A stretch of 64,000 bases of DNA from Candidatus Latescibacterota bacterium. Its GTDB lineage: Bacteria > Latescibacterota > UBA2968 > UBA8231. This document shows positions 1 through 64,000 of this stretch, piece by piece (positions within the stretch are counted from its first letter, which is position 1; every line of letters starts with the position of its first letter). Under the pieces are notes generated by a model, which was given only the letters and a program-made list of their open reading frames with translations, was not told where the DNA came from and searched no databases. The stretch is taken from contig CBDAOB010000004.1 in NCBI GenBank assembly GCA_965197905.1, positions 704,001 through 768,000 on the forward strand, given 5' to 3'. The position numbers and the translations under genes are program-made.

Positions 1-237
1 GTTGTGGGATCCGGGGGCGACGCATTCGAGCAGATTTCCGAGGACGGTTTCCAGGATGTCGCGGTTCACGAATCCCCGTCCGGACGGCTGCGAAAGGATC
101 TGCGGGTCTATGGGGTCGATGCGCAGGGCGTCCAACTCTTCAGCGGTGAAGATCGGTTGCACGCGCGCCATTACATCCGCGAGAAGCTCCTTCTTGCTTC
201 TCTCGTAGCTCGTGTCGAACAGCGTTGCCGTGCTCAT
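1..237 (-). CDS. N-terminal part of a gene running off the window (MSTATLFDTSYERSKKELL...); function uncertain, possibly an acyltransferase
   Basis: ATG at 237 on the minus strand, frame open to the window edge, divergent from prpD. Not in the ORF track. Confidence 0.5.
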   Translation of the reverse strand, partial: MSTATLFDTSYERSKKELLADVMARVQPIFTAEELDALRIDPIDPQILSQPSGRGFVNRDILETVLGNLLECVAPGSHN

Positions 238-376
238 TCTCTGTTGCCTTTGGTCCGATTTTGAGGGCGGGGTACCGGCGCCTATCTTGTCCCACAATAT
301 ATGGGCTGGCAGTGCAGGCACAACAATCCGAAGCCCCTATGAAACGGACATTCACCCGAGCCTTGGGCCAACAGAT

Positions 377-1891
377 ATGAAGCAATTGACCGTACAAACG
401 CATCCGGACGGTGAGGTCTTGCCGAAAGAGGAGCAATTGGCCTGGCACATAGCCGCCATGGCCGGCGCCAACTACGGGGCGGACGATGATGTGCTGGAGA
501 TGATCGGCAATCGGGTCATCGACAATGCCGCCGTGGCCATGGCCGCGCTCAACCGGGACGCCGTCCGGCACGCGCGGCAGCTGGCCTTGGGTTATCCCCA
601 TCTTGAGCGGCGAGGCGCCACTCTATTCGGATTGCCGCCCGAGCGCACCTTTCACTGCGAGTGGGCCGCCCTAGCCAACGGCGTGGCGGTTCGCGAGCTG
701 GACATGCACGACTGTTATTTGGCCGCTGACTATTCTCACCCGGGGGATACGATTCCGGCGATTCTCGCGGTGGCCCAACAAACCGGATGCAGCGGCCGCG
801 ACCTCGCGTTGGGTGTGTTGACGGCCTACGAAACCCAGATATCACTGGTGACTGGAATCTGTCTGCATCAGCACAAGATCGACCATGTCGCCCACCTGGC
901 GCCGGCAGTGGCCGCCGGCATCGGCACCCTGTTGCGGCTTGAGGTCGACGAGATCTATCAGGCGATCAATCAGAGTGTTCACCTTGCCTGTTCCACGCGT
1001 CAGTCGCGCAAAGGGGACATCACTAGCTGGAAAGCGTATGCGCCGGCGCAGGCGGCAAAGACGGCGGTGGAGGCCGTTGCTCGAGCGCGTCTGGGAGAAC
1101 GCTCCCCGGCCCCTATCTACGAAGGACGGGATGCAGTGCTCGCCTGGCTCCTGGGGGGACCTGAGACTCAATATGAATTGCAAGTGCCCGATCCGGGGGA
1201 GTCGATGCGCGCCATCATGCGCTCCTATACCAAGGAGCATTCAGCGGAATATCAGGCGCAGGCACTGGTGGACATCGGCAAGCGGTTGAAGGCGCGGGGG
1301 ATCGACGTCGAAAATGTCGAGGAGGTTGTGATTCGCACCAGTCACCATACCCACAACGTGATCGGAACGGGAGCCAACGATCCGCAGAAATTCGACCCCG
1401 ACGCCTCCCGCGAAACCCTTGATCACAGCGCCATGTACATCCTTGCGGTCGCCTGGGAAGACGGCAGCTGGCATCACCTACACAGCTATGCACCCGAGCG
1501 AGCCAAGCGGGCAGCCACCGTTCGTCTGTGGCGCAAGATCCGCACCGAAGAGGATGAACGATGGACCCGGGCGTACCACGATCCGGATCCGGCGAGGAAG
1601 ATGTTCGGAGCGGAGGTTGAGGTGCGTTTCAGAGATGGCAGCTCGATGCGGGAATCCCTGGAAAACCCCGATGCCCACTATCTCGGGTCCAGGCCGTTTG
1701 AGCGCCACGACTATGTCGGAAAATTGCGAACACTGTGCGAGGGAACGGTTGAACCCGGGGAACAGAGGCGTTTCGTCGAGCTTGTTGAGGCGTTACCCGA
1801 GCTCGAGCCGCGCCGGGTTGCCGCCCTCAATCTCGAGGCCATGCCCGAAAAGCTGCTCGAGTCGACCAGCGATCGGGTGGGACTGTTCTAA
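377..1891 (+). CDS. prpD: MmgE/PrpD family 2-methylcitrate dehydratase
   Basis: Motifs NGVAVRELDMHDCYLAADYSHPGD, KEHSAEYQAQA and SRETLDHS. ATG at 377 preferred over the ORF-track start at 212. Confidence 0.9.
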   Translation: MKQLTVQTHPDGEVLPKEEQLAWHIAAMAGANYGADDDVLEMIGNRVIDNAAVAMAALNRDAVRHARQLALGYPHLERRGATLFGLPPERTFHCEWAALANGVAVRELDMHDCYLAADYSHPGDTIPAILAVAQQTGCSGRDLALGVLTAYETQISLVTGICLHQHKIDHVAHLAPAVAAGIGTLLRLEVDEIYQAINQSVHLACSTRQSRKGDITSWKAYAPAQAAKTAVEAVARARLGERSPAPIYEGRDAVLAWLLGGPETQYELQVPDPGESMRAIMRSYTKEHSAEYQAQALVDIGKRLKARGIDVENVEEVVIRTSHHTHNVIGTGANDPQKFDPDASRETLDHSAMYILAVAWEDGSWHHLHSYAPERAKRAATVRLWRKIRTEEDERWTRAYHDPDPARKMFGAEVEVRFRDGSSMRESLENPDAHYLGSRPFERHDYVGKLRTLCEGTVEPGEQRRFVELVEALPELEPRRVAALNLEAMPEKLLESTSDRVGLF

Positions 1892-1897
1892 GGTGAC

Positions 1898-2686
1898 CTA
1901 CCAGGATAGCTTCGACGAAAGATTGTGGAAGAAGTAGTTGTCTTCGAAGTAGATCAAGTTGGCGGTCCGCGCGGCTTGATTGATGTGTATCTCTTGCCCG
2001 GGCTCCAAGCTACAGATCTGGGATCCGTCGATGATCAGATAAACGTCGGGCGCTTTGGTCTCCTCGCTGATCTGCAGGCGAATGCGAGATTCCGGAGTGA
2101 GGATCAGCGCCCGCGAAGTGAAGTTGTGCTCGTTGATGCCGTCCAGGATCATACAGCGCACATCCGGCATGACGATCGGTGCCCCGGTCGACAGCAGGAA
2201 AGCGGTGCTTCCCGTCGGTGTACCGACGACGACACCATCGCCCCTGATGGTGCGAATCTCGGTGTCGTTTACATATACGTCTATGAAAACGAGCCGGCTC
2301 AGAGCTCGGAGCTCTATCTCGTTTATGGCCTGGTCGCGGGTACCGGCGTACTCGCAATTCAATACGAGCCGCTCGCTGGTGAGATACTCGCCGGCCATCA
2401 CCCGCTCGACGATCCGCTTGAGATCGCTGCGGTCACCTGCCGTGAGAAAACCGACGGTTCCGAAGTTTATGGCAAGTACGGGACAGTCCGGAAAGCGGTC
2501 CAGGGCGCGGAGCACGGTTCCGTCTCCCCCCATCGCCATAACCAGATCCAAACCGGGTACGTCGGTGCGCTGATCCAGAAGAACCGCCTCGACGTCGTGT
2601 CGGGCGAATTCGCCTTTTAGCTCGTCGCTAGGAAAGGGCTGCTCTTCGTCCCGGACGAGAATTCCGACTTTGTTGAACCTGGCCAT
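1898..2686 (-). CDS. nadK: NAD(+) kinase
   Basis: GGDGT, GxxGFL, NE and TPTGSTA motifs. Confidence 0.92.
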   Translation of the reverse strand: MARFNKVGILVRDEEQPFPSDELKGEFARHDVEAVLLDQRTDVPGLDLVMAMGGDGTVLRALDRFPDCPVLAINFGTVGFLTAGDRSDLKRIVERVMAGEYLTSERLVLNCEYAGTRDQAINEIELRALSRLVFIDVYVNDTEIRTIRGDGVVVGTPTGSTAFLLSTGAPIVMPDVRCMILDGINEHNFTSRALILTPESRIRLQISEETKAPDVYLIIDGSQICSLEPGQEIHINQAARTANLIYFEDNYFFHNLSSKLSW

Positions 2687-2731
2687 AGACTTGGTACGAC
2701 AATCCGCCAGCGATCGATGCGCCGGACGCGA

Positions 2732-3640
2732 TTAGTTGCGGGCCTCTTTGTCGGCCTGTCTCTCGTACGCTTTGATCAGCGCTTGCGTACCTTCATCGCC
2801 GCAACCGGCACGCTGGACGATGTTGAACAGCTGATGAGCAATACTGACACCGGGCAAAGCCAGCTGAACGTCGTTTGCTGCTCCCAGCACCAGCTTCAGA
2901 TCTTTCTGTTGCAATCTGACCATGAACCCCGGCGCAAAGTCGTTGTCCAAAATCCGCGAGCCGAGATTCGTCAGCTGCCAGGAACCAGCAGCGCCGCCGC
3001 TGATGGCCTCGACTACCTTGCCCACATCCAGATCGGAAGCGGCGGCCAGCATCAGGGCTTCAGCCATTCCCATATTGTTCACCGCAACGGAGATCTGGTT
3101 GCACAATTTGGTCGTCTGTCCGGCGCCGTTGCCGCCGATGAGGTTGATGTTTTTGCCCATCGCCTCGAAAACCGGCAGACATTCGTCGAAGGTCGCCTGG
3201 TCACCGCCAACCATTATGGAGAGGGTGCCGTTTATGGCGCCCACGTCGCCACCGCTAACCGGCGCGTCCAGCATCGACACGCCCCGTTCGCCTAAGGCTG
3301 CGGCGATTTCCTGAGTCACGCGAGGCGAGATGGTGCTCATGTCGATGACCGTCGCCCCTTTGCGAACGCCGTGAATTACTCCGTCGTCACCCATAATCAC
3401 CGCCTGCACGTCGGGCGAGTCTGTGACCATGGTTATCACCACGTCGGCCCCCTCTGCGGCTTTCTTCGGGGTTGCCACGCGTGTGGCGCCAGCGGTGACG
3501 ACTTCGTCAACTTCCGGTTTGTCGCTGCGGTTGTAAGCAACTAGGTCGAAACCTGCTTTCATCAAATTTTTGGACATGGGCACGCCCATGATGCCCAGTC
3601 CTACAAAAGCTACCTTTGTGTCTCCCGGTTTTGCCGGCAT
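2732..3640 (-). CDS. NAD(P)-dependent beta-hydroxyacid dehydrogenase (2-hydroxy-3-oxopropionate reductase family)
   Basis: FVGLGIMG, DAPVSGG and KLCNQ motifs. ATG at 3640 preceded by AGGAG. Confidence 0.88.
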   Translation of the reverse strand: MPAKPGDTKVAFVGLGIMGVPMSKNLMKAGFDLVAYNRSDKPEVDEVVTAGATRVATPKKAAEGADVVITMVTDSPDVQAVIMGDDGVIHGVRKGATVIDMSTISPRVTQEIAAALGERGVSMLDAPVSGGDVGAINGTLSIMVGGDQATFDECLPVFEAMGKNINLIGGNGAGQTTKLCNQISVAVNNMGMAEALMLAAASDLDVGKVVEAISGGAAGSWQLTNLGSRILDNDFAPGFMVRLQQKDLKLVLGAANDVQLALPGVSIAHQLFNIVQRAGCGDEGTQALIKAYERQADKEARN

Positions 3641-3678
3641 GTCCGTTTCTCCTGTAGAATGTCGGGTGTCTGCGACGA

Positions 3679-5490
3679 TCAAAAAGCAAAGAAGAAGTGG
3701 CGATTGTCTTCGATGTTCGCCGTTGCGTACATCTGTGCGTACCACGTCTGTAACGCTTCGGTCTGACGCTGCTGCAACAGTTGCTGTGCCAACTGCTCAC
3801 GATTTTCATCGAAGGCGGCTTCGTCCACCGAGGTCTTTTCCACCACGCGAATCAGATACGCCCCCCGCGGCATCACTACGACTTCGCTGACATCCCCCTT
3901 TTTCAAGCGGAAAGCGGCGCCGACGAAAGCGTTGCCCTGACCGATTCCAGGTACGGATTCGGTCCGCGAAAACGGGTCTGTAGTGCGAACCTCGAGATCG
4001 GCGGCCTGGGCGGCAGCTTCGAAGGTAGCTCCCTGCTCGATCTGTGTGCGAATAGCCTCGAGCCGCTGTCCCGCCAGTTCCGACTTCTTCTCATTGCTCA
4101 ATTTGCGGGAGATCGCCTCGCGGACCTCTTCCAGCGGTATCACCCCCTTGGCTCGCCGATCCGTCAGATGGGCGATCCAGAAATACTCATCTTGTTCCAG
4201 CACGTTGCTCACGGTGCCAATCTCGGAATCGAGAAAGAGATTGACGATCCATGACGTGCCGACGCCGAGGCGGGGGACGGGGCTGTCTTTGGCGATAAAT
4301 CCGCTGTCGTTGGGCTGCATGCCCGCCGCGCCCACGGCGGACTCGAAACTTTCCCGCTGGGCGCGATCGCGAAATTCCTCGGCCCAGGAGAAGATCTCCT
4401 CCTGCGTTTGCCTGGAGGCTTTCAATCGCAGCAGGATATGCCGAGCCCTGACTTCCTCCTTGCCATCCTCGTTCAGACGCTCCTCCACCTTGATGAGGTG
4501 CCAGCCAAAGGGCGTGTTCACCGGCTCCGAAACTTGACCGGGCTCTAGCGCGAACGCTACGTCTTCGAACGGGGCCACCATGCGGCCGCGTCCAAAGGTG
4601 CCCAAGTCACCTCCGTTTTCTGCGGTGCCTTGGTCCTCCGAAACCGCGCGGGCCAACTCCTCGAAATCGGCACCCGATTCGATCTCGGACCGAAGATTGG
4701 TGATCTCCTCGTAGACGCCGAGGGAGTCCTTGGTATTTGGAACCTTTTGGAAAACCACGAATGACATGCGAACTTGATCGGGGTGGCGGTACTCTTCCCG
4801 GGTTTCCTCGTAGCGAGCCTGCACCTCGCCGTCGTTTACCTGAACCTCGTTGTCGCTTACCGTGGCATTGGGGACAAACAGGTATTCGGCGTCGATTTTT
4901 TGGTTTTGAGTTTCAAAATAGTGGCGAATCTCGGGCGGACTCACCTGCACCGTCTCGGTCAATAACCGCTGCAGCTTATAGCTTAGCCACTGTTGCCTCA
5001 CCTGTTCCTCCAGCTGCATCACGAAGCTCTTGTTGCGAGCGTTGGTGAAGGTCGTCGGGTCGTTGAGAAAGTGGCTGTATTTCGCCGGATCGAAATCGCC
5101 GTCGGTTTGGAAAACTTCGAGGCCCTGCACCACCGGAGGTGGTTGACTGCGCGTGATGAGCGCGATCTCTTTGTCCGAAACGGCTATTCCAAGCTTTTCG
5201 ATCTGCTGACTCAGCAGAACGCTGCTGACGGTTTCTCCCCAGATTTCCCGCACCAGCGCTCCTTGATCGACCGGCTGATCGTCGGGTTGTTGTCGAGCCG
5301 TGTTGCGCAGGACCTGCTGGAACAGCTTCAGGCCGATCTTCTCCCCATTGATGACCCCGACCGCGTCACCGCTGCGGCTGCCGCCGCTGCCCGAGAAATC
5401 CGCTCCCCACTCGACGATGATGAGGCCGACAAAGGCGAAGATTACTATGCAAATTACGATTCCGGTTCTCTCCCGGAGTTTTGTCATCAT
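3679..5490 (-). CDS. PpiD-like parvulin peptidyl-prolyl isomerase with SurA N-terminal domain
   Basis: N-terminal TM segment, GGDLGxF and [10 protein letters not shown] parvulin motifs. Confidence 0.88.
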
Positions 5491-6530
5491 GGGGTTGTGT
5501 TCTCCTGTTCGTCTTCATTGCCTGCCGTCGAGATTCCCATCGCCGCCTTGCGTTCGGCTGGATAGCGCATGAGGCACGCCACCCTGTGACCCTCCTCGAT
5601 CTCCAACAGCTCTGGAACAATCCGACTGCACACGTCCTGGCGTTCTGGGCAGCGCGTGTGGAATGGACAACCGGAGGGCGCATCGGCAGGGTTGGGCACG
5701 TCCCCCTCTAGAACCACACGTTGCTTCTTGCCTCCGGGGTCTGGCACGGGGACGGCGGAGAGCAGAGCTTGGGTGTACGGGTGAGAAGGATTGGTGTAGA
5801 GGGTGCTGCGCTCGGTCAACTCCACGATCTTGCCCAGGTACATAACTGCAACCCGGTCGCATATGTGCCGTACGACACTGAGATCGTGGGCGATAAACAG
5901 GTATGACAGACCCAGCTCTTTTTGCAGATCCTGCAGCAGATTGATGATCTGGGCTTGGATGGAGACATCCAACGCCGACACCGGTTCGTCCGCGACGATA
6001 AACTGCGGCTCCACCGCGAGCGCGCGCGCGATGCCGATGCGCTGGCGCTGGCCGCCGCTGAATTCGTGCGGATAGCGGCGCGCGTAGTTGGCGGGCAGAC
6101 CGACCATCCCGAGCAGCTCGCCTACACGTTCGGTCAACGCGCGTCCCTTGGCGAGACGGTGTATCTTCAGTGCTTCGCCGATAATGGCGCCCACCGTCAT
6201 ACGCGGGTTCAGCGAGCTGTACGGGTCCTGGAAGATGATCTGCATTTGACGACGACGCGCCCGCATCGCTTTGGCGTCCAAGCGCAGAATGTCCTGGCCT
6301 TCGTACAGGACCTCGCCGTCGGTTGCTTGGACAAGGCGAAGCAGTAGACGACCTAGCGTCGTCTTGCCGCAGCCACTCTCCCCCACCACACCGAGAGTCT
6401 CGCCCGAGTGGAGCTCGAAAGAGACCCCGTCGACCGCCTTCACGTGCCCCTGCACCCGACTCCACAGGCCAGTGCGGATGGGGAAGTACTTCTTCAGGTT
6501 CCTGGTTTGCAGCAAAGGTTGTTCGCTCAT
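5487..6530 (-). CDS. oppF: Oligopeptide ABC transporter ATP-binding protein (OppF/DppF type)
   Basis: [24 protein letters not shown] and C-terminal GCPFHTRCP. Confidence 0.9.
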
Positions 6531-7522
6531 TTCACTACCGGTGCGGATTCAGCCTTCCAGCAACTCGCCAGATGGCCGGGGGTAACGGACTCCAGCGACG
6601 GCTCCTCGACGCGACATTTGTCGTCGGCCAGGGGGCAGCGCGGACTGAAACGGCACCCTTGAGGGAAGGATGTTGCATCGGGGACCATGCCGGGGATGAT
6701 CTCCAGGCGATCGGTCTGGGTATCGAGCCGTGGAATCGAAGCCATGAGCCCGCGGGTGTACGGATGGGCTGGAGCTTTGAACAGGGCTGCGGTCTCTGCG
6801 TGTTCGACAATCTTGCCCGCGTACATGACGGCGACCCGAGCGGCTGTTTCGGCGATAACCCCCAGATCGTGGGTGATCAAGAGAATCGCCATCTGCAGCT
6901 CCTCCTGCAATCGCTTCAGAAGTTCGAGGATCTGGGCTTGGATCGTCACGTCCAGCGCGGTGGTGGGCTCGTCAGCTATCAGCAGGTCGGGGTTGCACGA
7001 CAGCGCCATGGCGATCATTACCCGTTGGCGCATCCCACCGCTCAACTGATGAGGATAATCGTCGATGCGCTGCTCCGGTGCCGGGATGCCTACGAGACGG
7101 AGCATATCGATAGCCCGCAGGCGCGCCTCTTTTTTGCCGACACCCTGGTGCAGTACCACGGCTTCCATGATCTGATATCCGCAGGTCAGTACGGGGTTGA
7201 GGCTGGTCATCGGCTCCTGGAATATCATCGCGATATCGTCGCCGCGAATATCGCACATCTGGCGTTCGGAAAGATCGAGCAGATTCTGGCCGTTCATCAC
7301 GATGCGCCCGGACTCGATACGCCCCGGGGGCTCGGCCACCAATCGCATGATGGAAAGAGCGCTGACGCTCTTGCCGCAACCGCTTTCGCCGACCAGGCCC
7401 AGGGTTTCACCCCGCCGCAGATCGAAAGAAACGCCGTCGACGGCGCGCCCGACCCCTTCATCGGTATAGAAGTAGGTCTTTAGGTCGCTGACCTCTAGCA
7501 GGGTATCCGCAGTCTCAGGCAT
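6527..7522 (-). CDS. oppD: Oligopeptide ABC transporter ATP-binding protein (OppD/DppD type)
   Basis: [24 protein letters not shown] and GCRFSPRC. Confidence 0.9.
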
Positions 7523-8387
7523 GGGTGAGTTCTTCGGAGAATGATGCTGCGGAGCGGTTCCATTTACCTTCGAAAGTCCAGGTGGGGTTATCGTACTTGG
7601 AGTGTAGAAGAAGAGAAACTCGCTCCGACTGGTCGGCGCTGAGATCGGCCTCGTCGATCTCGACGGAGAGTACCTCGCGGAACCCCTCCAGTATTCGGGT
7701 CTTCAGGTCAGCGGGTGACCAGGATTCGAGACAGGCGCTCAAATGTGTGCTTCCCAGCTGCAATTCCGAAAGATACGCTTCGCGCACCGCCACATCTCCT
7801 TCGGGCATGAGCTCCAACAGCCTTTCGTGACGCGGATCGAGGAGCAGGGAGCCGTGCTGCAGCACCGCGCTCTTGAGGCGTCGTTGCGCGCTGCCTATCA
7901 GCTTGCGTCCCCTGCACTTTACCTCCCACCGTGAGATGCTCGAAAAACACGGCCGGCTGGTATCTGTCGCCTGCCGGTCGGTACGGCGCGCGGCGGCCCG
8001 TTCCAACACGGCCTCCACCCCAAGGATGCGAAGTCCTCGCACCAGGCAACAACCGATAGCATGGTAGACCTCCCCTACATCCTCTCCCACCTCGCCGGCG
8101 GCCGTGGCGCAGACGACACTGTAGGTGAGTTCTCCCCAGTGCAAGACGGCGCGTCCTCCCGTGGGGCGGCGCACGATGTCAACGCCCATCTGCCGGCATT
8201 TTTCGACGTCCAGCTCGCGTTCTAATTTCTGGCCGAAACCGAGGGTTACGGTGGGCGGATTCCAACCGAAAAGCCGCAAGTATGGTCCGCCGCCGCGGTT
8301 GGCACATTCGTCCAGCAACACCTCGTCCACAGCCATATTGTACGCACCCCGGGCGACACCCGTATCAATGAACGACCAGGTCGTCAT
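7515..8387 (-). CDS. Lipoate-protein ligase / LipM-like octanoyltransferase
   Basis: [24 protein letters not shown] and LQHGS motifs. Confidence 0.88.
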
Positions 8388-9139
8388 CAGAGCGCTCCGA
8401 GCCGCTTGAGAGCGTCACGGGCGGCCATCTGCTGTGCTTCTTTCTTGCTGCGCCCCCGACCGCTACCCAGTTTTTCGCTGGTTATGCTGACTTCGACGCT
8501 AAAAATCTTGTCGTGGTCGGGCCCTTCTTCGGCATGCACGAAGTACCTTGGATGCCCCGCTCCCTCCCGCTGAGTATGCTCCAGGAGCTTGCTTTTGAAG
8601 TTCACGTAATCGTCGCGGCTGATCAGCTCCTGGAAGTCGTCCAGGACCCGTTCTTCCGCGAACCGGCGAACCACGTGTAGCCCGCCATCGAGATACATCG
8701 CTCCCACGACCGCTTCGAACGTGTCACAGAGGATCGAAGGCTGCTCGTGTCCGCCGGCATTCCGTTCCTCGGCGCTCAATAGAACAAACCGTCCGAGATC
8801 CATGCGCCTGGCTTTGGCCGCCAGGGTTCCCCGGCTGACGATTAGTGATTTCAGCTGTGTCAGGTGGCCTTCCCGCTTGTCCTCGAACTCCCGAAACAGG
8901 AATTCCGCGATTATCAGGTCGAGCACGGCGTCACCGAGATATTCGAGGCGCTCGTTGGAATCGATGCCGTGCCCCTGCCGAGCGTAGACGTAGGATCGAT
9001 GTTTGAGGGCGTGTACCAGCAGTTGGGTATTCTTGAATCGATAGCCGATTCGCTGCTGGAGTTGGCGCAGGTCACTCTGGGGGAGTTCGTCCTCCCACGA
9101 ACTGCGCCATCGGCGTGTCAGGGCTGCGATCCATCCCAT
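8387..9139 (-). CDS. rnc: Ribonuclease III
   Basis: NERLEYLGDAVL signature and C-terminal dsRBD (GPDHDKIF, SKKEAQQ). Confidence 0.95.
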   Translation of the reverse strand: MGWIAALTRRWRSSWEDELPQSDLRQLQQRIGYRFKNTQLLVHALKHRSYVYARQGHGIDSNERLEYLGDAVLDLIIAEFLFREFEDKREGHLTQLKSLIVSRGTLAAKARRMDLGRFVLLSAEERNAGGHEQPSILCDTFEAVVGAMYLDGGLHVVRRFAEERVLDDFQELISRDDYVNFKSKLLEHTQREGAGHPRYFVHAEEGPDHDKIFSVEVSITSEKLGSGRGRSKKEAQQMAARDALKRLGAL

Positions 9140-9150
9140 TCGGAGCGATC

Positions 9151-10395
9151 TCAATCTTCGAAACGAGCAAAGGCAAGAGCGGCATTGTGCCCCCCGAAGC
9201 CGAAGGAGTTGTTCAACGCGTACTTGATCTTTTTCTCACGCGCTTGATTGGGAACGTAATCCAGATCGCAGGCAGGGTCAGCCTTTTCCAGGTTTATCGT
9301 TGGGGGCAGCACCCCGCGCTTTAGTGCAAATATGCAGGCAACGCTCTCGATCGCGCCGGCGGCGCCGAGAAGATGGCCGGTGCAGGACTTCGTGGAGCTG
9401 ATCGCCAGTTCCCGTGCCGAACTCCCAAAGGAGGTTTTGATCGCCGTCGTTTCCTCAGGATCACCCAGTGGCGTGGAGGTCCCATGAGCATTGACGTAGT
9501 CAATGTCAAGGTGATCGAGTCCGGCGTCCTTTATCGCCAGATTCATCGCCCGCACGCCGCCCTCTCCCCCCGGAGACATGGCGGTCTGATGGTATGCGTC
9601 GGCGGTAAAACCGAGGCCTAGAAATTCGCCCCAGATTTCGGCGCCGCGAGACCGGGCATGTTCCAACTCCTCTAAAATCAATCCCCCCGCTCCCTCACCC
9701 AGCACGAATCCGTCGCGGTCCGTATCAAACGGCCGGCTGGCGGTCAGCGGATTCTCGTTGTTCTTCGACAGCGCCTGGGCGGAGGTGAAGCCAGCCATCG
9801 AAACTGGTGTCACCGCTGCCTCGGCCCCGCCGGCGACCATAATATCCGCTTCGTCGTACTGGATCTTTCGCGCCGCTTCCCCGATCGCGTGGGCCCCGGA
9901 GGCGCATGCGGAGACGGTGGAGTAGTTGGGTCCTCTCGCGCCCAGCTTCATGGAGACCATGCCCGAGGACATGTCGCTGATCATCATCGGGACCAGGAAG
10001 GGACTGACGCGGTTCGGGCCCTTTTCCATAAGGATGGTATGTTGATCTTCGAGCGCTTTTATGCCACCGATGCCGGAGCCGAATATTACCCCGAAGCGGT
10101 CGGCGTCGATTTTCTGAGCGTCTAACCCGGAATCGTCGAAGGCTTGCCGGGCGACGAAGACGGCGTAGTGGACGAACGGATCGTTGCGCCTGGCTTCCTT
10201 CCGGTCCAGGGCCGGAGTGGGGTCGAAATTCTTTACCTCGCCGGCAATCTTGACGTCGTGGTTGGACGCGTCAAAATGAGTTATTGGACCTATCCCGGAG
10301 CGGCCGTTTGTCAGGGCCTCCCAGAATGCTTCTGGATCGTTGCCGTTGGGTGCAAGCGCCCCAAGGCCGGTAACTACAACTCTCCTCCGCGACAC
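9151..10395 (-). CDS. fabF: 3-oxoacyl-ACP synthase II
   Basis: SACASG, NAHGTST, GHLLGAAG and NSFGFGG. Confidence 0.96.
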   Translation of the reverse strand: MSRRRVVVTGLGALAPNGNDPEAFWEALTNGRSGIGPITHFDASNHDVKIAGEVKNFDPTPALDRKEARRNDPFVHYAVFVARQAFDDSGLDAQKIDADRFGVIFGSGIGGIKALEDQHTILMEKGPNRVSPFLVPMMISDMSSGMVSMKLGARGPNYSTVSACASGAHAIGEAARKIQYDEADIMVAGGAEAAVTPVSMAGFTSAQALSKNNENPLTASRPFDTDRDGFVLGEGAGGLILEELEHARSRGAEIWGEFLGLGFTADAYHQTAMSPGGEGGVRAMNLAIKDAGLDHLDIDYVNAHGTSTPLGDPEETTAIKTSFGSSARELAISSTKSCTGHLLGAAGAIESVACIFALKRGVLPPTINLEKADPACDLDYVPNQAREKKIKYALNNSFGFGGHNAALAFARFED

Positions 10396-10415
10396 GATAT
10401 GGCCTCCCCGACCTC

Positions 10416-10655
10416 CTAGGCCTTGCTGTGTTCTTCGAGGTATTTTACGGCGTCGGTGACGTTGGTCATCTTTTCCGCATCCTCGTCCGGAATATCGATG
10501 CCGAACTCCTCTTCAAACGCCATTACCAGTTCGACGGTGTCGAGAGAGTCGGCGCCCAGGTCATCTATAAAAGACGCGGCGTCGGTCACCTGCTCCTGGC
10601 TAACACCGAGTTGCTCGACGATCAGATCTCGGACACGCTGGTCAATCGCTGACAT
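10416..10655 (-). CDS. acpP: Acyl carrier protein
   Basis: [22 protein letters not shown] at 10655. Confidence 0.97.
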
Positions 10656-10731
10656 AACAACCCCCTTTTCAGTGGATTTGATATGGGATAGAATGTGGTG
10701 GATGAATTCAGTTTCACGCTCTGTTTGATGG

Positions 10732-11196
10732 CTAGCTGGCGGTGGTTGAGCCGTCCCCCAGGACCGCCAATATCTCGGCCTGCGCCGCCACCTCCTCGCC
10801 GACGAATGCTTTGCCATCCAACTTGCACGAGACTCCCCTCCGCCGCAAGACGTTTAGCTCGAGACGCAGCTGATCGCCGGGTACCACCGGCCGACGAAAC
10901 TTGGCATGGTCAATTCCCGCAAGGAAAGGAACTTTTCCGCTCGAATCCTCCATCGACTTCAGCATCATGGCTGCCCCGGCTTGCGCCATCGCTTCCACAA
11001 TCAAAACCCCAGGCATTACGGCAAAGTCGGGAAAGTGGCCTTGAAAGAAAGGCTCATTGACCGTCACGTTTTTGATACCGACAATCCTCTCCCCAGGAAC
11101 CAGTTCAACGATCCGGTCGAGCAAGAGAAACGGATACCGGTGGGGCAGAACCTTTTTGATCGCCTCTATGTCCAACTCCACCTTGACCGCGCCCAT
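10732..11196 (-). CDS. fabZ: 3-hydroxyacyl-ACP dehydratase
   Basis: [16 protein letters not shown] and [12 protein letters not shown]. Confidence 0.96.
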
Positions 11197-11933
11197 CAGG
11201 TCGCCATCCCCCCATCTACCTGCAGTACCTGCCCGGTTATGTAAGACGCCCGATCGGACGCGAGAAACGACACGGCCTGGGCTACTTCCTCCACCAATCC
11301 AGGTCTCCCCATGGGAACCTGGCTCAGCATGGCACTTCGAGCCGCATCGGTGAGGGAAGCGGTCATCTCCGTCTCAATAAGGCCGGGTGCCACCGCGTTG
11401 ACCGTTATGTTCCTCGTTGCCAGTTCCCGGGCCATCGATTTGGTAAATCCGATCAGCCCTGCCTTCGAAGCGGCGTAGTTGGCCTGTCCCGCGTTGCCGC
11501 CGATGCCGACGACCGAGGAGATGGCGATGATGCGCCCGGACTTCGCTTTCATCATGGGTCGGACCGCTGCTTTAGTGCAATTGAAAGCACCTTTCAGATT
11601 GGTTGCGAGCACCGCATCCCAGTCCTCTTCTGACATGCGCAAGAGCAGATTGTCCCGCGCAATGCCGGCGTTGCTCACCAGAATATCGAGCCTGCCGAAG
11701 CGCTCGAGAGTCTGATCGACAGCCCCTTTAACCGCATCGAAATCTTCCACGTCCGCCGCTAGCGGGAGCGTCTCTCCCGGCATCTCCTTCGCCGCAGACT
11801 GGGCTCCCTCCATTCTGGTGCTGAGGACGGCAACGCGCGCCTCGTGGCGCGAGAATTCCGTGCATATTGCGCGCCCGATTCCGCGGCTGCCGCCGGTGAC
11901 CAGAGCTACCTTGTCAGCTAATATTCCCGTCAT
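11196..11933 (-). CDS. fabG: 3-oxoacyl-ACP reductase
   Basis: [12 protein letters not shown] and YAASK; position in fab operon. Confidence 0.95.
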
Positions 11934-11968
11934 CTGCGCTCACGGGTTGAGTCGGCTCATCAACGGAG

Positions 11969-12904
11969 CTAACCGGACGTAGCGGCGGTTTCTGCCGCCT
12001 GTTCAATCTCTTCCAGGGTTGCCGCGCTGGCGAACTGCATCCTGCGGTCGATCCTCCGGTGCAGACTCTTCAGCACGCTCCCCGGACCCACTTCCACGGC
12101 GCGGTCGACGCCCAAATCGTTCAAACAACCCATCGACGCGGTCCAGCGCACCGGGCTGGTCATCTGGGCGCCGAGCTGAGCACGCAGCTCAGCGACCTCC
12201 TGCACCGGAGATGCGCCGACGTTCGTCACTACCGGAATCTTCGGCGCGACCAGCGGCGCCTCGGCAAGCAGCTCCTTCAATTCGATCGCCGCCGACTCCA
12301 TGAGCGGTGAGTGAAACGCAGCGCTCACCGGGAGCGGCACGACCTTCTTCGCACCGGATTCACCGGCGGCAACGGACACCTCCTCCACCGCCCGTTTCTC
12401 TCCGGAAATCACGAGCTGCGCAGGTGCGTTGAAGTTGGCGGCCGCGACGGTGCCGGCACAACGCTGGCAAAGATCCACGACCGTGTCATCGTCCAAACCC
12501 ATGATGGCTGCCATCGCCCCCGGCTGTTTGTCTCCCGCTTCCTGCATCAGGTCGCCTCTGCGCTTGACCAGGCGCAGGCCAGATTCGAAGTCGAGAGCCT
12601 CCGCAGCCACCAGAGCGGAATATTCGCCCAGGCTGTGACCGGCGACGCAGTCGGGACGCAGTCCCCGTTCAAGCAGCAGCCGCAACGCCGCAATGCTGTG
12701 CACAAAGACCGCCGGCTGGGTAATGGCGGTTTGGCGCAGCGCCTCTTCGGGTCCGCCGAAACAGAGTTGGCTCAGCCCCGTGCCCATCTCCCGGTCGGCC
12801 ATCTCGAACAGCTCGCGGGCAACCGGGGAATTGTCGTACAGATCCTTGCCCATACCGACGTACTGGGACGCTTGTCCTGGAAAGAGAAAAGCCAGATTGC
12901 CCAT
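11969..12904 (-). CDS. fabD: Malonyl-CoA:ACP transacylase
   Basis: FPGQ, GHSLGEY and SAAFHS. Confidence 0.95.
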   Translation of the reverse strand: MGNLAFLFPGQASQYVGMGKDLYDNSPVARELFEMADREMGTGLSQLCFGGPEEALRQTAITQPAVFVHSIAALRLLLERGLRPDCVAGHSLGEYSALVAAEALDFESGLRLVKRRGDLMQEAGDKQPGAMAAIMGLDDDTVVDLCQRCAGTVAAANFNAPAQLVISGEKRAVEEVSVAAGESGAKKVVPLPVSAAFHSPLMESAAIELKELLAEAPLVAPKIPVVTNVGASPVQEVAELRAQLGAQMTSPVRWTASMGCLNDLGVDRAVEVGPGSVLKSLHRRIDRRMQFASAATLEEIEQAAETAATSG

Positions 12905-12905
12905 C

Positions 12906-13910
12906 TCAGTAACACCACCGGATCAAGGCAGCTCCCCAGGTCAACCCGCCACCTACCGCAGCGAGCAGGGTCAGGTCGCCGGTCTCCAACCGACTTTGTT
13001 GTTTGGCTTCAGAGATGGCAATAGGGATCGTCGCGGCGGTGGTGTTGGCGTACCGTTCGATATTGGAGAACACCTTCTCGGCAGGAAGGTTCATGCGTTC
13101 AGCGGTGGCGTCGATAATGCGCTGATTGGCCTGATGGGGAATGAACAGCTTCAGATCTTCGGCGGTGAGGTTGTTGCGGTTCATGAGACTAAGAGACACC
13201 TCGGACATCTTCGTGACCGCGAATTTGAAGACCGTCCGACCCTCCTGGTGAACGTAGTGCAGACGATCGTCCAGTGTCTCCCGGGTCGCCGGATGCAGGC
13301 TGCCGCCTGCCTTGATGTGTAGACATTCGGTGCCAGAGCCGTCCGCGTGCAACTCGAAGTCCAGCAGTCCGGTATCGGCTTCTTCAGAGCGCTCCAGCAG
13401 AACCCCCCCAGCTCCGTCGCCAAAGAGGACGGAGGTGTTGCGATCCTCCATGTCCAGAATCGCACTCATTTTGTCTGCTCCGATAACCAAAACCTTATCG
13501 TGGGCCCCGCTCCGAATACACTGCGATCCGGCAACGACAGCGTAGACGAACCCGGAACAGGCGGCAGACAAATCATACGCCCAGGCCTTGCTGGCGCCGA
13601 TTTCATGTTGAACGAGGCAAGCTGTGGAAGGGAAAAACATGTCGGGAGTGACGGTCGCAACGATGATAAGATCGATGTCGGTTGGATCCAGCTGTTTCTG
13701 GTCCAGAATCTGCCGGGCGACCTCGATCGCCATGAAGGAAGTCGGCCTGCCTTCTAGGAAGCGTCGTTCTCCGATCCCGGTGCGACTCCGTATCCACTCA
13801 TCCGACGTCTCCACAAACTGGGACAGATCGGCATTGGTAACCACTTTCTCGGGCAGATAATGTGCCGCCGCGGTAATAACGGCACTGCATGTTCCACCGT
13901 CCGCTGTCAA
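12906..13910 (-). CDS. fabH: 3-oxoacyl-ACP synthase III
   Basis: AACSGF, FGDGAG, PHQAN and NTT. Confidence 0.95.
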   Translation of the reverse strand: MTADGGTCSAVITAAAHYLPEKVVTNADLSQFVETSDEWIRSRTGIGERRFLEGRPTSFMAIEVARQILDQKQLDPTDIDLIIVATVTPDMFFPSTACLVQHEIGASKAWAYDLSAACSGFVYAVVAGSQCIRSGAHDKVLVIGADKMSAILDMEDRNTSVLFGDGAGGVLLERSEEADTGLLDFELHADGSGTECLHIKAGGSLHPATRETLDDRLHYVHQEGRTVFKFAVTKMSEVSLSLMNRNNLTAEDLKLFIPHQANQRIIDATAERMNLPAEKVFSNIERYANTTAATIPIAISEAKQQSRLETGDLTLLAAVGGGLTWGAALIRWCY

Positions 13911-13955
13911 TCAAATCCTCAAACCGAATTCGCCGCACGCAGTCATCGTCAGTTA

Positions 13956-14138
13956 TCAGTCTGCCGGCTCTATGTATTCTCTGCCTTTGTAGAACCCGCA
14001 ACTGCTGCAGACGTGGTGGGGGACGGCCGGTTGCCCACAGTGGGAACAGTTCGTCATGGGAGAACTCTTCAACTTCCAGTGCGTGCGGCGCTTGTCGCGT
14101 CGCGTTCGCGATATCCGTCTCTTCGGTACTGCTACCAC
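13956..14138 (-). CDS. rpmF: 50S ribosomal protein L32
   Basis: AVPKRRISRTRRDKRR plus two CxxC motifs. Confidence 0.95.
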   Translation of the reverse strand: MVAVPKRRISRTRRDKRRTHWKLKSSPMTNCSHCGQPAVPHHVCSSCGFYKGREYIEPAD

Positions 14139-14180
14139 GTTACACCCTCCTGTTGTTGAACAAAGTCCTGGTAAGCAAAC

Positions 14181-14726
14181 TCACTTAAATTTCAGCTCCT
14201 TCAGTGCTGCCCAGCGAGTATCGTCTCGTTTATCGGAACAGCCGCAGTCACTCTTGTTCAGATTCGTGCCGCATTGAGTGCATAAGCCCTTGCAGTCGGG
14301 CGTGCAAAAAACGCGTAGCGGGAGCGCCAAAACGAGCGCTTCGCGAATCTCCTTCTTCAGATCCACCGATTTCGCCCCCGGGTCGAGGATCATGACTTCC
14401 TCTTCCTCGTCTACGGCCTCCAACTCCTCCTCGCTGGCCCGCTTGCGCTGCACCAGGAGTCGGAAATCGGTCTCCAGCGATTCTTCGATTCCTCCGAGGC
14501 AACGACAGCACTCGCCTCCAACCGCGCAGGCGACCGAACCCTTGAACGAATAAGTTTCTATGCTTCTGCCGATATTCAGTTGCACCCGGACCAGGTCTGG
14601 CAGCGAGAAGTAGTCGTCTTCGAACTCCAACCCTGCCGCGTCCACCTCTAGCAACCGTTCTACCAGACCTTCTTCCAGGTCGTCGAGGAGTATTTCGGTG
14701 ACGGGAGGATCGACCTGGGGCGACAT
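14181..14726 (-). CDS. DUF177/YceD family protein
   Basis: CxRCL, CKGLCxxCGxNLN and RWAAL; adjacent to rpmF. Confidence 0.9.
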   Translation of the reverse strand: MSPQVDPPVTEILLDDLEEGLVERLLEVDAAGLEFEDDYFSLPDLVRVQLNIGRSIETYSFKGSVACAVGGECCRCLGGIEESLETDFRLLVQRKRASEEELEAVDEEEEVMILDPGAKSVDLKKEIREALVLALPLRVFCTPDCKGLCTQCGTNLNKSDCGCSDKRDDTRWAALKELKFK

Positions 14727-15127
14727 CAGGAACCGAAGATAAGTCCGATTTCGCGGGCGGCGTTGTCGACCGAATCGGAGGCATGCACGGCGTTGCTCTG
14801 GATATTCGTGCCGAAGTCAGCTCGAATCGTGCCGGCCGCCGCCTTGGTGCTGTCCGTTTCACCGATGAACCGTCGCAACCTGGCAACCGCGTCATCTCTC
14901 TCCAGCACCATGGGCACTACCGAACCCGAGCAGATCCATTGGATGAGCTCGGGGAAAAACGGCTTGTCACTATGCACACCGTAAAACTCTCGCGCCGCCT
15001 CCTTGGCGAATCTCGTCATGTGCAGCTCCCTGACCACGAAGCCTTCCGATTCCACGCGTCGAATGATCTCCCCGACGGCGTTTTTGGCCACCGCATCGGG
15101 TTTGATAATCATCAAGGTCCGTTCCAT
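14726..15127 (-). CDS. ndk: Nucleoside diphosphate kinase
   Basis: MERTLMIIKPDAV, GTIRADF and NAVHASDS. True start at 15127. Confidence 0.95.
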   Translation of the reverse strand: MERTLMIIKPDAVAKNAVGEIIRRVESEGFVVRELHMTRFAKEAAREFYGVHSDKPFFPELIQWICSGSVVPMVLERDDAVARLRRFIGETDSTKAAAGTIRADFGTNIQSNAVHASDSVDNAAREIGLIFGS

Positions 15128-15439
15128 GCCATTCCTTCTCGCTGCCGAGCTCATACGGCCGCGTACGAGCGGCAAAAAAAGATTCCAATCGAGCTTGAAA
15201 TAATAGAAGTTAACCCTTTTCGTGTCAACCAGATGGGAGCTTTGGGCGGCGCTGTCGAGAGCACCTGTTTTTGGGCATCTCCGGGACCCGAAAATGAAGG
15301 CGGACAGGGGCGCCCGAATCCGGCTTGCGCCGGCATCCGAACCGCGATTCGGCTTGGGTTTTAACCCTTTCCTGGCCCCATTTTCCACCCGCTGGTGATT
15401 TCTTGACAGGGTAATTTCCCAAGGATAGATTCGCCAAAC

Positions 15440-16783
15440 ATGGATCACCCGCTGCTCGGAGACCACGGTAAGGCGATTCGCGACCCCGTGTGGGGTTACA
15501 TTCACGTCCCCGATCCAGTCCTCGCCCTTGTAGACACCGAAGACTTCCAACGACTTCGGAACATAACCCAGCTGGGATTTGTCAGCCTGGTTTACCCCGG
15601 GGCGCGTCATTCCCGCTTCGAACATTCGCTGGGCGTTTTTCACCTTGCCAAACAGTTCCTCCTGCGCCTGCTGAACTCCGATCCACCCCTGGAGTTGGAG
15701 GAGGAAGACATAAAAACCTTCGTCGCCGCAACCTTGTTGCACGACATCGGACATTACCCCTTTTCCCACACCCTGGAGGAGCTCGCTCCTTTTTTCGTTC
15801 ACCACGAGGAACGGGCGCGGCAGATCATTCTCGATCCCACCCGGGGCATCAATCGGGTTCTGCGGAACGAATTCGATATAGACCCGGTGAGTGTGGCCAA
15901 CGTGATCGATTACCGCAACAAGAGCGTCGATATACCCCGACGGCACCTGCTGTTGGCCAATATCCTCAGCGGCACTCTCGACCCGGATAAGATCGATTAC
16001 CTGCTGCGAGATTCTCTGTTTTGCGGCGTGCCGTTCGGAGAAAGCGTCAATCGGGATCGCCTCATCACCTCCATCAAATACGATCCGTCCCGCACACGCC
16101 TGGCCATCACTAGTAAGGGAGTGTCGGCGGTGGAGGCTTTGGTGTTCACCAACTATCAGATGTATCGCAATGTCTATTGGCACCACACCGTTCGGTCGGC
16201 CACGGCGATGTTCAAGCGCGCGGTGCAGGATGTGCTCAATCACTCCAGCTGCCAATTGCGCCTGGACGACTTCCACGGAATATCGGAGAGTGAGTTGATT
16301 CTGATGTTGCGGGAGGAGCAGCGACGCCTGGGGTTGGAGGGGGCAGCGCTTCTCTTGGAAGGCACGGTTTCAAGGCGGTTGCACAAGCTGGGCAGTTTCA
16401 TTTCTCCCGGTGAGCGCAAACGGGAGTTGCTGCATTTCTTCTATGACCTCTATCGCCATCCCGAGAAGCGTCGGGCCAAGGAATTGGAGTTGTGTCGCAT
16501 CTTCGGCGAACATCTCGAACGCGAGATGATGGGACACGAGATTCTCATAGACATTCCCAGCTTCAACAAGAGTCCGGAAGTCGACTTGAAGGTCTTTTTC
16601 GGGGCCGATGTACCGAGTGAAAAGCTCGATCCTCTCGCCTTCGACGACCCGGAAGTTTCGCGGTTGCGCGACTCCTTGTTGCTAAATTTTGAGGACCAGG
16701 CGAAGATTTTTCGGATCTTTTGTATTGACGATGCAGACCTGCGCAAGCTCGTGCGCAACGAGGTGAAACAACATCTCAACTGA
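15440..16783 (+). CDS. HD-domain phosphohydrolase (SAMHD1/dNTPase-like)
   Basis: QRLRxIxQLG, HSRFEHSLG, LHDIGH.PFSH and DKIDYLLRD. Confidence 0.9.
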   Translation: MDHPLLGDHGKAIRDPVWGYIHVPDPVLALVDTEDFQRLRNITQLGFVSLVYPGARHSRFEHSLGVFHLAKQFLLRLLNSDPPLELEEEDIKTFVAATLLHDIGHYPFSHTLEELAPFFVHHEERARQIILDPTRGINRVLRNEFDIDPVSVANVIDYRNKSVDIPRRHLLLANILSGTLDPDKIDYLLRDSLFCGVPFGESVNRDRLITSIKYDPSRTRLAITSKGVSAVEALVFTNYQMYRNVYWHHTVRSATAMFKRAVQDVLNHSSCQLRLDDFHGISESELILMLREEQRRLGLEGAALLLEGTVSRRLHKLGSFISPGERKRELLHFFYDLYRHPEKRRAKELELCRIFGEHLEREMMGHEILIDIPSFNKSPEVDLKVFFGADVPSEKLDPLAFDDPEVSRLRDSLLLNFEDQAKIFRIFCIDDADLRKLVRNEVKQHLN

Positions 16784-16836
16784 GGCGTCTCGAACGACGT
16801 ACACCTACAAACCGAACTTTACCAAGGGGTGAATCT

Positions 16837-17961
16837 ATGAACCTGCGATCGACTTCTTATTGGACAGCTATAGCCGTTTTCCTCCTTTTGCGAACCGCAG
16901 GCGGAACCGAGAAAATCAACCTCGCCGTCGTCGGCGTTGGCGGCGGAGCCGGCACCAAGGAAGTTTCAGCTTTTGTGCAGTCGGCGGTCGAGGACGAGCT
17001 GAGCAATAGCGGAAAATTCAACGTGGTCGAGCGGGGCCGCCTCAAGCAGGTGTTGGAAGAGATATCCTTCCAGCAATCTGGAGTCACCAACGAAGAATCT
17101 ACCGCGAAGCTAGGACAGCAGCTGAACGTCGAAAAGCTGGTTTTCCTGCGAGTTCACCGCCTGCGCCAGAAGTACCAGCTGAGCCTCAAGGTCGTCGACG
17201 TCTCCACGAACCGCATCCTGCGTGTAGTAGAGAAGAGTCTCGGCAAGAAGGCGGACGCGGTGGGCGCTCCCGCGCGGTACGCGGCGCGCAAGTTGATTCA
17301 GGCCGCATCGCAGCTTATAAAGACCGAAATGGTTCTCATACGCGGGAGGCGTTTCGAGGTCGGCGACGTCAAGGACATAAATGTGAATCCCCAAAAAGTC
17401 ACCGTCGATTCTTTTTACATAGATCCGTACGAAGTAAGCCAGATAGCCTTCGTGCAGTTCAAGGGAGGTGCAGACGACAAGCTATTAGAGCGTCCCGATG
17501 CTCCCGCGACCCAGGTGAGCTGGAACGACGCCGACGCCTACTGCCGGTCGCTCGGCAAACGCTTGCCCACCGAGTCCGAGTGGGAACTCGCAGGCAAGGG
17601 AATGGCAGAGCGCCTGTACCCTTGGGGCTCTCAGGGCCCAAGGTTGGGACGTGCGATCTTCGGTGGTTTCGAAACGGAACCGGTAAGCGTCTATACCGTG
17701 CTCGACGGCGCCACGCCGGATGGAGTTCATCACCTGGCCGGTAATGCCGCCGAGTGGGTTAGCGATTGGTGGGGGTTGTCCCTCGACCTGAAAGGCCAGA
17801 ATCCGACGGGTCCGGAACATGGAGACTACAAGGTCGTGCGCGGTGGTTCGTGGGAGGATGGCGCCTTCGACATCAGAACCACAGCGCGCTCCTACCATAC
17901 ACCCGAAAAGGGATCCCCGACCATCGGCTTTCGCTGCGCCAAAGACCTGGAACGGCCCTAG
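16837..17961 (+). CDS. Exported protein with CsgG-like N-terminal domain and FGE-sulfatase (SUMF1) domain
   Basis: Signal peptide, FNVVER..L..VL.E, RLPTESEWE, GNAAEW, RGGSW and GFRCA. Confidence 0.82.
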   Translation: MNLRSTSYWTAIAVFLLLRTAGGTEKINLAVVGVGGGAGTKEVSAFVQSAVEDELSNSGKFNVVERGRLKQVLEEISFQQSGVTNEESTAKLGQQLNVEKLVFLRVHRLRQKYQLSLKVVDVSTNRILRVVEKSLGKKADAVGAPARYAARKLIQAASQLIKTEMVLIRGRRFEVGDVKDINVNPQKVTVDSFYIDPYEVSQIAFVQFKGGADDKLLERPDAPATQVSWNDADAYCRSLGKRLPTESEWELAGKGMAERLYPWGSQGPRLGRAIFGGFETEPVSVYTVLDGATPDGVHHLAGNAAEWVSDWWGLSLDLKGQNPTGPEHGDYKVVRGGSWEDGAFDIRTTARSYHTPEKGSPTIGFRCAKDLERP

Positions 17962-18005
17962 CTGGGTTACGCGAGCAAAAGCTGCCCTCGCCGATTGTCC
18001 TTGCC

Positions 18006-19205
18006 GTGAACCTTCCCGAGTTGGTATTGCGGCGGGGAGCGGAGCGCTCGCCCCGCAACGGTCATCCTTGGATCTTCAGTGGTGCGGTCGAGCGTCCGCC
18101 AAGTAGCGCGGCACCCGGTGACCTCGTCGAAGTGGTGGACCATCGCAAACGCTTCGTAGGGCGAGGTTTCTTCAATCCACGGTCGCAGATCCGCGTTCGA
18201 TTGCTGACGTGGAACCCCGACCAATCCGTAGATGCGGCCTTCTTTCAGCAACGGGTTGCCCGCGCGTTGGCGCTCAGACAGCAATGCGGCATCGCCGAAC
18301 AGTCCAATGCCCGGCGTGTAATACACGGAGAGAATGACGGGCTCCCTGGTCTGATCGTCGACGATTTTGCGGGACACGTCGTCATTCAGATACACACCCA
18401 AGGGATGGAGAATGTTCGCGATCTCCTCCTCGACACCCTCGAGGAACAGCTGCAGCCGTTCGGCATTTTTGAGCGCAGCGATGTGGGCACCAGACGCGCC
18501 GAAGGCATGGTGGACAGGCCGACGGGCGTGTGCCGGGGCAAGGAACCGCCCCAGTTTGTGGAGATTGAGGAAGGTGATGCCCGGTTGTTCGTGGACATCT
18601 ATGGTGGACAGAAAACCGGATTCTTTCTCGATCAGCGCGACAATCGGCTGATGTTACAACGTCTCAGTGAAGGGAAGGAGGTTCTGGACTGTTTCTCCTA
18701 CAGCTGCGGATACTCCGCCCACGCCCTCAGAGGCGGCGCCAGGCGCGCGGTGAACATCGACGTCTCATCGACAGCGTTTTGCTCCGGACGGCGCAACCTG
18801 GAGTACAATTGCCCTGAGGGATCGAGCTATCAGATGGTGCGCGCCAATGTCTTTGCGTATCTGGAGATGTTGGCCGAACGCGGCCCCTTGTTCGACGTGT
18901 TGGTATTGGACCCTCCCTCCCTGCTGCGCAAGCGCGGCCAGCTCAAGAAAACAATGGGTGTCTACACCAAACTGAATCGCAATGCGCTGCGAATCTTGCG
19001 CGACGGCGGTCTACTGGTGTCCTGCTCCTGCTCGACTCACGTTACTCCAGAGGATTTCTTTCAGATCGTGCGACGGGCAGCCACCGGAGCGGAGGTCGAG
19101 GCACGCATCACAGCGTTCAATCTACAGCCAGCGGATCACCCGGTGAATCCCGCCTTTCCCGAAGGCCGGTACCTGAAGGCGATCTTCGCCCGCATCGAAC
19201 GCTAG
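18006..19205 (+). CDS. rlmI: Class I SAM-dependent rRNA methyltransferase (RlmI type)
   Basis: GHPWIF PUA domain, GQKTGFFLDQRDNR, LDPP and FPEGRYLK. Start codon approximate. Confidence 0.88.
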   Translation: MNLPELVLRRGAERSPRNGHPWIFSGAVERPPSSAAPGDLVEVVDHRKRFVGRGFFNPRSQIRVRLLTWNPDQSVDAAFFQQRVARALALRQQCGIAEQSNARRVIHGENDGLPGLIVDDFAGHVVIQIHTQGMENVRDLLLDTLEEQLQPFGIFERSDVGTRRAEGMVDRPTGVCRGKEPPQFVEIEEGDARLFVDIYGGQKTGFFLDQRDNRLMLQRLSEGKEVLDCFSYSCGYSAHALRGGARRAVNIDVSSTAFCSGRRNLEYNCPEGSSYQMVRANVFAYLEMLAERGPLFDVLVLDPPSLLRKRGQLKKTMGVYTKLNRNALRILRDGGLLVSCSCSTHVTPEDFFQIVRRAATGAEVEARITAFNLQPADHPVNPAFPEGRYLKAIFARIER

Positions 19206-19242
19206 TACTCGCCAAAGCTTTGGCAATGCAATGCGACGGGCT

Positions 19243-20067
19243 CTAGCTCGCTTCCTTGCGCTTGCCACTCTCGATGTCCAGCTCAACGAGAATAGCCCGC
19301 ATTTCCGCGCGCGAGATCTCGCCCCTATTCGCCGTGCGTTCGATGTACTTACGGGTTTTGCCGTTCAAGACGCCGTAGAATCCTCGGACCTCGGGATCCT
19401 GATGGTCGCGCCAGAGTTGGCTGGGTATGAGGGAATCTTCGCTCAGATGGGGCCGATCGCGGTGCCCATAGTAGATCTGCACCGATTTTCGCACGCTCTC
19501 GGTGGGGCGCACGGTGGCGGTGTGGATGACCGAAACGTTGAAGAGAATCCCAGTGCCGGCTGGACCGTGCAGATCGTGTATGCCGCCGCGCGCGACATGT
19601 TCCTGGGTTTCCAGAATCTCCTGGTCCACCGCCTCCGGAGAGATGGAGAAACAGTGAGTCGTTTCGTCCACATCGGTCAGGTAGACCATCAGCTGCGCGT
19701 AATCCATGCGATACGGATGCTCGGGCCAATGGGGGCGATCCCGGTGCCAGGCGCGGGATAATTCGCCGTCGTGCGGTGCCATGTGGCGGATACAGAGCTC
19801 CGAGAAGCAAACCTCCCCACTCATCAATTCCCGCAGCGGTGGCAGCACCCGAGGATGCCGAATGATGTCGTCGAATTCGGGCGAGGTCACGAGGGCGTCG
19901 CAGTTCATGGTCTGATCGCCTCCGCCGTACCAGTGGCCAGACATCTCTTCCCTATCGCGATCGTAGATCTCCTCAAACCGCTGCAGCTGGTCATCATCAA
20001 GTATCGTGCCCAGGGTCAGGTATCCGTGGGAGCTGAAGAAGCTGATCTGTCGGGGGTCGAGTGCCAT
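19243..20067 (-). CDS. Phytanoyl-CoA dioxygenase (PhyH) family protein
   Basis: F..HGYL, WHRD, VYLTDV and distal His. Confidence 0.8.
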   Translation of the reverse strand: MALDPRQISFFSSHGYLTLGTILDDDQLQRFEEIYDRDREEMSGHWYGGGDQTMNCDALVTSPEFDDIIRHPRVLPPLRELMSGEVCFSELCIRHMAPHDGELSRAWHRDRPHWPEHPYRMDYAQLMVYLTDVDETTHCFSISPEAVDQEILETQEHVARGGIHDLHGPAGTGILFNVSVIHTATVRPTESVRKSVQIYYGHRDRPHLSEDSLIPSQLWRDHQDPEVRGFYGVLNGKTRKYIERTANRGEISRAEMRAILVELDIESGKRKEAS

Positions 20068-20094
20068 GGTTTCAGTGGTCGAGCGCGCCGCGTC

Positions 20095-20775
20095 CTACCT
20101 CGCCAGCTCCGCCCTCCAGGCTTTCCATTTCTCAAAGGTGAAGTCGGGTGCTTCGGTAAACTCGAAGACCCCGGTTTCGAATTCTCTCACCTCGTGTGCG
20201 AGCTTGAGAATCTCTTCGGCGTGCTCTACCGGTATGCGCACGAATCCGTCGCCATCACCAAAAAGCAAGTCGCGTGGTTGAACGCGCAGCTGGCCCACCG
20301 TGATCGGCGCATCGATTCGGGTGACATTGAAGACCCCGTGCCCGGGAACCGTGCCCCACCCGAACATGGGCAACCCGACCTGGCGAATCCCCTCTAGATC
20401 GCGCACCGTGCCGTCGACGAGGGCGCCTACGACCCCAAGCCGCCTGTGCAGGCGCGCCATTCCGTCCCCGAAACTGGCGCCCCGTCCCGGGTTTGAATCC
20501 ACGTCCTTCATGACAGCCACGATCGGTCCTTCAGTGTCGTTGAGAGCCTGGTAATAGTCGTCCCACGGCGCCGCTGGTGAATCGGCATCGTTGGTGGTCA
20601 CTTCCGCCGTTACAGCGTAACCGATGATCGATCCGAACTCGGGTGTGAGGTATCGGATCGTATGGTCGGTGTAATCGTAGTTGGGCAATCCGAGTTTTTT
20701 GACCACCGCGTTGAAAATGGTTGGGGAATCGAACTCCTTGATTCCCTCCAGCACTTCAGGTTTAACAGGGGGCAT
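20095..20775 (-). CDS. RraA / HMG-aldolase family protein
   Basis: FGDGM, GALVDGTVRD and GDGDG. Confidence 0.82.
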   Translation of the reverse strand: MPPVKPEVLEGIKEFDSPTIFNAVVKKLGLPNYDYTDHTIRYLTPEFGSIIGYAVTAEVTTNDADSPAAPWDDYYQALNDTEGPIVAVMKDVDSNPGRGASFGDGMARLHRRLGVVGALVDGTVRDLEGIRQVGLPMFGWGTVPGHGVFNVTRIDAPITVGQLRVQPRDLLFGDGDGFVRIPVEHAEEILKLAHEVREFETGVFEFTEAPDFTFEKWKAWRAELAR

Positions 20776-20802
20776 GACTTCTCCTTACTGTGATGTGGTG
20801 CC

Positions 20803-21597
20803 TCATGGAACGGATGCGCGCTCGAACGCCATCATGTTCACCGGTTCTGGATCGGTAAAAACCGTTTGTGGAAGGGCGTCGTAAACTGCAATTTCGGAAT
20901 GATCTCTCTCGCCTCGATCGGCGGACAGCCAGATGCGGCCGTGGGGTTGCCAGTTCGCCCAGGGAATCTGAAACCGCGATTCCGTGTCGGTGGCGGCGGA
21001 AAAAAAGTCCCATTGCACGACCTGCTTGGAATTTCGGTCTACGTAGACGTCATATTTGTTTTGTGGAGTAACACCCACGCCGTCAAAAGTGAGAGTCAGG
21101 ATGTCCGCCGGTGCGCCGTCGATCGTCGTCCCCACACCCTTGTGTTTCAGCGTCACGCCGCTGTCCTTGAGCTTGTACGGCATAAACATCCAGTAAGAGT
21201 CGTTGATCCACGCCCGGTATCCTTTCTGCAGCAAGATGTCCAGCGAATCCGCCTCGGTCACCTCCACCCTCGACTGCCAGGCTCTGCCGTTTTTGTCGAC
21301 CACGTTCATGAGCACGGTCAAGTCCCCCTGCTCGAAGCGGATCCTGCCCGTCCACTTGTCCCATACGTGCCGGCGTTGGCCGAAGAAACGCCAGGTAACG
21401 TAGCGCGTCTCGTCCCAGTTCCCGCGTCCGCCTAGGTGTGACATTACCTGATCCGCCAGCTCGATGGCCTGGGGATCCGAGCCGTCGTGATCGAATCCCG
21501 CGGCAGCCGGATTGTCATCGGCCGAGGCGACGGAGCAGCACATTGCGGCCACCACAAGAGCCGCACACCAAGATGGGGAGTGTCGATAGTGCCCCAA
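20803..21597 (-). CDS. Exported hypothetical protein
   Basis: Long ORF with signal-peptide-like N-terminus, GGAG before TTG at 21597, conserved-looking WINDSYW.MPYKL. Confidence 0.7.
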   Translation of the reverse strand: MGHYRHSPSWCAALVVAAMCCSVASADDNPAAAGFDHDGSDPQAIELADQVMSHLGGRGNWDETRYVTWRFFGQRRHVWDKWTGRIRFEQGDLTVLMNVVDKNGRAWQSRVEVTEADSLDILLQKGYRAWINDSYWMFMPYKLKDSGVTLKHKGVGTTIDGAPADILTLTFDGVGVTPQNKYDVYVDRNSKQVVQWDFFSAATDTESRFQIPWANWQPHGRIWLSADRGERDHSEIAVYDALPQTVFTDPEPVNMMAFERASVP

Positions 21598-21619
21598 GCT
21601 TGTCTCCTGCAAGAAACCG

Positions 21620-22306
21620 TCAAACACTGAAACGAATTTCGATGACTTCATTCGGTTGCACGATGTAATCGCGATCGACCAGCTTTGCGACTCCTTTTGA
21701 CTTGCAGTCGTTGAAGTTGTGACAGCTCATGTAGTCCTCGAAAGGAACCACGTCCCCTTTGATAAAACCACGGGCAAGGTCGGAGTGGATCTTACCCGCA
21801 CAACTAAGGATATCCGTTTCCTGAGGCACCAGCCAGGCGTGCGACTCCTGCGGTGCGGAGGTGTAGAAAAACATCTGCTTGGCTTTCGCCAGGGTTATTT
21901 GGATTACCGCGTTGACGTCTGTACCTGGATCGATCTGCGCCACCGGTTTCATGCTGTCCGGATTTACCGGGGTTAGAACCTCGATTTCCTCGTCCGTGAA
22001 TGTTACGTCGCACAACGGGATCTCTTCTTCCAGCTGAGAAAGACATTTCTCCAACACCGGTTTTTCCACCTCGGTCGCCCGGGCAAGGCGGCTCTCGAGG
22101 CTGTCGATGTCGTCGATCAAAACGTCCAGCACGGCGTCAACCGCAACGGCGATTGCGTCGCACTGCGAATATTCGTCGCGGACGAACTCCGCGAAAAAGG
22201 GGGAGACTTTCTTGGGATTGTCCTTGGCCGCGAGGGCTTCCAGCCTTTCATCCTTGTACTTGGTTTTGCCTTCTGGAAGATCGATACCCGTAAATCCGAT
22301 CTTCAT
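21620..22306 (-). CDS. Short YchF-like (DUF933) protein lacking the P-loop
   Basis: C-terminal AGKIHSDLARGFIKGDV...DYIVQ..EVIEIRF TGS domain; no GxxxxGKS. Confidence 0.85.
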   Translation of the reverse strand: MKIGFTGIDLPEGKTKYKDERLEALAAKDNPKKVSPFFAEFVRDEYSQCDAIAVAVDAVLDVLIDDIDSLESRLARATEVEKPVLEKCLSQLEEEIPLCDVTFTDEEIEVLTPVNPDSMKPVAQIDPGTDVNAVIQITLAKAKQMFFYTSAPQESHAWLVPQETDILSCAGKIHSDLARGFIKGDVVPFEDYMSCHNFNDCKSKGVAKLVDRDYIVQPNEVIEIRFSV

Positions 22307-23124
22307 GGTGCTAGGTATTTCGAGAACAGCACCACGTCAGCGTTGAGCATCTGCGGATCGTCCTTGGTGAACACGCCGATGCAGACCGCGTCGTGGGCGC
22401 GCATCTGTGAGGTTGTGTAGGCGAAAGCCTGCTCCGGGTCGTTGCGTCCGGCAGCAAAGATTTTGTAGTGGATTACGGGTTTAGAGAGCTGCTTGATGGT
22501 GGATACGCGAGCTTCCCGATCGCTTTCGAGATAGGCCTCGGCTGCCTTTTCGTCATGGTGCGGAGACTGTTTTCGCGGCGAGGGATCGTAATAACAGACC
22601 ATATAGAAATCGAGGGCAAGATTTTTTTCGGCCCAGATAAAGTCTTGCGGCAGATGCCCCGCGATCCCCACCGGCAGCTCGAGGTCCCGCACCGCCGCCG
22701 CGAAAGAAGAGATCTGGTCTTCGGCACCGTTGAGAATACAGTTGTCGACGATACCTCCGTGCATGAAGCAGGCGGCAGCACCGTGGTCGGCAGCTTGGCG
22801 GGCGGAAACGATGCTGTCTTCCTGGGAGTCGGTCTGCGCGATCCAGTTCATGCGGCCGCCCGCCGCCCAGTATTTCGTCAAAACCCGTCGGATATGATCG
22901 TCGCATCTAGCCAGACAGGTCGTGATACCCAACCCCTCGGCCTTCAGCAAGGTTTCGACGATACGCTCGTCGGTGTACCAATCGCGCATCTCCTGAGACC
23001 GCTCGGGGGATTGGTGCGAAAACCCGCTGAACGGATTCCCGCCTAGGATCAAACGGCAGACGTCGATACCCGCAATGGAGATCGTGGGTAATGTGGCTTG
23101 CGCGATCGACGCGCTCGACGACAT
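22303..23124 (-). CDS. Hypothetical protein, aldo/keto-reductase-like fold
   Basis: RLILGGNPFSGFSH and YKIFAAGR; overlaps the next gene by 4 nt. Confidence 0.6.
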   Translation of the reverse strand: MSSSASIAQATLPTISIAGIDVCRLILGGNPFSGFSHQSPERSQEMRDWYTDERIVETLLKAEGLGITTCLARCDDHIRRVLTKYWAAGGRMNWIAQTDSQEDSIVSARQAADHGAAACFMHGGIVDNCILNGAEDQISSFAAAVRDLELPVGIAGHLPQDFIWAEKNLALDFYMVCYYDPSPRKQSPHHDEKAAEAYLESDREARVSTIKQLSKPVIHYKIFAAGRNDPEQAFAYTTSQMRAHDAVCIGVFTKDDPQMLNADVVLFSKYLAP

Positions 23125-23326
23125 TCGACACTCCTAAGAATAGATTCGAATAACGGTTCCGAACCCCAGAATAAACTACACTTGGCCTGTTTGTGCGAAC
23201 CACTCTCCAGGGCCCCATTGAGAGCAAAACCGTAGATATTATGATTAGGCGGTAACATTTCGCCAGTTGAAATTGCGGTAATGGCGGCAACAGTTTCATG
23301 GCGCAGAGAATGGGAGGTTTAGCTAT

Positions 23327-25714
23327 ATGACCAGACAACAGAGTGGCGCCCACGACTTCGTTGGAGACGGTCCGTTGGTTTCGTTTTTCGAGGGCATGGT
23401 GCTCGGCAACGGGGATCTCGGGGCGATCATGTACGGAAACCAGTTCGAACTGAAGTTCAATCTGGGAAAGAACGATGTCTGGGATGCGCGCTTCGACAGC
23501 GATGCCGAGGCGGATATCCTCAAGCACGATGATCTCATAAAACTGATCGAAGAATACGGGGTCCAAGCGTTTCGATCCGGACAAACAGGCAACCTGGGAC
23601 CCGGACAACCCTCCTGGATGCTGAATCCGGTCGGCGAGAAGGCGATCCCCTTGGATGTACGCACGGTGTACGCGACCCCGGCATTCTACGAGAACGGCCG
23701 CTACTCCAGGCCCTGCCCCAAGCGAGTTGGTGAGGTTGTTTTTGTGGGACCAGGTTTGAACACCACGCCCATGAGGAGTTGCCTCTCCATTGAAGAGGGC
23801 GTGATCAGCGTCGAGTTTCGTTACAACGACCAGGCGTCCATTCGCGTGGAGGGTTTTGTCTGGGCCGAGTCGAACATTCTCTGCTTGCGCGTGGAGGTGA
23901 AGGGCGATCTGCAGTGGGGTGGATGGGCGAAGCTCATCATGCGCAAATGGCCCGACGCGGTGGACGCCTCGATTCCAGATCCGGTGCTGGAGACGCCGTT
24001 GGAGCGAGTCGTCACCCTCACCCAGGAGATCCCCGGGGACGATGCCATCGAGCCGTTTTCCTGGACGCTGGCGGCCGTCGCGCCGGGCGGCCGCCTGGAT
24101 CAGCGTTACGAATCGATCATCTCACTACCCAAGGAGGGCGCCGTCGCCGACCATTTCTTTGCGGTGGCCACGTCTCGCGATTCGCACGATTCGAAGAGAG
24201 CTATTGAACTGGCGATCCAGGCCCATACCCAGGGGTACGACCTGTTGCGGGCATCCCAAAAAGATTGGTGGTCTTCCTTCTGGCAACGTTCCTCGGTGGA
24301 ACTGGAGGACAAGGAGCTGGAGTCGGCCTGGTATCGCGATCTGTATCTGCTGGCCTGCAATCTGAAGGAAGGCAAACAGGCGCCCGGGCTCTTCGGCAAC
24401 ATGACGACCTGGGACGCGAGCATGTGGCACAGCGACTACCACATGGACAAGAACTTCCAGAAGAACTTCTACCCGGTTCTGGTCACAAATCACTGCGAGA
24501 TGTCCGAACCGTACTTCTCGGCGATCGGAGACCACTTGCCCTCCGCCCAATGGCGCGCCGAAAAAGATTACGGCATCGAGGGAGCACACTTCGACGTTTC
24601 CGTGCTGCCGTTCCTGCCTCCGGAAAAGATGTATGTCAACAATACCAACGGACGCCAGCTAGGTCTCTCAGGATGGACCCTGGGACAGTACTGGCAATAC
24701 TACCTCTACACCAAAGACGCCGTATGGCTCGGCCAAACCGGCTATCCGGTCATCAAGAAGGTAGCGCAGTTTTATTGGAACTACCTGGAAAAGTTTCAGG
24801 AGCGCTGCGGGGGCGACATATATCCCAGCGCGTGCCTAGAAAGCCTGCCGTCCTACCGCAACGTCTTCCAGGATCTGCTGTTCTTCAAATACGCCTTCCG
24901 CGCCGCCCTGCGTAGCGCCGAGATACTCGGGATCGACGAAGATTGGCAGAGCCGGTGGCGGGAGGGACTCGACCGCGTGCCAGCCTATAACATCGTGGAG
25001 TACGACGGCAAGAAGCGGTTGGCGGAACACAAGGAGATCGAGGGCGCCGAGCTCTACTCTGCAAACAGCTTCTTCTACGCCGGGTACATAGCCGGCCCGT
25101 TGATTTTTCCAGGTGAAGATGTGGACCCTGAATCGGATTCGGAGCTGGCTCAGGTTATTCGAGAAAGCATGGAGGAGTTTCGCACCGAGGACGCGTTCTC
25201 CCATAACTTCCTCGCGTTCAGCCTTGACGTACCGGCTGCCCGCTTAAAGATGGAGAAGGCGTACCACATGGTGCGCCATTCCGCTCTCGCCTGCCGATAT
25301 CCGTCCGGGAATCCGTCCATGTTCAACATCGGGGAGACCGACATCAACGGTTTGCAGATGTACCCCTATAGCGTCCAGGTAGAGGACTACACCATGCCGT
25401 TTGTCATCTCGGAGTTACTGTTCCAGAGCTATGGGGGCGTCCTGCGCCTCTTTCCCGCATGGCCACGGGAAAAAGCCGCTCGCTTCGAATCGTTGCGCGG
25501 TGAGGGCGGGTTCCTGGTAAGCTCCAGCTGGGAAGCAGGGAAGATCGGCGCCACAAAAGTTCGCAGTACCGTGGGCGGCCAGTGCAATCTACAGTGGACG
25601 GGGGTACCGATCGAGATCGCCGACCTGGACGACGCGTCGTCGGTGTCCCCGTCGCGAGAAGGAAACGTGGTCAGTTTCGCTACCGTCGCCGGTCACACCT
25701 ATTCAATCGGCTAG
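23327..25714 (+). CDS. Glycoside hydrolase, GH95-like
   Basis: LGNGDLGA, WxxFWxRS, WHSDYH..NFQ, LRLFPAWP and LRGEGGFLVSS. Confidence 0.75.
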   Translation: MTRQQSGAHDFVGDGPLVSFFEGMVLGNGDLGAIMYGNQFELKFNLGKNDVWDARFDSDAEADILKHDDLIKLIEEYGVQAFRSGQTGNLGPGQPSWMLNPVGEKAIPLDVRTVYATPAFYENGRYSRPCPKRVGEVVFVGPGLNTTPMRSCLSIEEGVISVEFRYNDQASIRVEGFVWAESNILCLRVEVKGDLQWGGWAKLIMRKWPDAVDASIPDPVLETPLERVVTLTQEIPGDDAIEPFSWTLAAVAPGGRLDQRYESIISLPKEGAVADHFFAVATSRDSHDSKRAIELAIQAHTQGYDLLRASQKDWWSSFWQRSSVELEDKELESAWYRDLYLLACNLKEGKQAPGLFGNMTTWDASMWHSDYHMDKNFQKNFYPVLVTNHCEMSEPYFSAIGDHLPSAQWRAEKDYGIEGAHFDVSVLPFLPPEKMYVNNTNGRQLGLSGWTLGQYWQYYLYTKDAVWLGQTGYPVIKKVAQFYWNYLEKFQERCGGDIYPSACLESLPSYRNVFQDLLFFKYAFRAALRSAEILGIDEDWQSRWREGLDRVPAYNIVEYDGKKRLAEHKEIEGAELYSANSFFYAGYIAGPLIFPGEDVDPESDSELAQVIRESMEEFRTEDAFSHNFLAFSLDVPAARLKMEKAYHMVRHSALACRYPSGNPSMFNIGETDINGLQMYPYSVQVEDYTMPFVISELLFQSYGGVLRLFPAWPREKAARFESLRGEGGFLVSSSWEAGKIGATKVRSTVGGQCNLQWTGVPIEIADLDDASSVSPSREGNVVSFATVAGHTYSIG

Positions 25715-25823
25715 TACCGATTCAATAGTCAGTACCTGAATTGTGGCTCGAGCCGCGACTGGGTTGGCGCGAACCGCGGCGACAGCATCTTGCGCATCAT
25801 TTCGTGGGCACCGAAACGCCGTT

Positions 25824-27257
25824 TCAGATCGCTGGATCGGTAAGCCAGCCGCACTCCATGCCCATGATCTCGGCGCTCTTTTCCAGCTCAGCGTCGATGC
25901 GGGCATGGATCAGACCGAAGTGATGGCAGACGCCCATATCGGAAATCCTGCGGAAGTAGCTGTTCAACGGGATGTTGGGCTGGAAGACGGTATGCTCGTA
26001 ATGCACATCCAGTGGGTCGATGTCGACCGACTCGCCGCATGCCAACCGCATCTCGTACGCGTGCGGGCCGCGAAAGAAAGTAAGCAGGGTGCAGACTCCC
26101 GGCGCGGTTATGAACTCCGGCACGACACCGAAATGGGGCGCATCTGGAATGCCGTCCCAGTTGATGTACTGGTTGTTGCGCAGCTTGGGCTTGGTTCCCG
26201 ACTTGGCCATGTTAAACCCGGCTGAACCCCCTTCGTGTCCGCCGAGGACCCAGTTCTTCTCTTCGTCGAACGCCAGGTGCTCCCAGAAGTGTACCGGCTT
26301 TTCTTCGATATCCCGCATCAGCAAACCACCGACACTCACCGCCAGGTCTCCTTCGCTGCTGACGACGACCCCCTTGTCTATAAGGCGCGACATACCGACG
26401 CAAGGCATAGCCCCGGACAACGGTATCATTCCTCCTGAAAAGTCGATCGCCAGCGCATCGATCTCCTTTTCTGCCACCAGCCGCTCAAGGGCGAGCGCCA
26501 GGCGAGCACTCAACTCGACCTCCTCCCTTGGGGGTTCCACCACCTCGCAGTCGTTGAACAACTGGCGGACGAGCTCCTCACAGTCGTTGTCGCTGACGCT
26601 CTCCATCTCGCGTACCAGCTGGATGATGTAGAGGAAATCGATCTCGATCCCGGTCTGACCCATCATCTTGGCTTCATCCGGATACGTATCGTACATAGGT
26701 ACGCCGATGCAGCGGTGCGGCAGCACACCCACCCGTTTCCCCTTCAGATTCTTCACTGCGCGCGCCGCCCGTGCGTATTGGCGAATCTGATTTAATGGAG
26801 CGGAGTCGCCTATCCCTCCAAAAACAAATCCGAACTTCCAGTCCGGCTTGACCCGTTTTAGCGATCCTGAAATCTGAACCGCGCTGTTGTTGCCCCAGGA
26901 GCGGCCGGCGTCCACCAGGTTTTCGATATCGAGGAAGCTGCGGAACCCCTGGGAGTGAAACAGTACGGAAAAGATATCGCCGATCTCCTCCATCATGGCG
27001 ATGGTCATGGCATCATCCACATAGGTGGCATGGTACATCAACACCATGTCAACGTTTTCTCGTCGGAAGATCTGGCCGACGCTGCGGGACGCCTCGACAT
27101 TGCCGACGAGATCGAGGTACACCACATCGAACTCGTCGCCCAGATCCGCTGCGAGTTTTTTCGCATCGGCGTCGAGAACACTGGGAAGTTCCTGCATCCC
27201 AGCTTCTGTCCAGTACTGCTCGATGCCACCGGCGAAGAGCCCGATTTTGGGTTTCAC
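25824..27257 (-). CDS. L-arabinose/L-fucose isomerase family protein
   Basis: EGD motif, conserved His (LGGHEG) and C-terminal HHF; GTG start at 27257. Confidence 0.72.
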   Translation of the reverse strand: MKPKIGLFAGGIEQYWTEAGMQELPSVLDADAKKLAADLGDEFDVVYLDLVGNVEASRSVGQIFRRENVDMVLMYHATYVDDAMTIAMMEEIGDIFSVLFHSQGFRSFLDIENLVDAGRSWGNNSAVQISGSLKRVKPDWKFGFVFGGIGDSAPLNQIRQYARAARAVKNLKGKRVGVLPHRCIGVPMYDTYPDEAKMMGQTGIEIDFLYIIQLVREMESVSDNDCEELVRQLFNDCEVVEPPREEVELSARLALALERLVAEKEIDALAIDFSGGMIPLSGAMPCVGMSRLIDKGVVVSSEGDLAVSVGGLLMRDIEEKPVHFWEHLAFDEEKNWVLGGHEGGSAGFNMAKSGTKPKLRNNQYINWDGIPDAPHFGVVPEFITAPGVCTLLTFFRGPHAYEMRLACGESVDIDPLDVHYEHTVFQPNIPLNSYFRRISDMGVCHHFGLIHARIDAELEKSAEIMGMECGWLTDPAI

Positions 27258-27288
27258 GGCAGATCTCCAGACTCGGGATATATCATTG

Positions 27289-28260
27289 CTAACCACCCGG
27301 TGTGAAGCGCTCGACCGAGTTCTCGACCGGTGCAACGGTATGCAGGTAGGCGTAGATCGCCTGGAGGTCCCGGTCGCGCATCCCTGCCAACATCGTCCAC
27401 GGCATAACCGTTTGGAACCCTACCTCGGATACGGGGATATGTTGGCCGCTGGAATCGGCATAGCTCTTGAAACGCTCGACAAACGCCTTCTTGGTCCAGG
27501 ATCCGATCCCGGTCTTCTTGTCAGGCGTAATGTTGGAGGAACGCACGACCCCCATGCCGGGCAGCACGAACTCGTGGCCGCCGGCCAGGTTCTTTCCCGC
27601 AACCGGAACACCCTGTTCCATCGGCGTGTGGCAGAACAAACAACCGGCAATGCGCGCAAGGTATTTGCCGCTTGCCGCCTTGTCCTTCGGGTTGGGAAGT
27701 CGCTGAGGTTCGGCATCCCGCGGCAAGGTACGAAAGATCAGATTCAACGGAAAGTCGATGGTCGTTTCGGGGACCTCGTTGGCAATCGGCTTCAACCCGC
27801 GCGTGTAGAACACGATGGCCATTGCGTCTTCCTTATCGAGATAGCGGTATTCGCTATATGGCATCATCGGCGCCAGCGGTTCGCCCTCCTTGTCTACTCC
27901 GACGGTAATAGCGCGCAGAACGTGCTCATCCCGCCACCCGCTCAACCCCCATCTTGTGATGTTGGAAGCGTAGACCTCGCCGGGCACACCGGGAATCTGC
28001 TGCCCGCCCTTGCCTTCGGTTCCCTTTACGATGGGACCACTGAAATACTCCTGCTGCTTGTCCGCATGGCAATCCATGCACAAGGTGACATGATTAACTA
28101 AATACTTGCCGCGCTCGTACATCTCCGTCCCACCGGCCAGTGACAGTTTCTTCGCGGACGACACGCGGGGGTGTAGACCGTAGAAATAGACCAGGCCTCC
28201 GCCTACGATCAGGATCAGCAGACCGGCTATGCCCTTCAAAACGAGGTATCGTTTGTTCAT
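27289..28260 (-). CDS. Membrane-anchored dihaem c-type cytochrome
   Basis: Two CxxCH (CMDCH, CLFCH) each preceded by GKYL, with NIT and MP motifs. Confidence 0.88.
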   Translation of the reverse strand: MNKRYLVLKGIAGLLILIVGGGLVYFYGLHPRVSSAKKLSLAGGTEMYERGKYLVNHVTLCMDCHADKQQEYFSGPIVKGTEGKGGQQIPGVPGEVYASNITRWGLSGWRDEHVLRAITVGVDKEGEPLAPMMPYSEYRYLDKEDAMAIVFYTRGLKPIANEVPETTIDFPLNLIFRTLPRDAEPQRLPNPKDKAASGKYLARIAGCLFCHTPMEQGVPVAGKNLAGGHEFVLPGMGVVRSSNITPDKKTGIGSWTKKAFVERFKSYADSSGQHIPVSEVGFQTVMPWTMLAGMRDRDLQAIYAYLHTVAPVENSVERFTPGG

Positions 28261-28324
28261 TTTCTATTTCCCTGCTAGTGACGGCTACCGCGCGCCGCGA
28301 ATGGACAGACCTCCAATCTCGACT

Positions 28325-29092
28325 TCAATCCTTTTCGGGTTTGAACGCCGGCTCTCTCTTGTCGATGAAGTCCTGGAGATTCTGCTGGTATACTTCCGAA
28401 GACTCGTAGCGTGCGGCGATCTTTTTCGATTGTGCGAGCGCTTCGTTCAACGGCAGTTGGCGACCCGCCTCGATCGATTCTTTGAGCGTGCGGATGGAGT
28501 CCGGTGAGCTTTCGCACAGAACCTCGGCCACCCTGGTTGCCTCTGACAACAGCAACTCCGGCGGCACCACCTTCAGACAGAGTCCAAGGCGATACGCCTC
28601 GTACGCTTCAATGAACTCGCCAGAGAAAAGATACCACTGTGCCAACCCGGGGATGAGCCGCGGCAGACGCTGGGGACCTCCTATAGAAATGATGCCGATC
28701 TTCGCCTGTGGATATCCGAGCTTGGCATTCTCCGACAGAACCACCATATCGCAAGCCAGCGCCTGGCTGCATCCACCTCCCAGAGCATAGCCGCCAACAG
28801 CGGCAATGGTCGGCTTGAGCAGCTTCACGTCGCCGTAATGTATGGCAGGGGGTTCCGAGGCAAGAGACTCGGTCGCTTTGAGATTGTGCCCGCCGCAAAA
28901 ATTTTTGCCCTCGCCGTAGAGAATGGCAGCCCGAAGATTGTCGTCCTCGTTGTAGTCCATCCAGACGGTGTGGAGCTCGTTCAGTGTGGTGTTGGTATAG
29001 GTATTCAGGGGGTCGCCGGTATCAAGACTCACGTAGGCGATCATACCCTTCTTTTCATATCTGATCTGGGTCAGATTGAGATCTTTGGCCAT
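28325..29092 (-). CDS. Enoyl-CoA hydratase/isomerase family protein
   Basis: FCGG..L and KPTIAAVGGYALGGG. Confidence 0.88.
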   Translation of the reverse strand: MAKDLNLTQIRYEKKGMIAYVSLDTGDPLNTYTNTTLNELHTVWMDYNEDDNLRAAILYGEGKNFCGGHNLKATESLASEPPAIHYGDVKLLKPTIAAVGGYALGGGCSQALACDMVVLSENAKLGYPQAKIGIISIGGPQRLPRLIPGLAQWYLFSGEFIEAYEAYRLGLCLKVVPPELLLSEATRVAEVLCESSPDSIRTLKESIEAGRQLPLNEALAQSKKIAARYESSEVYQQNLQDFIDKREPAFKPEKD

Positions 29093-29257
29093 CTATTGCC
29101 TTCTGCCGGTCGGAGGGGGTTGATGGCAACGCAACTCCTGAACCGGCAACGGATTGGGAGATGAATTCAGTTTTTCGTGAATTCCCCGCTGCCTGGATGG
29201 CTGCGGGGAGCAGAAGATACTGAGCGCTGGAGAAACCCTCAATAGGTGGGTTGGGGG

Positions 29258-29503
29258 TCAGGAAATTGAACCGGTCGCCGGAGGCGCGATTTCAAGCCCG
29301 ATTACTCGCCCTTGCTGATCGAGCTCCAGCCGGACCGATTCGAAGGTAATCTTCACCGATCCCCGTCTTTTTTGTAGATAGACGGTGTAAGGGGAACCTG
29401 GCAGGATGTCGGCAAACTTGGCAAAAGGCAGCCACCCGGACATCTGATTCATCAGAACCTCTTTATTTTCAAATACAAAGTCGCCCCACTCCGCGGCTTC
29501 CAT
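29258..29503 (-). CDS. Small hypothetical protein
   Basis: 81-aa ORF with GGAGG upstream, divergent from the sigma factor gene. Confidence 0.45.
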   Translation of the reverse strand: MEAAEWGDFVFENKEVLMNQMSGWLPFAKFADILPGSPYTVYLQKRRGSVKITFESVRLELDQQGRVIGLEIAPPATGSIS

Positions 29504-29648
29504 GCATCCTCCCTGCAGTGCCGGTGTGCTGCCCGTTATGAAAGTGGGTGAAACAAACTTTTACTAACGTGATCCGAATCACAGTAGTTTTCAGTTTGTT
29601 ACCGATATTTAGGACGCACCCTATTGTCAACCGAGGGGATGGTATGCC

Positions 29649-30500
29649 ATGAATTCGCCAAAGCACGAAGCGAGCATCGAGCAGTATTTCAAGGATATCG
29701 AAGATTCGTCGGGACTTTCGCAGCAGGTGGAGAAGGAACTGTCCCAGCGAATCCGCTCGGGCGACGAAGGCGCGCTCTCCACGCTGATCGAGGCGAATCT
29801 GCGCTTCGTGGTTTCGGTAGCCAGACAGTTTCAGGGCAAAGGATTGCCCCTTTCCGACCTGATCGGGGCCGGTAATCTAGGCTTGATCATCGCCGCCACC
29901 CGTTTCGACGGCGAGCGCGGCTTCAAGTTTATCTCTTACGCCGTCTGGTGGATTCGGCAGTCGATCATGCAGTCGTTGAAAGACCAGTCGAGTCTGGTGC
30001 GGCTGCCGTTCAATCAGATCAACGAGATCGGCCGCGTTAACGGCGCCATTAGGAACCTGGAACAGCTCCTGCATCGGCGCCCTTCGCTGGTGGAAATCGC
30101 TGAAGAGCTGGGCATCGAAAGGAAGCAGGTCGAGCGACTGCTCCAGATCATGCAGACCCCGGTCTCGTTGGAGACGCCGGATGTCAACGATACGCCAGAC
30201 TATCGCCTGGAGAAGCTGATCCAAGAGGATCCGACGGTAGACCTAGAAGAGGAACAGGTTCAGAAGGAGCTAAAACGGGAACTGTCCAATGCGCTGAATT
30301 CCCTCACGAATATGGAAAACAGTGTCGTGTGTATGTACTACGGCCTCGATCGGATCAAGGCCATGACCTTGGAAGAGATCGGCGAGCACTTCGGCAAGTC
30401 GCGGGAGCGGATCCGCCAGATAAAGGAACGTGCGCTATGCCGTCTCAAACATCCGGCGCGAAGCGAGGTTCTCAGAGAGTTTGCTTTGGTGGGAGAGTGA
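29649..30500 (+). CDS. RNA polymerase sigma-70 factor, short RpoD/SigA type (regions 1.2-4)
   Basis: ANLRFVVSVA, GFKFISYAVWWIRQ and TLEEIG...SRERIRQI. Confidence 0.93.
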   Translation: MNSPKHEASIEQYFKDIEDSSGLSQQVEKELSQRIRSGDEGALSTLIEANLRFVVSVARQFQGKGLPLSDLIGAGNLGLIIAATRFDGERGFKFISYAVWWIRQSIMQSLKDQSSLVRLPFNQINEIGRVNGAIRNLEQLLHRRPSLVEIAEELGIERKQVERLLQIMQTPVSLETPDVNDTPDYRLEKLIQEDPTVDLEEEQVQKELKRELSNALNSLTNMENSVVCMYYGLDRIKAMTLEEIGEHFGKSRERIRQIKERALCRLKHPARSEVLREFALVGE

Positions 30501-30510
30501 CTCTGCTACA

Positions 30511-30975
30511 TCAGTCGAACAATCCGACACAACATTTCTTGTATTTCTTGCCACTGCCGCACGGACACGGATCGTTTCTGCCAACCGGAGAAAAGCGTTT
30601 CCTAACGGTTTCGCCGCGCACCGAGCCGTCCGCTCTGAACCCTTCCTGAAATTCGACCTCACTTTCGTCGAGAGCACTCGACCAGTCGCCGGCTCCGGGC
30701 ATCTTGCCGCTGGTGTCCAGATACGTGAAGAAGGCGCGTAGGAGATCGGGGATCGAGCGCCGTACCTCCAGCGGAAGATCGAGGCGGGCGACGGCGCGCA
30801 GGGACTCGCGCATATCCTCCGCCACCGATTCCTCGATCTGTTCGCCCCAGAATGACAGCAGAGATTCAGCGTGGGGCTTCAACGCATCGTCGACGAAGCG
30901 GAAATGCTCCGAGGTGCAGTACTCCTGTACCGCTTGGCTAATACCGTTCAAAGTTTCCCGCTCGGAACGGGGCAC
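30511..30975 (-). CDS. SEC-C motif protein
   Basis: C-terminal [18 protein letters not shown]. Confidence 0.85.
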
Positions 30976-30977
30976 GA

Positions 30978-31529
30978 TCAGTCGACGATCTTGGTGGCGC
31001 GCAGGATATCCTCGTCGGTAAAAACATCTGCCTCGTCCGTGCTGCTGGTGGAGAACTCCGATACCACCGCCCCTTCATCGCCCGATTGGAACCAATGCCA
31101 CGTATCGGGAGAAAGGGTGTACTGATCGCCCGGCTTTAACACGATCTCGTGAAAGATGTTATAGGTGTGTTCGCGGCCGGCGGGCGGTTTGGCCTGCGGG
31201 TCTGCAGCGGGATCGCCTGGAACGTAGAGATAAACGGTGCCCCAGCGGCAGCGAAACGTCTCCTCTTTCCCGGGTTTGCCGGCGATGGTGGGGTGCAGGT
31301 GTTGCGGGCAGGTCTGACGTGGCCACATTGCCAGCTCCTTCGCGCAGCAGCGCTCTGTATTGACGTAGATAAGAACCCCGAGTCCGGTCTGTTCGAACTG
31401 ATTCAGATTGAAATCGGCGATCTCGATCTGCGACCTCTCAGGTGACTGAACAAAGATACCGGCGTTTAGGAACATCTCCGCCGCCTTTCCCTGGTAGGCA
31501 TGCACCTGGTCTTTGGTCAGCATGTTCAT
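30978..31529 (-). CDS. D-lyxose/D-mannose family cupin sugar isomerase
   Basis: [29 protein letters not shown] and SEFST. Confidence 0.88.
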
Positions 31530-31542
31530 CCACTCCTTTCTC

Positions 31543-32562
31543 CTAATCGTAATTCACGAGTTGGCGCACGGCATTGACGATTCGCTCGGTGTCCGGCCGG
31601 TATGCGTTCTCGAGGACCGGCGCAAACGGCACCGGCACATCTGGAGAAGCGACCCTAGTGATCGGTGCCATGAGACTCTCGCCGCATTCCTCCATGAGGC
31701 CGGCGGCCAGTTCGGCGCTGACACCACCGGTCTTCGGCCCTTCTTCCACGATTACCACATGCCCGGTCTTGCGCACCGATTCACCTATGGTGTCGTAGTC
31801 GAACGGCGACAGGGAGCGGACGTCGATCACTTCGGCTTCGATGCCTTCGGCGGCGAGAATATCGGCGGCGGCGGCGGCGAAATGGGCCATCAGCAACCAG
31901 GCGAGAATGGTCACCTGGCCCCCTTCTCGCCGCACCGCCGCCTCGTGCAGTGGCACCACATAGTCCTCTTCGGGCACTTCGCTGCTTCCGTCGACGGTTC
32001 CGGATTCGGCGCGCGCACCCTTGGAACCGTAGAGCAACTTGTGTTCGAACATCAATACCGGGTTGTCGTCGCGAACGGCGGCCTTGAGTATCCCCTTGGC
32101 GTCGTAGGCGTTCGACACCGAAACGACCTTAATGCCGGGCACTCCAATGAAATAGCGCTCGAGGTTTTGGGCGTGCTGTGAACCGCGGCCGGTCGCCCCG
32201 ACCGGTGCACGCATGACCATGGGAACCTTGATGGTACCCCCGGACATGTAGCGCATCTTCGCCGCGTTGTTGACGATCTGGTCCATCGGCAAGAATAGAA
32301 AATCGCCGTACTGGACGTCGGCGATGGGCCGCATGCCCATCATTGCCGCGCCGATGGCGACGCCGGTAAACCCCAGCTCGGCGATGGGGGTATTCAACAT
32401 GCGATCGGGAAACCTCTGTTCCAGGTCGAGGGTTGCGGTGAATGCTCCTCCAAATCCACCGGGAATCCCGATATCCTCTCCGATGCAGAATACGGTCTCA
32501 TCGCGCTCCATCTCCTCGGCCATCGCCTCGCGCAGCGCTTCGGCAATACTCAGATTCCTCAT
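31543..32562 (-). CDS. 2-oxoacid/acetoin dehydrogenase E1 beta subunit
   Basis: GEDI, TPIAE, QHAQ, FEHK and IDVRSLSPFD. Confidence 0.92.
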   Translation of the reverse strand: MRNLSIAEALREAMAEEMERDETVFCIGEDIGIPGGFGGAFTATLDLEQRFPDRMLNTPIAELGFTGVAIGAAMMGMRPIADVQYGDFLFLPMDQIVNNAAKMRYMSGGTIKVPMVMRAPVGATGRGSQHAQNLERYFIGVPGIKVVSVSNAYDAKGILKAAVRDDNPVLMFEHKLLYGSKGARAESGTVDGSSEVPEEDYVVPLHEAAVRREGGQVTILAWLLMAHFAAAAADILAAEGIEAEVIDVRSLSPFDYDTIGESVRKTGHVVIVEEGPKTGGVSAELAAGLMEECGESLMAPITRVASPDVPVPFAPVLENAYRPDTERIVNAVRQLVNYD

Positions 32563-33560
32563 CAGGCAAGCACCTCGGTCAGCAACTCCTCGACCGCGGG
32601 TGGCGGTTCTTGTTGAGCCGCTTCCGCTGCCTGGTTGAACCGCTCCTCCGCCCGCGACTTTACCAGATCCAGGTCCGCTTCAGTCAGATCCCCGCGGTCG
32701 ATCAGCACCTTGCCCAACCGGTCGATCGGATCGCGAGAGAACCACGTCTCCTTCTCGTCGGTCGCCTGGTAATTGCCTGGATCGCGGCGTGAGTGGCCGG
32801 TGCGGCGATAGGTCAGGAGCTCGAGAAGCACCGGTCCGTCGCCCCTCCGGCATTCCTCCGCCGCCCGGCTGGCCGCTTCGTAGACCGACAGAACATTGTT
32901 ACCATCCACTGTCTGGCCCCTAATTCCGTAGGCGACGGCACGTTCTGATAGCCGCTCAACCCGCGTGATCTTGTCCACCCTGGTGGATGCGCCGTAGAGA
33001 TTGTTCTCGCACACGAATATGGCGGGCACATCCCAGATGGCAGCCATGGTCAGTCCTTCGTGAAACGCCCCCTCCGAAGTGGCGCCGTCGCCGAAGAAGC
33101 AGGCGACAATCTCCGTCTTCTTCTGCATCTTGAAGGCCAACGCCATACCGGCCGCCATGGGTATCCCGCCTGCGACGATCGCGATGCCCGGTATCATGCC
33201 TCTCTCGATGTTGCCCATGTGCATCGAGCCACCCTTCCCTTTACAGCAACCCGTCCCGGCGCCGTACAACTCGAAAAGCATCTCCTCCGCCGTCAAACCC
33301 TTGGCGAGAGCGTGACCGTGACCACGAAAGGTAGAGGTAATCTGATCGCCATCCCTCAGCGCGGCGCACACCCCCACTGCGGTAGCCTCTTGCCCCTGGC
33401 ACTGGTGAATCGTTCCGGGCATCGAGCCTTCGAGGAAAAGGAACTTCACCCCCTCTTCGAACTCTCGTATGAACACCATACGTTCATATAGATCGAGGAG
33501 AAACTCGCGGTCGTACGGTTTTGCTTGTTCGACCGTGAGTTCCGTTACCAGTTCACTCAT
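32562..33560 (-). CDS. TPP-dependent dehydrogenase E1 alpha subunit
   Basis: GQEA, GKGGSMH, GDGA...NN and TYR..GHS. Confidence 0.92.
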   Translation of the reverse strand: MSELVTELTVEQAKPYDREFLLDLYERMVFIREFEEGVKFLFLEGSMPGTIHQCQGQEATAVGVCAALRDGDQITSTFRGHGHALAKGLTAEEMLFELYGAGTGCCKGKGGSMHMGNIERGMIPGIAIVAGGIPMAAGMALAFKMQKKTEIVACFFGDGATSEGAFHEGLTMAAIWDVPAIFVCENNLYGASTRVDKITRVERLSERAVAYGIRGQTVDGNNVLSVYEAASRAAEECRRGDGPVLLELLTYRRTGHSRRDPGNYQATDEKETWFSRDPIDRLGKVLIDRGDLTEADLDLVKSRAEERFNQAAEAAQQEPPPAVEELLTEVLA

Positions 33561-33987
33561 GTTCCTCCCTTTCCGGGTTTGAAGCCTCATCGCGTTTCTC
33601 CGCAGCGGCGCGGTTGCGCGCGAACATGCCGCCTGCGGGTCGGGACCGCGCCTTGCGTTCCTGAGCGGCTTCGGATTCGCTAGTTGGTTCGGACGTGGAT
33701 GCCGTAGCCGTTGTCGGTTGTGCCTGTGGCGGTGCCGCTGTTGCCGGATCGGGCACTTCGATCGTTGCGATCACTGCCCCCACCTCCACCTCATCGTTAG
33801 CCTGGAAGTGAACCGCGGACAGGGTACCGTTGGCAAACGATTCCACCTCCATAGCCGCCTTGTCGGTTTCGATCTCGAGGAGCGGCTGACCGCGTTTGAT
33901 CGGCTGGCCCACCTCTACCAGCCACCTCAGGATCGTTACCACCGACGCCGACGTGGCCAGGTCGGGCATTTTCATCTTTATCTGCAT
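33553..33987 (-). CDS. Stand-alone lipoyl-domain protein
   Basis: EIETDKA lipoylation motif followed only by an Ala/Pro/Thr linker and a short tail. Confidence 0.88.
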   Translation of the reverse strand: MQIKMKMPDLATSASVVTILRWLVEVGQPIKRGQPLLEIETDKAAMEVESFANGTLSAVHFQANDEVEVGAVIATIEVPDPATAAPPQAQPTTATASTSEPTSESEAAQERKARSRPAGGMFARNRAAAEKRDEASNPEREEHE

Positions 33988-34012
33988 GGACCTCTCACAT
34001 CCGAATTACACA

Positions 34013-34966
34013 TCATGTCCATTCCTCTACATCCCGCGGATTGTCCGCTAGGAACGTCCGCGCTTCATCGACGGTAAACAAACCACGGGTGGTTCCCAGA
34101 GAGCGGGTGGCGGAAGCGCCGTAGGCGCTGGCCCAGCATAAGGTGTCCGCCATGTCTTTGCCATTGACGACGCCGGCAATGAGACCGCTGGTGAAGGCAT
34201 CCCCGGAACCGGACGGGTCCACCAGGTGTACCGAATACGCCGGCGCGCGCCAGAAGATGCCGTTGCAAGTGGCAACCGAGCCGTTCTCCCCCAAGGTGAC
34301 CACCACCGCATTGGCACCGCAATCAGCGAAAGCGCGCAGCTGTGCCAGCGGCTCGGGTTCCCCGGTGATAGCCGCCGCCTCGTCGTCGTTCGGAAGAAAA
34401 TAGTCGATTTCGGGAAGAATCGATTTGACCGCCTCGGCACCGTGAGAATCTTGCGGCACCACTACATCTACGACGGTCAGGACCCCCTGTTGACGGCAAA
34501 AACCCAGGAGCTCGCGCAGTTCGTCGAGGTCGACGGCCGGCAGGATCAGCAGTCCGCCCAGGTAGAAGACCTTCAGTCCCCTCACCCACTCTCGATCTAT
34601 GTGTTCGATGGCGAACGCTTTGTTCGCTCCGAAGGTGTGTATGTAACGTCGATCCTGGCCGGCGACGACCAGGATCACGGTCTTGCTCGTGGGGTATATA
34701 TCGGTTACGGTAACGTGGCTGCAACCGACACCGTCGCTCTCCAAAGAGCCCAGTAGAGACGTGGCCGATGAGTCGGCGCCCACACATCCTGCCAGGTCGA
34801 CGCTGATCCCCTGCTTGGCCAGGCCAATGGCGACATTCGCCGCACACCCGCCGGCACCCGGTTCAATGGCGTCGATCGCCAGCAACTGCCCTTCCCGCGG
34901 CAGATCGTCCATCGGTCCGCAGAAGATGTCCGACACCAAAACGCCAGCGCAGCCCACCTCAGCCAT
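34013..34966 (-). CDS. PfkB family carbohydrate kinase
   Basis: GGCAANVA, PN..EA and DPSGSGDAF. Confidence 0.9.
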   Translation of the reverse strand: MAEVGCAGVLVSDIFCGPMDDLPREGQLLAIDAIEPGAGGCAANVAIGLAKQGISVDLAGCVGADSSATSLLGSLESDGVGCSHVTVTDIYPTSKTVILVVAGQDRRYIHTFGANKAFAIEHIDREWVRGLKVFYLGGLLILPAVDLDELRELLGFCRQQGVLTVVDVVVPQDSHGAEAVKSILPEIDYFLPNDDEAAAITGEPEPLAQLRAFADCGANAVVVTLGENGSVATCNGIFWRAPAYSVHLVDPSGSGDAFTSGLIAGVVNGKDMADTLCWASAYGASATRSLGTTRGLFTVDEARTFLADNPRDVEEWT

Positions 34967-35861
34967 GGTGGCGCGCCTTGCCGCAACAGCCGAGGAAATC
35001 AATCCGTTCGAGAACCGCATCGCGCACCGCCCGTCTGCCAGCGACCATCACATCTTCGTCAGCCCCGTACCCCAGGAGAAGGTGGGGGTTTTCCTGGTCG
35101 GAGCCGAGCGCGGCCCGCACCGCCTTGAGATACCTTTGTTTCACGTAGGTGCCGTAACAAACCTTGGCGACGCCCAACGCAATGCCCTCCTTCAAATCGT
35201 CCAACGTGATGCCCGTACCGCCGTGGAGATCCAGCGGAATCTTCACCTTTTCGCGGATGGCAGCAAGGCGTTCCAGGTCCAGACCCTGCGACCCGTCCAG
35301 CAAAACGTGGATGTTGCCAACACTGATGGAGAGTATGTCCACCCCGGTTTCCAGTACGAAATCCGCCGCTTGTTGGGGATTCGTAGCGGACGATCCGAGG
35401 GTGTCGATGCTGCCCTCCGCGCCCGACGGCAGTTGGCCAGTCTCGGCTTCGAGGGCAACCCCATGTGAATGTGCGAATGCTGCCAACTCCTTTACTCTGG
35501 CGACGTACTCGCTGCGCGGTACGACCGGGTCGTCCAACATCACCTGGCCGAAGCCGAGCTCTATCGCATCTCGTATCCACTCGTCCTGGGCGCATTCGTT
35601 GAAGACCAGCGAACAGGGCACCGACGCCGATTCGGCGGCCGCTGTTCCCAGGGCGGCGTACCAGGAAAGACGTTCTCGAGCTTGCCGACCGGCATGGCTC
35701 AGAAACTCCCCGTTGAAACCGACCATGATCGGCGAATCGGTTGCTTCGGCGGCATCGATCACTCCTTGGAGAGATTCCAGATTCCAGCTTTCGAAATATC
35801 CGACGGCATACCCTCTGGATAAGGCATCACCGAGCAGTTCGTTTACGGAAATCAGCGGCAA
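34959..35861 (-). CDS. Class II fructose/tagatose-bisphosphate aldolase family protein
   Basis: GYAVGYF, EAETG, SVGNIH and LHGGTG. Start uncertain (TTG). Confidence 0.82.
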   Translation of the reverse strand: MPLISVNELLGDALSRGYAVGYFESWNLESLQGVIDAAEATDSPIMVGFNGEFLSHAGRQARERLSWYAALGTAAAESASVPCSLVFNECAQDEWIRDAIELGFGQVMLDDPVVPRSEYVARVKELAAFAHSHGVALEAETGQLPSGAEGSIDTLGSSATNPQQAADFVLETGVDILSISVGNIHVLLDGSQGLDLERLAAIREKVKIPLDLHGGTGITLDDLKEGIALGVAKVCYGTYVKQRYLKAVRAALGSDQENPHLLLGYGADEDVMVAGRRAVRDAVLERIDFLGCCGKARHHG

Positions 35862-36053
35862 GGACGATCGGCTCCAGGTCTGTTCACGTGAGCGGGATAG
35901 GATGTGGCAACGACAGGCCCCTGTCAAAAAAGGCCGCATACGATAGGCTTGGGCGCGACGTAAGCAGTTCCTAAAACATTATATTATGAACGTTGATCTA
36001 CCAAGAGTCGGATTATAGATTATCGCAGTTCACTCGAAATCTACCCGAAAGAA

Positions 36054-38680
36054 ATGCCGACCAACGAAGACGGCTACCTAGCCCGCTTGCAAAGCGCGAG
36101 CCGGATCTCCGCCCACACCTGGAGACAGTGGTGCAGTCAATTGCAGCTGGACGTGGTGGAGGCGATAGATGTGTGGGATGAAATCTGCCTGCCGCTGATG
36201 ATGCTGAGCCGCAAGGCTCCGGATGTTCCGTTTGTCTTGCAGGCATGGATGGCGCGGCCCGACTTGGATCTGATCACCTTCCGTGAGGAACTTCCGGCGG
36301 CGCTGCATATTCTCGCCTTCGTTGCTTCGCTTCAGGACGAGAGCCTGTCAGGAGCCGGGTTCAAGAGCGGGATCCTCAAGATATTTCGACGCGGTGCCAC
36401 CTCTCCGGGAGAGGTCCCTCCTCCGCTGGAAATCAGACGCCGACAGTTCGTCGTGGAACTTACCTCGGTCATTCTCATCACCAAGGTGATCAAAGGCGAG
36501 AACATATCCCTGCCAGGCGTTATCAAGGTGCTGGCGGAGGGCCGAGGCACGCTGGACGACCTGGTGAGAATGGCGAAGAATGCGGCCGGAACGGGTCGCG
36601 TTGCCGACGCCGTAATGGCCTGTCTCGAATGCCGTGTTGCAGCGCTGAACGAAGCGGTAGCAGAGGCGGAGGCAGACGATGACGAGGATGAGGACGACGA
36701 ATTAGATGAAGACGCGGCGGATGGAACCGAAGGGAATGATGCCGACGGCAAGGCTGAAGAGGACTCTGAAGAGGAAACGGAAGAGTCCGGAGATGGGGAA
36801 TTCGAGGATGAAGATGACGAAGAATTGAAAGATGAGGACGACCTGGACGAGGACGAGGCCTTCGAAGCTCCGCGTCCGGCGAACGCCACCGAAAATTTTC
36901 TCTACCACGCCAAAGCGGCGTTCAAATTGATCTACGCGGCGGAGGCAAACAAGGACAAGGAAATTCCCCGTGAATTGCTGGTGAAACGGCTGGATTCAGT
37001 AGACAAATTCGAACCCCTCAGGGCCTACGTTCCGACTCACGAAGAGGCGCAAGCCATGATGCGCAAGGGGCAGATCGAACAGAGCGGCGGCCGCGAGAAG
37101 ACCTTGATGAAAGCGCGTGCCGGAGGTGGAGGCGGCGCCCGATCTAGCGGAGGCGGCAAAGGTGCGGGTGCGGGTGCGGGAGGTTCCGGCTCTGGTGGCG
37201 GCGGTGCTGCTGCGGGCGGAATCGCGGCGACCACAAGCGCAGGCGTCTCCATGGGCACCGGCGGAGGAAGCGCCAAGAAACCTACGGTAATCAAGGGTGG
37301 CGCCGCGACCGGGAAGGCGGCCGCGGTCACGGCATCGGGTTTCAGCGGCTACGCGGGAGAGGAGGACGATGAGGACGTGGAAGAGGGCTTGGATCTCGTG
37401 GAGGTGTCGGAGGCAGGCCTGGAGGAAGCCGTGCGTCAGATAGGGGCCCTGCTCGAAAACGTGACGGCGGCCGATCCCGATGTGTGGACCCTGTTTCTCC
37501 ATCCCGATGCCGAGCTCGATGATGTGTGTTCGTTAAGCAAGCGCTTGTCGCAGGAAGGTACCGGGGCTCAACAAGCTGCCGCCGCGATTGAGACCATTGG
37601 TCGCATGCAGAACATAAAGGTGCTGCTTGCCCTGCCCGAAGACAAACGGATCAAAGCCCGCGACCTAGCCATCGACGTGGATGTGTTCGTCAAGAACACC
37701 TGTAAGACCCGGCGTACCCTGGAACCCAACAGCCGCGGGTTGATGCCCGTGCCCCCCATTCTCGATCATGCCGGCAGCCTATCCCTTCGCTTGCGTGCGT
37801 TGCAACTTGCCTACGAGCAATCCAACAGTGCCGAAGTCCCGTCTAGAGAGATGATTGCCGACGACTGCGAAAGGGTTCTTGCAGCGGTAACCTACAAACT
37901 GGATCAGGCCGTGCTGCAAACGGTTCGCACCCGCATGGATGAGGAGATTGCCGAGCTGTTGGAGCAACTGGCAGCCGGCAATTTCGCCGACAAACTGGTA
38001 GAAGCGGCGCCGAATCGTTGCAAGCGGAAGGACATTGCGAATCGCTCGAGAAGCTGGAGATAGCACTCGCGGAGGGACCTCTCACGTTCGAGGATGTCGA
38101 GGGCGATGCCTCCAGGCCGGCAGACGTACCTGAGGATCTGGTGCGGCCGAGCGGTTTGGGCGAGATCTTCGACTCGGTGCGCCGATATGTGTTCGAGCGT
38201 CTGCGCTTTATCCTGCAACCGATCCACGAACCGGAGGCGACGTTCCGCCGCGTCGACGCCGGATTGAAGAAGGTACTGGCGGCCGTGGCAGTCCTGGAGC
38301 CGCGCAAGGAACGCCACCACCGAAATCCACGTGTGGCCTTGTCTGTGGTGAGCCTGGAGAAGGTCACCGGCAACAACGCCCTTGCTTCCCTGTTTGTCCG
38401 GCTCGGCGTTGACGGCCGACTCCTCTACCTGGAGGACTTCGAGGACGGAACCCACATAGACGTCTTCGAGCTGCGGGAAAATACCACAGCCCAGGTCCAC
38501 GCTCGGGCGCGCGATCGGGCGCGCAGCGACCGGAAGGCAGAACTGCAGGTCGGTGTCAGTTATCTCTACTCGCTCGGTCGGACCAATGAGCTTTTTTGCA
38601 GCTCACGCGAAGACGTTTTGGAAAGCTGCATCAAGAATGATGAAGGTGAAACCAAGATCTTTCCGATGTTTTCCAGTTGA
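36054..38680 (+). pseudogene. Large hypothetical protein with acidic and Gly-rich low-complexity tracts, probably split by a frameshift near 38010 (ORFs 36054..38063 and 38018..38680)
   Basis: The two ORFs overlap in different frames, and the text reads naturally across the join (..ADKLVEA / AESLQAEGHCESLEKLE..). Confidence 0.55.
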
Positions 38681-38709
38681 AGTGAGCGAAGCGGGGAGCT
38701 CGCTAGCCG

Positions 38710-40560
38710 ATGACTGACACGTCAAGCGTCGAGGTTTTGGAAGCGGAATCCAAGCTCGCATTCAACGTTCTCCTGATAGACGACCAGCCGCTGGTTGGGG
38801 AGCAGGTGCGCCGCCTGCTTGCTCCCGAGGCCGACATCGGGTTTCACTATTGCCGCAATCCGATCCGCGCCATTGCGGCTGCCCTGGAGAGCGATCCGTC
38901 GGTAATCCTGCTCGACCTGACCATGCCGAACATGGACGGATTGACCTTGCTGAAGACGTTTCAGGCTGATGAGCAGCTGCACGACATCCCGGTGATCGTG
39001 CTCTCCTCCAAGGAGGAGGTGAAAACCAAGGCGGACGCCTTCGGGTTGGGAGCCAGTGACTACCTGGTGAAGCTGCCGGACGCGACCGAGCTAGTCGCCA
39101 GGATTCGCCGCCACTCTCTCGGCTACATTCACCTGCGGGCGTAGCGTCGCACCGAGCAGGCACTGCGTCGGGCGGAAGCGGAATCGCGAGAGGCAGCCGG
39201 CGAAGCGCAACGCGCCAACCGGGCCAAAAGCGTTTTCCTCGCCAACATGAGCCATGGCCTGCGCACTCCCCTGAACGCCATTCTGGGACATTCGCGACTC
39301 CTGCTCGAAAACGAAGCGGAGCTCTCCACATCCCAACTGCAAGCGCTGAGGCACGTAGAGGATGGTGGACGTGAGTTCCTCAAGCTGATCGACAACATCC
39401 TGAGCGTTACTCGCATCGAGTCGGGACAGCAGTTTCTCGAGCCGACTGAATTCGATGTCGGCGATCTGCTGCGCCAGCTGGAGTCCACCTTCAACGTGCG
39501 CTGCGAGCACAAGGGTCTGTCGTGGCTCGCGGAAATTGCCCTCGATGAAACCAGAGTGCAAGGTGATGGCCGCAAGCTGCAACAGGCTCTGGTGCATCTG
39601 CTCGACAACGCCGTGAAGTTCACCGAAGCCGGAGAAGTACGGTTACGAGTCACCAGTCGCGACGACCTCTACAGCTTCGAGGTCAGTGACACCGGGCCCG
39701 GGATTCCGGCGGCGCGGCGGGCGGCCGTTTTCGAGCTTTTCAACCAAGGCGAAGAAGGTTTGGAGAAAGGGGGCTCGGGTCTGGGCCTCACGATCGCCCG
39801 CAGCCACGTGGCGTTGATGGGGGGGACCTTCACTCTCGAAGACGGTGAGAACGGGGGCGTGGTGGCTTCCTTTGCCGTACCCTTGCCGAAGACTCTGACT
39901 GGGAGCCAAAGCCCCGGATCGCAAACGCGGGCGCGCCCCAAGGGGTTGGCTCCCGGGTCGGCCTTGCGCGCCCGCTTGGTGGGGAGAAGCGATAACCTGG
40001 AAATCATGACGCAGATTCTCGAGAGGATCGGAAGCGAGGTGGCGCATGTCGAGGAGCTGGGCGAGAAAGAGATGACCGGAAGCTCCGACGACTGGGATGT
40101 TATTATCATCGACATTGACACCTACAACCTCGATGCGACCAGAGCCTTGGGCAAAAGCTACACATCGCGACCGAAGCTGGTTGGATTGTCAGGGTCTTCT
40201 CTTTTGGGCCGTCGCTACCTCGATGCCGGTTTCGATAGGTGCATCGAAGTCTCCTTGCGACCGGGCCGCGTCTATGCGGAACTGGCCGAACTGCTGGGCA
40301 TCGAGTACGGATACGATGCTGTGGAAACCCGGGCGCCGGCATCGACGGACGAATTCAATCTGAAACTACCCGCCGAGTTGCGCGACAAGCTGAGCAAAGC
40401 CGCTGCAACCCACAGCATCACCGAACTAAAGAGACATATCGGCGAGCTCGAATCTCTGGGCCCTGAAGAACAGCGACTGGCCGATCATCTTTCCACTCTC
40501 GGACGCGGCTTCGACATGGCGGCCATCGCCGCCGTGCTGCGTGAGATCAACACTCAATGA
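38710..40560 (+). pseudogene. WspR-like receiver plus hybrid histidine kinase interrupted by an in-frame TAG at 39142-39144
   Basis: REC ORF 38710..39144 and kinase ORF 39247..40560 share one frame, and the coiled-coil ..ANRAKSVFLANMSH is continuous after the TAG. Confidence 0.8.
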
Positions 40561-40588
40561 GTCACCTTCACAACGGACCGAACCTACG

Positions 40589-41623
40589 ATGCGAATGATT
40601 GACCTCGATTTGAAGGATAGCAAGATCCTCGTCGTCGACGACGTACCGGCCAATCTGGACGTTTTGGTGGAGGCGCTGGACCGGGAAGGGTACAACGTTC
40701 TGGTTGCCTCCAATGGTACGACCGCCTTGGAGGTAGCGGCGTACGCCCGCCCTGACCTGATTCTTCTCGACGTCATGATGCCGGGCATCGATGGATTCGA
40801 AACCTGCCGGCGACTTCAGGCGGACCACAACCTGGAAGATACTCCCGTGATATTCCTGACCGCCAGAGACGACATCGAAGGGATCGTGGAGGGGTTCGAA
40901 GCCGGTGGCCTCGACTATATCACCAAGCCGTTCAAGAAAGAAGAGGTCTTGGTACGGGTGCGGACGCATCTCGAGCGCACCCTGCTGGCGCGCAACCTGG
41001 CCGAGCTCAACGCCCATCTGGAGCAGAAAGTGGCCGAGCGCACGCGGGAGGTGCAGCTGCGGCTCAAAGAGCTTGAAGGCAAGGATCGTATCGCCCAACA
41101 CCTGTTGACCTTCAATACCCTCGAAGAAACCCTGGCCGTGGTTCTGGAAGTCATAACCAACATTCTAAAGCTGGATAGTGCGGCCGTTTTCCTGCGCGAA
41201 AACGGAGAGCTGCAAGCTACAGCCGCCATCGGCGTGACCGATCCCGGTGCCATCATTGGCCGTTCCGAATTGACGAAATTGTCGTTTGAGCCCAACGCCG
41301 CAGCAGCCCAGTCCATCGAACAGAAATCGGCGACGATGGTGAAGGATGCCGATCTGCCAACCGCGCTCGTTCCCATTCTCCGCGATGAGGATGTGCTTGG
41401 ACTGATTCAGGTGGAGAACCACCAGAGTAAGCGAGACATCACCGATGCCGACTTGAAAACCCTCACCAGCTTTGCGTTGCAGTCAGCCGTCGCCATCACC
41501 GATGCCCAGGTGCGCCAGGATCCGGAAGCGTGGCGCGATCAGCTGGACGAGATTCTCGAGATCGAAGAGGAGCTAGAGGATTCGGAAGGTTTGGATGGGC
41601 TGAGCGCCGCAGAGGAAGATTAA
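40589..41623 (+). CDS. Response regulator: REC, coiled coil, GAF-like domain
   Basis: ILVVDD, LLDVMMP and KPF; VPI....VLGLIQVEN...D...L..FA.Q.AVAI GAF pattern. Confidence 0.85.
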   Translation: MRMIDLDLKDSKILVVDDVPANLDVLVEALDREGYNVLVASNGTTALEVAAYARPDLILLDVMMPGIDGFETCRRLQADHNLEDTPVIFLTARDDIEGIVEGFEAGGLDYITKPFKKEEVLVRVRTHLERTLLARNLAELNAHLEQKVAERTREVQLRLKELEGKDRIAQHLLTFNTLEETLAVVLEVITNILKLDSAAVFLRENGELQATAAIGVTDPGAIIGRSELTKLSFEPNAAAAQSIEQKSATMVKDADLPTALVPILRDEDVLGLIQVENHQSKRDITDADLKTLTSFALQSAVAITDAQVRQDPEAWRDQLDEILEIEEELEDSEGLDGLSAAEED

Positions 41624-41643
41624 GGGACGCGGGACGTCGGCAA

Positions 41644-44085
41644 GTGAGAATTCATCTCCACATCGACAAGCTCCATGTCGGCATGTTCGTCGAGGCGGAC
41701 GTCGACACCGCCACCGTCGATGGACAAACCCGCCATTACCTCGTATTGCGGGATGCCACCTTCAAGTCGGAATCGGGGAAGAAGCTGCGCTTGACCAAGC
41801 GCAAGCAGGCGCAGATCACCCACGCCGACGGCATGCTGATCACCTCCAGCAAGCAAATAAAGGTATTGCGCGACATCGACGTGCTCGAAGCGGTCGTGAA
41901 CACGGATAAGAGCGATGTCGTGCCCGACCTGCCGGAAGTGAGGAACGAACACGAAAAGGCCGGCAAAACGCCCACTTTCGTAGACGTGGAGGGTGCCGCC
42001 AAATCGGCAGACCAAGCTCCCATCGAGGCTGGCACTACGATTCGTCGCCGGAACTTCGGTCCGAAGAGCACCGGTTGGATGAAGGTGGAAATATCGGAAG
42101 AACGGGACAAGGCAACATTGCAGGTGTTGAGCTTTGGTGGCGACCCGCTCCTCGGCGCCTCTCACGTTTTTTCCGCCCTGCAGGAGCTCTACGGCATTAC
42201 CAACGGGCTCGACAACGATCTGGTCGAACGCCTGGCCACCCAAGCTACGGCGTCACCAAGCAGAGTGATCCGGGGCGAATTCCACGTTGCCGTCGCACCG
42301 TTTCCGGAAGGCGACGATTCCGGTCATATCGAATATACCTGCTTCGACGGGAAATCGATCCCGGGAGAACGTTCGGGAGGCGATCTCCCCGAACTGTTTC
42401 AGGGCGAATCGTTGCATCGACTATTGGATTCGAAGATCAATGTCCATCTCGCGACAGCGGGAGAGGAACTCGCGAGATTCGTACCGCCCGAAGGATACCA
42501 ACCTCCGGTGGACATTTTTGGCCAACCGCTGCGCAACACCGGTCCCGGAGCTCTGCTCAAACCCGGACCCAACGTTCGACTGCGCCAGCATGCGTATCTG
42601 TCCGAAACCATGGGGTATGTCTCCCTAAGAGATCGCGAATTGGCGGTGGTAATTCCTATCTGGATATCCTCCGATCGCATGGAAGCGCACTTCGTTTATT
42701 TCGATCACACGGAGTCCGGAGAGACCTTGACCGCGGAGAATATAGGAGGCGCGCTCAAAACCTTGCAGATCAAACATGGTGTCAGAGATTCGGCCGTGGA
42801 CGAGCTCATTGCGTCGCCCCCGTCTGGAGAGGATGCGGCATCTGTACTGCTCGCCGAGGGCTCGCAGGTGAAACCGTCTTCGCCCCCTCGGTTGGAGACG
42901 ATTTTCGATTCTGACTGGCGCAAGGGTCCGCCGGCGCGAACGGCAACAAAAGCGCTGGACGCACCGACGGGGGTCGCTATGGTGGAGGCGGACCAGCTGT
43001 TGGCGGAAGTGCGTCCGAGCCGTGATGGGGAGCCAGGGACCGATCTCCTGGGGAAGCTTATACCTCCCTCGGCGGAAGGACACGAAGTCTTGAGCGCCGG
43101 TGTCAATGTGCGGTGTGAGTGGAGCGACGACGTCGGCCGGTTCTACTCTGCCATCGAGGGTTTTGCCAAGCTGCACAAGAACAGCATTCGAGTGAAACCG
43201 GTCGCCCACATTGCAGGAAACGTGGATGAAAATATCGTGTTCGCCGATGCCGAGAAGGATGTCTATGTCACCGGCTCGGTGAGGCCTGGAGTTGTAGTGA
43301 GAGCGGCTGGCAGCATCGCAATCGACGGCATGGTGGAATCGGGTGCCCAGGTTCACTCGAACGAAGACGTGACGGTTACGAAGGGTGTTGTAGGTCGCCA
43401 GTCACAGGTGGTTGCAATGGGCGATGTAGCCACCAAGTTCGTGCAGAATGGTTCCATCGTCGCGCGCGGGGATGTCAACGTTACAAGTCACGTCGTCAAC
43501 GCCCGGATACGAGCGGGCGGCAAGTTCACGGCCGAGTCGGACGGCACCGAGCGGGGTGGTAGCGTAGTAGGAGGACAGGTATTTGCAGCCAGTGGCGTAG
43601 AGGTGGCGAGCGTGGAATCGACGCGATCGGACGTCACCCGTCTCGGCATCGCTGAAGACCCTAAGATCACGGCCCAGATAAAGAAGGTGCAACAGGCGTT
43701 GGATTTTTGTACGACGAATATTCAAAGGATTTTTCGCACTCTCGGGACTAGCGAAATAGATGTGGTCGAGCTGAAGAAATCGATCGAAAATTCACCGCCG
43801 CACAAGCGCGAACCCTTGATGCTGCTGCTCAATCAACTCAAGGGGCTCGCTCAGACGAGAGAGAAATCACTCAAGATGAAAAGCGATCTGGAAGCCCAGC
43901 AGAGTCGGATGCTCGAGGGATCTGAGATCAGAGTCGCGGGTAGGATCCACCCCGGGGTGGAAATCAGCTTTGGCAATGAATCGGTTACTACCAAGGACGA
44001 GCTGAAATGCGCCGTGTTCTCCCACGAAGCGTCAGGCATCGCCTGTCGACAGGAGGATCCGCGTTCTCGGGCAGGTAGTGCATAG
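41644..44085 (+). CDS. FapA (DUF342) family protein with DUF3391-like N-terminus
   Basis: IDKLHVGMFV, repeated G.D..G motifs, beta-helix (GSIAIDG.VE, A.GDV, GGSVVGG), coiled coil and IHPGVEI. Confidence 0.78.
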   Translation: MRIHLHIDKLHVGMFVEADVDTATVDGQTRHYLVLRDATFKSESGKKLRLTKRKQAQITHADGMLITSSKQIKVLRDIDVLEAVVNTDKSDVVPDLPEVRNEHEKAGKTPTFVDVEGAAKSADQAPIEAGTTIRRRNFGPKSTGWMKVEISEERDKATLQVLSFGGDPLLGASHVFSALQELYGITNGLDNDLVERLATQATASPSRVIRGEFHVAVAPFPEGDDSGHIEYTCFDGKSIPGERSGGDLPELFQGESLHRLLDSKINVHLATAGEELARFVPPEGYQPPVDIFGQPLRNTGPGALLKPGPNVRLRQHAYLSETMGYVSLRDRELAVVIPIWISSDRMEAHFVYFDHTESGETLTAENIGGALKTLQIKHGVRDSAVDELIASPPSGEDAASVLLAEGSQVKPSSPPRLETIFDSDWRKGPPARTATKALDAPTGVAMVEADQLLAEVRPSRDGEPGTDLLGKLIPPSAEGHEVLSAGVNVRCEWSDDVGRFYSAIEGFAKLHKNSIRVKPVAHIAGNVDENIVFADAEKDVYVTGSVRPGVVVRAAGSIAIDGMVESGAQVHSNEDVTVTKGVVGRQSQVVAMGDVATKFVQNGSIVARGDVNVTSHVVNARIRAGGKFTAESDGTERGGSVVGGQVFAASGVEVASVESTRSDVTRLGIAEDPKITAQIKKVQQALDFCTTNIQRIFRTLGTSEIDVVELKKSIENSPPHKREPLMLLLNQLKGLAQTREKSLKMKSDLEAQQSRMLEGSEIRVAGRIHPGVEISFGNESVTTKDELKCAVFSHEASGIACRQEDPRSRAGSA

Positions 44086-44157
44086 AAACGCAGAGACTCC
44101 GGTGAAAAGGCGACCCGAGTCCAGGTCCGGACGCTTCTCCCGTAAACTGACGCAACG

Positions 44158-46140
44158 ATGAAGATATTTCAAACCCAAGCGGCGAGATACGCTCTTCTGG
44201 GGGCCCTGTTTGGATGTTCGTTTCCGGCGGGTGCCATTTTGATCGATCTGTTTTTTTTGCACAATCTCGATCTGACCGTGCGCAATGTAGTCATGATACA
44301 ATCGCAGCAGCCGTTGCACTGGATCATCGATTCAGCACCGATTGTACTCGGCTTGCTGGCGATGTTCATCGGACGGCACCAGGACCGCCTAGCGACCATC
44401 CACCAGGAGCTCGAACGGGAGCAGAACCTGGTTCGAGGATTGGCGAAGTTCCCTGAAGAAAACCCCCACCCGGTACTTCGCGTTGCCGAGGACGGCGAGA
44501 TCCTGTATTCCAATCGTCCCGCTTCCGAACTCCTGCGCAATATGGCAAACGGCGGACGACTGAATTCCCAGTGGGGAGAAATCGTGATCGCGACGCTGAA
44601 AGGCGGCGACAGCTACGAAGAGGAGCTGGTCGTCGAGGACCAAACCATGTCGTTAGTATTTACGCCCGTTGTCGATATGAAATACGTTAATATCTACGGC
44701 AGAAACGTTACCCGGAGGGTACGGGCTCTGGAGGAGCTAGAGATCGCCAAGGAGGCGGCCGAAGCGGCAAACCGGGCGAAGAGCGAATTCCTCGCCAACA
44801 TGAGTCACGAGCTCCGAACCCCCATGAACGCCATTCTCGGCTACGCCCAGATCCTCGAGTCCGCCGATGACCTGCCCGTGCAGCACCGCAACTCGGTCGA
44901 GACCATAGGCGAGAGTGGCGAGCATCTTTTGTCGCTGATCAACAACATCCTCGACATATCCAAGATTGAAGCGGGACGGGAGGAGCTGAACGAGCTCCAT
45001 TTCGACCTGAACAACATGCTGCATGGACTGGCGTCGATGTTCGAGATCCGGTGTCGCCAACAGGGTCTCACCTGGAAGCTGGAGATCGCGGGTGATCTGG
45101 GCGTCGTCATCGGTGATGAGGGCAAGCTTCGTCAAATATTGATAAATCTCTTGGGGAACTCGATAAAGTTCACCTTTCAAGGTAACGTTACCTTGAAAGT
45201 AGAAGCGCCCACCGACAAGCTGTACTACTTCGAGGTGTCCGATACCGGCAAGGGAATCGGACCGGAAGCACGGAGCTACATCTTCGAACCGTTCCATCAA
45301 GAGGGAAACAGCTTCTCCCAAGGAGGGTCAGGGTTGGGACTGGCCATAAGCCGGCGATATGTGAACATGATGGGAGGTGAGCTGCAATTCGATTCCGAAG
45401 TGGGAGCCGGTACTCGGTTCTACTTCCGCGTGCCCTTTGCGCTTGGCGATCCGCCCGCGGGAGTTTCATCGCGAGATGCTTCGAGCAAATGGCAACGGGT
45501 GAAACGATTGCGCGATGATACCCCGGTCTATGCTTTGGTCGTTGATGACGTCACGACGAACCGCGATGTGATCGCTCAGATCCTGCGGTTCGTCGGCGCT
45601 GAGGTCGAAACCGTCGAGTCGGGCAGATTAGCCCTTGAGCAGGTTCGCCGAAAGCGGCCGGATATAATTTTCATGGACATTCGCATGCCAGAAATGACGG
45701 GCGTCGAGGCGATGCAGAGGTTGCGCGAAGAGCACGGAGAAGGGGCATCCAAGATTGTGGCGGTCACGGCGTCGGTGTTTGAGCATCAGAGACAGGCGCA
45801 ACTGGCAGCAGGATTTGATGGTTTTATTGACAAACCGTTGCGTGCGGGGCAGGTCTACGCCTCTATGGCAGATCTGCTGAACGTCGAGTACGAATTCGAG
45901 GCCGTTCAGCGCAGCGAGACCGCCGACTGGTCGGATTTGCAGCTTCCCGTGGAGCTCCATGAGCGCTTGCTTGCCGCCGCCGATTCTCACAGTGCGTCGG
46001 AGCTGCGTCGTAATCTTGAGTCTCTGAAGAATCTTGGCTCGAGCGGAGAGAGTCTTTTCGAGCACTTGCAGTCATTGGCCCGGCGGTATGATATGAGCGG
46101 AATCAGGTCGGTGCTAGAGGATCTTTCAGGGAACCGTTGA
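44158..46140 (+). CDS. Membrane hybrid sensor histidine kinase (2 TM, PAS, HisKA, HATPase, REC)
   Basis: FPEENPHPVLR, MSHELRTPMN, NLLGNSIKFT, DTGKG, GSGLGL and MDIRMP. Confidence 0.92.
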   Translation: MKIFQTQAARYALLGALFGCSFPAGAILIDLFFLHNLDLTVRNVVMIQSQQPLHWIIDSAPIVLGLLAMFIGRHQDRLATIHQELEREQNLVRGLAKFPEENPHPVLRVAEDGEILYSNRPASELLRNMANGGRLNSQWGEIVIATLKGGDSYEEELVVEDQTMSLVFTPVVDMKYVNIYGRNVTRRVRALEELEIAKEAAEAANRAKSEFLANMSHELRTPMNAILGYAQILESADDLPVQHRNSVETIGESGEHLLSLINNILDISKIEAGREELNELHFDLNNMLHGLASMFEIRCRQQGLTWKLEIAGDLGVVIGDEGKLRQILINLLGNSIKFTFQGNVTLKVEAPTDKLYYFEVSDTGKGIGPEARSYIFEPFHQEGNSFSQGGSGLGLAISRRYVNMMGGELQFDSEVGAGTRFYFRVPFALGDPPAGVSSRDASSKWQRVKRLRDDTPVYALVVDDVTTNRDVIAQILRFVGAEVETVESGRLALEQVRRKRPDIIFMDIRMPEMTGVEAMQRLREEHGEGASKIVAVTASVFEHQRQAQLAAGFDGFIDKPLRAGQVYASMADLLNVEYEFEAVQRSETADWSDLQLPVELHERLLAAADSHSASELRRNLESLKNLGSSGESLFEHLQSLARRYDMSGIRSVLEDLSGNR

Positions 46141-47483
46141 GGCAAGCCCAGGAGATGGAGATTGCTCTCAAGAATCGGATCATAGAGACAAGAGGTGATG
46201 CCGCAGGGATGGAGCAGTTGTATCGGCGCGCCCGCGACAAGGGCGAAGAGCCGATTTTCAAGGACGCGATCGCTCAATGCGCCGCTGAATGCGGAGACGA
46301 TATTCTTCTTTCGGCATGGGTACATCGTCTGAACCTGAAGACCGGGTCCGACCAAGAGCAAACGCTCGCATCTTCCAGGCGAATCAGACATTGGAAGACC
46401 GCCGTTGGAGTGAGTGTCGTGTTGGGCGTGGCGTTCGCGTTGTTGGCCGGCGATCGGCCACCAGCACCGATACCTGGGGAAAGCTCATCGCAATTCTGGA
46501 TCGGATGGGCACCTCTGACCGCACTCTTCATCCTGGGTTTTTTAGCTGCGGTCAGCCGCGAAGCGGAACCATGTCGTCGCTATGGACGTCCCGGCGCGCT
46601 TATCCTGATTCTCGCAGTGCTGGTGGCGATGGCAGGGTGGGAAAGAGTCGACAATGTAGCCGGCCTGCTTGCCGTGCATCTTCCCGTCGCCGTCTGGGCA
46701 ACCCTAGGGGCGGGGGTGGCTCTGGGGAGGAGTGATGCCACCAACCAGCAGTATGCGTATCTGGTGAAATCGGTCGAGGCGGTTCTCACTGCCGGAATCT
46801 ACTTCGCGGCGGGGGGGATCTTTCTGGCTTTGACCTTCGGCATATTCAGTGTTTTGGGCATCGAGCTCCCTGAGGAGGAGATGCTCCATGTCGCCGCATG
46901 GGGTATCGGAGCAGTACCTGTCCTGGCGTTGGCCAGCGTATACGATCCAACGGTGCCCCCCGTTCTGCAGGATTGGTCGACAGGGTTGTCCCGCATCCTG
47001 CAGCTGTTGACGCGAATTTTCCTACCCCTGGCGCTTGGGGTTTTGTTGGTCTATGTGCTCTGGTTCATACCGTCGAACTTCTGGCATCCGTTCCGCGAGC
47101 GCGAGGCATTGATCGTGTACAACGCCACGATACTGGGCGTCTTGATGCTGTTGAGCATTGCCGTCAGCGGACCCGCTCCTGAAGGAAACGTGCTGCGCAA
47201 TGCGCTGCTGGCTTTGGCCGTACTGACCGCCCTCCTGAATGCCTACGCACTGGCAGCCAACCTCACGCGCATCTTCGAGTTGGGCTTGACACCCAACCGA
47301 TACGCGGTAGCGGGATGGAACGTCGTCACCATGCTCATGCTTTCGACGGTGATTTTCCGGTTGTGGAGCGGGGGCCCGGAACAGTGGGTGCCGAGCCTGC
47401 GACGGGGAATCGCCCTCGCCTCGGTGCTAGCCGCCGTTTGGTCAGCGTGGGTCGTCGTTGGGCTGCCGTTGTCGTTCTCTTAG
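46137..47483 (+). CDS. Polytopic membrane protein (DUF4153-like)
   Basis: About 10 hydrophobic segments and the GLTPNR motif. Confidence 0.65.
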   Translation: MRQAQEMEIALKNRIIETRGDAAGMEQLYRRARDKGEEPIFKDAIAQCAAECGDDILLSAWVHRLNLKTGSDQEQTLASSRRIRHWKTAVGVSVVLGVAFALLAGDRPPAPIPGESSSQFWIGWAPLTALFILGFLAAVSREAEPCRRYGRPGALILILAVLVAMAGWERVDNVAGLLAVHLPVAVWATLGAGVALGRSDATNQQYAYLVKSVEAVLTAGIYFAAGGIFLALTFGIFSVLGIELPEEEMLHVAAWGIGAVPVLALASVYDPTVPPVLQDWSTGLSRILQLLTRIFLPLALGVLLVYVLWFIPSNFWHPFREREALIVYNATILGVLMLLSIAVSGPAPEGNVLRNALLALAVLTALLNAYALAANLTRIFELGLTPNRYAVAGWNVVTMLMLSTVIFRLWSGGPEQWVPSLRRGIALASVLAAVWSAWVVVGLPLSFS

Positions 47484-47525
47484 AAATCTGTTTCAACCGC
47501 GGGGTGCTGCACGCACTCGGTGGGA

Positions 47526-48440
47526 TCAGTCGTTGTACTTCTCTGGAGGGATACGATGCTCGGAGGAGAAACTCATGTTTTCCGGCAAAGGCATGAATGC
47601 GGGGATCATCTCACTCCTTCGCGCCATAATGTGTTCCATCGGATCGGTTATCTGATCCAGCTCCTTATCGCTTATCGGCAGCGAATAACGCACCATCGGC
47701 GTATAACGCTGAAATGCTTCGGCGTAACCTACCCCCGCCTTGTTGCCGTAGTGGCCGTCCTGCATCTCGCCCCGCTTCCGAGAGTAGGCACCGCCGTAGT
47801 ACTGACTGGATATACAGTCCAAGGCTTTCACCTTCTTGTCGATTACATCGGTGATATCAACGTATAGATCGACCCGCGAAGTGCTGGCGTATTCAAGAGT
47901 ATTGGCACCGATGTAAGCGATCGGATTCATGAAATAGATGACCGGTGTGAGGTGCCTTTCCTGCCGGCCGCGCCCGGTCCCCTGAGCCAGGGTCGCCGCG
48001 AAGACTGTCGCCTGTCCGATGGTTCCGTGCATCTTCAAACCGCCGGTTTCGTACGGATGATGCGAAATCAGCAGATCCGGTTTCACCTCGCGGATAACGT
48101 CGGCGATCGCCTCTACCTTGGCCCGGTCCAACAAAAGGTCGTCATCCTCGAACCCAAGGTCCCGTAGATCGTCGAAACCACAGATACGGCAGGCGTTGCG
48201 GGTTTCTTCCAGCTTCTGAGCCACCGCCTCTTTCATTTTGGTCTCAACATCCAGGTCGGCTCCCTCCCGCTGCTTTTCGTCTTTCAGCTCCCAGTGATGC
48301 GAACGCACGCCGGTAGTGGCGATTGCGACGGTGACTTGGTCACCGCGTGCCACGTGGTGGGCCAAGGTTCCCCCCGCCTGATCGAAGCTGTCTGCGGGAT
48401 GGGCGGCAACGAGCAAGATCTGAATCGGTCGGCTCGGCAT
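47526..48440 (-). CDS. PIG-L/LmbE family Zn enzyme
   Basis: AAHPAD...GGT, IREVKPD, YVDITDV..KK..AL....SQ and YAEAF. Confidence 0.82.
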   Translation of the reverse strand: MPSRPIQILLVAAHPADSFDQAGGTLAHHVARGDQVTVAIATTGVRSHHWELKDEKQREGADLDVETKMKEAVAQKLEETRNACRICGFDDLRDLGFEDDDLLLDRAKVEAIADVIREVKPDLLISHHPYETGGLKMHGTIGQATVFAATLAQGTGRGRQERHLTPVIYFMNPIAYIGANTLEYASTSRVDLYVDITDVIDKKVKALDCISSQYYGGAYSRKRGEMQDGHYGNKAGVGYAEAFQRYTPMVRYSLPISDKELDQITDPMEHIMARRSEMIPAFMPLPENMSFSSEHRIPPEKYND

Positions 48441-48449
48441 GTGGTTTCC

Positions 48450-49691
48450 TCAGGGCACGGGTTTCGATCTGTTTTTGTAGATCTCTTCGTGACCGGGGGG
48501 AATGACCCCGCCGATCTTCAGCGCCTGTTTTCCGTTCTCGCCGGCGAAGGGACGCGCCAGAAATTTGGGTTCCTCTTCGACGAAAACTACGACGGGTCCC
48601 GTCTTTGGTGTGTCCGAACAGATGATATCGCCGGTCTTCAACGTTCGGGCTTCGCCCAGGGAGATCTGCGTCCGCCCCAGCTCGGCCGTAACCGGCATGA
48701 AGGTCTTGTTCAGACGCTGGTTGTTCTGTTGAATCAGGTCATCTTTATTCGTCTGTGAAATCCGGACATAACTTTGTTGTCCCAACCGCGGCAGGATCGA
48801 TTCGAGGGTAAAGAAGGGATAGCACAGGCTGACCAGGCCCGAGGCGTTTGTAGAGTTGACCTCGAAAGCCAGCAGGATGACGATCTCACTGGCCGCCGTG
48901 ATCTGCATGAACTCCGGGTTGGTCTCCAACTCGATGTCGGTGACCTCTACCCGCAGAATCGGCTCCCAGGTCGCTTCCAGATCTTCGATGACCCGCTTGG
49001 TGATGCGATGAATCACACCAACCTCGATCGGGGTCAGGGTTCGCGGTTCCACGCCTTTGTGGGAGCCCTTACCGCCGAAAATCCTGTCGACGAAAGCGAA
49101 GGTTACCGGCATGGCAAAATCGATGATCGCCTGCCCATTGGTGGGACCCAATGTAAACTGGTAGGAACAGGACGGATTCGACAGTGACATGATGAATTCG
49201 GCATAGGTAGTCTGGTCCACGAACGCCGTTTCCACATCCACCACGGCACGCATGGCGCCGGAAAAGGTGGAGCTCAGCAGTCGGGCGAAGTTGTCGTGCA
49301 GGTTTTCCAGGGTGCGCAGCTGATCCTTGTTCACCCTCGCCGGGTGTTTAAAGTCGTAGCTGGTGACTATTCGTTTTTGAGGTCGTCCGCGGTTCTCCTT
49401 CTTCTGTTGCATCTCCATGTATTGAGCCAAAGCCTCTCCCATCGCCAGGCGCAGCTCCTCCCGCGCCTTTTTCGATATTCTCTTGCCCTTGAGCAGGGTG
49501 TCCAGCTCCTTCAGCGCTGCCGCCTCCAACGCCTCTCCCCGTTCATTGACCGCCAAACCTGCCAGTCTCTGCAGAAAACCCGAAATTTGGCTCTCGTCCA
49601 GCTTTTGCTTCTTGAGACGGCCGTAGAAACCGTCCGACTCCTTGGATAAGAGCAGCGCATCGATTTCATCCTGAGAGAGTATGTCAGCCAT
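48450..49691 (-). CDS. fliM: Flagellar switch protein FliM (copy 1)
   Basis: ILSQDEIDALL, YDFKHP, GGKG, LETNP and C-terminal SPOA domain. Confidence 0.92.
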   Translation of the reverse strand: MADILSQDEIDALLLSKESDGFYGRLKKQKLDESQISGFLQRLAGLAVNERGEALEAAALKELDTLLKGKRISKKAREELRLAMGEALAQYMEMQQKKENRGRPQKRIVTSYDFKHPARVNKDQLRTLENLHDNFARLLSSTFSGAMRAVVDVETAFVDQTTYAEFIMSLSNPSCSYQFTLGPTNGQAIIDFAMPVTFAFVDRIFGGKGSHKGVEPRTLTPIEVGVIHRITKRVIEDLEATWEPILRVEVTDIELETNPEFMQITAASEIVILLAFEVNSTNASGLVSLCYPFFTLESILPRLGQQSYVRISQTNKDDLIQQNNQRLNKTFMPVTAELGRTQISLGEARTLKTGDIICSDTPKTGPVVVFVEEEPKFLARPFAGENGKQALKIGGVIPPGHEEIYKNRSKPVP

Positions 49692-49709
49692 GTCAGTCTC
49701 CTACAAATC

Positions 49710-51023
49710 TTAGACGTAATCGTCTCCGGTGTCGCCGCGAACTATCCTAACCTTCCCCTGCTCTTCGAGCTGCCTCACTGTTTGCACGATCCGCAGCTGC
49801 ACCTCCTCCACATCACGGCGCAGCATCCGTTCCAGCCCCTCCATGCCTTCTCGAACCGAGGTGCAAGCCCGCTCCGACATGTTGCTGAAAAATCGTTCTC
49901 GCAGTTCCTCGCCGGCCTGTTTTAGTGCGATGGTAAGATCTTTCTCATCTGTTTCGCGTAACAGAGTCTGGATTTCGGTATCCGTCATCTTGCCGATCTC
50001 GGCGAAAGTAAACATCTGATTGCGCACTGATTCGGCCACCTCCGGATCCTGCGCATCCATCTGGTTGAGAACGGTCCGCTCCACGCTTGAGCCCGTCAAA
50101 TTCAGCACGTCGGCCAGCACCTTGGGTCCGCCTACGTCCTGATCCCGACCGAGCAAGTCTCGAAGAGAAGCTTCCAAAGCTTCTTCGAGGTTCGCGATCA
50201 CCTTTTGAGGGACGTTCTCGGTAGTCGCCATTCGATATGACACGTCTGCCTGTAAACGTTCGGGCAATTGTGCCAGTACCCCTGCTGACCTGCGTGGTTC
50301 AAGCTGCGAGAGAATGAGCGCGATCGTCTGCGGGTGCTCGTTAGATAAGAAGGGAGCGATCTGATCCGCCTCCACTCTGTTGAGCATGCTGAACCCGGAT
50401 TCGGTAGAATCTATATTCCTGTCAACAAAGTGATTCGCCCGGTGTGGTCCCACCACCTTGGTCAGCAGCCCGCGGGCATACGCCGGGCCGCCGATCTCCA
50501 CGTAGTCACCAGCCACGATGCGCCGGTGCGCTGTCTCCAACGCGTGCATAGCGAGCTGATGCCCAACCTCGGGCATCTCCGCAATAGCTCGCGCGACGAG
50601 CTGAGTTTCCTCGCCCAGATGTCGGCAGACCTGGGCACCAATTTCCTCGCCCAGACCGATCAATATGGCCGCTACCAACTGTTGAGCAGTCAGATCAGAG
50701 AGCGGTCCCTCGTCCCGGCTTGCCTCTTCTCTTCGGATGATAGTTCGGACCACGGCTGCTGTTTCTTTAGCGTGGTGAAAGAGGTAGGCATGGGTGCTGT
50801 CAGCGGCGATTCCAGACGGTAGGAGAGGCGCCGAGGAGGTGTCGGGAGGTTTTGCCACAGCCTCCACGGTCTGGGGGCGCGGTTTTGGCACGTGCAGGGG
50901 TGGCATCGCGTCGACGGCAGCCTCGTCTGGGCATGTCCAGCTTGCAACCGTTTGTTTCTCTTTAAACTCGGTCGAGCCGCCCACGATGCGGGCCCCTGTA
51001 GTTTTTTGAGGCGCGGCGCTCAT
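49710..51023 (-). CDS. fliG: FliG-family protein with N-terminal extension
   Basis: [32 protein letters not shown] and DVEE.Q. Confidence 0.9.
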   Translation of the reverse strand: MSAAPQKTTGARIVGGSTEFKEKQTVASWTCPDEAAVDAMPPLHVPKPRPQTVEAVAKPPDTSSAPLLPSGIAADSTHAYLFHHAKETAAVVRTIIRREEASRDEGPLSDLTAQQLVAAILIGLGEEIGAQVCRHLGEETQLVARAIAEMPEVGHQLAMHALETAHRRIVAGDYVEIGGPAYARGLLTKVVGPHRANHFVDRNIDSTESGFSMLNRVEADQIAPFLSNEHPQTIALILSQLEPRRSAGVLAQLPERLQADVSYRMATTENVPQKVIANLEEALEASLRDLLGRDQDVGGPKVLADVLNLTGSSVERTVLNQMDAQDPEVAESVRNQMFTFAEIGKMTDTEIQTLLRETDEKDLTIALKQAGEELRERFFSNMSERACTSVREGMEGLERMLRRDVEEVQLRIVQTVRQLEEQGKVRIVRGDTGDDYV

Positions 51024-51295
51024 GAGGTCACCTCGTGATCGACGGGAAAATCGTGAAGGCGGGTGATGCGTACGGCCATGAGGTCTGTAACAACCACGAT
51101 CTCCCCTTCGGCAAAGGGCCTCCGGTTGACCAGCACACCGAAGGCCTCGCCGGCCAGTTTATCGAGCTCGATGACGTCGAACGCCTGCAGCCTCCGTACC
51201 TGACCCAAGGTCATTTCCTTGCGACCCAATTCCACCATCACTTCGGCCACCACATTGGCCAGATCCGCGCGTGGGGTGCTTTCGAGAGTTGTCAT
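51020..51295 (-). CDS. fliN: FliN/SPOA-domain protein (type B)
   Basis: VELGR, VIELDKLAGE and GEIVVV..MAVRIT. Confidence 0.82.
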   Translation of the reverse strand: MTTLESTPRADLANVVAEVMVELGRKEMTLGQVRRLQAFDVIELDKLAGEAFGVLVNRRPFAEGEIVVVTDLMAVRITRLHDFPVDHEVTS

Positions 51296-51307
51296 TCGGA
51301 CCTCCTC

Positions 51308-51604
51308 TCAGACCTGTCCCAGAACCTCGGTGAGTCGCACGCCGAAGTTCTCATTGACCGTGATGACCTCACCCCGAGCGAAGTGTTTGCCGTTGACGAA
51401 TACGTCGATGGGATCGCCCACCTCCTTGTCCAATTCGATCAGCGACTGTTCGCCCATGTCGGAGATGTCCTCCATGGTTTTCGTGGTACCACCGAGTACC
51501 ATCTGGACCATGACGGGCATATCCTCGAGCAGGTCGATATTGTCACGTGGTGCCGCCGGCTTCGGCGGAACTGCCTTTTTCTTTGGGGTCTTGCTCGTTG
51601 CCAT
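51308..51604 (-). CDS. fliN: FliN/SPOA-domain protein (type A)
   Basis: IELDK..GDPIDVFVNGK.FARGEVITVNENFGVRLTE. Confidence 0.88.
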   Translation of the reverse strand: MATSKTPKKKAVPPKPAAPRDNIDLLEDMPVMVQMVLGGTTKTMEDISDMGEQSLIELDKEVGDPIDVFVNGKHFARGEVITVNENFGVRLTEVLGQV

Positions 51605-51695
51605 TTCGCTTTGCTCCTTCCCTCGAAGTGGGTAGATGAGCCGCTCGCTTCAACAGTGTACGGAACTCCAGAGCATAATCCTATAAGGGTTTTTA

Positions 51696-53201
51696 CTAGG
51701 TAGATGGAGCTTCCCTAAGGTCAAGACCGAACCTGTAGGCGTAGAGCACCGCTGGCCCATCCGCCTCAAAATGCAGTCGCACTTCCTGACCCACGAAACG
51801 TGCCAGATCGCTGCGCTCCTGCCCCCAGGTGATTTCGAAGTCGGTTTGGTCGTCGCGCTCCAGGCCGTTGCAGTTGTCCAGCTCGAACCCTTCCGGAACC
51901 TCGGTATCGCATACCACCCGAACTCGGATGCGGCCGTTGTTACTCGGCTTCTTTGTGCCGAAAACGCTGGCATTCAGAAATAACCTTGCGCCGTCGACCC
52001 GCACGGGTTCAGTCATCAACTCGCCGGCGCCACCCGTGCACATCCCCACGAATCCATCCTTGCGCAACGTCGCCAGACCGATGGCCGCCTGGAACTTTTG
52101 ATCGCTGCCGTGACGACGCATGCCCGAATACCAGATGTGCAGCACGTTGTCCTTGAGGATGGGCGGATTCAGCGATGACGAGACCCAGCCATGGTCCCAG
52201 GCGCCCGGGGTCCCGATGGGCAGGAACTGTTCGTGTTTCCCGACTCGATGCCACTTCGTGAGGTCGCGCGCCGTAGCCAGCTCAGTTGCACCTTGGCCCG
52301 TCGAGGTGTAGAAGAGCGCCAGAAATCCCAGGTATTGATTGCCATAGGCAAACGGCGTCATCAGCTCGAACTGGTCGCGTGTCTCGTCGAAGTCATCCGG
52401 TTTGAGAACCGTCTCCATCGGAGTCCAGTTGACGAAGTCCTCGCTGGTACTCAAGGCGACCACCTTGCGGTACTGCTTCCACTGCAGAATGAAATGATCG
52501 GCAATCGTCCCAGCGCGCCGCGACACGGCTATGAACCGACGTGTGCCCGGATCGAAAACGACCGCGCCGCCATCGCCGGCTCTCGCAATAGACGGTTGGT
52601 CGTCCAGGGTCCAGCGGATTCCATCGTTGGAGTGGGCAGTGTACATGCCATGGCGCTCGAGCACGGACTCAAAATACCTTCGCCGGTCTTCCGGACTCGC
52701 TGATTTTCCGGCACGAGGCAGCTCTGCCTGGCGCTCCTGGTAGTACCCCATCTTGTAACGGCGCGTTGCGTCTTCTTCGCGGTCATCCTTGATGATGCCC
52801 CACGGGTGCAGCGAGCCGTGCTCCGGACGAGTTTCCGGCGTGGGGTAAACGATGTTGTTCGCCGTAGATCCCTGAAACGGGAACACGCCCAGCTCGGGCT
52901 TGTCCCACTTCACGCCGTCGGTTGAGCTGGCGTAACAGATATACTTCTGGGCTTCGTTGCCGGCGCCGGCGGGACCGTGGGTGAAGTACCACATTTTGAG
53001 GAGGTCTTCGTCGCCGTCGTAGAGGACCGATCCCCACATCTGCACCGCGCTGCCTTCCCAGGGACGGTCGGCACGCAGCACCGGCTCGGTCTGGGCGCGA
53101 GCAGGTTGTTGCACCTTGCGCACGAAACCGGGATGATCCTGAACCTCGGCGTCATCTACGAATAGGTGCAGACCAGGATCGTGGAGATCACTGACGATCA
53201 T
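51696..53201 (-). CDS. Hypothetical beta-propeller glycosidase-like protein
   Basis: Repeated S.DG..W Asp-box-like motifs and LRKDGF. Confidence 0.65.
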   Translation of the reverse strand: MIVSDLHDPGLHLFVDDAEVQDHPGFVRKVQQPARAQTEPVLRADRPWEGSAVQMWGSVLYDGDEDLLKMWYFTHGPAGAGNEAQKYICYASSTDGVKWDKPELGVFPFQGSTANNIVYPTPETRPEHGSLHPWGIIKDDREEDATRRYKMGYYQERQAELPRAGKSASPEDRRRYFESVLERHGMYTAHSNDGIRWTLDDQPSIARAGDGGAVVFDPGTRRFIAVSRRAGTIADHFILQWKQYRKVVALSTSEDFVNWTPMETVLKPDDFDETRDQFELMTPFAYGNQYLGFLALFYTSTGQGATELATARDLTKWHRVGKHEQFLPIGTPGAWDHGWVSSSLNPPILKDNVLHIWYSGMRRHGSDQKFQAAIGLATLRKDGFVGMCTGGAGELMTEPVRVDGARLFLNASVFGTKKPSNNGRIRVRVVCDTEVPEGFELDNCNGLERDDQTDFEITWGQERSDLARFVGQEVRLHFEADGPAVLYAYRFGLDLREAPST

Positions 53202-53214
53202 CGTCGCCGTACCA

Positions 53215-54219
53215 TTAGACGATCTTGTGCAGTTCCGCCCAGTACCTGATGAACGCGATATCCCGGTCGAAAGTGCCGTCGAAGACCCAGTTGCGGCCCC
53301 AGTCCTCCACCTGCGCCTCCGTGCCCGAACGCCAGATCAGGCGGGCCAGCACGAAGAGTTTCACCGCCTGCAGTTCGGGCTCACTCGGTTGGCGAATGCT
53401 CGAATACCCCTCCAGATAGAAGTTCCAACGGCGGTCCGATTTAGCCCGTCCGGAACGCGTCGCACCGTCGACCTGCGCATTCTTGGCGAGAAATACAGCC
53501 AGGTCGTAGGCGCGCCAGCCGTAGCCGTAACAGTCGAAGTCGAAGACCGTCATGCGGCCCTGTTCGTCCACGTGTACGTTGCCGCCGTAGTGATCTCCGT
53601 GGCAGCAGCCGTACTCCGGCCGGGTCAATGGAAGAAATCCGTCTAACCTCGATTTCAGTTCACTGCCGATCTTCATGAGGCAATCGAGATCTTTGCGTCG
53701 GTGTTCCAAACACTGGGTAACGCTGCGCAACGAGTCGTCCACCAGGTAGCCAAGATCGAGATGGAAACGCCTGCGATCCTCATCACATTTGTCCAGGCAC
53801 CTGTGCATTCGCGCCAGCAGCTCACCGTAAGCACGCGAATTTCTCGCGTTGAGCTCCATTGGCTGTCCCGGCGCGTAGGTGAACAGCGCGGCATAACGCA
53901 CGCCTTCGGGTGCGGCGATCCGCGTCAGAAACGAACGGTCTTTCCTTTTTATTGGATAGGAAACTGGAAGCTTGTGGCGGCGAAGATAGGTCAGCATCTC
54001 GAGCTCCGCCTGGATCTCCGCCTTGGTGCGCCAACCGTGTCGGTAGACCCTCAGTATGAACTGTGAGGAGCCCGCGGTAACCGCGTAGGTGTCATTGAGT
54101 CCCGGATTGTGGAAATAACAACGCGCGGGTGCGGGGAGCGAAAATTTGCTCAACACGCGCTCGGCCAGCGCCTGGCCCGCGAGAATTGAATTGTTCAAAG
54201 GGAAATGGTGCTGGTTCAT
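53215..54219 (-). CDS. APH / homoserine kinase type II family phosphotransferase
   Basis: ILRVY, HGDHYGGN, FDFD and YDLA. Confidence 0.85.
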   Translation of the reverse strand: MNQHHFPLNNSILAGQALAERVLSKFSLPAPARCYFHNPGLNDTYAVTAGSSQFILRVYRHGWRTKAEIQAELEMLTYLRRHKLPVSYPIKRKDRSFLTRIAAPEGVRYAALFTYAPGQPMELNARNSRAYGELLARMHRCLDKCDEDRRRFHLDLGYLVDDSLRSVTQCLEHRRKDLDCLMKIGSELKSRLDGFLPLTRPEYGCCHGDHYGGNVHVDEQGRMTVFDFDCYGYGWRAYDLAVFLAKNAQVDGATRSGRAKSDRRWNFYLEGYSSIRQPSEPELQAVKLFVLARLIWRSGTEAQVEDWGRNWVFDGTFDRDIAFIRYWAELHKIV

Positions 54220-54273
54220 ACTACCGCGCCTTCATCCTCCCGCTTCCAATCTGAGTTGGTCGGTCTGTTTCGG

Positions 54274-55122
54274 TTATGCTAAGCGCCGAAACACCTCGAT
54301 GCTCGCGGCGCCGTAGGTTTCTTCGAGCACCACCCCTCCCCTCTCTCGGCACACCGTCTTCAAAGGTTCCGCCGCGTTGCCGGGACAGAAACCGTGCCCA
54401 CACACCTCGAATGCAGCGACGTCGTTGAGACCGTCTCCCACCATAGCGGCGTCGGAAGCAGGGACGCTCAGCATCTCCAGGAGGATTTGGGCGCCGGTTC
54501 CCTTGTCGACTGGTGAGGTGACATCCACATGAAATTCGTTGTAGTAGAACCGCAGACGCCCCTGTTGGATGGAGGTGTGCATCCTGAGGACCTGTTTCAG
54601 ATCCTCGACAAGAGACGATCCGGTTGCCGACGGAGGGACATGAAGGGTGAGCAAGGTTTCTTTTGGAATCTGGTGAATCTCACTCCCGATTTTTTCGGCG
54701 AGCAGCTCTTCTCCGCCGGAGTTGTACCAGTGGATAAGTTCCTGCACCTCGCTCAGATCTTCGAAAGGTGCGGCGAGCTCGGGTCGCTGCGACTCCTCGG
54801 CGACGGCGACCAGGTCGATGGTCGCATCCTGTATCAGGTCGTATGCGACCGCCCCGGTTTCTGACAGCACGTAACGCAGCTTCGAGGTCGCGAGCTCTTC
54901 GGCGATGAAGAGGGTGTCCAGCAAGCGCCTGCCGGTGGCCAGGATGACCTTTTCGACGCTCGAATCGTCAATGGCCGCGCTGACCCGCGCCAACATCTCT
55001 TTCTGGTCCGACGTAAGTCGGCGGTGTTCTTCGCCGGAGACGAATTGGGTTCCATCCTCGGGATTCAGGCATCCGTCGACATCGTGGAACAGAACTCGGA
55101 TAGGGCTCGTTTCAGGCGACAT
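54274..55122 (-). CDS. HAD-IIB (Cof-like) hydrolase
   Basis: DVDGCL, ATGR, DKG and GDGLND. Confidence 0.85.
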   Translation of the reverse strand: MSPETSPIRVLFHDVDGCLNPEDGTQFVSGEEHRRLTSDQKEMLARVSAAIDDSSVEKVILATGRRLLDTLFIAEELATSKLRYVLSETGAVAYDLIQDATIDLVAVAEESQRPELAAPFEDLSEVQELIHWYNSGGEELLAEKIGSEIHQIPKETLLTLHVPPSATGSSLVEDLKQVLRMHTSIQQGRLRFYYNEFHVDVTSPVDKGTGAQILLEMLSVPASDAAMVGDGLNDVAAFEVCGHGFCPGNAAEPLKTVCRERGGVVLEETYGAASIEVFRRLA

Positions 55123-55366
55123 GGTTTAGATACTCATTCGACCCGACCCTGCCGTCAAACGGCCGGAGGAGGGCTGAACAGACTCTTTCAGCCCTTCGAG
55201 TAGATTGGAAGCGGCAGGAAGGCTGGTTGGGTTTGCGTTTGAGCAGGCAAGCCGTCTGCTGAAAACTGCGCAGGCGCTGAATCTTGAGCGCCCAGAATCG
55301 ATCGATTTCTCATCCCACCGTTGTTGTCTACGGGGAAAAAAGCGCCAGCTCAGAGAGAATTGAGTC

Positions 55367-55382
55367 AGGTACGCGTCTTGCT
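55367..55382 (+). promoter_or_regulatory. Possible sigma-54 promoter
   Basis: AGGTACGCGTCTTGCT gives GG-N10-GC, about 55 nt upstream of the ATG at 55439. Confidence 0.45.
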
Positions 55383-55438
55383 GTAACTCTTCGAGCCACC
55401 AATCAAGGTGCCACCATCAATTCGTAAGAGGTATCGCC

Positions 55439-55801
55439 ATGAAAAACCTTTTGCAGATCGTCTGCGCAATTTTCGCCACCGCTCTGTTTGTTTTCGGATC
55501 CGGATGTTCGTCGTCCAGTACATCCTCTGAACCTGGCAGGGTAGGAAAGCTGGGAGTACAGCGCGACAGAGAAAGCAATGAAACCGAGGAAGAGATCGCC
55601 ATTGAAGCATTGCCGGCCGTAGTGGTCGATGCCGTAAACGGTGCCGTCGAAGGCGGCGTTATCGTTGAAGCCGAGAGGGAAACCGAAGACGGCCAGGTGA
55701 TTTACGAAGTGGAGGTTGACGTGGATGGCGTTGAGTGGGAAGTGGAAGTCGATGAGGATGGCAACGTGCTCGAGGTTGAAAGTGAGGACGATGAGGAGTG
55801 A
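55439..55801 (+). CDS. PepSY-like exported (lipo)protein
   Basis: Signal peptide with lipobox-like GSGC; LP.VV..AV, YEVEV and EVEVDEDGNVL. Confidence 0.78.
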   Translation: MKNLLQIVCAIFATALFVFGSGCSSSSTSSEPGRVGKLGVQRDRESNETEEEIAIEALPAVVVDAVNGAVEGGVIVEAERETEDGQVIYEVEVDVDGVEWEVEVDEDGNVLEVESEDDEE

Positions 55802-55844
55802 GGACGATGAGGATGAGGATGAGGATGAGGATGATGACGATTGA
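55781..55844 (+). repeat. 16-bp tandem duplication followed by a GAGGAT microsatellite
   Basis: AGTGAGGACGATGAGG at 55781 and 55797, then GAGGAT repeats. Confidence 0.85.
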
Positions 55845-55856
55845 GCCGTAGAACCA

Positions 55857-55906
55857 CAAGAGGCGACGATGGCGCGCGAACCTAAGAGCGCCGTCGCCGC
55901 CTCTTG
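55857..55906. terminator. Stem-loop between convergent genes
   Basis: CAAGAGGCGACGATGGCGC...GCGCCGTCGCCGCCTCTTG, an imperfect 19-bp stem. Confidence 0.55.
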
Positions 55907-56011
55907 CTGCATGTCCTTTGCTTAGCTCCGACCCGCGTCTTCCAAGCTCTCGCAGACAACAGTCCCTTATCGCCTGACGTCCAGGAGGGATCGCAGAAAT
56001 GCGGGTGAGTT

Positions 56012-59000
56012 CTACCGGCGTTGCGCATTCTTGATTTTTTCCAACAGCCTCTGAATCGACGCCATGTCGAAAGATTCCGCATGTTCCTGCATCGTCGTCG
56101 CCAGCTGGTTGGCACCCGGTCCTATCTCCCCTAGCTCGGCCAGCGCCTGCCGCAACTCGGTTATGTTGGCCACCGCGGCGGACTGGGTTAGACGAGTGAC
56201 TAATTCTGCAGGCAGCGAAACGCGACTTGGATCGATCGGCGCTTCCACCTTAAGCGCCGGTTCTGCCGCATCCCTATCGGAGTAAACGAATTCCACCCCC
56301 AGCAGATCTGCCAGACAACTGTAGATCTGTTCGACGCGTACCGGTTTGCCGACAAACTCGTCGAACCCCGACGACAGATAGTGCTGACGTTCGTGTTCCA
56401 ACGTCGAAGCGGAGACAGCCACCGCTTTGATCGCTGTCGTCGCTGGATCTGTCTTCAACCGTTCAACCGCCTCGTTGCCATCCATTTCCGGCATGCGAAT
56501 ATCCATGAAGACGATATCCACCGTCTCTTCACGCGCCGCCTCCACCGCTTCGCGACCGTTGACGGCTTGCACGACGTGAACGCCGATCGCTTCCAAGAAT
56601 TGCGCCAGGATGTCGCGATTCTCCTTGACGTCATCCGCCACAAGGGCGCGCACGGAGTGAGCCGGATCCAGTCCAACGATACGACTCCAGTCGCGCTCCA
56701 CTTTTGGTGGCAACACGCTCTGCGACCGGGATAATTTGATGCTGAACGAGAAGGTGGTTCCTTTTCCGACCGCGGACTCCAGCTCGAGGGTACCCCCCAT
56801 CAACTCCACCAATCGCTTCGACACCGCGAGTCCGAGCCCGGTGCCGCCGCGCTCGTACCCCGCGCTGCCCTGCTGAAAAGGCTGGAACAGCTCCTGTTGC
56901 TCATCGGCACCGATACCTTGCCCCGTGTCCGTCACCACGAACCGATAGTTGTCGGGACCCGCAGGGGTGACGTTCAAAGAAACGGAACCTTTCTGGGTAA
57001 ACTTCACCGCATTGCCCAGCATGTTTATGAGCACCTGCATGAGTTTGCTTTCGTCGCCTCGAACCGAGACGCGGCCCGGGCTCGGCAACTCGAGGCGCCA
57101 TTCGAGACCCGCTTCGCGACAGCGAAGATCAAACATTACCGCTAGGCTCTGGAGCAGCTGGTCCAGGTCGAAATCCGACTCCTGAATCACCATTCGGCCC
57201 GCTTCGATCTTCGAGATGTCCAGGACCTCATTGATCAGCTTGAGCAGATGATCGCCGCTGGTCTGGATCGTTCCCACCGCCTGCCTGTGTTTGTCGGTCA
57301 GATCCGGGCTGTTCTGCATGATCTGCGCGTAGCCGATGATCGCGTTCATTGGCGTGCGAATTTCGTGGCTGATATTAGCCAGGAATTGCGACTTGGCCTG
57401 GTTGGCCAACTCGGCCGCATCCTTGGCTTCGCGGAGTTCGGAAATCAATTGGTTCTGAGCTTCGGTGGCCTCCTGAAAATCGCTGTAGCGGGCGTAGGCC
57501 AAGTCTACGACTTCGGCGAAGTCTTGGACGCGCCCAATCTCGCCCCCGGTAAATGCGGTTCCCTGACCGCTCCATCCCCGTTGCAATACCAGCGCGCCAC
57601 GGCTGTAAGGCACGTTGACTCCCCAGATCCTGGCTTTGGTATTGAGGGTGTCATCGGGTTCTAGGGTCGCCCAGCTCGATTTTTCCTGCTCCGTCATCTC
57701 CCCATGCCAAGTCTGTGCGGAACGCCATTGTTCGATGTAGTTGTGACTGAATTCGGTTTTTGCTTCGTTTGAAAGAACCTGGAGTCCGGTCTCCTCGTCC
57801 TCGGGGCGAACAACCTGTATGGTACCAGTCGCTTCGTTCAGAACGCAGACGTAAAGCAGATCGAATCTAACCCCCATTTGACGCAATTCGTCTCCTACCT
57901 GGACGATCACCTTTTGAAGATCATCCGACCTCTTCATGGCGAGAATAGTACTGCGGACCCGCTCGAGGGCTTGCTCCGCGGAGAAGCTGCGCAACAGATC
58001 TGCCATGTCGGTGTCGTCTTTGTCGACGCTCTCGAGGATGTTACGCGTGACCGGCGTGCTGCTTATGTTGAGAATGTCGGCTACAACCTTCGGGCCACCC
58101 ACGTCCTGGTCGCCAACCAGGATATCCCTCAACGACTGTTCCAGGGCTTCTTCTATCTGGTTGATGGCGTTGGGGGTGACGCTATCCATGGTCGCCATTC
58201 GATAGGCGACATCTGCCTGCAGAGGCTCGGGAAATTGGGCCAGAAGGCCGGCAGCCTGGTCCGCACCTAGCTGCGAGGCAATTAGCGCTATGGTCTGCGG
58301 GTGCTCATTGGCCAGAAACGGCGCCAGTTGATCTGGTTCCACGTTCTTGAGCATGTAGAATCCAGCCGTCACCCTGCTGGAGACGCGGGCTAGGATCTCT
58401 TTGGCTCGGGGCGCTCCAACGGCACGGGTAACTGCGGCGCGGGCAAAGTCCATTCCTCCGGTGCTCAACCACGTTCCTGCAAGCAGATGCTGCCTGAACT
58501 CTTCCAGCACGTCGTCGCGAAGCGCTTTCGGAGTGCCCTGCAAACGGGCAATCGCCTGGGTGGTCTCCTCTATCTCGAAATCGGAGAGATGTTGCATTAT
58601 CATGCCGGACACCTCTTGGCCGACAGCGACCATCACGATGGCCGCTTTTTGAATCGCCTCTAGCCCGCTCTCTTCGGTGGATTCATCGTCAACAAGCATC
58701 GTGCTCACCAGGTTGGCCGCCTCAGCCGGACGGTTACGCATGAATTCGTAGACAGAGGTAGATTCGTCAACGTGAAACGGAGCTGAGTCCTCTGTGCGAG
58801 TCGTACCTGTTTCGAGCCGTCCCTGCTCCGTGACGGAGGGCGCGATCTCCTGCTCGGGTTGATCGTCTCGTACTGGAGAAGCTTCAGCCGCGCCTGGCGC
58901 CCTTTCCTCCTGAAGGAGGGAGAAGGCCTGTTCCCAATTCGTCGAGGACGGGTACGCTGGCACGGGTGCCATCGAACCTACCTCGCTGTGGGAGGGGGGT

Positions 59001-59083
59001 CTCCACTCCTCAACGGAAACCAGATGTAACTTGCTGCTCCTCAATCCTAGAATGCGACCCGCGGATTTCTCTGATGCAGACAT
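56012..59083 (-). CDS. FliG(N/M)-GAF-like-hybrid histidine kinase fusion
   Basis: [21 protein letters not shown] and [11 protein letters not shown], then [27 protein letters not shown] and REC (ADD, MDIRMP, KP), all in one frame. ATG at 59083 after GAGGAGG. Confidence 0.9.
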
Positions 59084-59104
59084 CTGTTCCTCCTGCCTCG
59101 TCAC

Positions 59105-59461
59105 CTATGATTCCTCACGAAGCGATTCTGACCCAATGGAATCGAGTCGCAGATCGTATGCCTGTTCCTTGCGAACGTGGAAGCGGACCAGCCTGCAAGC
59201 AATGCGATCTCCAAGCACGACGATCTCGCTTTCGGCAAACGGATGGTTGTTGGCCAGAACGGCGAACGCTTCCCCGGCTTGTTTATCCAGAACGATGACG
59301 TCGTCTGGACCCAAATCGGAAACCTCGCTCAGCGGCATGCGTTTGCGACCCATTTCGACCACCAGCTGCATACGTACGCTTCCCAGATGTTGCAGGTTTT
59401 CCGCTTCACGCCGCAGCAGGTCTGTCGCCTCGTTCGGGTTGAGTGATAAGCTTTCGTTCAT
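59105..59461 (-). CDS. fliN: FliN/SPOA-domain protein (type B)
   Basis: VEMGRK, VIVLDKQAGEAF and FAESEIVV. Confidence 0.78.
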   Translation of the reverse strand: MNESLSLNPNEATDLLRREAENLQHLGSVRMQLVVEMGRKRMPLSEVSDLGPDDVIVLDKQAGEAFAVLANNHPFAESEIVVLGDRIACRLVRFHVRKEQAYDLRLDSIGSESLREES

Positions 59462-59760
59462 TTTTCGTCCGCTCCGGAATCCAGAATCTCCGTCACTCGC
59501 ACACCGAAGCTCTCACCGACAGTCACCACGTCCCCTTTGGCGAACTGCTTGCCGTTCAGGCGAATGTCGATCGACTCTCCCACCAACCGGTCCAACTCGA
59601 TAATCGAATGTTCGTCCATTTCCAAAAGCCGGTCCAAGGTCTCCTCGGTGCGCCCCAATTCCATGCAGACCGTCACCATGACGTCCGGAATTTCGGCGGG
59701 TTTGTGCGTTGCATCGGTCTTGATTGCTTTCGTGGTCGCTTCCTGCTTCGTCCCGGGCAT
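59458..59760 (-). CDS. fliN: FliN/SPOA-domain protein (type A)
   Basis: ELGRT, IIELDRLVGESIDIRLNGK.FAKGDVVTVGESFGVRVTE. Confidence 0.88.
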   Translation of the reverse strand: MPGTKQEATTKAIKTDATHKPAEIPDVMVTVCMELGRTEETLDRLLEMDEHSIIELDRLVGESIDIRLNGKQFAKGDVVTVGESFGVRVTEILDSGADEK

Positions 59761-59781
59761 GTCTGTTAGCTCCTGTCTGTT

Positions 59782-60786
59782 CTATTGGCCTTCCAATGGA
59801 TAGTCTGCCTTCAACTCTTGCGGTACCTTTCCCACGACCTGCAGCTTGATTTCTCCAGCCTCGTTCGCAAACGGACGGGCGTAGAGCTTGGGCTCGCCGC
59901 CGACAAACACGATGCAGGGGTCGGTCTTGTGACCTCGCATGCAGACCACGTCGCCCACCCGCATTCCGTCGACGTCTTCCAGGGCCAGGTCAGTGCGTCC
60001 CATCTCCACTACCAGCGGCATCTTCGCGGGGCCGAGCACCGAGCGGTTGCGCCGAGTCGTTGCCTCCCGATTCAAACGGGGGCCACGTACATAGTGTTGT
60101 TCGCCTAAAAGGGGTAGAATGGGCTCCAATGTGAAGAAAGGATAGCACATCTTGACCAATTGCTTGCTGATATGCGCTGAATTCACCTCAAATGCGATAA
60201 GGATTACGATTTCGCTGGGAGCGGTGATTTGGAGGAACTCAGGGTTGGTCTCCAGCTCGATGTCGGTGATCTTAACCTTTTGAATCGGCGCCCACGTTGC
60301 CTCGAGATCCCCGATGACGCGCTTGGCCGAACGGTGCGTGACGCCGACCTCGATCGGTGTCATCGTCCGGCCTTCGACTCCTTCCGATGAGCCCTTCCCC
60401 CCAAAAGTCCGGTCTACCAGCGCGAACACGAGCGGCAAAGGGAAATCGAGGATTGCCAGTCCGCGAGTGGGGCCCAGCGCGAACTGGTAGGAACAGGAAG
60501 GATTGCTCAAGGACATGATGAACTCTGCGTAGGTAGTCTGATCGACAAAAGCGGTATCGACGTCGACCACGCCCCGCATAGCCCCGGAGAGCGTGGAGCT
60601 GAGCAGTCGGGCCAGATTGTCGTGCAGGTTCTCAAGGGTCCGCAGCTGTGATCTGCTTACCCTTGCGGGGTGTTTGAAATCGTAGTCGGTCGCCGGCTTG
60701 CGCTCCCCTTCCTCCTTTATCGATGGTGCTTCGTGATTGTTGCTTTTCGCGTCCTCCCGCTGTGCCTTAGCGCTCTCTGACATCAT
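59782..60786 (-). CDS. fliM: FliM (copy 2) lacking the CheY-binding peptide
   Basis: YDFKHPARV, GGKG, LETNP and SPOA domain; near-identical core to copy 1; GGAGG before ATG at 60786. Confidence 0.9.
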   Translation of the reverse strand: MMSESAKAQREDAKSNNHEAPSIKEEGERKPATDYDFKHPARVSRSQLRTLENLHDNLARLLSSTLSGAMRGVVDVDTAFVDQTTYAEFIMSLSNPSCSYQFALGPTRGLAILDFPLPLVFALVDRTFGGKGSSEGVEGRTMTPIEVGVTHRSAKRVIGDLEATWAPIQKVKITDIELETNPEFLQITAPSEIVILIAFEVNSAHISKQLVKMCYPFFTLEPILPLLGEQHYVRGPRLNREATTRRNRSVLGPAKMPLVVEMGRTDLALEDVDGMRVGDVVCMRGHKTDPCIVFVGGEPKLYARPFANEAGEIKLQVVGKVPQELKADYPLEGQ

Positions 60787-60818
60787 CGATACCTCCGCTG
60801 CAAGGTGGAACATTCGTC

Positions 60819-62324
60819 TCATCCTGGATGCTGCGCGGCTCCGTCCGCATCTGGTGCCTCGCCCTGGACCGACCGCAACACGCGATAAAGCCGGTTCCGG
60901 CTCGTGCCCAGTAGCTCCGCCGCCTTCGTCAGGTTCCCATCACAATGAGCCATCGCTTTTTCTAGAACCTTCGATTCAGCCTGCAGTGCAGCCGCATCGA
61001 GATCCAGCGGCAGCTCGTCTTCAGTGCTGATCCTAGTTTCCGTGTCCGCCGCCCCACCTTTCGGCGCCACTGGAAAATTCAAATGATGCACCTCGATTCC
61101 CTTGCCGCGACTCTCTATCACTGCCCGTTCGACGACGTTCTTCAGCTCCCGCACGTTGCCGGGAAAATCGTAGGTCTCCAGGCGGCCGACCGCCTCCGCG
61201 CTCAGGTCCGGCAGGTCGCATCCCATCTCCTCGGCGAACAGCCGTGCAAAGTGATTCGCCAACAGGCCGATGTCATCCCGGCGCTTGCGAAGCGGCGGCG
61301 TCTCAACGGTGTAGCGTGCCAGACGGTAGTAGAGATCCCGCCGAAACGAGCCTTCCTGAATCCAATTCTGAAAATCGACGTTGGTCGCTGCGAGAATGCG
61401 CACATCGACGTGCCGGCTTGCGGTCGCGCCCACCGGCCACACCTCCCCATCTTCGAGCACGCGCAGCAGCTTGGTCTGCAGTGCCGGCGGCATGTCCCCA
61501 ATCTCGTCGAGGAAAAGGGTGCCGCCGTGTGCCATCTCGAAATAGCCGATGCGATCCTCGCTGGCGCCCGTAAATGCGCCGCGCCGATGGCCGAACAGTA
61601 CCGACTCTACCAGGTCTGTGGGGATTGCGCCGCAGTTCACCGGGACAAACGGTCCGTCCCGGCGCTCGCTGCCATAGTGGATCGCCCGCGCGATCAGCTC
61701 TTTGCCGGTGCCGCTTTCGCCGGTGATCAGCACCGAGGTGGTGGGGTTCTCCTGCATGAGCTCGACCTCGGCAAAAATCTTGCGCATTGTCGAGCTGTCC
61801 CCGATAAGACCTTCCAGCCCCCAGCGTTCCTCTTCGCGGCGGGAAATCATCGAGAGTTGCCCGCGCAGAGATTTGCGCATGCTGATCTCACTCTCGAGCT
61901 CCCGATTCTTCTCTTCAAGGGCCAGATGCAACCGCCGGAGTTGGATGTGCGCCGTTACCCGTGCCAGCACCTCTTCTTCCCGGAAAGGTTTGACCACGTA
62001 GTCCACGCCACCGGCCTGGAAGCCGGCGATGACGGCCTCTTTCTCGTCCCGGCCGGTGAGGAATATGACCGGGATAGCTGCGGTCTCCGGTTCAGCTTTC
62101 AGGCGTCTGCAAACCTCGAAGCCATCCATTTCGGGCATGACGACATCGAGCAGAACAAGGTCCGGATTGGCCTGCTTGGCGATCTTTAGAGCCGCAGCTC
62201 CCTCGGTCGCGACCATTACCTTGTGTCCTCTTGCTTCGAGGACCTGCAGAAGCAGTTTGAGATTTGTCGGGTTGTCATCGACGGTCAGGACTCGAAAAGT
62301 TGTGTTGACTTGATCTGCGGTCAT
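60819..62324 (-). CDS. Sigma-54-dependent response regulator (NtrC family; REC-AAA+-HTH)
   Basis: REC domain, GESGTGKE, GAFTGA, LFLDEIG, FPGNVREL and Fis-type HTH. Confidence 0.95.
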   Translation of the reverse strand: MTADQVNTTFRVLTVDDNPTNLKLLLQVLEARGHKVMVATEGAAALKIAKQANPDLVLLDVVMPEMDGFEVCRRLKAEPETAAIPVIFLTGRDEKEAVIAGFQAGGVDYVVKPFREEEVLARVTAHIQLRRLHLALEEKNRELESEISMRKSLRGQLSMISRREEERWGLEGLIGDSSTMRKIFAEVELMQENPTTSVLITGESGTGKELIARAIHYGSERRDGPFVPVNCGAIPTDLVESVLFGHRRGAFTGASEDRIGYFEMAHGGTLFLDEIGDMPPALQTKLLRVLEDGEVWPVGATASRHVDVRILAATNVDFQNWIQEGSFRRDLYYRLARYTVETPPLRKRRDDIGLLANHFARLFAEEMGCDLPDLSAEAVGRLETYDFPGNVRELKNVVERAVIESRGKGIEVHHLNFPVAPKGGAADTETRISTEDELPLDLDAAALQAESKVLEKAMAHCDGNLTKAAELLGTSRNRLYRVLRSVQGEAPDADGAAQHPG

Positions 62325-62350
62325 TGCCAGTTGGCTTCCACATGATGGAT

Positions 62351-62367
62351 GGCAAAGGACATGCCAA
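62351..62367 (-). promoter_or_regulatory. Sigma-54 -24/-12 promoter
   Basis: Minus strand TTGGCATGTCCTTTGCC matches TGGCA-N6-TTGC (GG-N10-GC), about 27 nt upstream of the ATG at 62324. Confidence 0.78.
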
Positions 62368-62395
62368 ACCTGAACGAGCCACTGCTAGAGTGGTA

Positions 62396-62408
62396 TAACT
62401 TATTGTAA
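62396..62408 (-). promoter_or_regulatory. IHF-like site
   Basis: TTACAATAAGTTA resembles WATCAA-N4-TTR, in an AT-rich patch between promoter and palindrome. Confidence 0.5.
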
Positions 62409-62457
62409 ATTATCGTTTAAACTTGATTTCATAGCGATGGGATCAACGGGCAAGGTG

Positions 62458-62475
62458 CGTACCGAAATCGGTACG
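62458..62475. promoter_or_regulatory. Palindromic operator / upstream activator sequence
   Basis: CGTACCGA-AA-TCGGTACG, with partial copies at 62508-62519 and about 62601-62610. Confidence 0.6.
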
Positions 62476-62934
62476 TACGCCACGCATTCGGAGCACCGCT
62501 ACGCTAGGAAATCGGTACGAGGAACCAGGCGAACCCTGTTTGGAACGCACACAGTGTACGGAAGACTCGGGCAGATTCCTACTTCGCATTTCTGCTAGGT
62601 TTTCGGTACAGAGTCTGATTCAGGTCGGCAGCGAATTGAAGCGTGGACACCCTCAACAAGGATGACAGGTTTTGACAGAGACTACTGAGGTTTGGAAGAG
62701 ACACCCCCGGGAGCGGGCGCCTTCAGGTCTAGCCAATCATCTATACAATGGATTGGTATGATCGAAACGGCAACCGGCATTCCACACCGAGCACTGGTTT
62801 CCGTGCGCCAGAATACCCCCCGGTCCTGGTGTAGCAGGTTCCAGGTCATGAACGTGGGATTGCGATTGTGAAATCGTTTCAGCCGCCGGAACGTGGGTCG
62901 AGGTAGGAAGACCCCGGTCCCGGCCAACCCCTTC

Positions 62935-63999
62935 TCACGTTGGAACAGGCGGGCTGGCAGACTCCCAGCTAGTGATGAAATCCTCGACGCTGAAATTCTC
63001 CGGCATCTCGTAGAAGTAATATTTCATCGCCTGGTTTTGAAACAGCGACTCATACTGCTCGGTGTCCGCCGTTAGTTCCTCCTCCAGCGCTCCGAACCGA
63101 TCCCAGAGCTGGTCCAGTTCCGCGGCGGTAAGGCGCGCACCGAGGTCCTTGACGGCCTTGGTGACTTGCCAGTCGTCGGAATCCGAATCCTTGTACTTGC
63201 GGACCATGGCGGCGATTTTCGACAGCACGATCAGTGAGGTCATGCGCGCGTGCTCACTTGGATGCAACGTCTCGAACGCCTTTACAAACGCTCCCCGGTC
63301 TCGCTCTATCATGGCGCTGAACGTCGCCGCGATCTCGTCCAGGTGTTGCGCATGCAGCTGATCGAACTGTTTGCACTTGGCCGCACACTCGGAAGAAAGG
63401 TGCCCTACGAAATCGACGCCGATGGGATCGGGAATCGTGTGACCGAACCCCTTGTTGCCGACCGCATGATATCCCCCGTGAAACGTGCGCCGTTTGATCT
63501 CACCGTTCGGGGCAGCGCTGTGCAGAAAACAGTTGATGTAGATCACCCCATCGCCGGCCTTGAGATCGACCGGCATGGCGCCTGGCAGCGGCACGACCCC
63601 CATGCGGCGCTCGATTTTTCTTTCCTCGGCGTTGTTTCGCCTTTGATGGCTCCCTGGAATGATATGAAGAAAGCTGTCGTCGTAGAGCGCGATGTGCCAT
63701 TGCAGATAAGGGGGACCGTTCAGTCGAATGTCCTCCTGCAGGCCATCGAGTGGCGCCATATCGATGGGATGAATGTCCCGGTGCCATCCCGTGCCCGAAG
63801 CGATCAGCACCCACATTCCTGAGGGAATCACCTCCGGGACATTCATCAATTCACGGCTGAATCCGAGGGTGCGCTCGTCGAAAAGGAATTCAACCGCGTC
63901 CGCGGTCTCCGGTTCAACCCACTCGGTGGTGATCACTCGACTCTCTACCCCGGCATCGGTTGCCCGCTGAACGATGCGATCGACACTGTTGCGCAACCG
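62935..63999 (-). CDS. PhyH-like dioxygenase family protein, 5' end outside the window
   Basis: WHRD, IPGSH, LKAGD and LHS; frame open to the window edge. Confidence 0.7.
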   Translation of the reverse strand, partial: RLRNSVDRIVQRATDAGVESRVITTEWVEPETADAVEFLFDERTLGFSRELMNVPEVIPSGMWVLIASGTGWHRDIHPIDMAPLDGLQEDIRLNGPPYLQWHIALYDDSFLHIIPGSHQRRNNAEERKIERRMGVVPLPGAMPVDLKAGDGVIYINCFLHSAAPNGEIKRRTFHGGYHAVGNKGFGHTIPDPIGVDFVGHLSSECAAKCKQFDQLHAQHLDEIAATFSAMIERDRGAFVKAFETLHPSEHARMTSLIVLSKIAAMVRKYKDSDSDDWQVTKAVKDLGARLTAAELDQLWDRFGALEEELTADTEQYESLFQNQAMKYYFYEMPENFSVEDFITSWESASPPVPT

Positions 64000-64000
64000 T

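Follow-up and report, generated by a model that had tools for sequence, protein, structure and literature searches.

The flagellar C-ring is the textbook ultrasensitive switch, with its state read out as rotation only. In the available text of PMC7355467, FliF's C-terminal tail co-folds with the N-terminal domain of FliG (FliG-N), and the FliG ring is thought to be templated by FliF. The accessible part of PMC11087270 gives the limits of the FliG domains and describes D3 and D4 as intercalating around the ring and D5 as contacting its neighbours little. A full-text literature search of the main texts of openly available papers returned no paper on FliG-kinase fusions or on an expansion of FliG, FliM and FliN. 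Here, two cassettes of C-ring genes are described from a window (the whole 64,000-nucleotide stretch analysed) of an uncultured, Latescibacterota-like host, one of which encodes a FliG fused to a hybrid histidine kinase, and the analysis suggests that a motor part has been turned into a gene-controlling sensor.

Genomic setting and cassette 1

All nine ORFs of the two cassettes, fliN-fliN-fliG-fliM (48450-51604) and ntrC-fliM-fliN-fliN-fliG::kinase (56012-62324), were confirmed on the minus strand with Pfam matches above cut-off. As an earlier note on this DNA had reported, genes of the fliF, fliH/I, fliP/Q/R, mot, flg, flagellin and che kinds are missing from the window, and none of its 59 ORFs scanned against Pfam matched them. 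A motor-less organism is ruled out, because genome-wide family searches placed the missing flagellar genes outside the window and revealed a complete flagellar gene set on another contig, i.e., the cell is flagellated. With 9 FliG, 5 FliM and 9 FliN in this genome (G000) plus the flagellar set elsewhere, the cassette genes are extra diverged paralogues and not the motor's sole fliG, fliM and fliN. The fliG gene was absent from its usual slot between fliF and fliH and was multiplied elsewhere in the genome, including six stand-alone copies distinct from the cassette FliGs. In addition, G000 harbored rpoN, only two chemoreceptor matches, and frameshifts in several flagellar genes; frameshifts also occurred in the cassettes of G002. 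A gene of the FapA (flagellar assembly protein A) family, absent from the earlier note, was located at 41530-44085 in the window.

The features of cassette 1 are as follows.

51308..51604, minus strand: FliN type A (98 aa; FliMN_C in Pfam; TIGR02480 at 85.4 bits, cut-off 84.05)
51020..51295, minus strand: FliN type B (91 aa; FliMN_C in Pfam)
49710..51023, minus strand: FliG (437 aa; FliG_N/M/C in Pfam)
50724..50798, minus strand: FliF C-tail-like helix pair in this FliG (about residues 76-100)
48450..49691, minus strand: FliM (413 aa; FliM and FliMN_C in Pfam)

The TIGR equivalog cut-offs were passed by FliG, FliM and FliN type A of this cassette and failed by its FliN type B and by the cassette-2 proteins. 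FliN type A was closest to the FliN of the flagellar cluster (64%) and type B to a stand-alone FliN on contig C5 (65%), and the A-then-B order recurred in all 16 further cassettes listed. FliM retained the N-terminal CheY-binding motif, followed by an insert of about 90 aa, and matched the flagellar-cluster FliM at 79% over residues 106-413. FliG consisted of a W-x-x-P N-terminal extension, a degenerate copy of the FliF tail, the FliG N, M and C domains, and a partly degenerate torque helix; its torque domain has lost the equivalents of D289 and R297 (E. coli numbering) and the G-P motif, and has kept R281 and D288.

Cassette 2 operon

The features of the second cassette and its upstream region are as follows.

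62459..62474, no strand assigned: palindromic site upstream of the operon, at which the sigma-54 activator may bind as an enhancer (G008 and G015 have related sites)
62351..62367, minus strand: promoter resembling a sigma-54 (-24/-12) site, located 43 nt upstream of ntrC (two mismatches to consensus)
60819..62324, minus strand: NtrC-like sigma-54 activator (501 aa; REC, sigma-54 AAA, GAFTGA, Walker A/B, HTH)
59782..60822, minus strand: FliM (346 aa; FliM in Pfam)
59458..59760, minus strand: FliN type A (100 aa; FliMN_C in Pfam)
59105..59461, minus strand: FliN type B (118 aa; FliMN_C in Pfam)
56012..59104, minus strand: FliG::hybrid histidine kinase (1030 aa with the GTG start, 1023 aa with the ATG at 59083)

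The activator fell below every named-family cut-off, including that of NtrC, and its scores for FlgR (255.8) and FlbD (282.8), each against a cut-off of 750, do not indicate orthology to either. Next to each of its two closest paralogues (61% and 57%) lies a hybrid kinase, itself one of the closest paralogues of the kinase part of the fusion. In FliM, the GGxG loop for FliG binding was kept, and the N-terminal CheY-binding motif was present in G008 and absent in G000 and G015. The orthologues of FliN type B in G008 and G015 were fused to an FGE-sulfatase-like domain.

The whole operon with its sigma-54-like site recurred in three genera (G000, G008, G015), the site lying at an equivalent position upstream of ntrC in G008 (three mismatches) and G015 (two). 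Sites this good precede 87 of the 5505 G000 genes, and weak matches of this kind (two mismatches) were found upstream of flgF, one flagellin and a stand-alone fliN. The palindrome had a single perfect match in G000, before its own operon, which is a partly circular result as the pattern was derived from the G000 site and G008. Scans for sigma-70 promoters and terminators remained at chance level.

Architecture of the FliG::kinase protein

Within the fusion, the following parts were distinguished.

58970..59053, minus strand: conserved N-terminal motif R-I-L-G ... W-x-P-P (residues about 18-45), common to cassette FliGs
58682..58750, minus strand: internal copy of the FliF C-tail (residues 119-141), directly before FliG-N
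57989..58672, minus strand: FliG domains D1-D4 (residues about 145-372) with EHPQ and Gly-Gly motifs, ending at the MFxF hinge
57470..57982, minus strand: GAF-like domain in place of the torque domain, of the same family as the repeats in multi-GAF kinases
56318..57397, minus strand: HisKA-HATPase-REC, with His, N/G boxes and Asp intact

Pfam analysis identified FliG_N (148-244), FliG_M (257-327), HisKA (570-636), HATPase (683-792) and REC (821-929) and no FliG_C, and the TIGR00207 match ended at profile position 233 of 338. The HisKA His, HATPase boxes and REC Asp mark the protein as a hybrid histidine kinase, with FliG sitting where the usual sensor of such a kinase would be. The junction lies at the D4/D5 border, at the MFxF hinge, so the ring-forming and FliM-binding domains are kept and the torque domain D5 alone is absent and replaced. 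The motifs of the FliG-FliM interface (EHPQ, GGxG) were present. In the predicted model, one unbroken helix (residues 365-388) spans the junction, whose residues S373-F374 were invariant in 16 of 16 sequences. No transmembrane segment was evident in the sequence or the model. The GAF-like domain had no Pfam match. A fold search with the fragment of residues 42-277 recovered FliG-like structures (Z 15.7 to 8WIW; for 4FQ0, Z 15.1 with an rmsd of 0.9 across 79 residues), whereas the full-length model retrieved kinase domains only and an ESM Atlas search GAF/HisKA clusters only. An assembly error behind the fusion is ruled out by short-read contigs from two studies that cross the junction, namely X1 (55759-61733; no substitutions, one gap) and X3 (56074-60976; three substitutions), either of which may be the source of the window assembly.

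Internal FliF tail in cassette FliGs

Using a profile of true FliF tails only, the tail of FliG::kinase was detected at E=0.0028 among 36,357 ORFs, and those of three orthologues at 1e-20 to 1e-21. With this profile the tail was found in 15 of 29 cassette FliGs, compared with 1 of 37 stand-alone and none of three canonical FliGs; a second-round profile found it in 27 of 28 cassette and 0 of 35 stand-alone copies, and in a held-out set in 14 of 15 cassette, 0 of 35 stand-alone and 0 of 3 canonical copies. For the cassette-1 tail, the FliF-only profile gave no significant score (0.3 bits) and the second-round profile gave 10.6 bits, the 99th percentile of shuffled sequences being 3.7. As an independent match, the FliG::kinase tail could be aligned with the end of FliF in 8Z4D, a Vibrio FliF-FliG fusion made by engineering, and it was modelled with a pLDDT of 92-95. 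From these sequences we infer that cassette FliGs need not bind the MS ring, their own FliF tail being supplied, and we propose that they are detached from that ring because the internal tail caps their own FliF site.

Moreover, the torque Arg was R or K in all 36 stand-alone FliGs vs 7 of 18 full-length cassette FliGs. The Trp of the N-terminal motif was invariant in 15 of 15 aligned cassette FliGs. This W-x-P motif presumably resembles the N-terminus of FliH. A role as a FliH mimic binding the FliN pair was rejected, as the lineage's own FliH N-termini have no such motif; the predicted complex of the motif with the FliN pair scored 0.28 (mark 0.32).

Distribution and selection

The FliG::kinase fusion formed 20 sequence clusters of the same architecture and was present in 4 of 168 genomes, and at least two FliM matches were found in 41 genomes. 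The related-locus search returned two loci. Other fusions in relatives included REC-FliM (G079, G101, G162; weak in G107), ECF sigma-FliG_C (G026), FliG-SpoIIE in one protein, and FGE-like domains on FliN or FliG, while five single-sequence fusions of FliG to unrelated domains (P0123-P0125, P0134, P0163) look chimeric. A third cassette type, in which FliG ends after D4 with no output domain, occurred in G000 (C1), G002 and G015. In a quick IQ-TREE tree, many cassette FliGs were on long branches and the kinase fusions fell in three places.

The cassettes were kept in relatives, and where relaxed selection was looked for, dN/dS indicated purifying selection instead (0.06-0.34 for 12 cassette gene pairs, a set that leaves out two misaligned FliG-part rows and in which the fusion pair G000/G157 is near saturation with dS 1.7). 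The corresponding values were 0.014-0.043 for stand-alone FliG and, similar to the cassette genes, 0.16 and 0.18 for the neighbouring kinase and FapA genes.

No genome with a cassette turned out to lack flagellar genes, and all ten FliM-positive, FliP-negative genomes held flagellin, FlhA or FliF matches. G159 had broken flagellar genes and only a weak FliM match, and G028, G161 and G162 lacked the basal-body markers tested and kept flagellins, in assemblies so fragmented (170-690 contigs) that loss and assembly gap look alike. The system therefore seems linked to motility and not separate from it. The earlier claim of a switch detached from the motor thus gains a structural reason in the internal FliF tail but finds no cassette-bearing genome free of flagellar genes, and that of a wiring to a kinase and a sigma-54 activator holds for cassette 2 and not for cassette 1, which has no kinase.

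Proposed function and alternatives

The best explanation, at a rough probability of 0.5, is that the cassettes encode motor-detached C-ring-like oligomers feeding a phosphorelay. Each cassette would provide a full spare set of the lineage's C-ring subunits (FliG, FliM, FliN-A, FliN-B), able to assemble with no MS ring because its FliG would cap its own FliF site; the homology of the FliF tail is observed, whereas its folding-in and the detachment from the MS ring are presumed. The oligomer, be it a ring, an arc or a small patch, would retain the FliM-FliG contact and the D3/D4 stacking behind the motor's cooperative switching. In cassette 2, the last D4 helix continues into GAF and kinase, so that assembly or switch state may set kinase activity; the kinase may phosphorylate the co-encoded activator, whose likely target is its own operon, with motility genes as a possible further one. 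The input would be phosphorylated receiver domains that bind FliM, to which they are tethered in the REC-FliM proteins of relatives, and the system would have branched off from flagellar regulation in bacteria that have few chemoreceptors. This reading is favored by the cassette-limited FliF tail, the D4/D5 junction, the continuous helix of the model, the torque-Arg loss, the conserved operon, the dN/dS of 0.06-0.34, the repeated C-ring-signalling fusions, the sensor position of FliG and the two chemoreceptor matches. It is weakened by the lack of cassette-bearing genomes free of flagellar genes, by the kinase-less state of most cassettes, by the loss of the CheY motif from cassette-2 FliM in G000 and G015, which makes the input doubtful, and by the templating of the FliG ring ascribed to FliF in the available text of PMC7355467, because of which a free ring may not form. 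A more specific version, in which a free cytoplasmic C-ring is a cooperative biochemical amplifier (phosphorylated receivers flip the ring, bound kinases switch all-or-none, and positive feedback renders sigma-54 transcription bistable), is doubtful; ring, amplifier and cytoplasmic are words that we infer for the cassette products.

The main rival, a tentative one, is that self-capped FliGs co-polymerise into the real C-ring via D3/D4, at places without a FliF tail, where the kinase would report assembly or CW/CCW state to sigma-54 as a fused checkpoint of the FlgS/FleS/FlrB type and charge-degenerate FliGs would be clutch or brake subunits. Salmonella rings are modelled as FliF33:FliG34 in the accessible part of PMC11087270, so a FliF-less FliG can occupy a ring, and the portions available of PMC3760246 and PMC7064773 describe kinases of C. 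jejuni, V. cholerae and P. aeruginosa that monitor the assembly of FliF/FliG. The strict co-occurrence of cassettes with flagellar genes and the sigma-54-like sites before flgF, a flagellin and a stand-alone fliN also fit such reporters, as does the high identity of the fusion's FliG part to stand-alone, motor-type FliGs (57-61% vs 44% to cassette-1 FliG), which would be expected of a part fitting the motor ring and counts against detached oligomers. However, a dopant would find its own FliM and two FliN types superfluous, a dimer of the GAF-kinase part in the place of D5 would probably occupy the stator-engagement site, and the activator's perfect palindrome lies solely before its own operon. 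Furthermore, the FliG::kinase query found no fusion in 48 other FliM-positive genomes of the class, so this cannot be a general checkpoint.

It is improbable that the paralogues are decoys soaking up phosphorylated receivers, FliH or FliM/FliN, or that the FliG part serves just to localise or cluster the kinase with no conformational control. The CheY motif and torque charges, lost in some copies and kept in others, the third cassette type with no output domain, and the FGE-like domains that look like appended modules agree with this, but the domain replacement precisely at the switching hinge, where the helix is unbroken and S373-F374 are invariant in 16 of 16, and the retained EHPQ and Gly-Gly motifs do not. 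Decaying duplicates or assembly chimeras with no function, to which the long branches, the dN/dS above that of stand-alone FliG, the frameshifts and the five chimeric-looking fusions might point, are very improbable and for the fusion largely refuted by dN/dS well under 1 and like that of the neighbouring genes, intact catalytic motifs, 20 clusters of one architecture, gene order kept across genera and contigs of two studies spanning the junction. A FliY/CheC-type phosphatase role was rejected with all proteins below cut-off, and an injectisome sorting platform (SctQ) with the FliN-like proteins at 28-55 bits (TIGR02551 cut-off 100.8) and FliG and FliM as partners.

If the detached-oligomer reading is true, a protein with a kinase in place of the torque domain and a FliG needing no membrane ring would make a soluble switch with enzymatic readout, in which conformational-spread models become testable in the tube, and would clearly exemplify the exaptation of a motor part to signalling. 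If the amplifier version is also true, the class would use deconstructed motor parts as a general signalling toolkit, comprising self-capped FliG, REC-FliM, two-helix FliF anchors, and FliG-C tags on sigma factors and MotA. The novelty of FliG::kinase rests on its observed architecture and is smaller if cassette FliGs dope the motor; even then, it would be the first fused rotor-sensing checkpoint and would point to a place on the rotor that a kinase can take.

Comparison with known systems

Similar to the flagellar C-rings of Salmonella, Thermotoga and Vibrio, the cassettes encode all subunit types, with the EHPQ, GGxG and Gly-Gly motifs and the FliG fold. Unlike in those rings, the FliF tail is held inside cassette FliG and not on the membrane ring, the torque domain is replaced, truncated or charge-degenerate, and several sets per genome lie outside the flagellar operon. 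Natural (P0022-P0024) and engineered (8Z4D) FliF-FliG fusions likewise place the FliF tail covalently before FliG-N, but they retain the transmembrane ring domains, whereas cassette FliGs hold only the last ~25-45 FliF residues. In spirochaetes, too, roles are divided among multiple FliGs of a genome (FliG1/FliG2 in Borrelia, three FliGs in Leptospira; PMC7225975, PMC11800159), although these two or three copies are described as motor-related and the available text of both sources mentions no kinase fusion or internal FliF tail. GAF-containing hybrid kinase/NtrC-family pairs, including paralogous ones in G000, share the GAF-HisKA-HATPase-REC order and the adjacent sigma-54 activator, yet the N-terminal input module of FliG::kinase is a rotor protein. 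As far as the accessible portions of PMC3760246 and PMC7064773 describe them, the FlgSR, FlrBC and FleSR checkpoints similarly link a cytoplasmic histidine kinase and a sigma-54 activator to FliF/FliG; their kinase is a separate protein needing the MS ring and export gate, whereas FliG::kinase has FliG as its own input domain, is a hybrid with REC, has private FliM and FliN, and is paired with an activator below the FlgR and FlbD cut-offs.

Organization and expansion of the switch-part genes

Both cassettes of flagellar switch genes reported for the window in the earlier note were confirmed, with nine genes at the claimed positions, all on the minus strand, and the claimed domains found by Pfam:

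48450-51604 (-): cassette 1, fliN-fliN-fliG-fliM
56012-62324 (-): cassette 2, ntrC-fliM-fliN-fliN-fliG::kinase
56012-59104 (-): kinase fusion, FliG::GAF-HisKA-HATPase-REC
60819-62324 (-): activator, NtrC-like sigma-54 protein

Intergenic gaps or overlaps inside each cassette were 0-21 bases, operon-like, and the FliG-kinase junction was covered by nearly identical contigs from two studies. The further claim that the window lacks other flagellar or chemotaxis genes held among the 59 ORFs scanned against Pfam, except for a FapA-family gene at 41530-44085. This gene's surroundings (38710-46140) form a cluster of REC, kinase, REC-GAF, FapA and hybrid kinase genes; six of the eight FapA copies in the window's own genome (G000) adjoin REC or kinase genes, and FapA adjoins cassette 1 in G002 and G014.

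Paralogue counting in G000 revealed five FliM, nine FliN-size proteins and eight FapA. FliG N+M occurred together in nine ORFs: two in the window, one in a third cassette on contig C1 and six full-length stand-alone copies outside the cassettes. These counts confirm that the cassette genes are extra paralogues and not the sole copies. The six stand-alone FliGs share 68-92% identity; four of them (contigs C3, C5 and C2) are 90-92% identical and dispersed among unrelated genes. Stand-alone copies grouped by genus in the tree, which suggests recent duplication or gene conversion. A divergent stand-alone type occurs in G021, G007, G012 and G015 (loci L064, L066, L056 and L065), with GAF-sigma-54 activators or REC-HDOD proteins as neighbours.

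FliG_C matches were found in 22 of 41 sampled genomes (maximum 19 per genome) and FliM in 69 of 168 phylum genomes. At least two FliM matches occurred in 41 of the 52 FliM-positive genomes of this class, exactly one in all 17 of other classes, and FliP was single in 60/60 positive genomes, indicating that the switch parts were multiplied and the export gate was not.

The third cassette (C1:140221-142782, fliN-fliN-fliG-fliM), whose FliG ends after domain D4 without an output domain, adjoins a serine recombinase gene. Conservation of the cassette synteny was borne out in regions picked for divergent FliG matches, where the fliN-fliN-fliG-fliM order recurred in G002, G008 (twice), G014, G015, G021 (twice), G022, G124, G130 and G162; G000, G002 and G015 have the D4-ending form. 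In G021 and in five protein clusters the three proteins are joined into one chain, FliM-FliN-FliG. The two cassette FliN genes are distinct conserved types, in the order A then B, and both types also have counterparts among non-cassette genes.

The flagellar gene set of G000

Whole-genome family searches overturned the idea of a motor-less organism, as G000 carries a flagellar gene set on contig C5:

basal block: flgB-flgC-fliE-fliF-fliH-fliI-fliJ-fliK and hook genes
motor/export block: motA-motB-fliL-fliM-fliN-fliO/P-Q-R-flhB-flhA-flhF-fliA
second block: flgF-G-A-H-I-J-N-K-L, fliD, fliS and flagellins

There were ten Flagellin_N matches, and apparent frameshifts split several flagellar genes. 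The fliF-fliH slot of G000 lacked fliG. Among 16 fliF loci of relatives, fliG was likewise absent from this slot in 14, the other two being cut or broken, and the fliF-fliG-fliH order was retained in three genomes of other classes. Chemotaxis was sparse (one cluster and two receptor matches); the sole chemosensory cluster, at C4:1949023-1955867, is Wsp-like (receptor, CheR-TPR, CheB, two CheW and CheA), and its CheA has two Hpt and seems shortened.

A 113-aa protein (C5:1711414-1711755; L094:7414-7755, minus) consists of two membrane helices and a FliF C-tail. Orthologue-like matches occurred in ten other genomes, all FliG-positive, in a search that also picks up genuine FliF C-termini; the protein may be a minimal anchor that holds stand-alone FliG at the membrane. 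A 190-aa mini-FliF (C3:312402-312974), with one ring-building domain between two membrane helices and no tail, had short resembling matches in five other genomes.

Replacement of the torque domain by a kinase

The FliG match of the kinase fusion stops at profile position 233 of 338, where domain D4 ends in Salmonella, pointing to the D4/D5 border as the swap point; according to PMC11087270, D3/D4 intercalate around the ring and D5 carries the torque helix and hardly contacts its neighbours. The junction lies at the MFxF hinge, described in PMC11853002 as setting torque-helix orientation, and multi-GAF kinase matches start immediately beyond. A single helix (365-388) is predicted to cross the junction (model mean pLDDT 72.6, pTM 0.38).

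This architecture was found in 16 of 27 homology-search matches, own protein included, and in four more proteins, down to 38% identity over aligned proteins; two lack REC and have a different kinase. The fusion occurs in 4/168 genomes from four genera. Depositor names of homologues and related loci were Candidatus Latescibacteria/Latescibacterota (P0008, P0030) and Gemmatimonadetes (P0011 and the loci); the group is taken here as Latescibacterota-like. The homology-search matches also included FliM-FliG fusions without FliG-N (P0025-P0027).

Further fusions of C-ring parts in relatives point the same way as the signalling reading: REC-FliM (G079, G101 and G162, weak in G107), in which the CheY motif follows the receiver, FliN-FGE (G008, G015), FGE-tail-FliG (G026, G079, G101), ECF sigma-FliG_C (L062:4070-5341, G026), one FliG-SpoIIE protein, and a MotA-like-FliG_C fusion immediately upstream of cassette 1 in G014 (L063:7702-8991; 44% to MotA across 160 aa). 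Those known from a single sequence may be chimeras. Also observed in G000 was a FliG_C domain joined to a membrane helix and a C-terminal domain without assigned family (C5:1435007-1436221).

A FliF tail inside cassette FliGs

The FliF of G000 ends in a FliG-binding segment. A profile built solely from 15 true FliF tails yielded three matches among 36,357 ORFs (E<0.01), namely FliF, the 113-aa protein and the kinase fusion (residues 119-141), and matched three orthologues of the fusion at 1e-20 or better. With the 99th percentile of 3450 shuffles as the threshold, the stretch preceding FliG-N was positive in 15/29 cassette, 1/37 stand-alone and 0/3 canonical FliGs. A second-round profile, trained with 13 other cassette copies and leaving out three fragments without N-termini, was positive in 14/15 held-out cassette, 0/35 stand-alone and 0/3 canonical FliGs, the stand-alone N-terminus being mostly too short for such a segment. 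Independently, the region profile aligned to the final FliF residues of an engineered Vibrio FliF-FliG fusion (8Z4D), and FliG-only chains began matching about 30 positions later. AlphaFold predicted the segment as two confident helices. FliG-N co-folds with the FliF tail (PMC7355467). We infer self-capping of the FliF site in cassette FliGs.

Selection, divergence and regulation

By a simple counting method, 12 pairs of cassette genes gave dN/dS values of 0.06-0.34. The values were 0.014-0.043 in three pairs of stand-alone FliG, and 0.16-0.18 in the kinase and FapA genes nearby; that the cassettes are decaying duplicates is very improbable. The torque-helix Arg position was R/K in 36/36 stand-alone versus 7/18 full-length cassette FliGs, and strictly Arg in two of the latter. 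In a quick FliG tree, which leaves the root and number of origins unset, a 99% branch parted six outgroup sequences from all paralogues, which fits duplication within the class; cassette branches were long.

The whole cassette-2 operon was kept in G008 and G015, where it is preceded by a sigma-54-like site and by related palindromes. Two further partial copies of the palindrome half-site lie at 62503-62519 and 62594-62610 of the window. The activator's closest paralogues adjoin those of the fusion's kinase, so activator and kinase fusion are probably a cognate pair.

Interpretation

The signalling role proposed for a motor-less C-ring stands in part: the paralogues are extra, conserved, under selection and joined to a kinase and an activator, but the cell is flagellated and the cassettes track flagellar genes. 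FliM was lacking, and a cassette thus impossible, in 99 phylum genomes, including several one- to ten-contig assemblies; no cassette without flagellar genes was found, all ten FliM-positive, FliP-negative genomes keeping flagellin, FlhA or FliF. In G159, flagellar genes were fragmented and the FliM match was only weak. Cassettes and flagellum appear to be retained or lost together, in counts drawn from non-independent related genomes and many fragmented assemblies.

Homology, architecture, synteny, selection and co-occurrence were observed directly. We assign a probability of about one half to the reading that the products form a C-ring-like signalling complex which is detached from the motor and serves motility regulation. 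Cassette FliG would be self-capped through its internal tail, the subunits would form an oligomer whose switch state is coupled to the kinase, and the kinase would pass phosphate to an autoregulating activator. That the cassette proteins act as decoys or tags is unlikely. Full-text searches of openly accessible articles found no description of a FliG-kinase fusion or of this expansion, nor was one found in passages of PMC13277936, PMC8789113, PMC7225975 and PMC11800159. The main alternative, held less likely, is that the fusion proteins are reporter subunits inside the motor, which would work like the FlgS checkpoint described in PMC3760246 and PMC7064773.

Follow-up and report, generated by a model that had tools for sequence, protein, structure and literature searches.

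Conserved fusion of FliG to a hybrid histidine kinase suggests that flagellar switch parts were rebuilt into a free-standing sensor

Introduction

What does a flagellar switch protein do when its torque domain has been exchanged for a histidine kinase? FliG is the textbook torque-and-switch protein: its EHPQ motif binds the GGxG loop of FliM, stacking of ARM-M on ARM-C polymerises it into a ring, and the conformational change at its MFXF hinge is still debated. In the window, by which we mean the whole stretch of 64,000 nucleotides that was analysed, a gene had been predicted in which a FliG passes at this hinge into a GAF-like domain and a hybrid histidine kinase. We wanted to know whether this gene is real, of what parts it is built and what its kinase might read. 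Everything that is said below about function is drawn from sequence, predicted structure and gene order.

Results

The gene is real and conserved

The FliG-kinase gene is a single open frame on the minus strand (56012..59104), which encodes 1030 amino acids from a GTG at 59104; residue numbers below follow this numbering. The alternative start, an ATG at 59083 (gene 56012..59083), gives a protein of 1023 amino acids that equals database protein P0002 (100% identity) and agrees with the "MS..." beginnings of the homologues. The uninterrupted frame of about 1020 codons is thereby borne out, as are all sequence strings that had been quoted for it. No strand had been stated with it; the plus strand opposite the gene is full of stops. 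All domains, operon genes and the promoter described below also lie on the minus strand.

A fusion of this kind might arise from a chimeric assembly, or from a frame error joining a FliG gene to a kinase gene, and elsewhere in this assembly reading frames are indeed broken, flhA and motA each being read in two frames. The junction is nevertheless bridged independently: short contigs from four sequencing runs (two samples, two studies) span the whole gene, covering at least 55758-59274 with 0-3 differing letters. In addition, 15 homologues with 38-58% identity keep the junction, and three related genomes also encode the fusion. These data rule out a chimeric assembly, leave a negligible chance for any artefact, and confirm that the gene is real and conserved. 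Two of the refuting conditions named with the original prediction, an unsupported junction and a lack of homologous fusions elsewhere, were checked in this way and do not apply.

Among the 168 genomes of the phylum set, in which the host genome is G000, four contain the fusion, and all four belong to one family. The homologues fall into six clusters at the 50%-identity level, whose alignment extends over the FliG part as well as the GAF part.

The FliG part ends at the MFXF hinge

The protein consists, in this order, of FliG_N, FliG_M, a Gly-Gly linker, ARM-C, a GAF-fold domain, HisKA, HATPase_c, REC and a helical tail. All five domains for which Pfam families had been predicted in one protein (FliG_N, FliG_M, HisKA, HATPase and REC) are above the Pfam gathering scores. 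FliG_N (residues 148-244; 58373..58663) was detected as PF14842 with E 6.4e-29 and 101.1 bits, against a cut-off of 25, and matches the solved FliG_N chains 5wuj_B and 5tdy_B. FliG_M (residues 257-327; 58124..58336) was detected as PF14841 with E 1.4e-29 and 102.6 bits. It is followed by the linker and the ARM-C helices (residues 336-372; 57989..58099), placed by alignments and by helices that AF2 predicts at 338-347 and 350-363. The EHPQ motif (E267 H268 P269 Q270), both glycines of the linker (G336 G337), R372 and the phospho-acceptor His580 are invariant in the family alignment of 16 sequences.

The switch had been placed at the hinge, at about position 57985. Indeed, homology to the eight FliG paralogues of the same genome stops at LMFVF, at residue 372 (about 57989), where the fusion reads LRS|FS and the paralogues VRNLMFVF; the paralogue string given for comparison, EVAESVRNQMFTFAEI, is located in the 437-residue FliG at 49710-51023. 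This junction is fixed to the residue in 16 of 16 family sequences. Accordingly, the match to solved FliG proteins covers residues 2-227 of 331 for Salmonella and 4-234 of 329 for Aquifex. The FliG model TIGR00207 scores 193.9 bits, below its cut-off of 226.7, and is matched over positions 6-233 of 338, and the protein gives no Pfam match to FliG_C (PF01706). Together with the paralogue alignment, the Pfam results uphold the view that the torque domain has been replaced by GAF, HisKA, HATPase and REC domains.

No transmembrane segment is evident, as had also been noted: the maximal 19-residue Kyte-Doolittle mean is 1.20-1.34 in six of six family members, versus 2.55 for the FliF of the genome. 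We therefore refer to the protein as soluble.

A FliF-tail homologue and a conserved motif precede FliG_N

The region upstream of FliG_N holds two elements that the original prediction had not mentioned and that, together with a FliM lacking the CheY-binding peptide (see below), change the picture. The first (residues 107-144; 58673..58786), found by BLASTP and profile search, is homologous to the C-terminal tail of FliF, the peptide that binds FliG_N. In BLASTP against the last 70 amino acids of the genome's FliF, the fusion protein is found with E 2e-4, and its homologue P0005 shows 69% identity over 45 amino acids (E 1e-18). When the family profile of this segment was run against all 36,361 ORFs of the genome, the best match was FliF, of which the host has only one, at residues 455-491 of 491 (E 4.7e-18). 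The tail of the protein studied here is the most diverged in the family (50% over 20 amino acids). AF2 predicts helices at 118-138 with pLDDT 67-86, flanked by disordered linkers. FliF_C and FliG_N are reported to co-fold (Lynch et al. 2017, as cited in PMC8956890), and a FliF-tail homologue putatively bound in cis just before FliG_N argues against canonical docking on the MS ring.

The second element is an N-terminal motif (residues 8-55; 58940..59083; GRILG..W.PPS.AEV..MPP.P.YP) that is kept in ten family members. A profile of it, searched against the same 36,361 ORFs, gave just two matches, the fusion gene and the FliG at 49710-51023 (E 3.1e-5). In three of three natural FliM-FliN-FliG fusions (P0025, P0035 and P0040) the motif is internal, and in P0025 it starts three residues after the last FliN-type domain. 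We also predicted a complex in which the motif is combined with both FliN proteins of the operon. This gave a score of 0.37, the best of three controls giving 0.00, with a partner pLDDT of at least 51 and runs that agree in at least 67% of contacts. The mark that this prediction reaches is attained by 116 of 157 solved complexes and by 2 of 215 mismatches; the range of scores up to 0.60, in which it falls, holds only 18 of the 157 solved complexes plus both passing mismatches. The motif is thus linked to FliN-type domains, and the predicted contact with the operon's FliN pair is a weak indication that it may bind them.

A GAF fold and a hybrid kinase follow the hinge

The domain directly after the junction (residues about 373-546; 57467..57988) had been called GAF-like, a description that holds for its fold and finds no counterpart in Pfam. 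In VIA-align, its model matched 20 solved chains with Z 8.0-10.3 and rmsd 3.2-4.7 A over 115-171 aligned residues; 18 of the 20 are titled GAF or GAF-containing regulatory domains, the aligned model residues being 36/40-211. Foldseek returned weak GAF rows (E about 1e-3), and for residues 372-560 none of the Pfam families GAF, GAF_2 and GAF_3 appeared at E up to 0.01. The model has a mean pLDDT of 67. A helix predicted at 365-388 runs on from ARM-C into this domain, and a second, long one (520-597) leads into the DHp domain.

The GAF domain might itself be the sensor, of a small ligand, and the FliF-tail, FliG, FliM and FliN parts might merely serve as a scaffold, with no signal passing the former hinge. 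The fold is in keeping with such a role, as are the invariant residues inside the domain (W466, W478, P499, G503 and R509/G510 in 16 sequences) and its homology to a generic module that is repeated 5-16 times in giant kinases and SpoIIE/PP2C phosphatases. Yet neither a ligand pocket nor membership of a known GAF sequence family can be assigned, with no Pfam match and a pLDDT below 50 over domain-model residues 129-156, and a residue-exact junction in 16 sequences with a predicted continuous helix would be needless for a mere tether. We therefore regard this reading as unlikely.

The remainder is a hybrid histidine kinase, since it contains HisKA with His580, HATPase_c and an attached REC, all above the Pfam cut-offs. 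HisKA/DHp lies at residues 570-636 (57197..57397; E 2.9e-23), HATPase_c at 683-792 (56729..57058; E 4.1e-29, and Foldseek matches to kinase cores) and REC at 821-929 (56318..56644; E 2.3e-21). The N and G boxes of the HATPase and the REC pattern DD...D(IRMPEMDG)...S...K are visible in the family alignment. With the whole AF2 model (pTM 0.38) as query, the best Foldseek match was ShkA (6qrj; E 7e-19). The protein ends in a predicted four-helix domain (residues 966-1029; 56018..56209; pLDDT about 80) that is conserved in the family and shows no Pfam family, no similarity to FliG and no conserved histidine. Hybrid kinases normally depend on an HPt domain for relay to another receiver. Pfam matched none in the protein, which, together with the lack of a conserved histidine in the C-terminal domain, may speak against such a relay.

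The operon supplies its own switch proteins and a sigma-54 activator

As predicted, and confirmed by Pfam, the gene is adjoined by its own FliM and FliN genes and by an NtrC-type receiver. The operon reads NtrC-type activator, FliM, FliN, FliN and, as the last gene, FliG-kinase; a convergent PepSY-like lipoprotein gene ends it. The activator gene (60819..62324; REC-AAA+-HTH by Pfam) overlaps fliM by 4 nt. The FliM paralogue (346 aa; 59782..60822; Pfam FliM, E 3.1e-47) keeps an FGGKG loop. FliN "type 1" (100 aa; 59458..59760; FliMN_C, E 7.6e-19) overlaps the next gene by 4 nt, and the stop of FliN "type 2" (118 aa; 59105..59461; FliMN_C, E 1.5e-17) abuts the upstream GTG of the fusion gene. When its N-terminus was compared with those of four other FliM paralogues, the operon FliM was found to lack the CheY-binding peptide, which two others of the genome have; CheY input through this FliM is therefore unsupported in the host.

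A sigma-54-type promoter, TGGCATGTCCTTTGC, is located at 62352..62366, 28 nt upstream of the activator ATG. It is the sole strict match to TGGCA[CT]N5TTGC in the window, and there are 76 in the genome, which also contains rpoN; a similar site precedes the operon of the related genome G015. About 100 nt upstream of the promoter lies a perfect palindrome, GTACCGAnnTCGGTAC (62459..62474), a candidate activator site; a half-site lies at 62508-62518. In the 6.69-Mb genome the exact palindrome has no second copy, so that no regulon is visible beyond the operon itself, and the genome-wide site search did not reveal a link of promoter or palindrome to flagellar genes. The best NCBIfam rows of the activator are AtoC and NtrC, all under their cut-offs; it was rejected as a FlgR orthologue because it scores 255.8 bits with the FlgR model, for which the cut-off is 750.

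The order FliM-FliN-FliN-FliG-kinase is kept in G015 and G008, in both of which the position orthologous to FliN "type 2" is occupied by a FliN fused to an FGE-sulfatase domain. The NtrC-type activator is found upstream in G000 and G015, and G008 and G157 have a REC-PP2C gene downstream. Beside the fusion, FliM lacks the CheY-binding peptide in G000 and G015 and has it in G008; the input is hence not uniform across the family.

The window also contains, again on the minus strand, a sister "mini switch" cluster (48450..51604), identified by Pfam, FliM N-terminus and profile comparisons. It consists of two FliN genes (51308-51604 and 51020-51295), the N-extended, full-length FliG of 437 aa (49710-51023) and a FliM with the CheY-binding peptide (48450-49691). 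FliG, FliM and FliN paralogues are greatly expanded in the family. It is conceivable that the complex acts as a decoy, which by its likeness to a FliF-FliG-FliM-FliN protomer would capture either regulators that bind the switch (CheY-like proteins, c-di-GMP effectors) or surplus switch subunits, while the kinase reports occupancy. This paralogue expansion would suit such a decoy, as would the CheY-binding peptides of the sister-cluster FliM and of the FliM beside the G008 fusion; against it, the peptide is missing beside the fusions of G000 and G015, and the cassette holds no conserved regulator gene other than the activator or REC-PP2C. We judge titration very improbable.

The operon lies in an accessory cassette found in flagellated genomes

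The fusion gene belongs to a cassette of about 7 kb (approximate extent 55892..62926) that is missing as a block from G002, a genome of the same genus. There the flanks are collinear at 78-91% identity with only 139 bp between them; no boundary repeats were found at the cassette edges. G002 keeps its flagellar genes, and FlhA was found in four of four relatives tested and in G000; all four fusion-bearing genomes are flagellated. The host genome has nine FliG-type genes and none of them is in the flagellar cluster, where fliF is directly followed by fliH. The lineage contains three mini-switch clusters and six further canonical-length FliG genes. To these six, the FliG part of the fusion is 52-56% identical, and to the other N-extended FliG it is 41% identical.

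These data bear on the possibility that the fusion works inside the motor. It would then be a minority FliG isoform of a real C-ring, held by ARM-M/ARM-C stacking and FliM, which we consider improbable. The kinase would sit where the torque domain meets the stators and could signal to sigma-54 transcription that the ring is assembled, that stators are engaged or that the motor switches, in the manner of a FlgS checkpoint made covalent, a proposal that we rate equally low. Such a place is favoured by the closeness to canonical FliGs with invariant EHPQ and GG, by flagellar export genes in all fusion-bearing genomes, by a flagellar cluster without fliG, which implies that many other loci provide FliG isoforms in trans, and by the precedent of FlgS (PMC3760246). 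On the other hand, the FliF-tail homologue should fill the groove of FliG_N in cis, the gene is accompanied by a FliM and two FliN proteins of its own, and a kinase that has to dimerise through its DHp would probably fit poorly, as a lone subunit, into a 34-fold ring. Moreover, the cassette is accessory, being absent from a flagellated genome of the same genus, and the operon promoter and palindrome have no link to flagellar genes.

Discussion

The observed anatomy and conservation of the gene, its operon and promoter-like site, the FliF-tail homology, the fold of the GAF domain and the occurrence in an accessory cassette lead us to a model in which a soluble switch-complex protomer, independent of the MS ring, is the input of a two-component system; we see its chances as evenly balanced. 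In this model, which partners bind each other, which way the signal runs and what it consists of are inferred. The FliF-tail-like helix pair would fold in cis with FliG_N and so complete a domain that is otherwise shared between FliF and FliG and tethers FliG to the MS ring; the fusion would then not need this ring and probably could not use it. EHPQ of FliG_M would bind the middle domain of the operon FliM through its GGxG loop, and the N-terminal motif may contact the FliN-type pair. ARM-C, which moves versus FliG_M when the motor switches, would lead through the continuous helix to the GAF domain, the long signalling helix and DHp. The assembly state or oligomerisation of FliG/FliM/FliN, possibly together with a GAF ligand, would set autophosphorylation of His580. 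Phosphate would pass to the REC of the kinase itself and to the NtrC-type activator of the operon, REC-PP2C being the putative partner in the two relatives that have it downstream, and the activator would drive sigma-54 transcription, that of its own operon included.

The original prediction proposed that the conformation of the switch, or the assembly of its ring, could control autokinase activity. This is plausible, and a helix predicted to run unbroken from ARM-C into the GAF domain would fit it. In its fuller form, the model has a FliF-tail/FliG/FliM/FliN protomer or small ring outside the flagellum, whose FliG_M/ARM-C motion is read by the kinase to control sigma-54 transcription, and makes the fusion the signalling branch of a wider family of mini-switch complexes independent of the MS ring, in which N-extended FliGs with a FliF tail of their own are combined with a dedicated FliM and two types of FliN; this version we put forward tentatively and with some doubt. 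The 52-56% identity to canonical FliGs and the 69% identity of the FliF tail in homologues would be just as compatible with a protein that still acts at the real motor or competes with it.

If the hinge does feed a kinase, autophosphorylation would give a read-out of FliG/FliM/FliN conformation that could be reconstituted from soluble parts, without the membrane ring. The FliF tail in cis and the dedicated FliM and FliN proteins point to switch complexes apart from flagella, which would add to the roles that flagellar parts are known to play. New here are the FliF-tail homologue, the FliN-linked N-terminal motif, the 7-kb accessory cassette and the set of nine FliG genes outside the flagellar cluster.

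Literature searches did not find a published description of a FliG-kinase fusion, in agreement with the earlier statement that no characterised protein has this architecture; comparison is thus with its parts. Canonical FliG (TIGR00207; solved structures 3hjl and 8umd) has FliG_N, FliG_M with EHPQ, GG and ARM-C in common with the fusion, which lacks the torque domain from MFXF onward and has gained the N-terminal extension with the FliF-tail homologue and the GAF-kinase-REC part. Its nearest non-kinase relatives, at 49-57% identity, are N-extended FliGs (P0126, P0132, P0129 and P0137) and the single-chain FliM-FliN-FliG fusions (P0025, P0035 and P0040), for which no description was found in the literature searched. 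They share the N-terminal motif, and most have a FliF-tail homologue before FliG_N, but they keep FliG_C and have no kinase.

The C-terminus of FliF is also covalently joined to FliG_N in FliF-FliG fusions, known from the laboratory in Salmonella and Vibrio (PMC6079021, PMC10941966) and from the solved chain 8z4d_1 ("Flagellar M-ring protein, FliG"). Such fusions combine the whole membrane ring protein with a full FliG and form motor rings, whereas the protein described here has only the last roughly 40 residues of FliF, no transmembrane segment and a replaced FliG_C.

With soluble hybrid kinases that have cytoplasmic sensor domains, such as ShkA (6qrj), which c-di-GMP activates, and the GacS/RetS cores, it shares the HisKA-HATPase_c-REC core; unlike the fusion, none of these takes its input through domains of the flagellar switch.

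A working precedent is FlgS of C. jejuni, a cytoplasmic kinase reported to co-precipitate with FliF and FliG and to activate the NtrC-type FlgR (Boll and Hendrixson 2013, PMC3760246). Both systems pair a cytoplasmic kinase without transmembrane segments with an NtrC-type sigma-54 activator. According to that report, FlgS associates with its partners without a covalent link, in a way that depends on an assembled MS ring and T3SS and serves to control flagellar genes; for the cassette described here no link to flagellar genes was found, the candidate palindrome being present only at the operon. In the fusion, kinase, FliF tail and FliG are encoded by one gene, and the operon also encodes the activator. 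What FlgS meets in the motor as FliF and FliG is here built into the kinase and comes with dedicated FliM and FliN proteins, which makes the fusion a covalent counterpart to the question of how FlgS-like kinases sense FliF/FliG assembly.

Anatomy of the fusion gene and position of the junction

On the minus strand of the window, the kinase gene lies within one open frame (56012..59104) that encodes 1030 aa from a GTG codon; the plus strand over the gene contains stops throughout. The uninterrupted ORF of the original prediction is thereby confirmed. An ATG at 59083 gives a protein of 1023 aa that is 100% identical to the database protein P0002, and because homologues also start with MS..., the likely gene is 56012-59083. 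Residue numbers below refer to the 1030-aa version. Five Pfam domains were detected above their gathering thresholds, with E-values spanning 1e-21 to 1e-29: FliG_N (residues 148-244), FliG_M (257-327), HisKA (570-636), HATPase_c (683-792) and Response_reg (821-929). The Pfam domain FliG_C is absent from the protein. The NCBI equivalog model for FliG aligns residues 145-370 with positions 6-233 of 338, with a score of 193.9 bits (cut-off 226.7), and the match of the FliG part to solved structures stops at residue 227 of 331 of Salmonella FliG and at residue 234 of 329 of Aquifex FliG.

To locate the junction, residues 140-420 of the kinase were aligned with eight FliG paralogues encoded in the host genome. 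Six of these, of canonical length, share 52-56% identity with the FliG part; an N-extended FliG encoded at 49710-51023 of the window shares 41%, and a paralogue on another contig (C1) shares 29%. The homology covers the EHPQ motif, the Gly-Gly linker and the ARM-C helices, and it ends at residue 372 (about window position 57989), where the paralogues read AEAVRNLMFVFADI. The switch had been placed exactly at the MFXF hinge, and this was correct. The C1 paralogue (327 aa, with QELPQ in place of EHPQ, and adjoining a serine recombinase) stops at the same hinge point and lacks FliG_C, which argues that the N-M-ARM-C part behaves as a module in this lineage. The predicted absence of a transmembrane segment also held, as the maximum Kyte-Doolittle value for 19-mers is 1.20-1.34 in all six family members analyzed, versus 2.55 in FliF.

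The fusion is conserved among homologues

The possibility that the fusion is an artefact of assembly was addressed with homologues and with independent contigs. A word-indexed search yielded 11 further clusters with 45-58% identity to the fusion, nine of which contain all five Pfam domains, the other two being truncated or without HATPase_c. An exhaustive search of 50%-identity representatives gave six clusters whose alignment extends over the FliG part as well as the GAF part, so the homologous fusions sought elsewhere do exist; NCBI labels one homologue Candidatus Latescibacterota. In an alignment of 16 sequences the EHPQ motif, the GG linker, R372 and H580 are invariant and the junction is fixed. 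The junction is also spanned by Logan contigs of four runs, covering 55759-61733, 55847-62500, 55758-59274 and 56074-60976 with 0-3 differing letters; these runs represent two samples and two studies, and one of them may come from the source sample. At the joints of the contig lay-out, the sides are 20-22 letters long.

Elsewhere in the genome, flhA (C5:2476664-2478614) and the flagellar motA (C5:2485809-2486170) each read in two adjacent frames, caused either by indels in the assembly or by decay of the flagellum in this strain; flhA is intact in the four relatives G002, G015, G008 and G157. Since the junction is conserved among homologues, a frame error of this kind is ruled out for the fusion. 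We conclude that the FliG::kinase fusion is real.

A contig search with HisKA-box patterns gave at least 80 loci from many phyla; all 80 listed match only the kinase half (residue 491 onward) and are uninformative about the fusion. A metagenome scan gave 211 pattern matches, two of which are weak relatives of the GAF part (26-31% identity).

The region between the hinge and the kinase core has a GAF fold

No Pfam family was found for residues 372-560. An exhaustive profile-free search related this region to domains that recur, in 5-16 copies, in giant kinases and in a SpoIIE-type phosphatase. In a full-length AlphaFold model (16-row alignment, mean pLDDT 74.5, pTM 0.38), the ARM-C helices are at 338-347 and 350-363, a predicted helix at 365-388 continues into an alpha/beta domain at 393-509, and one long predicted helix (520-597) leads into the DHp. 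Residues 336-566 were modelled separately (4 rows, pLDDT 67). Foldseek gave no match to this model at E <= 0.001, and the GAF assignment is therefore based on VIA-align, which superposed 20 solved chains over model residues 36/40-211 (Z 8.0-10.3, rmsd 3.2-4.7 A, 115-171 residues); 18 of them are titled GAF or GAF-containing regulatory domains. The GAF-like domain proposed to follow the hinge is thus right by fold, in a region without a Pfam family. The kinase core is of an ordinary type; its top Foldseek matches are ShkA, GacS, RetS and HK853. An ESM Atlas search with residues 1-560 gave a best score of 0.81, which is a lead only.

After the receiver, the full-length model predicts a four-helix domain at residues 966-1029 (window 56018-56209, minus strand) that is conserved and has no conserved His. 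A Pfam search at E up to 10 returned a single implausible match for it. We considered that this domain might be a displaced FliG_C, and rejected the idea because BLASTP found no match to a FliG paralogue.

A FliF-tail homologue precedes FliG_N

A homologue of the FliF tail lies within the 147 residues preceding FliG_N. The last 45 residues of the only FliF of the genome are 69% identical to residues 142-186 of the homologue P0005 (E 1e-18), and the same FliF tail shows 50% identity over 20 residues to residues 121-140 of the kinase (E 2e-4). A profile built from this segment of 15 family members was searched against the full set of 36,361 genomic ORFs of 60 aa or more. Its top match is FliF itself (residues 455-491 of 491, E 4.7e-18), which ranks above the kinase (E 2e-13), and the third is the FliG at 49710-51023 (residues 67-101, E 6.6e-5). 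By BLASTP, the latter FliG matches the FliF tail at E 1.0, so that the relation is supported by the profile only. The C1 FliG gave no significant match to the tail profile (E 0.13); its resemblance by eye to the tail and to the N-terminal motif described below was dropped in view of this value and of an E of 4.5 for the motif.

The C-terminal tail of FliF binds and co-folds with FliG_N (Lynch et al. 2017, as cited in PMC8956890). Solved FliG_N chains, 5tdy_B and 5wuj_B, are among the structure matches, and in the full-length model the helices at 118-138 are predicted confidently (pLDDT 67-86) and are flanked by disordered linkers. We infer that FliG_N may be loaded in cis, in which case the protein would neither need nor easily use the MS ring.

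An N-terminal motif may act beside FliN

A second motif at residues 8-55 (GRILG...W.PPS.AEV..MPP.P.YP) is conserved in 10 family members, and in the genome its profile matches only the kinase and the FliG at 49710-51023 (E 3.1e-5). The tail profile matches 30 of the 148 representatives P0122-P0269, 26 of them outside the set used to build it, and the motif profile matches many of the same representatives; the four such proteins inspected have the N, M and C domains of a full-length FliG. The motif is also internal in all three natural FliM-FliN-FliG single-chain fusions (P0025, P0035 and P0040), and in P0025 it begins 3 residues past the last FliN-type stretch. This Rosetta-stone arrangement hints that the motif may work beside FliN domains. 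These single-chain fusions are 800-924 aa long, and one is labelled Gemmatimonadetes.

When the motif was modelled in complex with the two FliN proteins of the operon, partner pLDDT was at least 51 and the runs agreed on at least 67% of contacts. Of 157 solved complexes, 116 reach the same mark, as do 2 of 215 mismatches. The score was 0.37 (best of three controls, 0.00), within the range up to 0.60 that holds only 18 of those 157 plus both mismatches that passed. The prediction weakly suggests that the N-terminal motif may contact the FliN pair.

Operon structure and candidate regulatory sites

The kinase gene is preceded on the minus strand by an NtrC-type activator gene (60819-62324), the first of the operon, a FliM gene overlapping it by 4 nt (59782-60822), a FliN gene (59458-59760) and a second FliN gene, again with a 4-nt overlap (59105-59461). 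The unit is ended by a convergent plus-strand gene (55439-55801) for a PepSY-like lipoprotein. A 169-aa minus-strand ORF at 55403-55912, containing a poly-Ser run and belonging to no family, was rejected as spurious. As the lipoprotein gene is the real one, the HAD and APH genes farther downstream are outside the kinase operon. The lipoprotein has a signal peptide with a Cys lipobox, a weak PepSY match and an acidic Asp/Glu-rich tail; the latter is encoded by a simple repeat (55781-55846) at which short-read contigs break.

The window contains a single strict sigma-54-type site, TGGCATGTCCTTTGC (62352-62366), which is located 28 nt upstream of the activator ATG, and rpoN is present in the genome. 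When up to two mismatches were allowed, the pattern was not enriched in the window (61 matches versus 60.3 expected), so only the position and quality of this site count. About 100 nt farther upstream is a perfect palindrome, GTACCGAnnTCGGTAC, which occurs once in the whole genome. A similar promoter-like site is present upstream of the corresponding operon of the related genome G015. A whole-genome motif search found no link of these candidate regulatory sites to flagellar genes. A search for RNA data sets containing the kinase gene listed none.

The FliM of the operon keeps the FGGKG loop and lacks the N-terminal MADILSQDEIDALL peptide, which we take to be CheY-binding and which is carried by the flagellar FliM and by a FliM encoded at 48450-49691. 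CheY input through the operon FliM was therefore rejected for the host genome.

FliG and FliM paralogues in the host genome

The genome contains nine genes with FliG_N and FliG_M. Six are dispersed, of canonical length, much alike in alignment and without flagellar neighbours, one of them being near flagellin genes. The other three each belong to a 'mini switch' cluster that also encodes FliM and two FliN types, two in the window and one on C1. Besides that of the kinase, these are at window 48450-51604 and at C1:140221-142782 (L017), each with an N-extended FliG. The FliM of the 48450-51604 cluster (413 aa) carries the CheY-type peptide at its N-terminus and, after it, an insert of about 90 aa. 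The flagellar cluster reads fliE-fliF-fliH-fliI..., with fliH directly after fliF and no fliG between them. Multiple FliG copies are common in the family, with up to 10 matches per genome and a match in 21 of 41 relatives. Since one flagellar-type motA was found in the genome, the FliG paralogues have no matching extra stators.

A fifth FliM paralogue (327 aa) lies beside fliS on C5, and a gene for a group II intron reverse transcriptase/maturase (L020:13761-15434) is a few kb from it. A minus-strand ORF of 501 aa (window 51696-53201) belongs to no Pfam or NCBIfam family and, at phmmer E <= 1e-3, has more than 100 paralogues in the genome. The named Atlas clusters nearest to it are GH32-N/BNR-like, and the family may be a large set of beta-propeller glycan-active proteins.

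Distribution of the cassette

The fusion is present in 4 of the 168 species genomes of the phylum, all in one family (three of its 75 other members) and in four genera. In G015, the order is activator, FliM, FliN, FliN::FGE-sulfatase domain and FliG::kinase; in G008, it is FliM (with the CheY-type peptide), FliN, FliN::FGE, FliG::kinase (in two frames) and REC-PP2C; and the short contig of G157 contains FliG::kinase and REC-PP2C. The FliN::FGE-sulfatase (formylglycine-generating-enzyme-like) fusions (L118:11713-12792 in G015 and L120:7155-8531 in G008) are another non-flagellar addition to a switch protein. The single contig of G002, a genome of the same genus, lacks the whole 7-kb cassette; the flanks are collinear (78-91% identity), with 139 bp between them. 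No repeats were found at the cassette borders in the window. Given its absence from G002 and the intact FlhA in G002, G015, G008 and G157, the cassette is an accessory unit in a flagellated lineage.

Discussion

The anatomy of the fusion, its homology and conservation, the gene order and the promoter-like sites were observed directly. We infer every binding and signalling step of the mechanism that we propose, in which the input of the kinase would be a soluble protomer of FliF tail, FliG, FliM and FliN. The former hinge would be coupled to the DHp via the continuous helix, the GAF domain and the signalling helix, and the output would pass to the NtrC-type activator or to REC-PP2C. The main points against this reading include how strongly the FliG part and the tail are conserved relative to real motor proteins, the missing HPt, and the FliM N-termini, which are non-uniform across the fusion genomes.

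A full-text search, with most subscription journals outside its coverage, found no paper describing a fusion of FliG to a kinase, FliGs that bear a FliF tail, or genomes with many FliG copies. The only FliG paralogues named in the literature retrieved are FliG1/FliG2 of spirochaetes. On the proposed reading, the fusion would be a two-component kinase whose input module, made of flagellar switch parts, is unprecedented. [quoted passage not shown] The activator of the operon is not an orthologue of FlgR.

Follow-up and report, generated by a model that had tools for sequence, protein, structure and literature searches.

Two switch-gene cassettes in the window

The window, a 64-kb stretch of DNA from a Candidatus Latescibacterota genome, contains two cassettes of flagellar switch genes, both on the minus strand. 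The kinase cassette (62324-56012) has the order REC/sigma-54 activator-fliM-fliN-fliN-fliG::kinase. Its first gene encodes a REC domain and a sigma-54 activator (60819-62324, Pfam) and is followed by fliM (59782-60822), in which the FGG loop is kept and the N-terminal LSQxEIDAL peptide is absent, by two fliN-like genes (59458-59760 and 59105-59461, both PF01052) and by the FliG-kinase fusion gene (56012-59083), which encodes 1023 aa from an ATG at 59083 that is preceded by GGAGGA. Residue numbers of the fusion refer to the longer open frame from a GTG at 59104 (ORF 56012-59104, 1030 aa). In this frame, a conserved N-terminal motif (the N-motif, R-x-L-G ... W-x-P-P; 58961-59053, profile and alignment) is followed by a FliF-tail-like segment (58691-58753, residues 118-138), FliG-N (58373-58663, residues 148-244; PF14842, E 6e-29), FliG-M with its EHPQ motif (58124-58336, residues 257-327; PF14841, E 1e-29), ARM-C (57983-58099), a putative GAF-like sensor or linker domain (57425-57982) and HisKA (H580), HATPase_c and REC (56318-57397, Pfam and alignment). 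The likeness to FliG stops at about residue 372-374, right before the MFXF hinge, and a Pfam search found no FliG_C in the fusion. The GAF-like region, which has no Pfam match, hit Atlas GAF clusters at 0.88-0.89, and its assignment is a lead only.

The stand-alone cassette (51604-48450) has the order fliN-fliN-fliG-fliM, with two fliN-like genes (51308-51604 and 51020-51295, both PF01052), a FliG of 437 aa (49710-51023) made of the N-motif, FliF tail, FliG-N, -M and -C, and a fliM (48450-49691) whose LSQDEIDALL peptide is present. Its more diverged FliF-tail-like segment (about 50727-50795, residues about 77-99) stands directly before FliG_N (residues 111-206, Pfam). Both peptides of the original prediction are thus present on the minus strand, directly before FliG-N; for the fusion peptide the location was borne out, but the start given, 58695, is one base short. 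None of the eight cassette proteins has a hydrophobic 19-mer above 1.5, and so none has a transmembrane stretch.

A profile of the N-motif retrieved three cassette FliGs as its top three matches in the genome, the third being an extended FliG on contig C1, which also lies in a fliN-fliN-fliG-fliM cassette. The W-x-P of the motif resembles that of enterobacterial FliH. A role as a FliH mimic gained no support, with an HHalign probability of 0.3% against 16 FliH starts of the lineage and no relevant PDB chain. An assembly chimera as the source of the fusion was ruled out, since single contigs of three runs span it (2 samples from 2 studies, one possibly the source sample). Named homologues are labelled Candidatus Latescibacterota or Gemmatimonadetes.

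A sigma-54-type -24/-12 motif (62352-62366, background 0.006 per 340 nt) lies about 30-40 nt ahead of the activator gene. Such a motif also precedes the related locus L056 and is not found before L050; the activator is the lead gene of the operon in the window, in L050 and in L056, and is not so in L085. Scans for sigma-70 promoters and terminators stayed at chance level. Separately, an upstream motif, GGAWT-N14-CCGTACA, found post hoc, is common to both window cassettes, which account for two of its five matches in the genome; its core recurs in just two of 21 related cassettes, and no weight was given to it.

Relationship of the segments to the FliF tail

FliG is normally anchored to the membrane ring by the short tail of FliF. 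We compared the fusion segment with the C-terminus of the genome's own FliF and found 10 identities in 20 residues (BLOSUM score 53), a score reached by none of 300 shuffles (maximum 37); at the DNA level, 46 of 69 nt are identical to the 3′ end of fliF. The NCBIfam fliF model stops short of the tail. A profile that started from 17 FliF tails and was iterated, with window proteins and members of the stand-alone class held out, placed the fusion segment second among 36,361 genome ORFs, after FliF itself (E 5.9e-4), and none of eight plain FliGs matched it. Un-iterated profiles gave weaker results (rank 3, E 0.43), as did an un-iterated profile of 51 tails from outside the lineage (rank 5, E 9.1). 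Compared as a family, the fusion segments matched FliF tails with an HHalign probability of 97.5%. FliG-kinase fusions made up 17 of the 27 matches listed, the query's own cluster included. Three relatives, P0002, P0006 and P0007, carry near-exact FliF tails, upstream helix included, with E values of 2e-19, 5e-19 and 3e-16 against the FliF-tail HMM, while the remaining fusions form a graded series. As far as sequence goes, the fusion segment is hence confirmed as a homologue of the C-terminus of the genome's FliF, that is, a homologous copy and not the "mimic" it had been called.

We considered an internal duplication of the EHPQ helix of FliG-M as the source of the segment and rejected it because the FliF-tail profiles pick out the segment and not EHPQ; the presence of FliF's upstream ETPH helix in relatives counts against it as well. 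Loci L032 and L040, with no intact tail, and L068, with no EHPQ, were dropped.

The stand-alone segment is more diverged. It shares five of 20 residues with the genome's FliF tail, a score that 15 of 300 shuffles also reached, and by itself it is not significant (E 74 with the iterated profile, rank 1847 with the outside-tail profile). As a class, 17 such segments, compared over the segment only, gave HHalign probabilities of 68.6% against the 51 outside FliF tails and 95.6% against the lineage profile, and two held-out members of the class, P0034 and P0037, matched the FliF-tail profile at E ~8e-4. Twenty tblastn alignments, chosen mostly for long N-terminal reach, were inspected; in 13 of them, the stand-alone segment continued past the stop codon and paired with a true FliF tail of a canonical fliF-fliG operon, and the register was right or nearly so in about 10. 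Its link to FliF tails is therefore supported through the family profile, the intermediates and the predicted fold. The claim that both FliGs carry a FliF-C-like segment is confirmed for the fusion and, for the stand-alone protein, is supported through its family and its modelled fold.

The absence of the usual Trp, which the original prediction had pointed out, is real in both window segments and is not anomalous. The last helix has no Trp in any of 17 FliF tails of the lineage; outside it, 31 of 51 tails have the residue and 20 do not. Since the residue is so often absent from FliF tails themselves, it does not define the segment. The genome's own FliF tail, which has Met at the position of the Trp of many species, hits 5WUJ_A, the FliF peptide of H. 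pylori in a co-crystal with FliG-N, at E 0.008, and this peptide also has no Trp. Conversely, three relatives in the stand-alone class (P0039, P0042 and P0056) have the canonical Trp.

The simplest origin would be a copied fliF-fliG junction minus its stop codon, given the spacing in the tblastn alignments across that codon. In a quick tree, from which the duplicates L051, L056 and L058 as well as L068 were left out, the FliG part of the kinase was placed among plain FliGs, and the kinases required seven label changes. Together with the presence of near-exact beside eroded tails, this hints at repeated capture or conversion, and a single origin is also possible.

The segment recurs throughout the cassette family. 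A set of 20 loci, selected for long FliG frames, contained 18 fliM/fliN cassettes, and the segment was seen by eye in all 18; the two non-cassette FliGs were plain and had none. When 20 loci were picked on fliM alone, nine had an adjoining FliG, and the segment was seen by eye in each of the 10 FliG ORFs that had upstream sequence, reaching E<0.01 in only two. In 48 new segment-spanning clusters it was matched in 15 at E<0.01 and in 24 at E<1, compared with none of 16 others with upstream sequence. The 80 loci listed include no cis form outside the phylum.

These observations bear on the possibility that flagellar genes expanded throughout the lineage and that the cassettes, themselves without function, are decaying by-products of this. 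Such an expansion is visible in the six plain full-length fliG copies of the genome (72-97% identical over the M and C parts, all devoid of the segment), its five fliM matches and its ten flagellin matches, and the cassette clade has long branches in the tree. Decay is nevertheless very improbable, as conservation of the gene order, the N-motif, the segment and EHPQ extends over four genome families, the motifs of the fusion kinase (HEIRT, DTG, GTGLG and DIRMP, comprising the HisKA His, the ATP-binding motifs and the REC Asp) are intact, and, at the 50% identity level, about 51 of the top 150 clusters reach over the segment region.

Predicted completion of FliG-N in a single chain

AlphaFold2 models of the two FliGs had a mean pLDDT of 85.9 over residues 104-250 of the fusion and 87.1 over residues 63-212 of the stand-alone protein, and both segments were modelled as two helices with pLDDT 85-95. 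The FliF-tail:FliG-N domain formed by co-folding resembles FliG-M, according to the available part of PMC7355467. Consistently with this, residues 12-108 of the fusion model superposed on FliG-M (3HJL 107-189; Z 10.2, 2.3 A, 81 aligned) and on FliG-C (8WO5 233-316; Z 10.4, 1.9 A, 83 aligned), and residues 14-111 of the stand-alone model on 4FHR_B 236-318 (Z 8.2, 2.3 A, 81 aligned), its segment plus FliG-N giving Z 8.0-8.2 at 2.3-3.5 A on FliG-M/FliG-C domains; for helical domains, Z values of this size are middling, the cis models come without a negative control and AlphaFold2 may echo solved complexes. The FliG-N chains of the co-crystals align only past the segment, from residue 43 of the fusion model (5TDY_B and 5WUJ_B) and from residue 47 of the stand-alone model (5TDY_B). 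Hence, this suggests that the segment occupies the place of the FliF tail.

In a trans fold test, the stand-alone segment scored 0.58 with its own FliG-N and the best of three controls 0.02, which lends weak support: in calibration, 116 of 157 solved pairs and two of 215 mismatched pairs reached the mark, but scores up to 0.60 comprised only 18 solved pairs and both mismatches, and a pass is possible by likeness to solved complexes. The runs share at least 95% of contacts, with a partner pLDDT of at least 67.

Both segments are thus predicted to complete the split domain of FliG-N in cis into a domain like FliG-M or -C, and the groove of FliG-N that receives the FliF tail of the MS ring would be filled in cis, not free as in the FliG of the motor C-ring. 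The proposal that a built-in FliF-C completes the FliG-N fold without an MS ring gains computational support from these models, in which confident helices, neither disordered nor outside the groove, fill the missing part of the split domain.

The same two helices, register and predicted domain are found in the FliF-C:FliG-N split domain of T. maritima (5TDY) and H. pylori (5WUJ), with the difference that the window FliGs unite the two halves in a single chain and have no transmembrane or ring-building part of FliF, so that nothing ties FliG to the membrane. A FliF tail in frame with FliG-N also occurs in full-length FliF-FliG fusions, which exist as laboratory constructs in Salmonella and Vibrio (PMC6445934 and PMC10941966) and, in nature, as P0023 and P0024. 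Whereas full-length fusions keep the MS ring and serve the motor, the window FliGs keep only about 20-35 residues of the tail and are encoded outside the flagellar cluster.

Possible functions of the cassettes

On balance, the cassettes probably represent an MS-ring-free, soluble switch-complex module used for signalling. By its predicted co-folding, the cis FliF tail would complete FliG-N and free the FliG paralogue from the MS ring, and this FliG would assemble with the FliM and the two FliN of its own cassette into a soluble switch complex, presumably oligomerising via ARM-M/ARM-C stacking on FliM/FliN. The input may be a phosphorylated receiver domain at FliM, which would be built in where relatives have REC-FliM fusions (cassettes L076, L083 and L088). 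In the kinase version, hinge motion or assembly state could set the kinase activity toward the co-transcribed sigma-54 activator. Counting against such an input, the FliM of the window kinase cassette has no CheY-binding peptide, and the relatives are mixed (absent in L050 and L068, kept in L056 and L085).

The three protein families are those of the flagellar C-ring, and the cassettes keep its EHPQ and FGG interface motifs and ARM-C. EHPQ is invariant in 16 of 16 aligned fusions, and all 28 full-length cassette FliGs keep the EHPQ-linked Arg, which is FliM-binding. In contrast to the C-ring, the cassettes have no MS-ring anchor, their torque charges are eroded or FliG-CC is replaced or lost, and they add the N-motif and fusions to kinase, REC and FGE-like domains. 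R281 and D289 are torque- or stator-facing charges according to the part of PMC6445934 that is available. The equivalents of R281, D/E289 and R297 were all kept in 8 of 8 plain FliGs, compared with 8 of 28 cassette FliGs (five of them FliM-FliN-FliG single chains), a count that leaves out L051 and L058 (the same loci as P0011 and P0030), the frameshifted P0030 and FliGs with no MFXF match. In the torque helix of the window's stand-alone FliG, R281 is kept and the equivalents of D289 and R297 are G and L. Counting against a departure from the motor, FliG-C is retained in most cassette FliGs.

The cassettes might instead belong to the motor. The original prediction had them working without fliF, which is true of the cassettes and untrue of the cell: a genome without fliF was ruled out, as a flagellar cluster on contig C5 includes one fliF, and a motA-like match, two CheW-domain matches and the flagellins were found elsewhere in the genome or near this cluster. 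Across 140 genomes, related ones included so that kin are not independent counts, FliM was matched in 53 and FliF in 48, all within the 53. Five genomes matched FliM and not FliF; one of these, G018, has a piece of fliF, and four have flagellins. The 140 genomes include no case of a cassette in a genome free of flagellar genes; in G139 (170 contigs, 92% complete), the cassette occurs with flagellins, a weak FlhA match only and no fliF match. As the cassettes were found only alongside flagellar genes, they may depend on the motor. A self-completed FliG, needing no FliF tail, could join the real C-ring as a sensor or modulator through FliG-FliG stacking and FliM; the kinase would report the assembly or switch state of the rotor to the sigma-54 activator, like a fused FlgSR checkpoint, and the full-length forms would tune or uncouple the motor. 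In line with this, the FliG part of the kinase falls among plain FliGs in the tree, and the genome's flgB operon, too, has a sigma-54-like motif in front of it. The FlgSR, FlrBC and FleSR checkpoints likewise link a cytoplasmic kinase and a sigma-54 activator to FliF/FliG, and FlgS binds assembled FliF/FliG and activates the sigma-54 regulator; as far as the available text of PMC7064773 goes, FlgS is a separate protein on the assembled rotor, whereas here the FliF tail and FliG lie within a hybrid kinase that has its own FliM and FliN. We regard motor docking as the main alternative but a rather unlikely one: a FliM and two FliN per cassette would be superfluous for a mere guest subunit, the kinase fusion is patchy (four genomes out of 168, one from each of four genera in a single family, while dozens of these 168 are flagellated), and a kinase of 650 residues, put where FliG-CC normally is, would be turned towards the stator and the membrane.

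The fusions of the relatives bear on a further alternative, in which a fliF-fliG junction was duplicated, the segment serves only to keep FliG-N folded, and FliG/FliM/FliN cluster or localise a cargo (kinase, FGE-like domain or receiver) with no switch-like conformational signal. The cargo is indeed variable, with FGE-like domains on some FliN or FliG; four cassette FliGs (the copy on C1, L059, L065 and P0034) end before MFXF with nothing attached; and the kinase P0020 does without both the segment and FliG-N, a joint loss that is expected if the one exists for the other. Yet a mere scaffold is improbable, since the likeness to FliG ends at the same place in the aligned kinases, two or three residues short of the MFXF hinge, and several cassettes have receiver domains fused to FliM.

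In the fusion, the GAF-like, HisKA and REC part stands in for the torque domain at the MFXF hinge, and this hinge amplifies motion of FliG-M into a reorientation of the torque subdomain (in the available part of PMC7355467), which turns by about 180 degrees on switching (in that of PMC11087270). As a tentative and, in all its parts, not very likely extension, the cassettes could be motor-free allosteric amplifiers: a soluble ring or arc of FliG/FliM/FliN would undergo a cooperative CW/CCW transition driven by a receiver at FliM, swinging the kinase at the hinge and giving switch-like sigma-54 transcription, with a toolkit that would include REC-FliM, FGE-FliN and a membrane anchor made of two helices, with a FliF tail and without a ring.

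A full-text literature search, with most subscription journals outside its scope, listed no paper on FliG-kinase fusions, on natural chains of FliF tail and FliG, or on cassettes of this kind. In summary, the family is real, conserved and built from known parts, and it is possibly a new kind of signalling device. It provides a natural single-chain FliF-tail:FliG-N split domain, together with switch-protein cassettes that have apparently departed from the motor. If the signalling-module reading is true, the cooperative switch of the C-ring has been reused as a signalling device, and its soluble, self-templating parts with a kinase read-out would bear on whether a C-ring can assemble and switch without an MS ring, and on how much motion the MFXF hinge transmits.

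A small putative membrane protein with a FliF-tail-like end

A 128-aa protein encoded elsewhere in the genome of the window (contig C5, 1711414-1711800, minus strand; loci L174/L177) has two hydrophobic stretches followed by an end that is similar to the FliF tail, the C-terminal FliG-binding segment of FliF. With a profile of 51 FliF tails from outside the lineage, this end scored E 0.0028, the second rank in the genome, and the protein also resembles the C-terminal region of FliF itself. Small homologues were found in 20 of 131 genomes, every one in family f1. This protein could possibly serve as a membrane anchor for FliG without a ring.

Switch genes outside the cassettes

The genome also carries six plain fliG copies, which lack the FliF tail (C2:412667, C3:590105, C3:760894, C3:987776, C5:314303 and C5:1997700); they are dispersed amid unrelated genes and keep the torque charges, the stator-facing residues of FliG-C, and relatives show fliG expansions of a similar kind. 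A FliG-N-only protein (C4:1125906-1126502), one lone fliM (C5:1329397) and two lone fliN (C5:1306952 and C5:1628739) all lie outside any cassette. Lone FliG-C domains joined to other parts were found at C5:1435007-1436221 and in related loci (L052:11551, L067:9200, L077:13268 and L085:4044), several of them adjoining cassettes. Among the lineage loci L001 and L021-L038, 17 showed both fliF and fliH, and in these fliH directly follows fliF, with no intervening fliG. Within the flagellar cluster (C5 ~2485600-2489600), frameshift-like breaks interrupt motA/motB and hook genes; these breaks are probably long-read errors.

Surroundings of the window cassettes

Both window cassettes are preceded by a common motif (~62551-62582 and 51653-51684, minus strand), which looks like an alternative-sigma promoter and is poorly conserved among relatives; GTACCGATTTC repeats lie between this motif and the sigma-54 motif of the kinase cassette. 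Adjoining the stand-alone cassette, at 39247-46140 on the plus strand, are a REC-GAF-like protein, a FapA-family gene, also present near cassettes in L058 and L067, and two further hybrid kinases, both with a helical C-terminal tail resembling that of the FliG-kinase fusion.

Domain fusions of switch proteins

FliM carries an N-terminally fused receiver domain in L076:8733, L083:7564 (a tandem pair) and L088:1550, each followed by a CheY-binding-like peptide, and likely also in L072, L074, L084, L086 and L087. An FGE-sulfatase-like domain is found on cassette FliN (L050, L055, L056, L068, L085) or FliG (L052, L076, L083, L088). P0023 and P0024 are natural full-length FliF-FliG fusions of ~865 aa. 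In P0011-P0015 and at L051:6423-9197, FliM, FliN, the N-motif (R-x-L-G ... W-x-P-P), the FliF tail and FliG form, in that order, a single chain of 800-940 aa, one polypeptide that constitutes a complete switch protomer.
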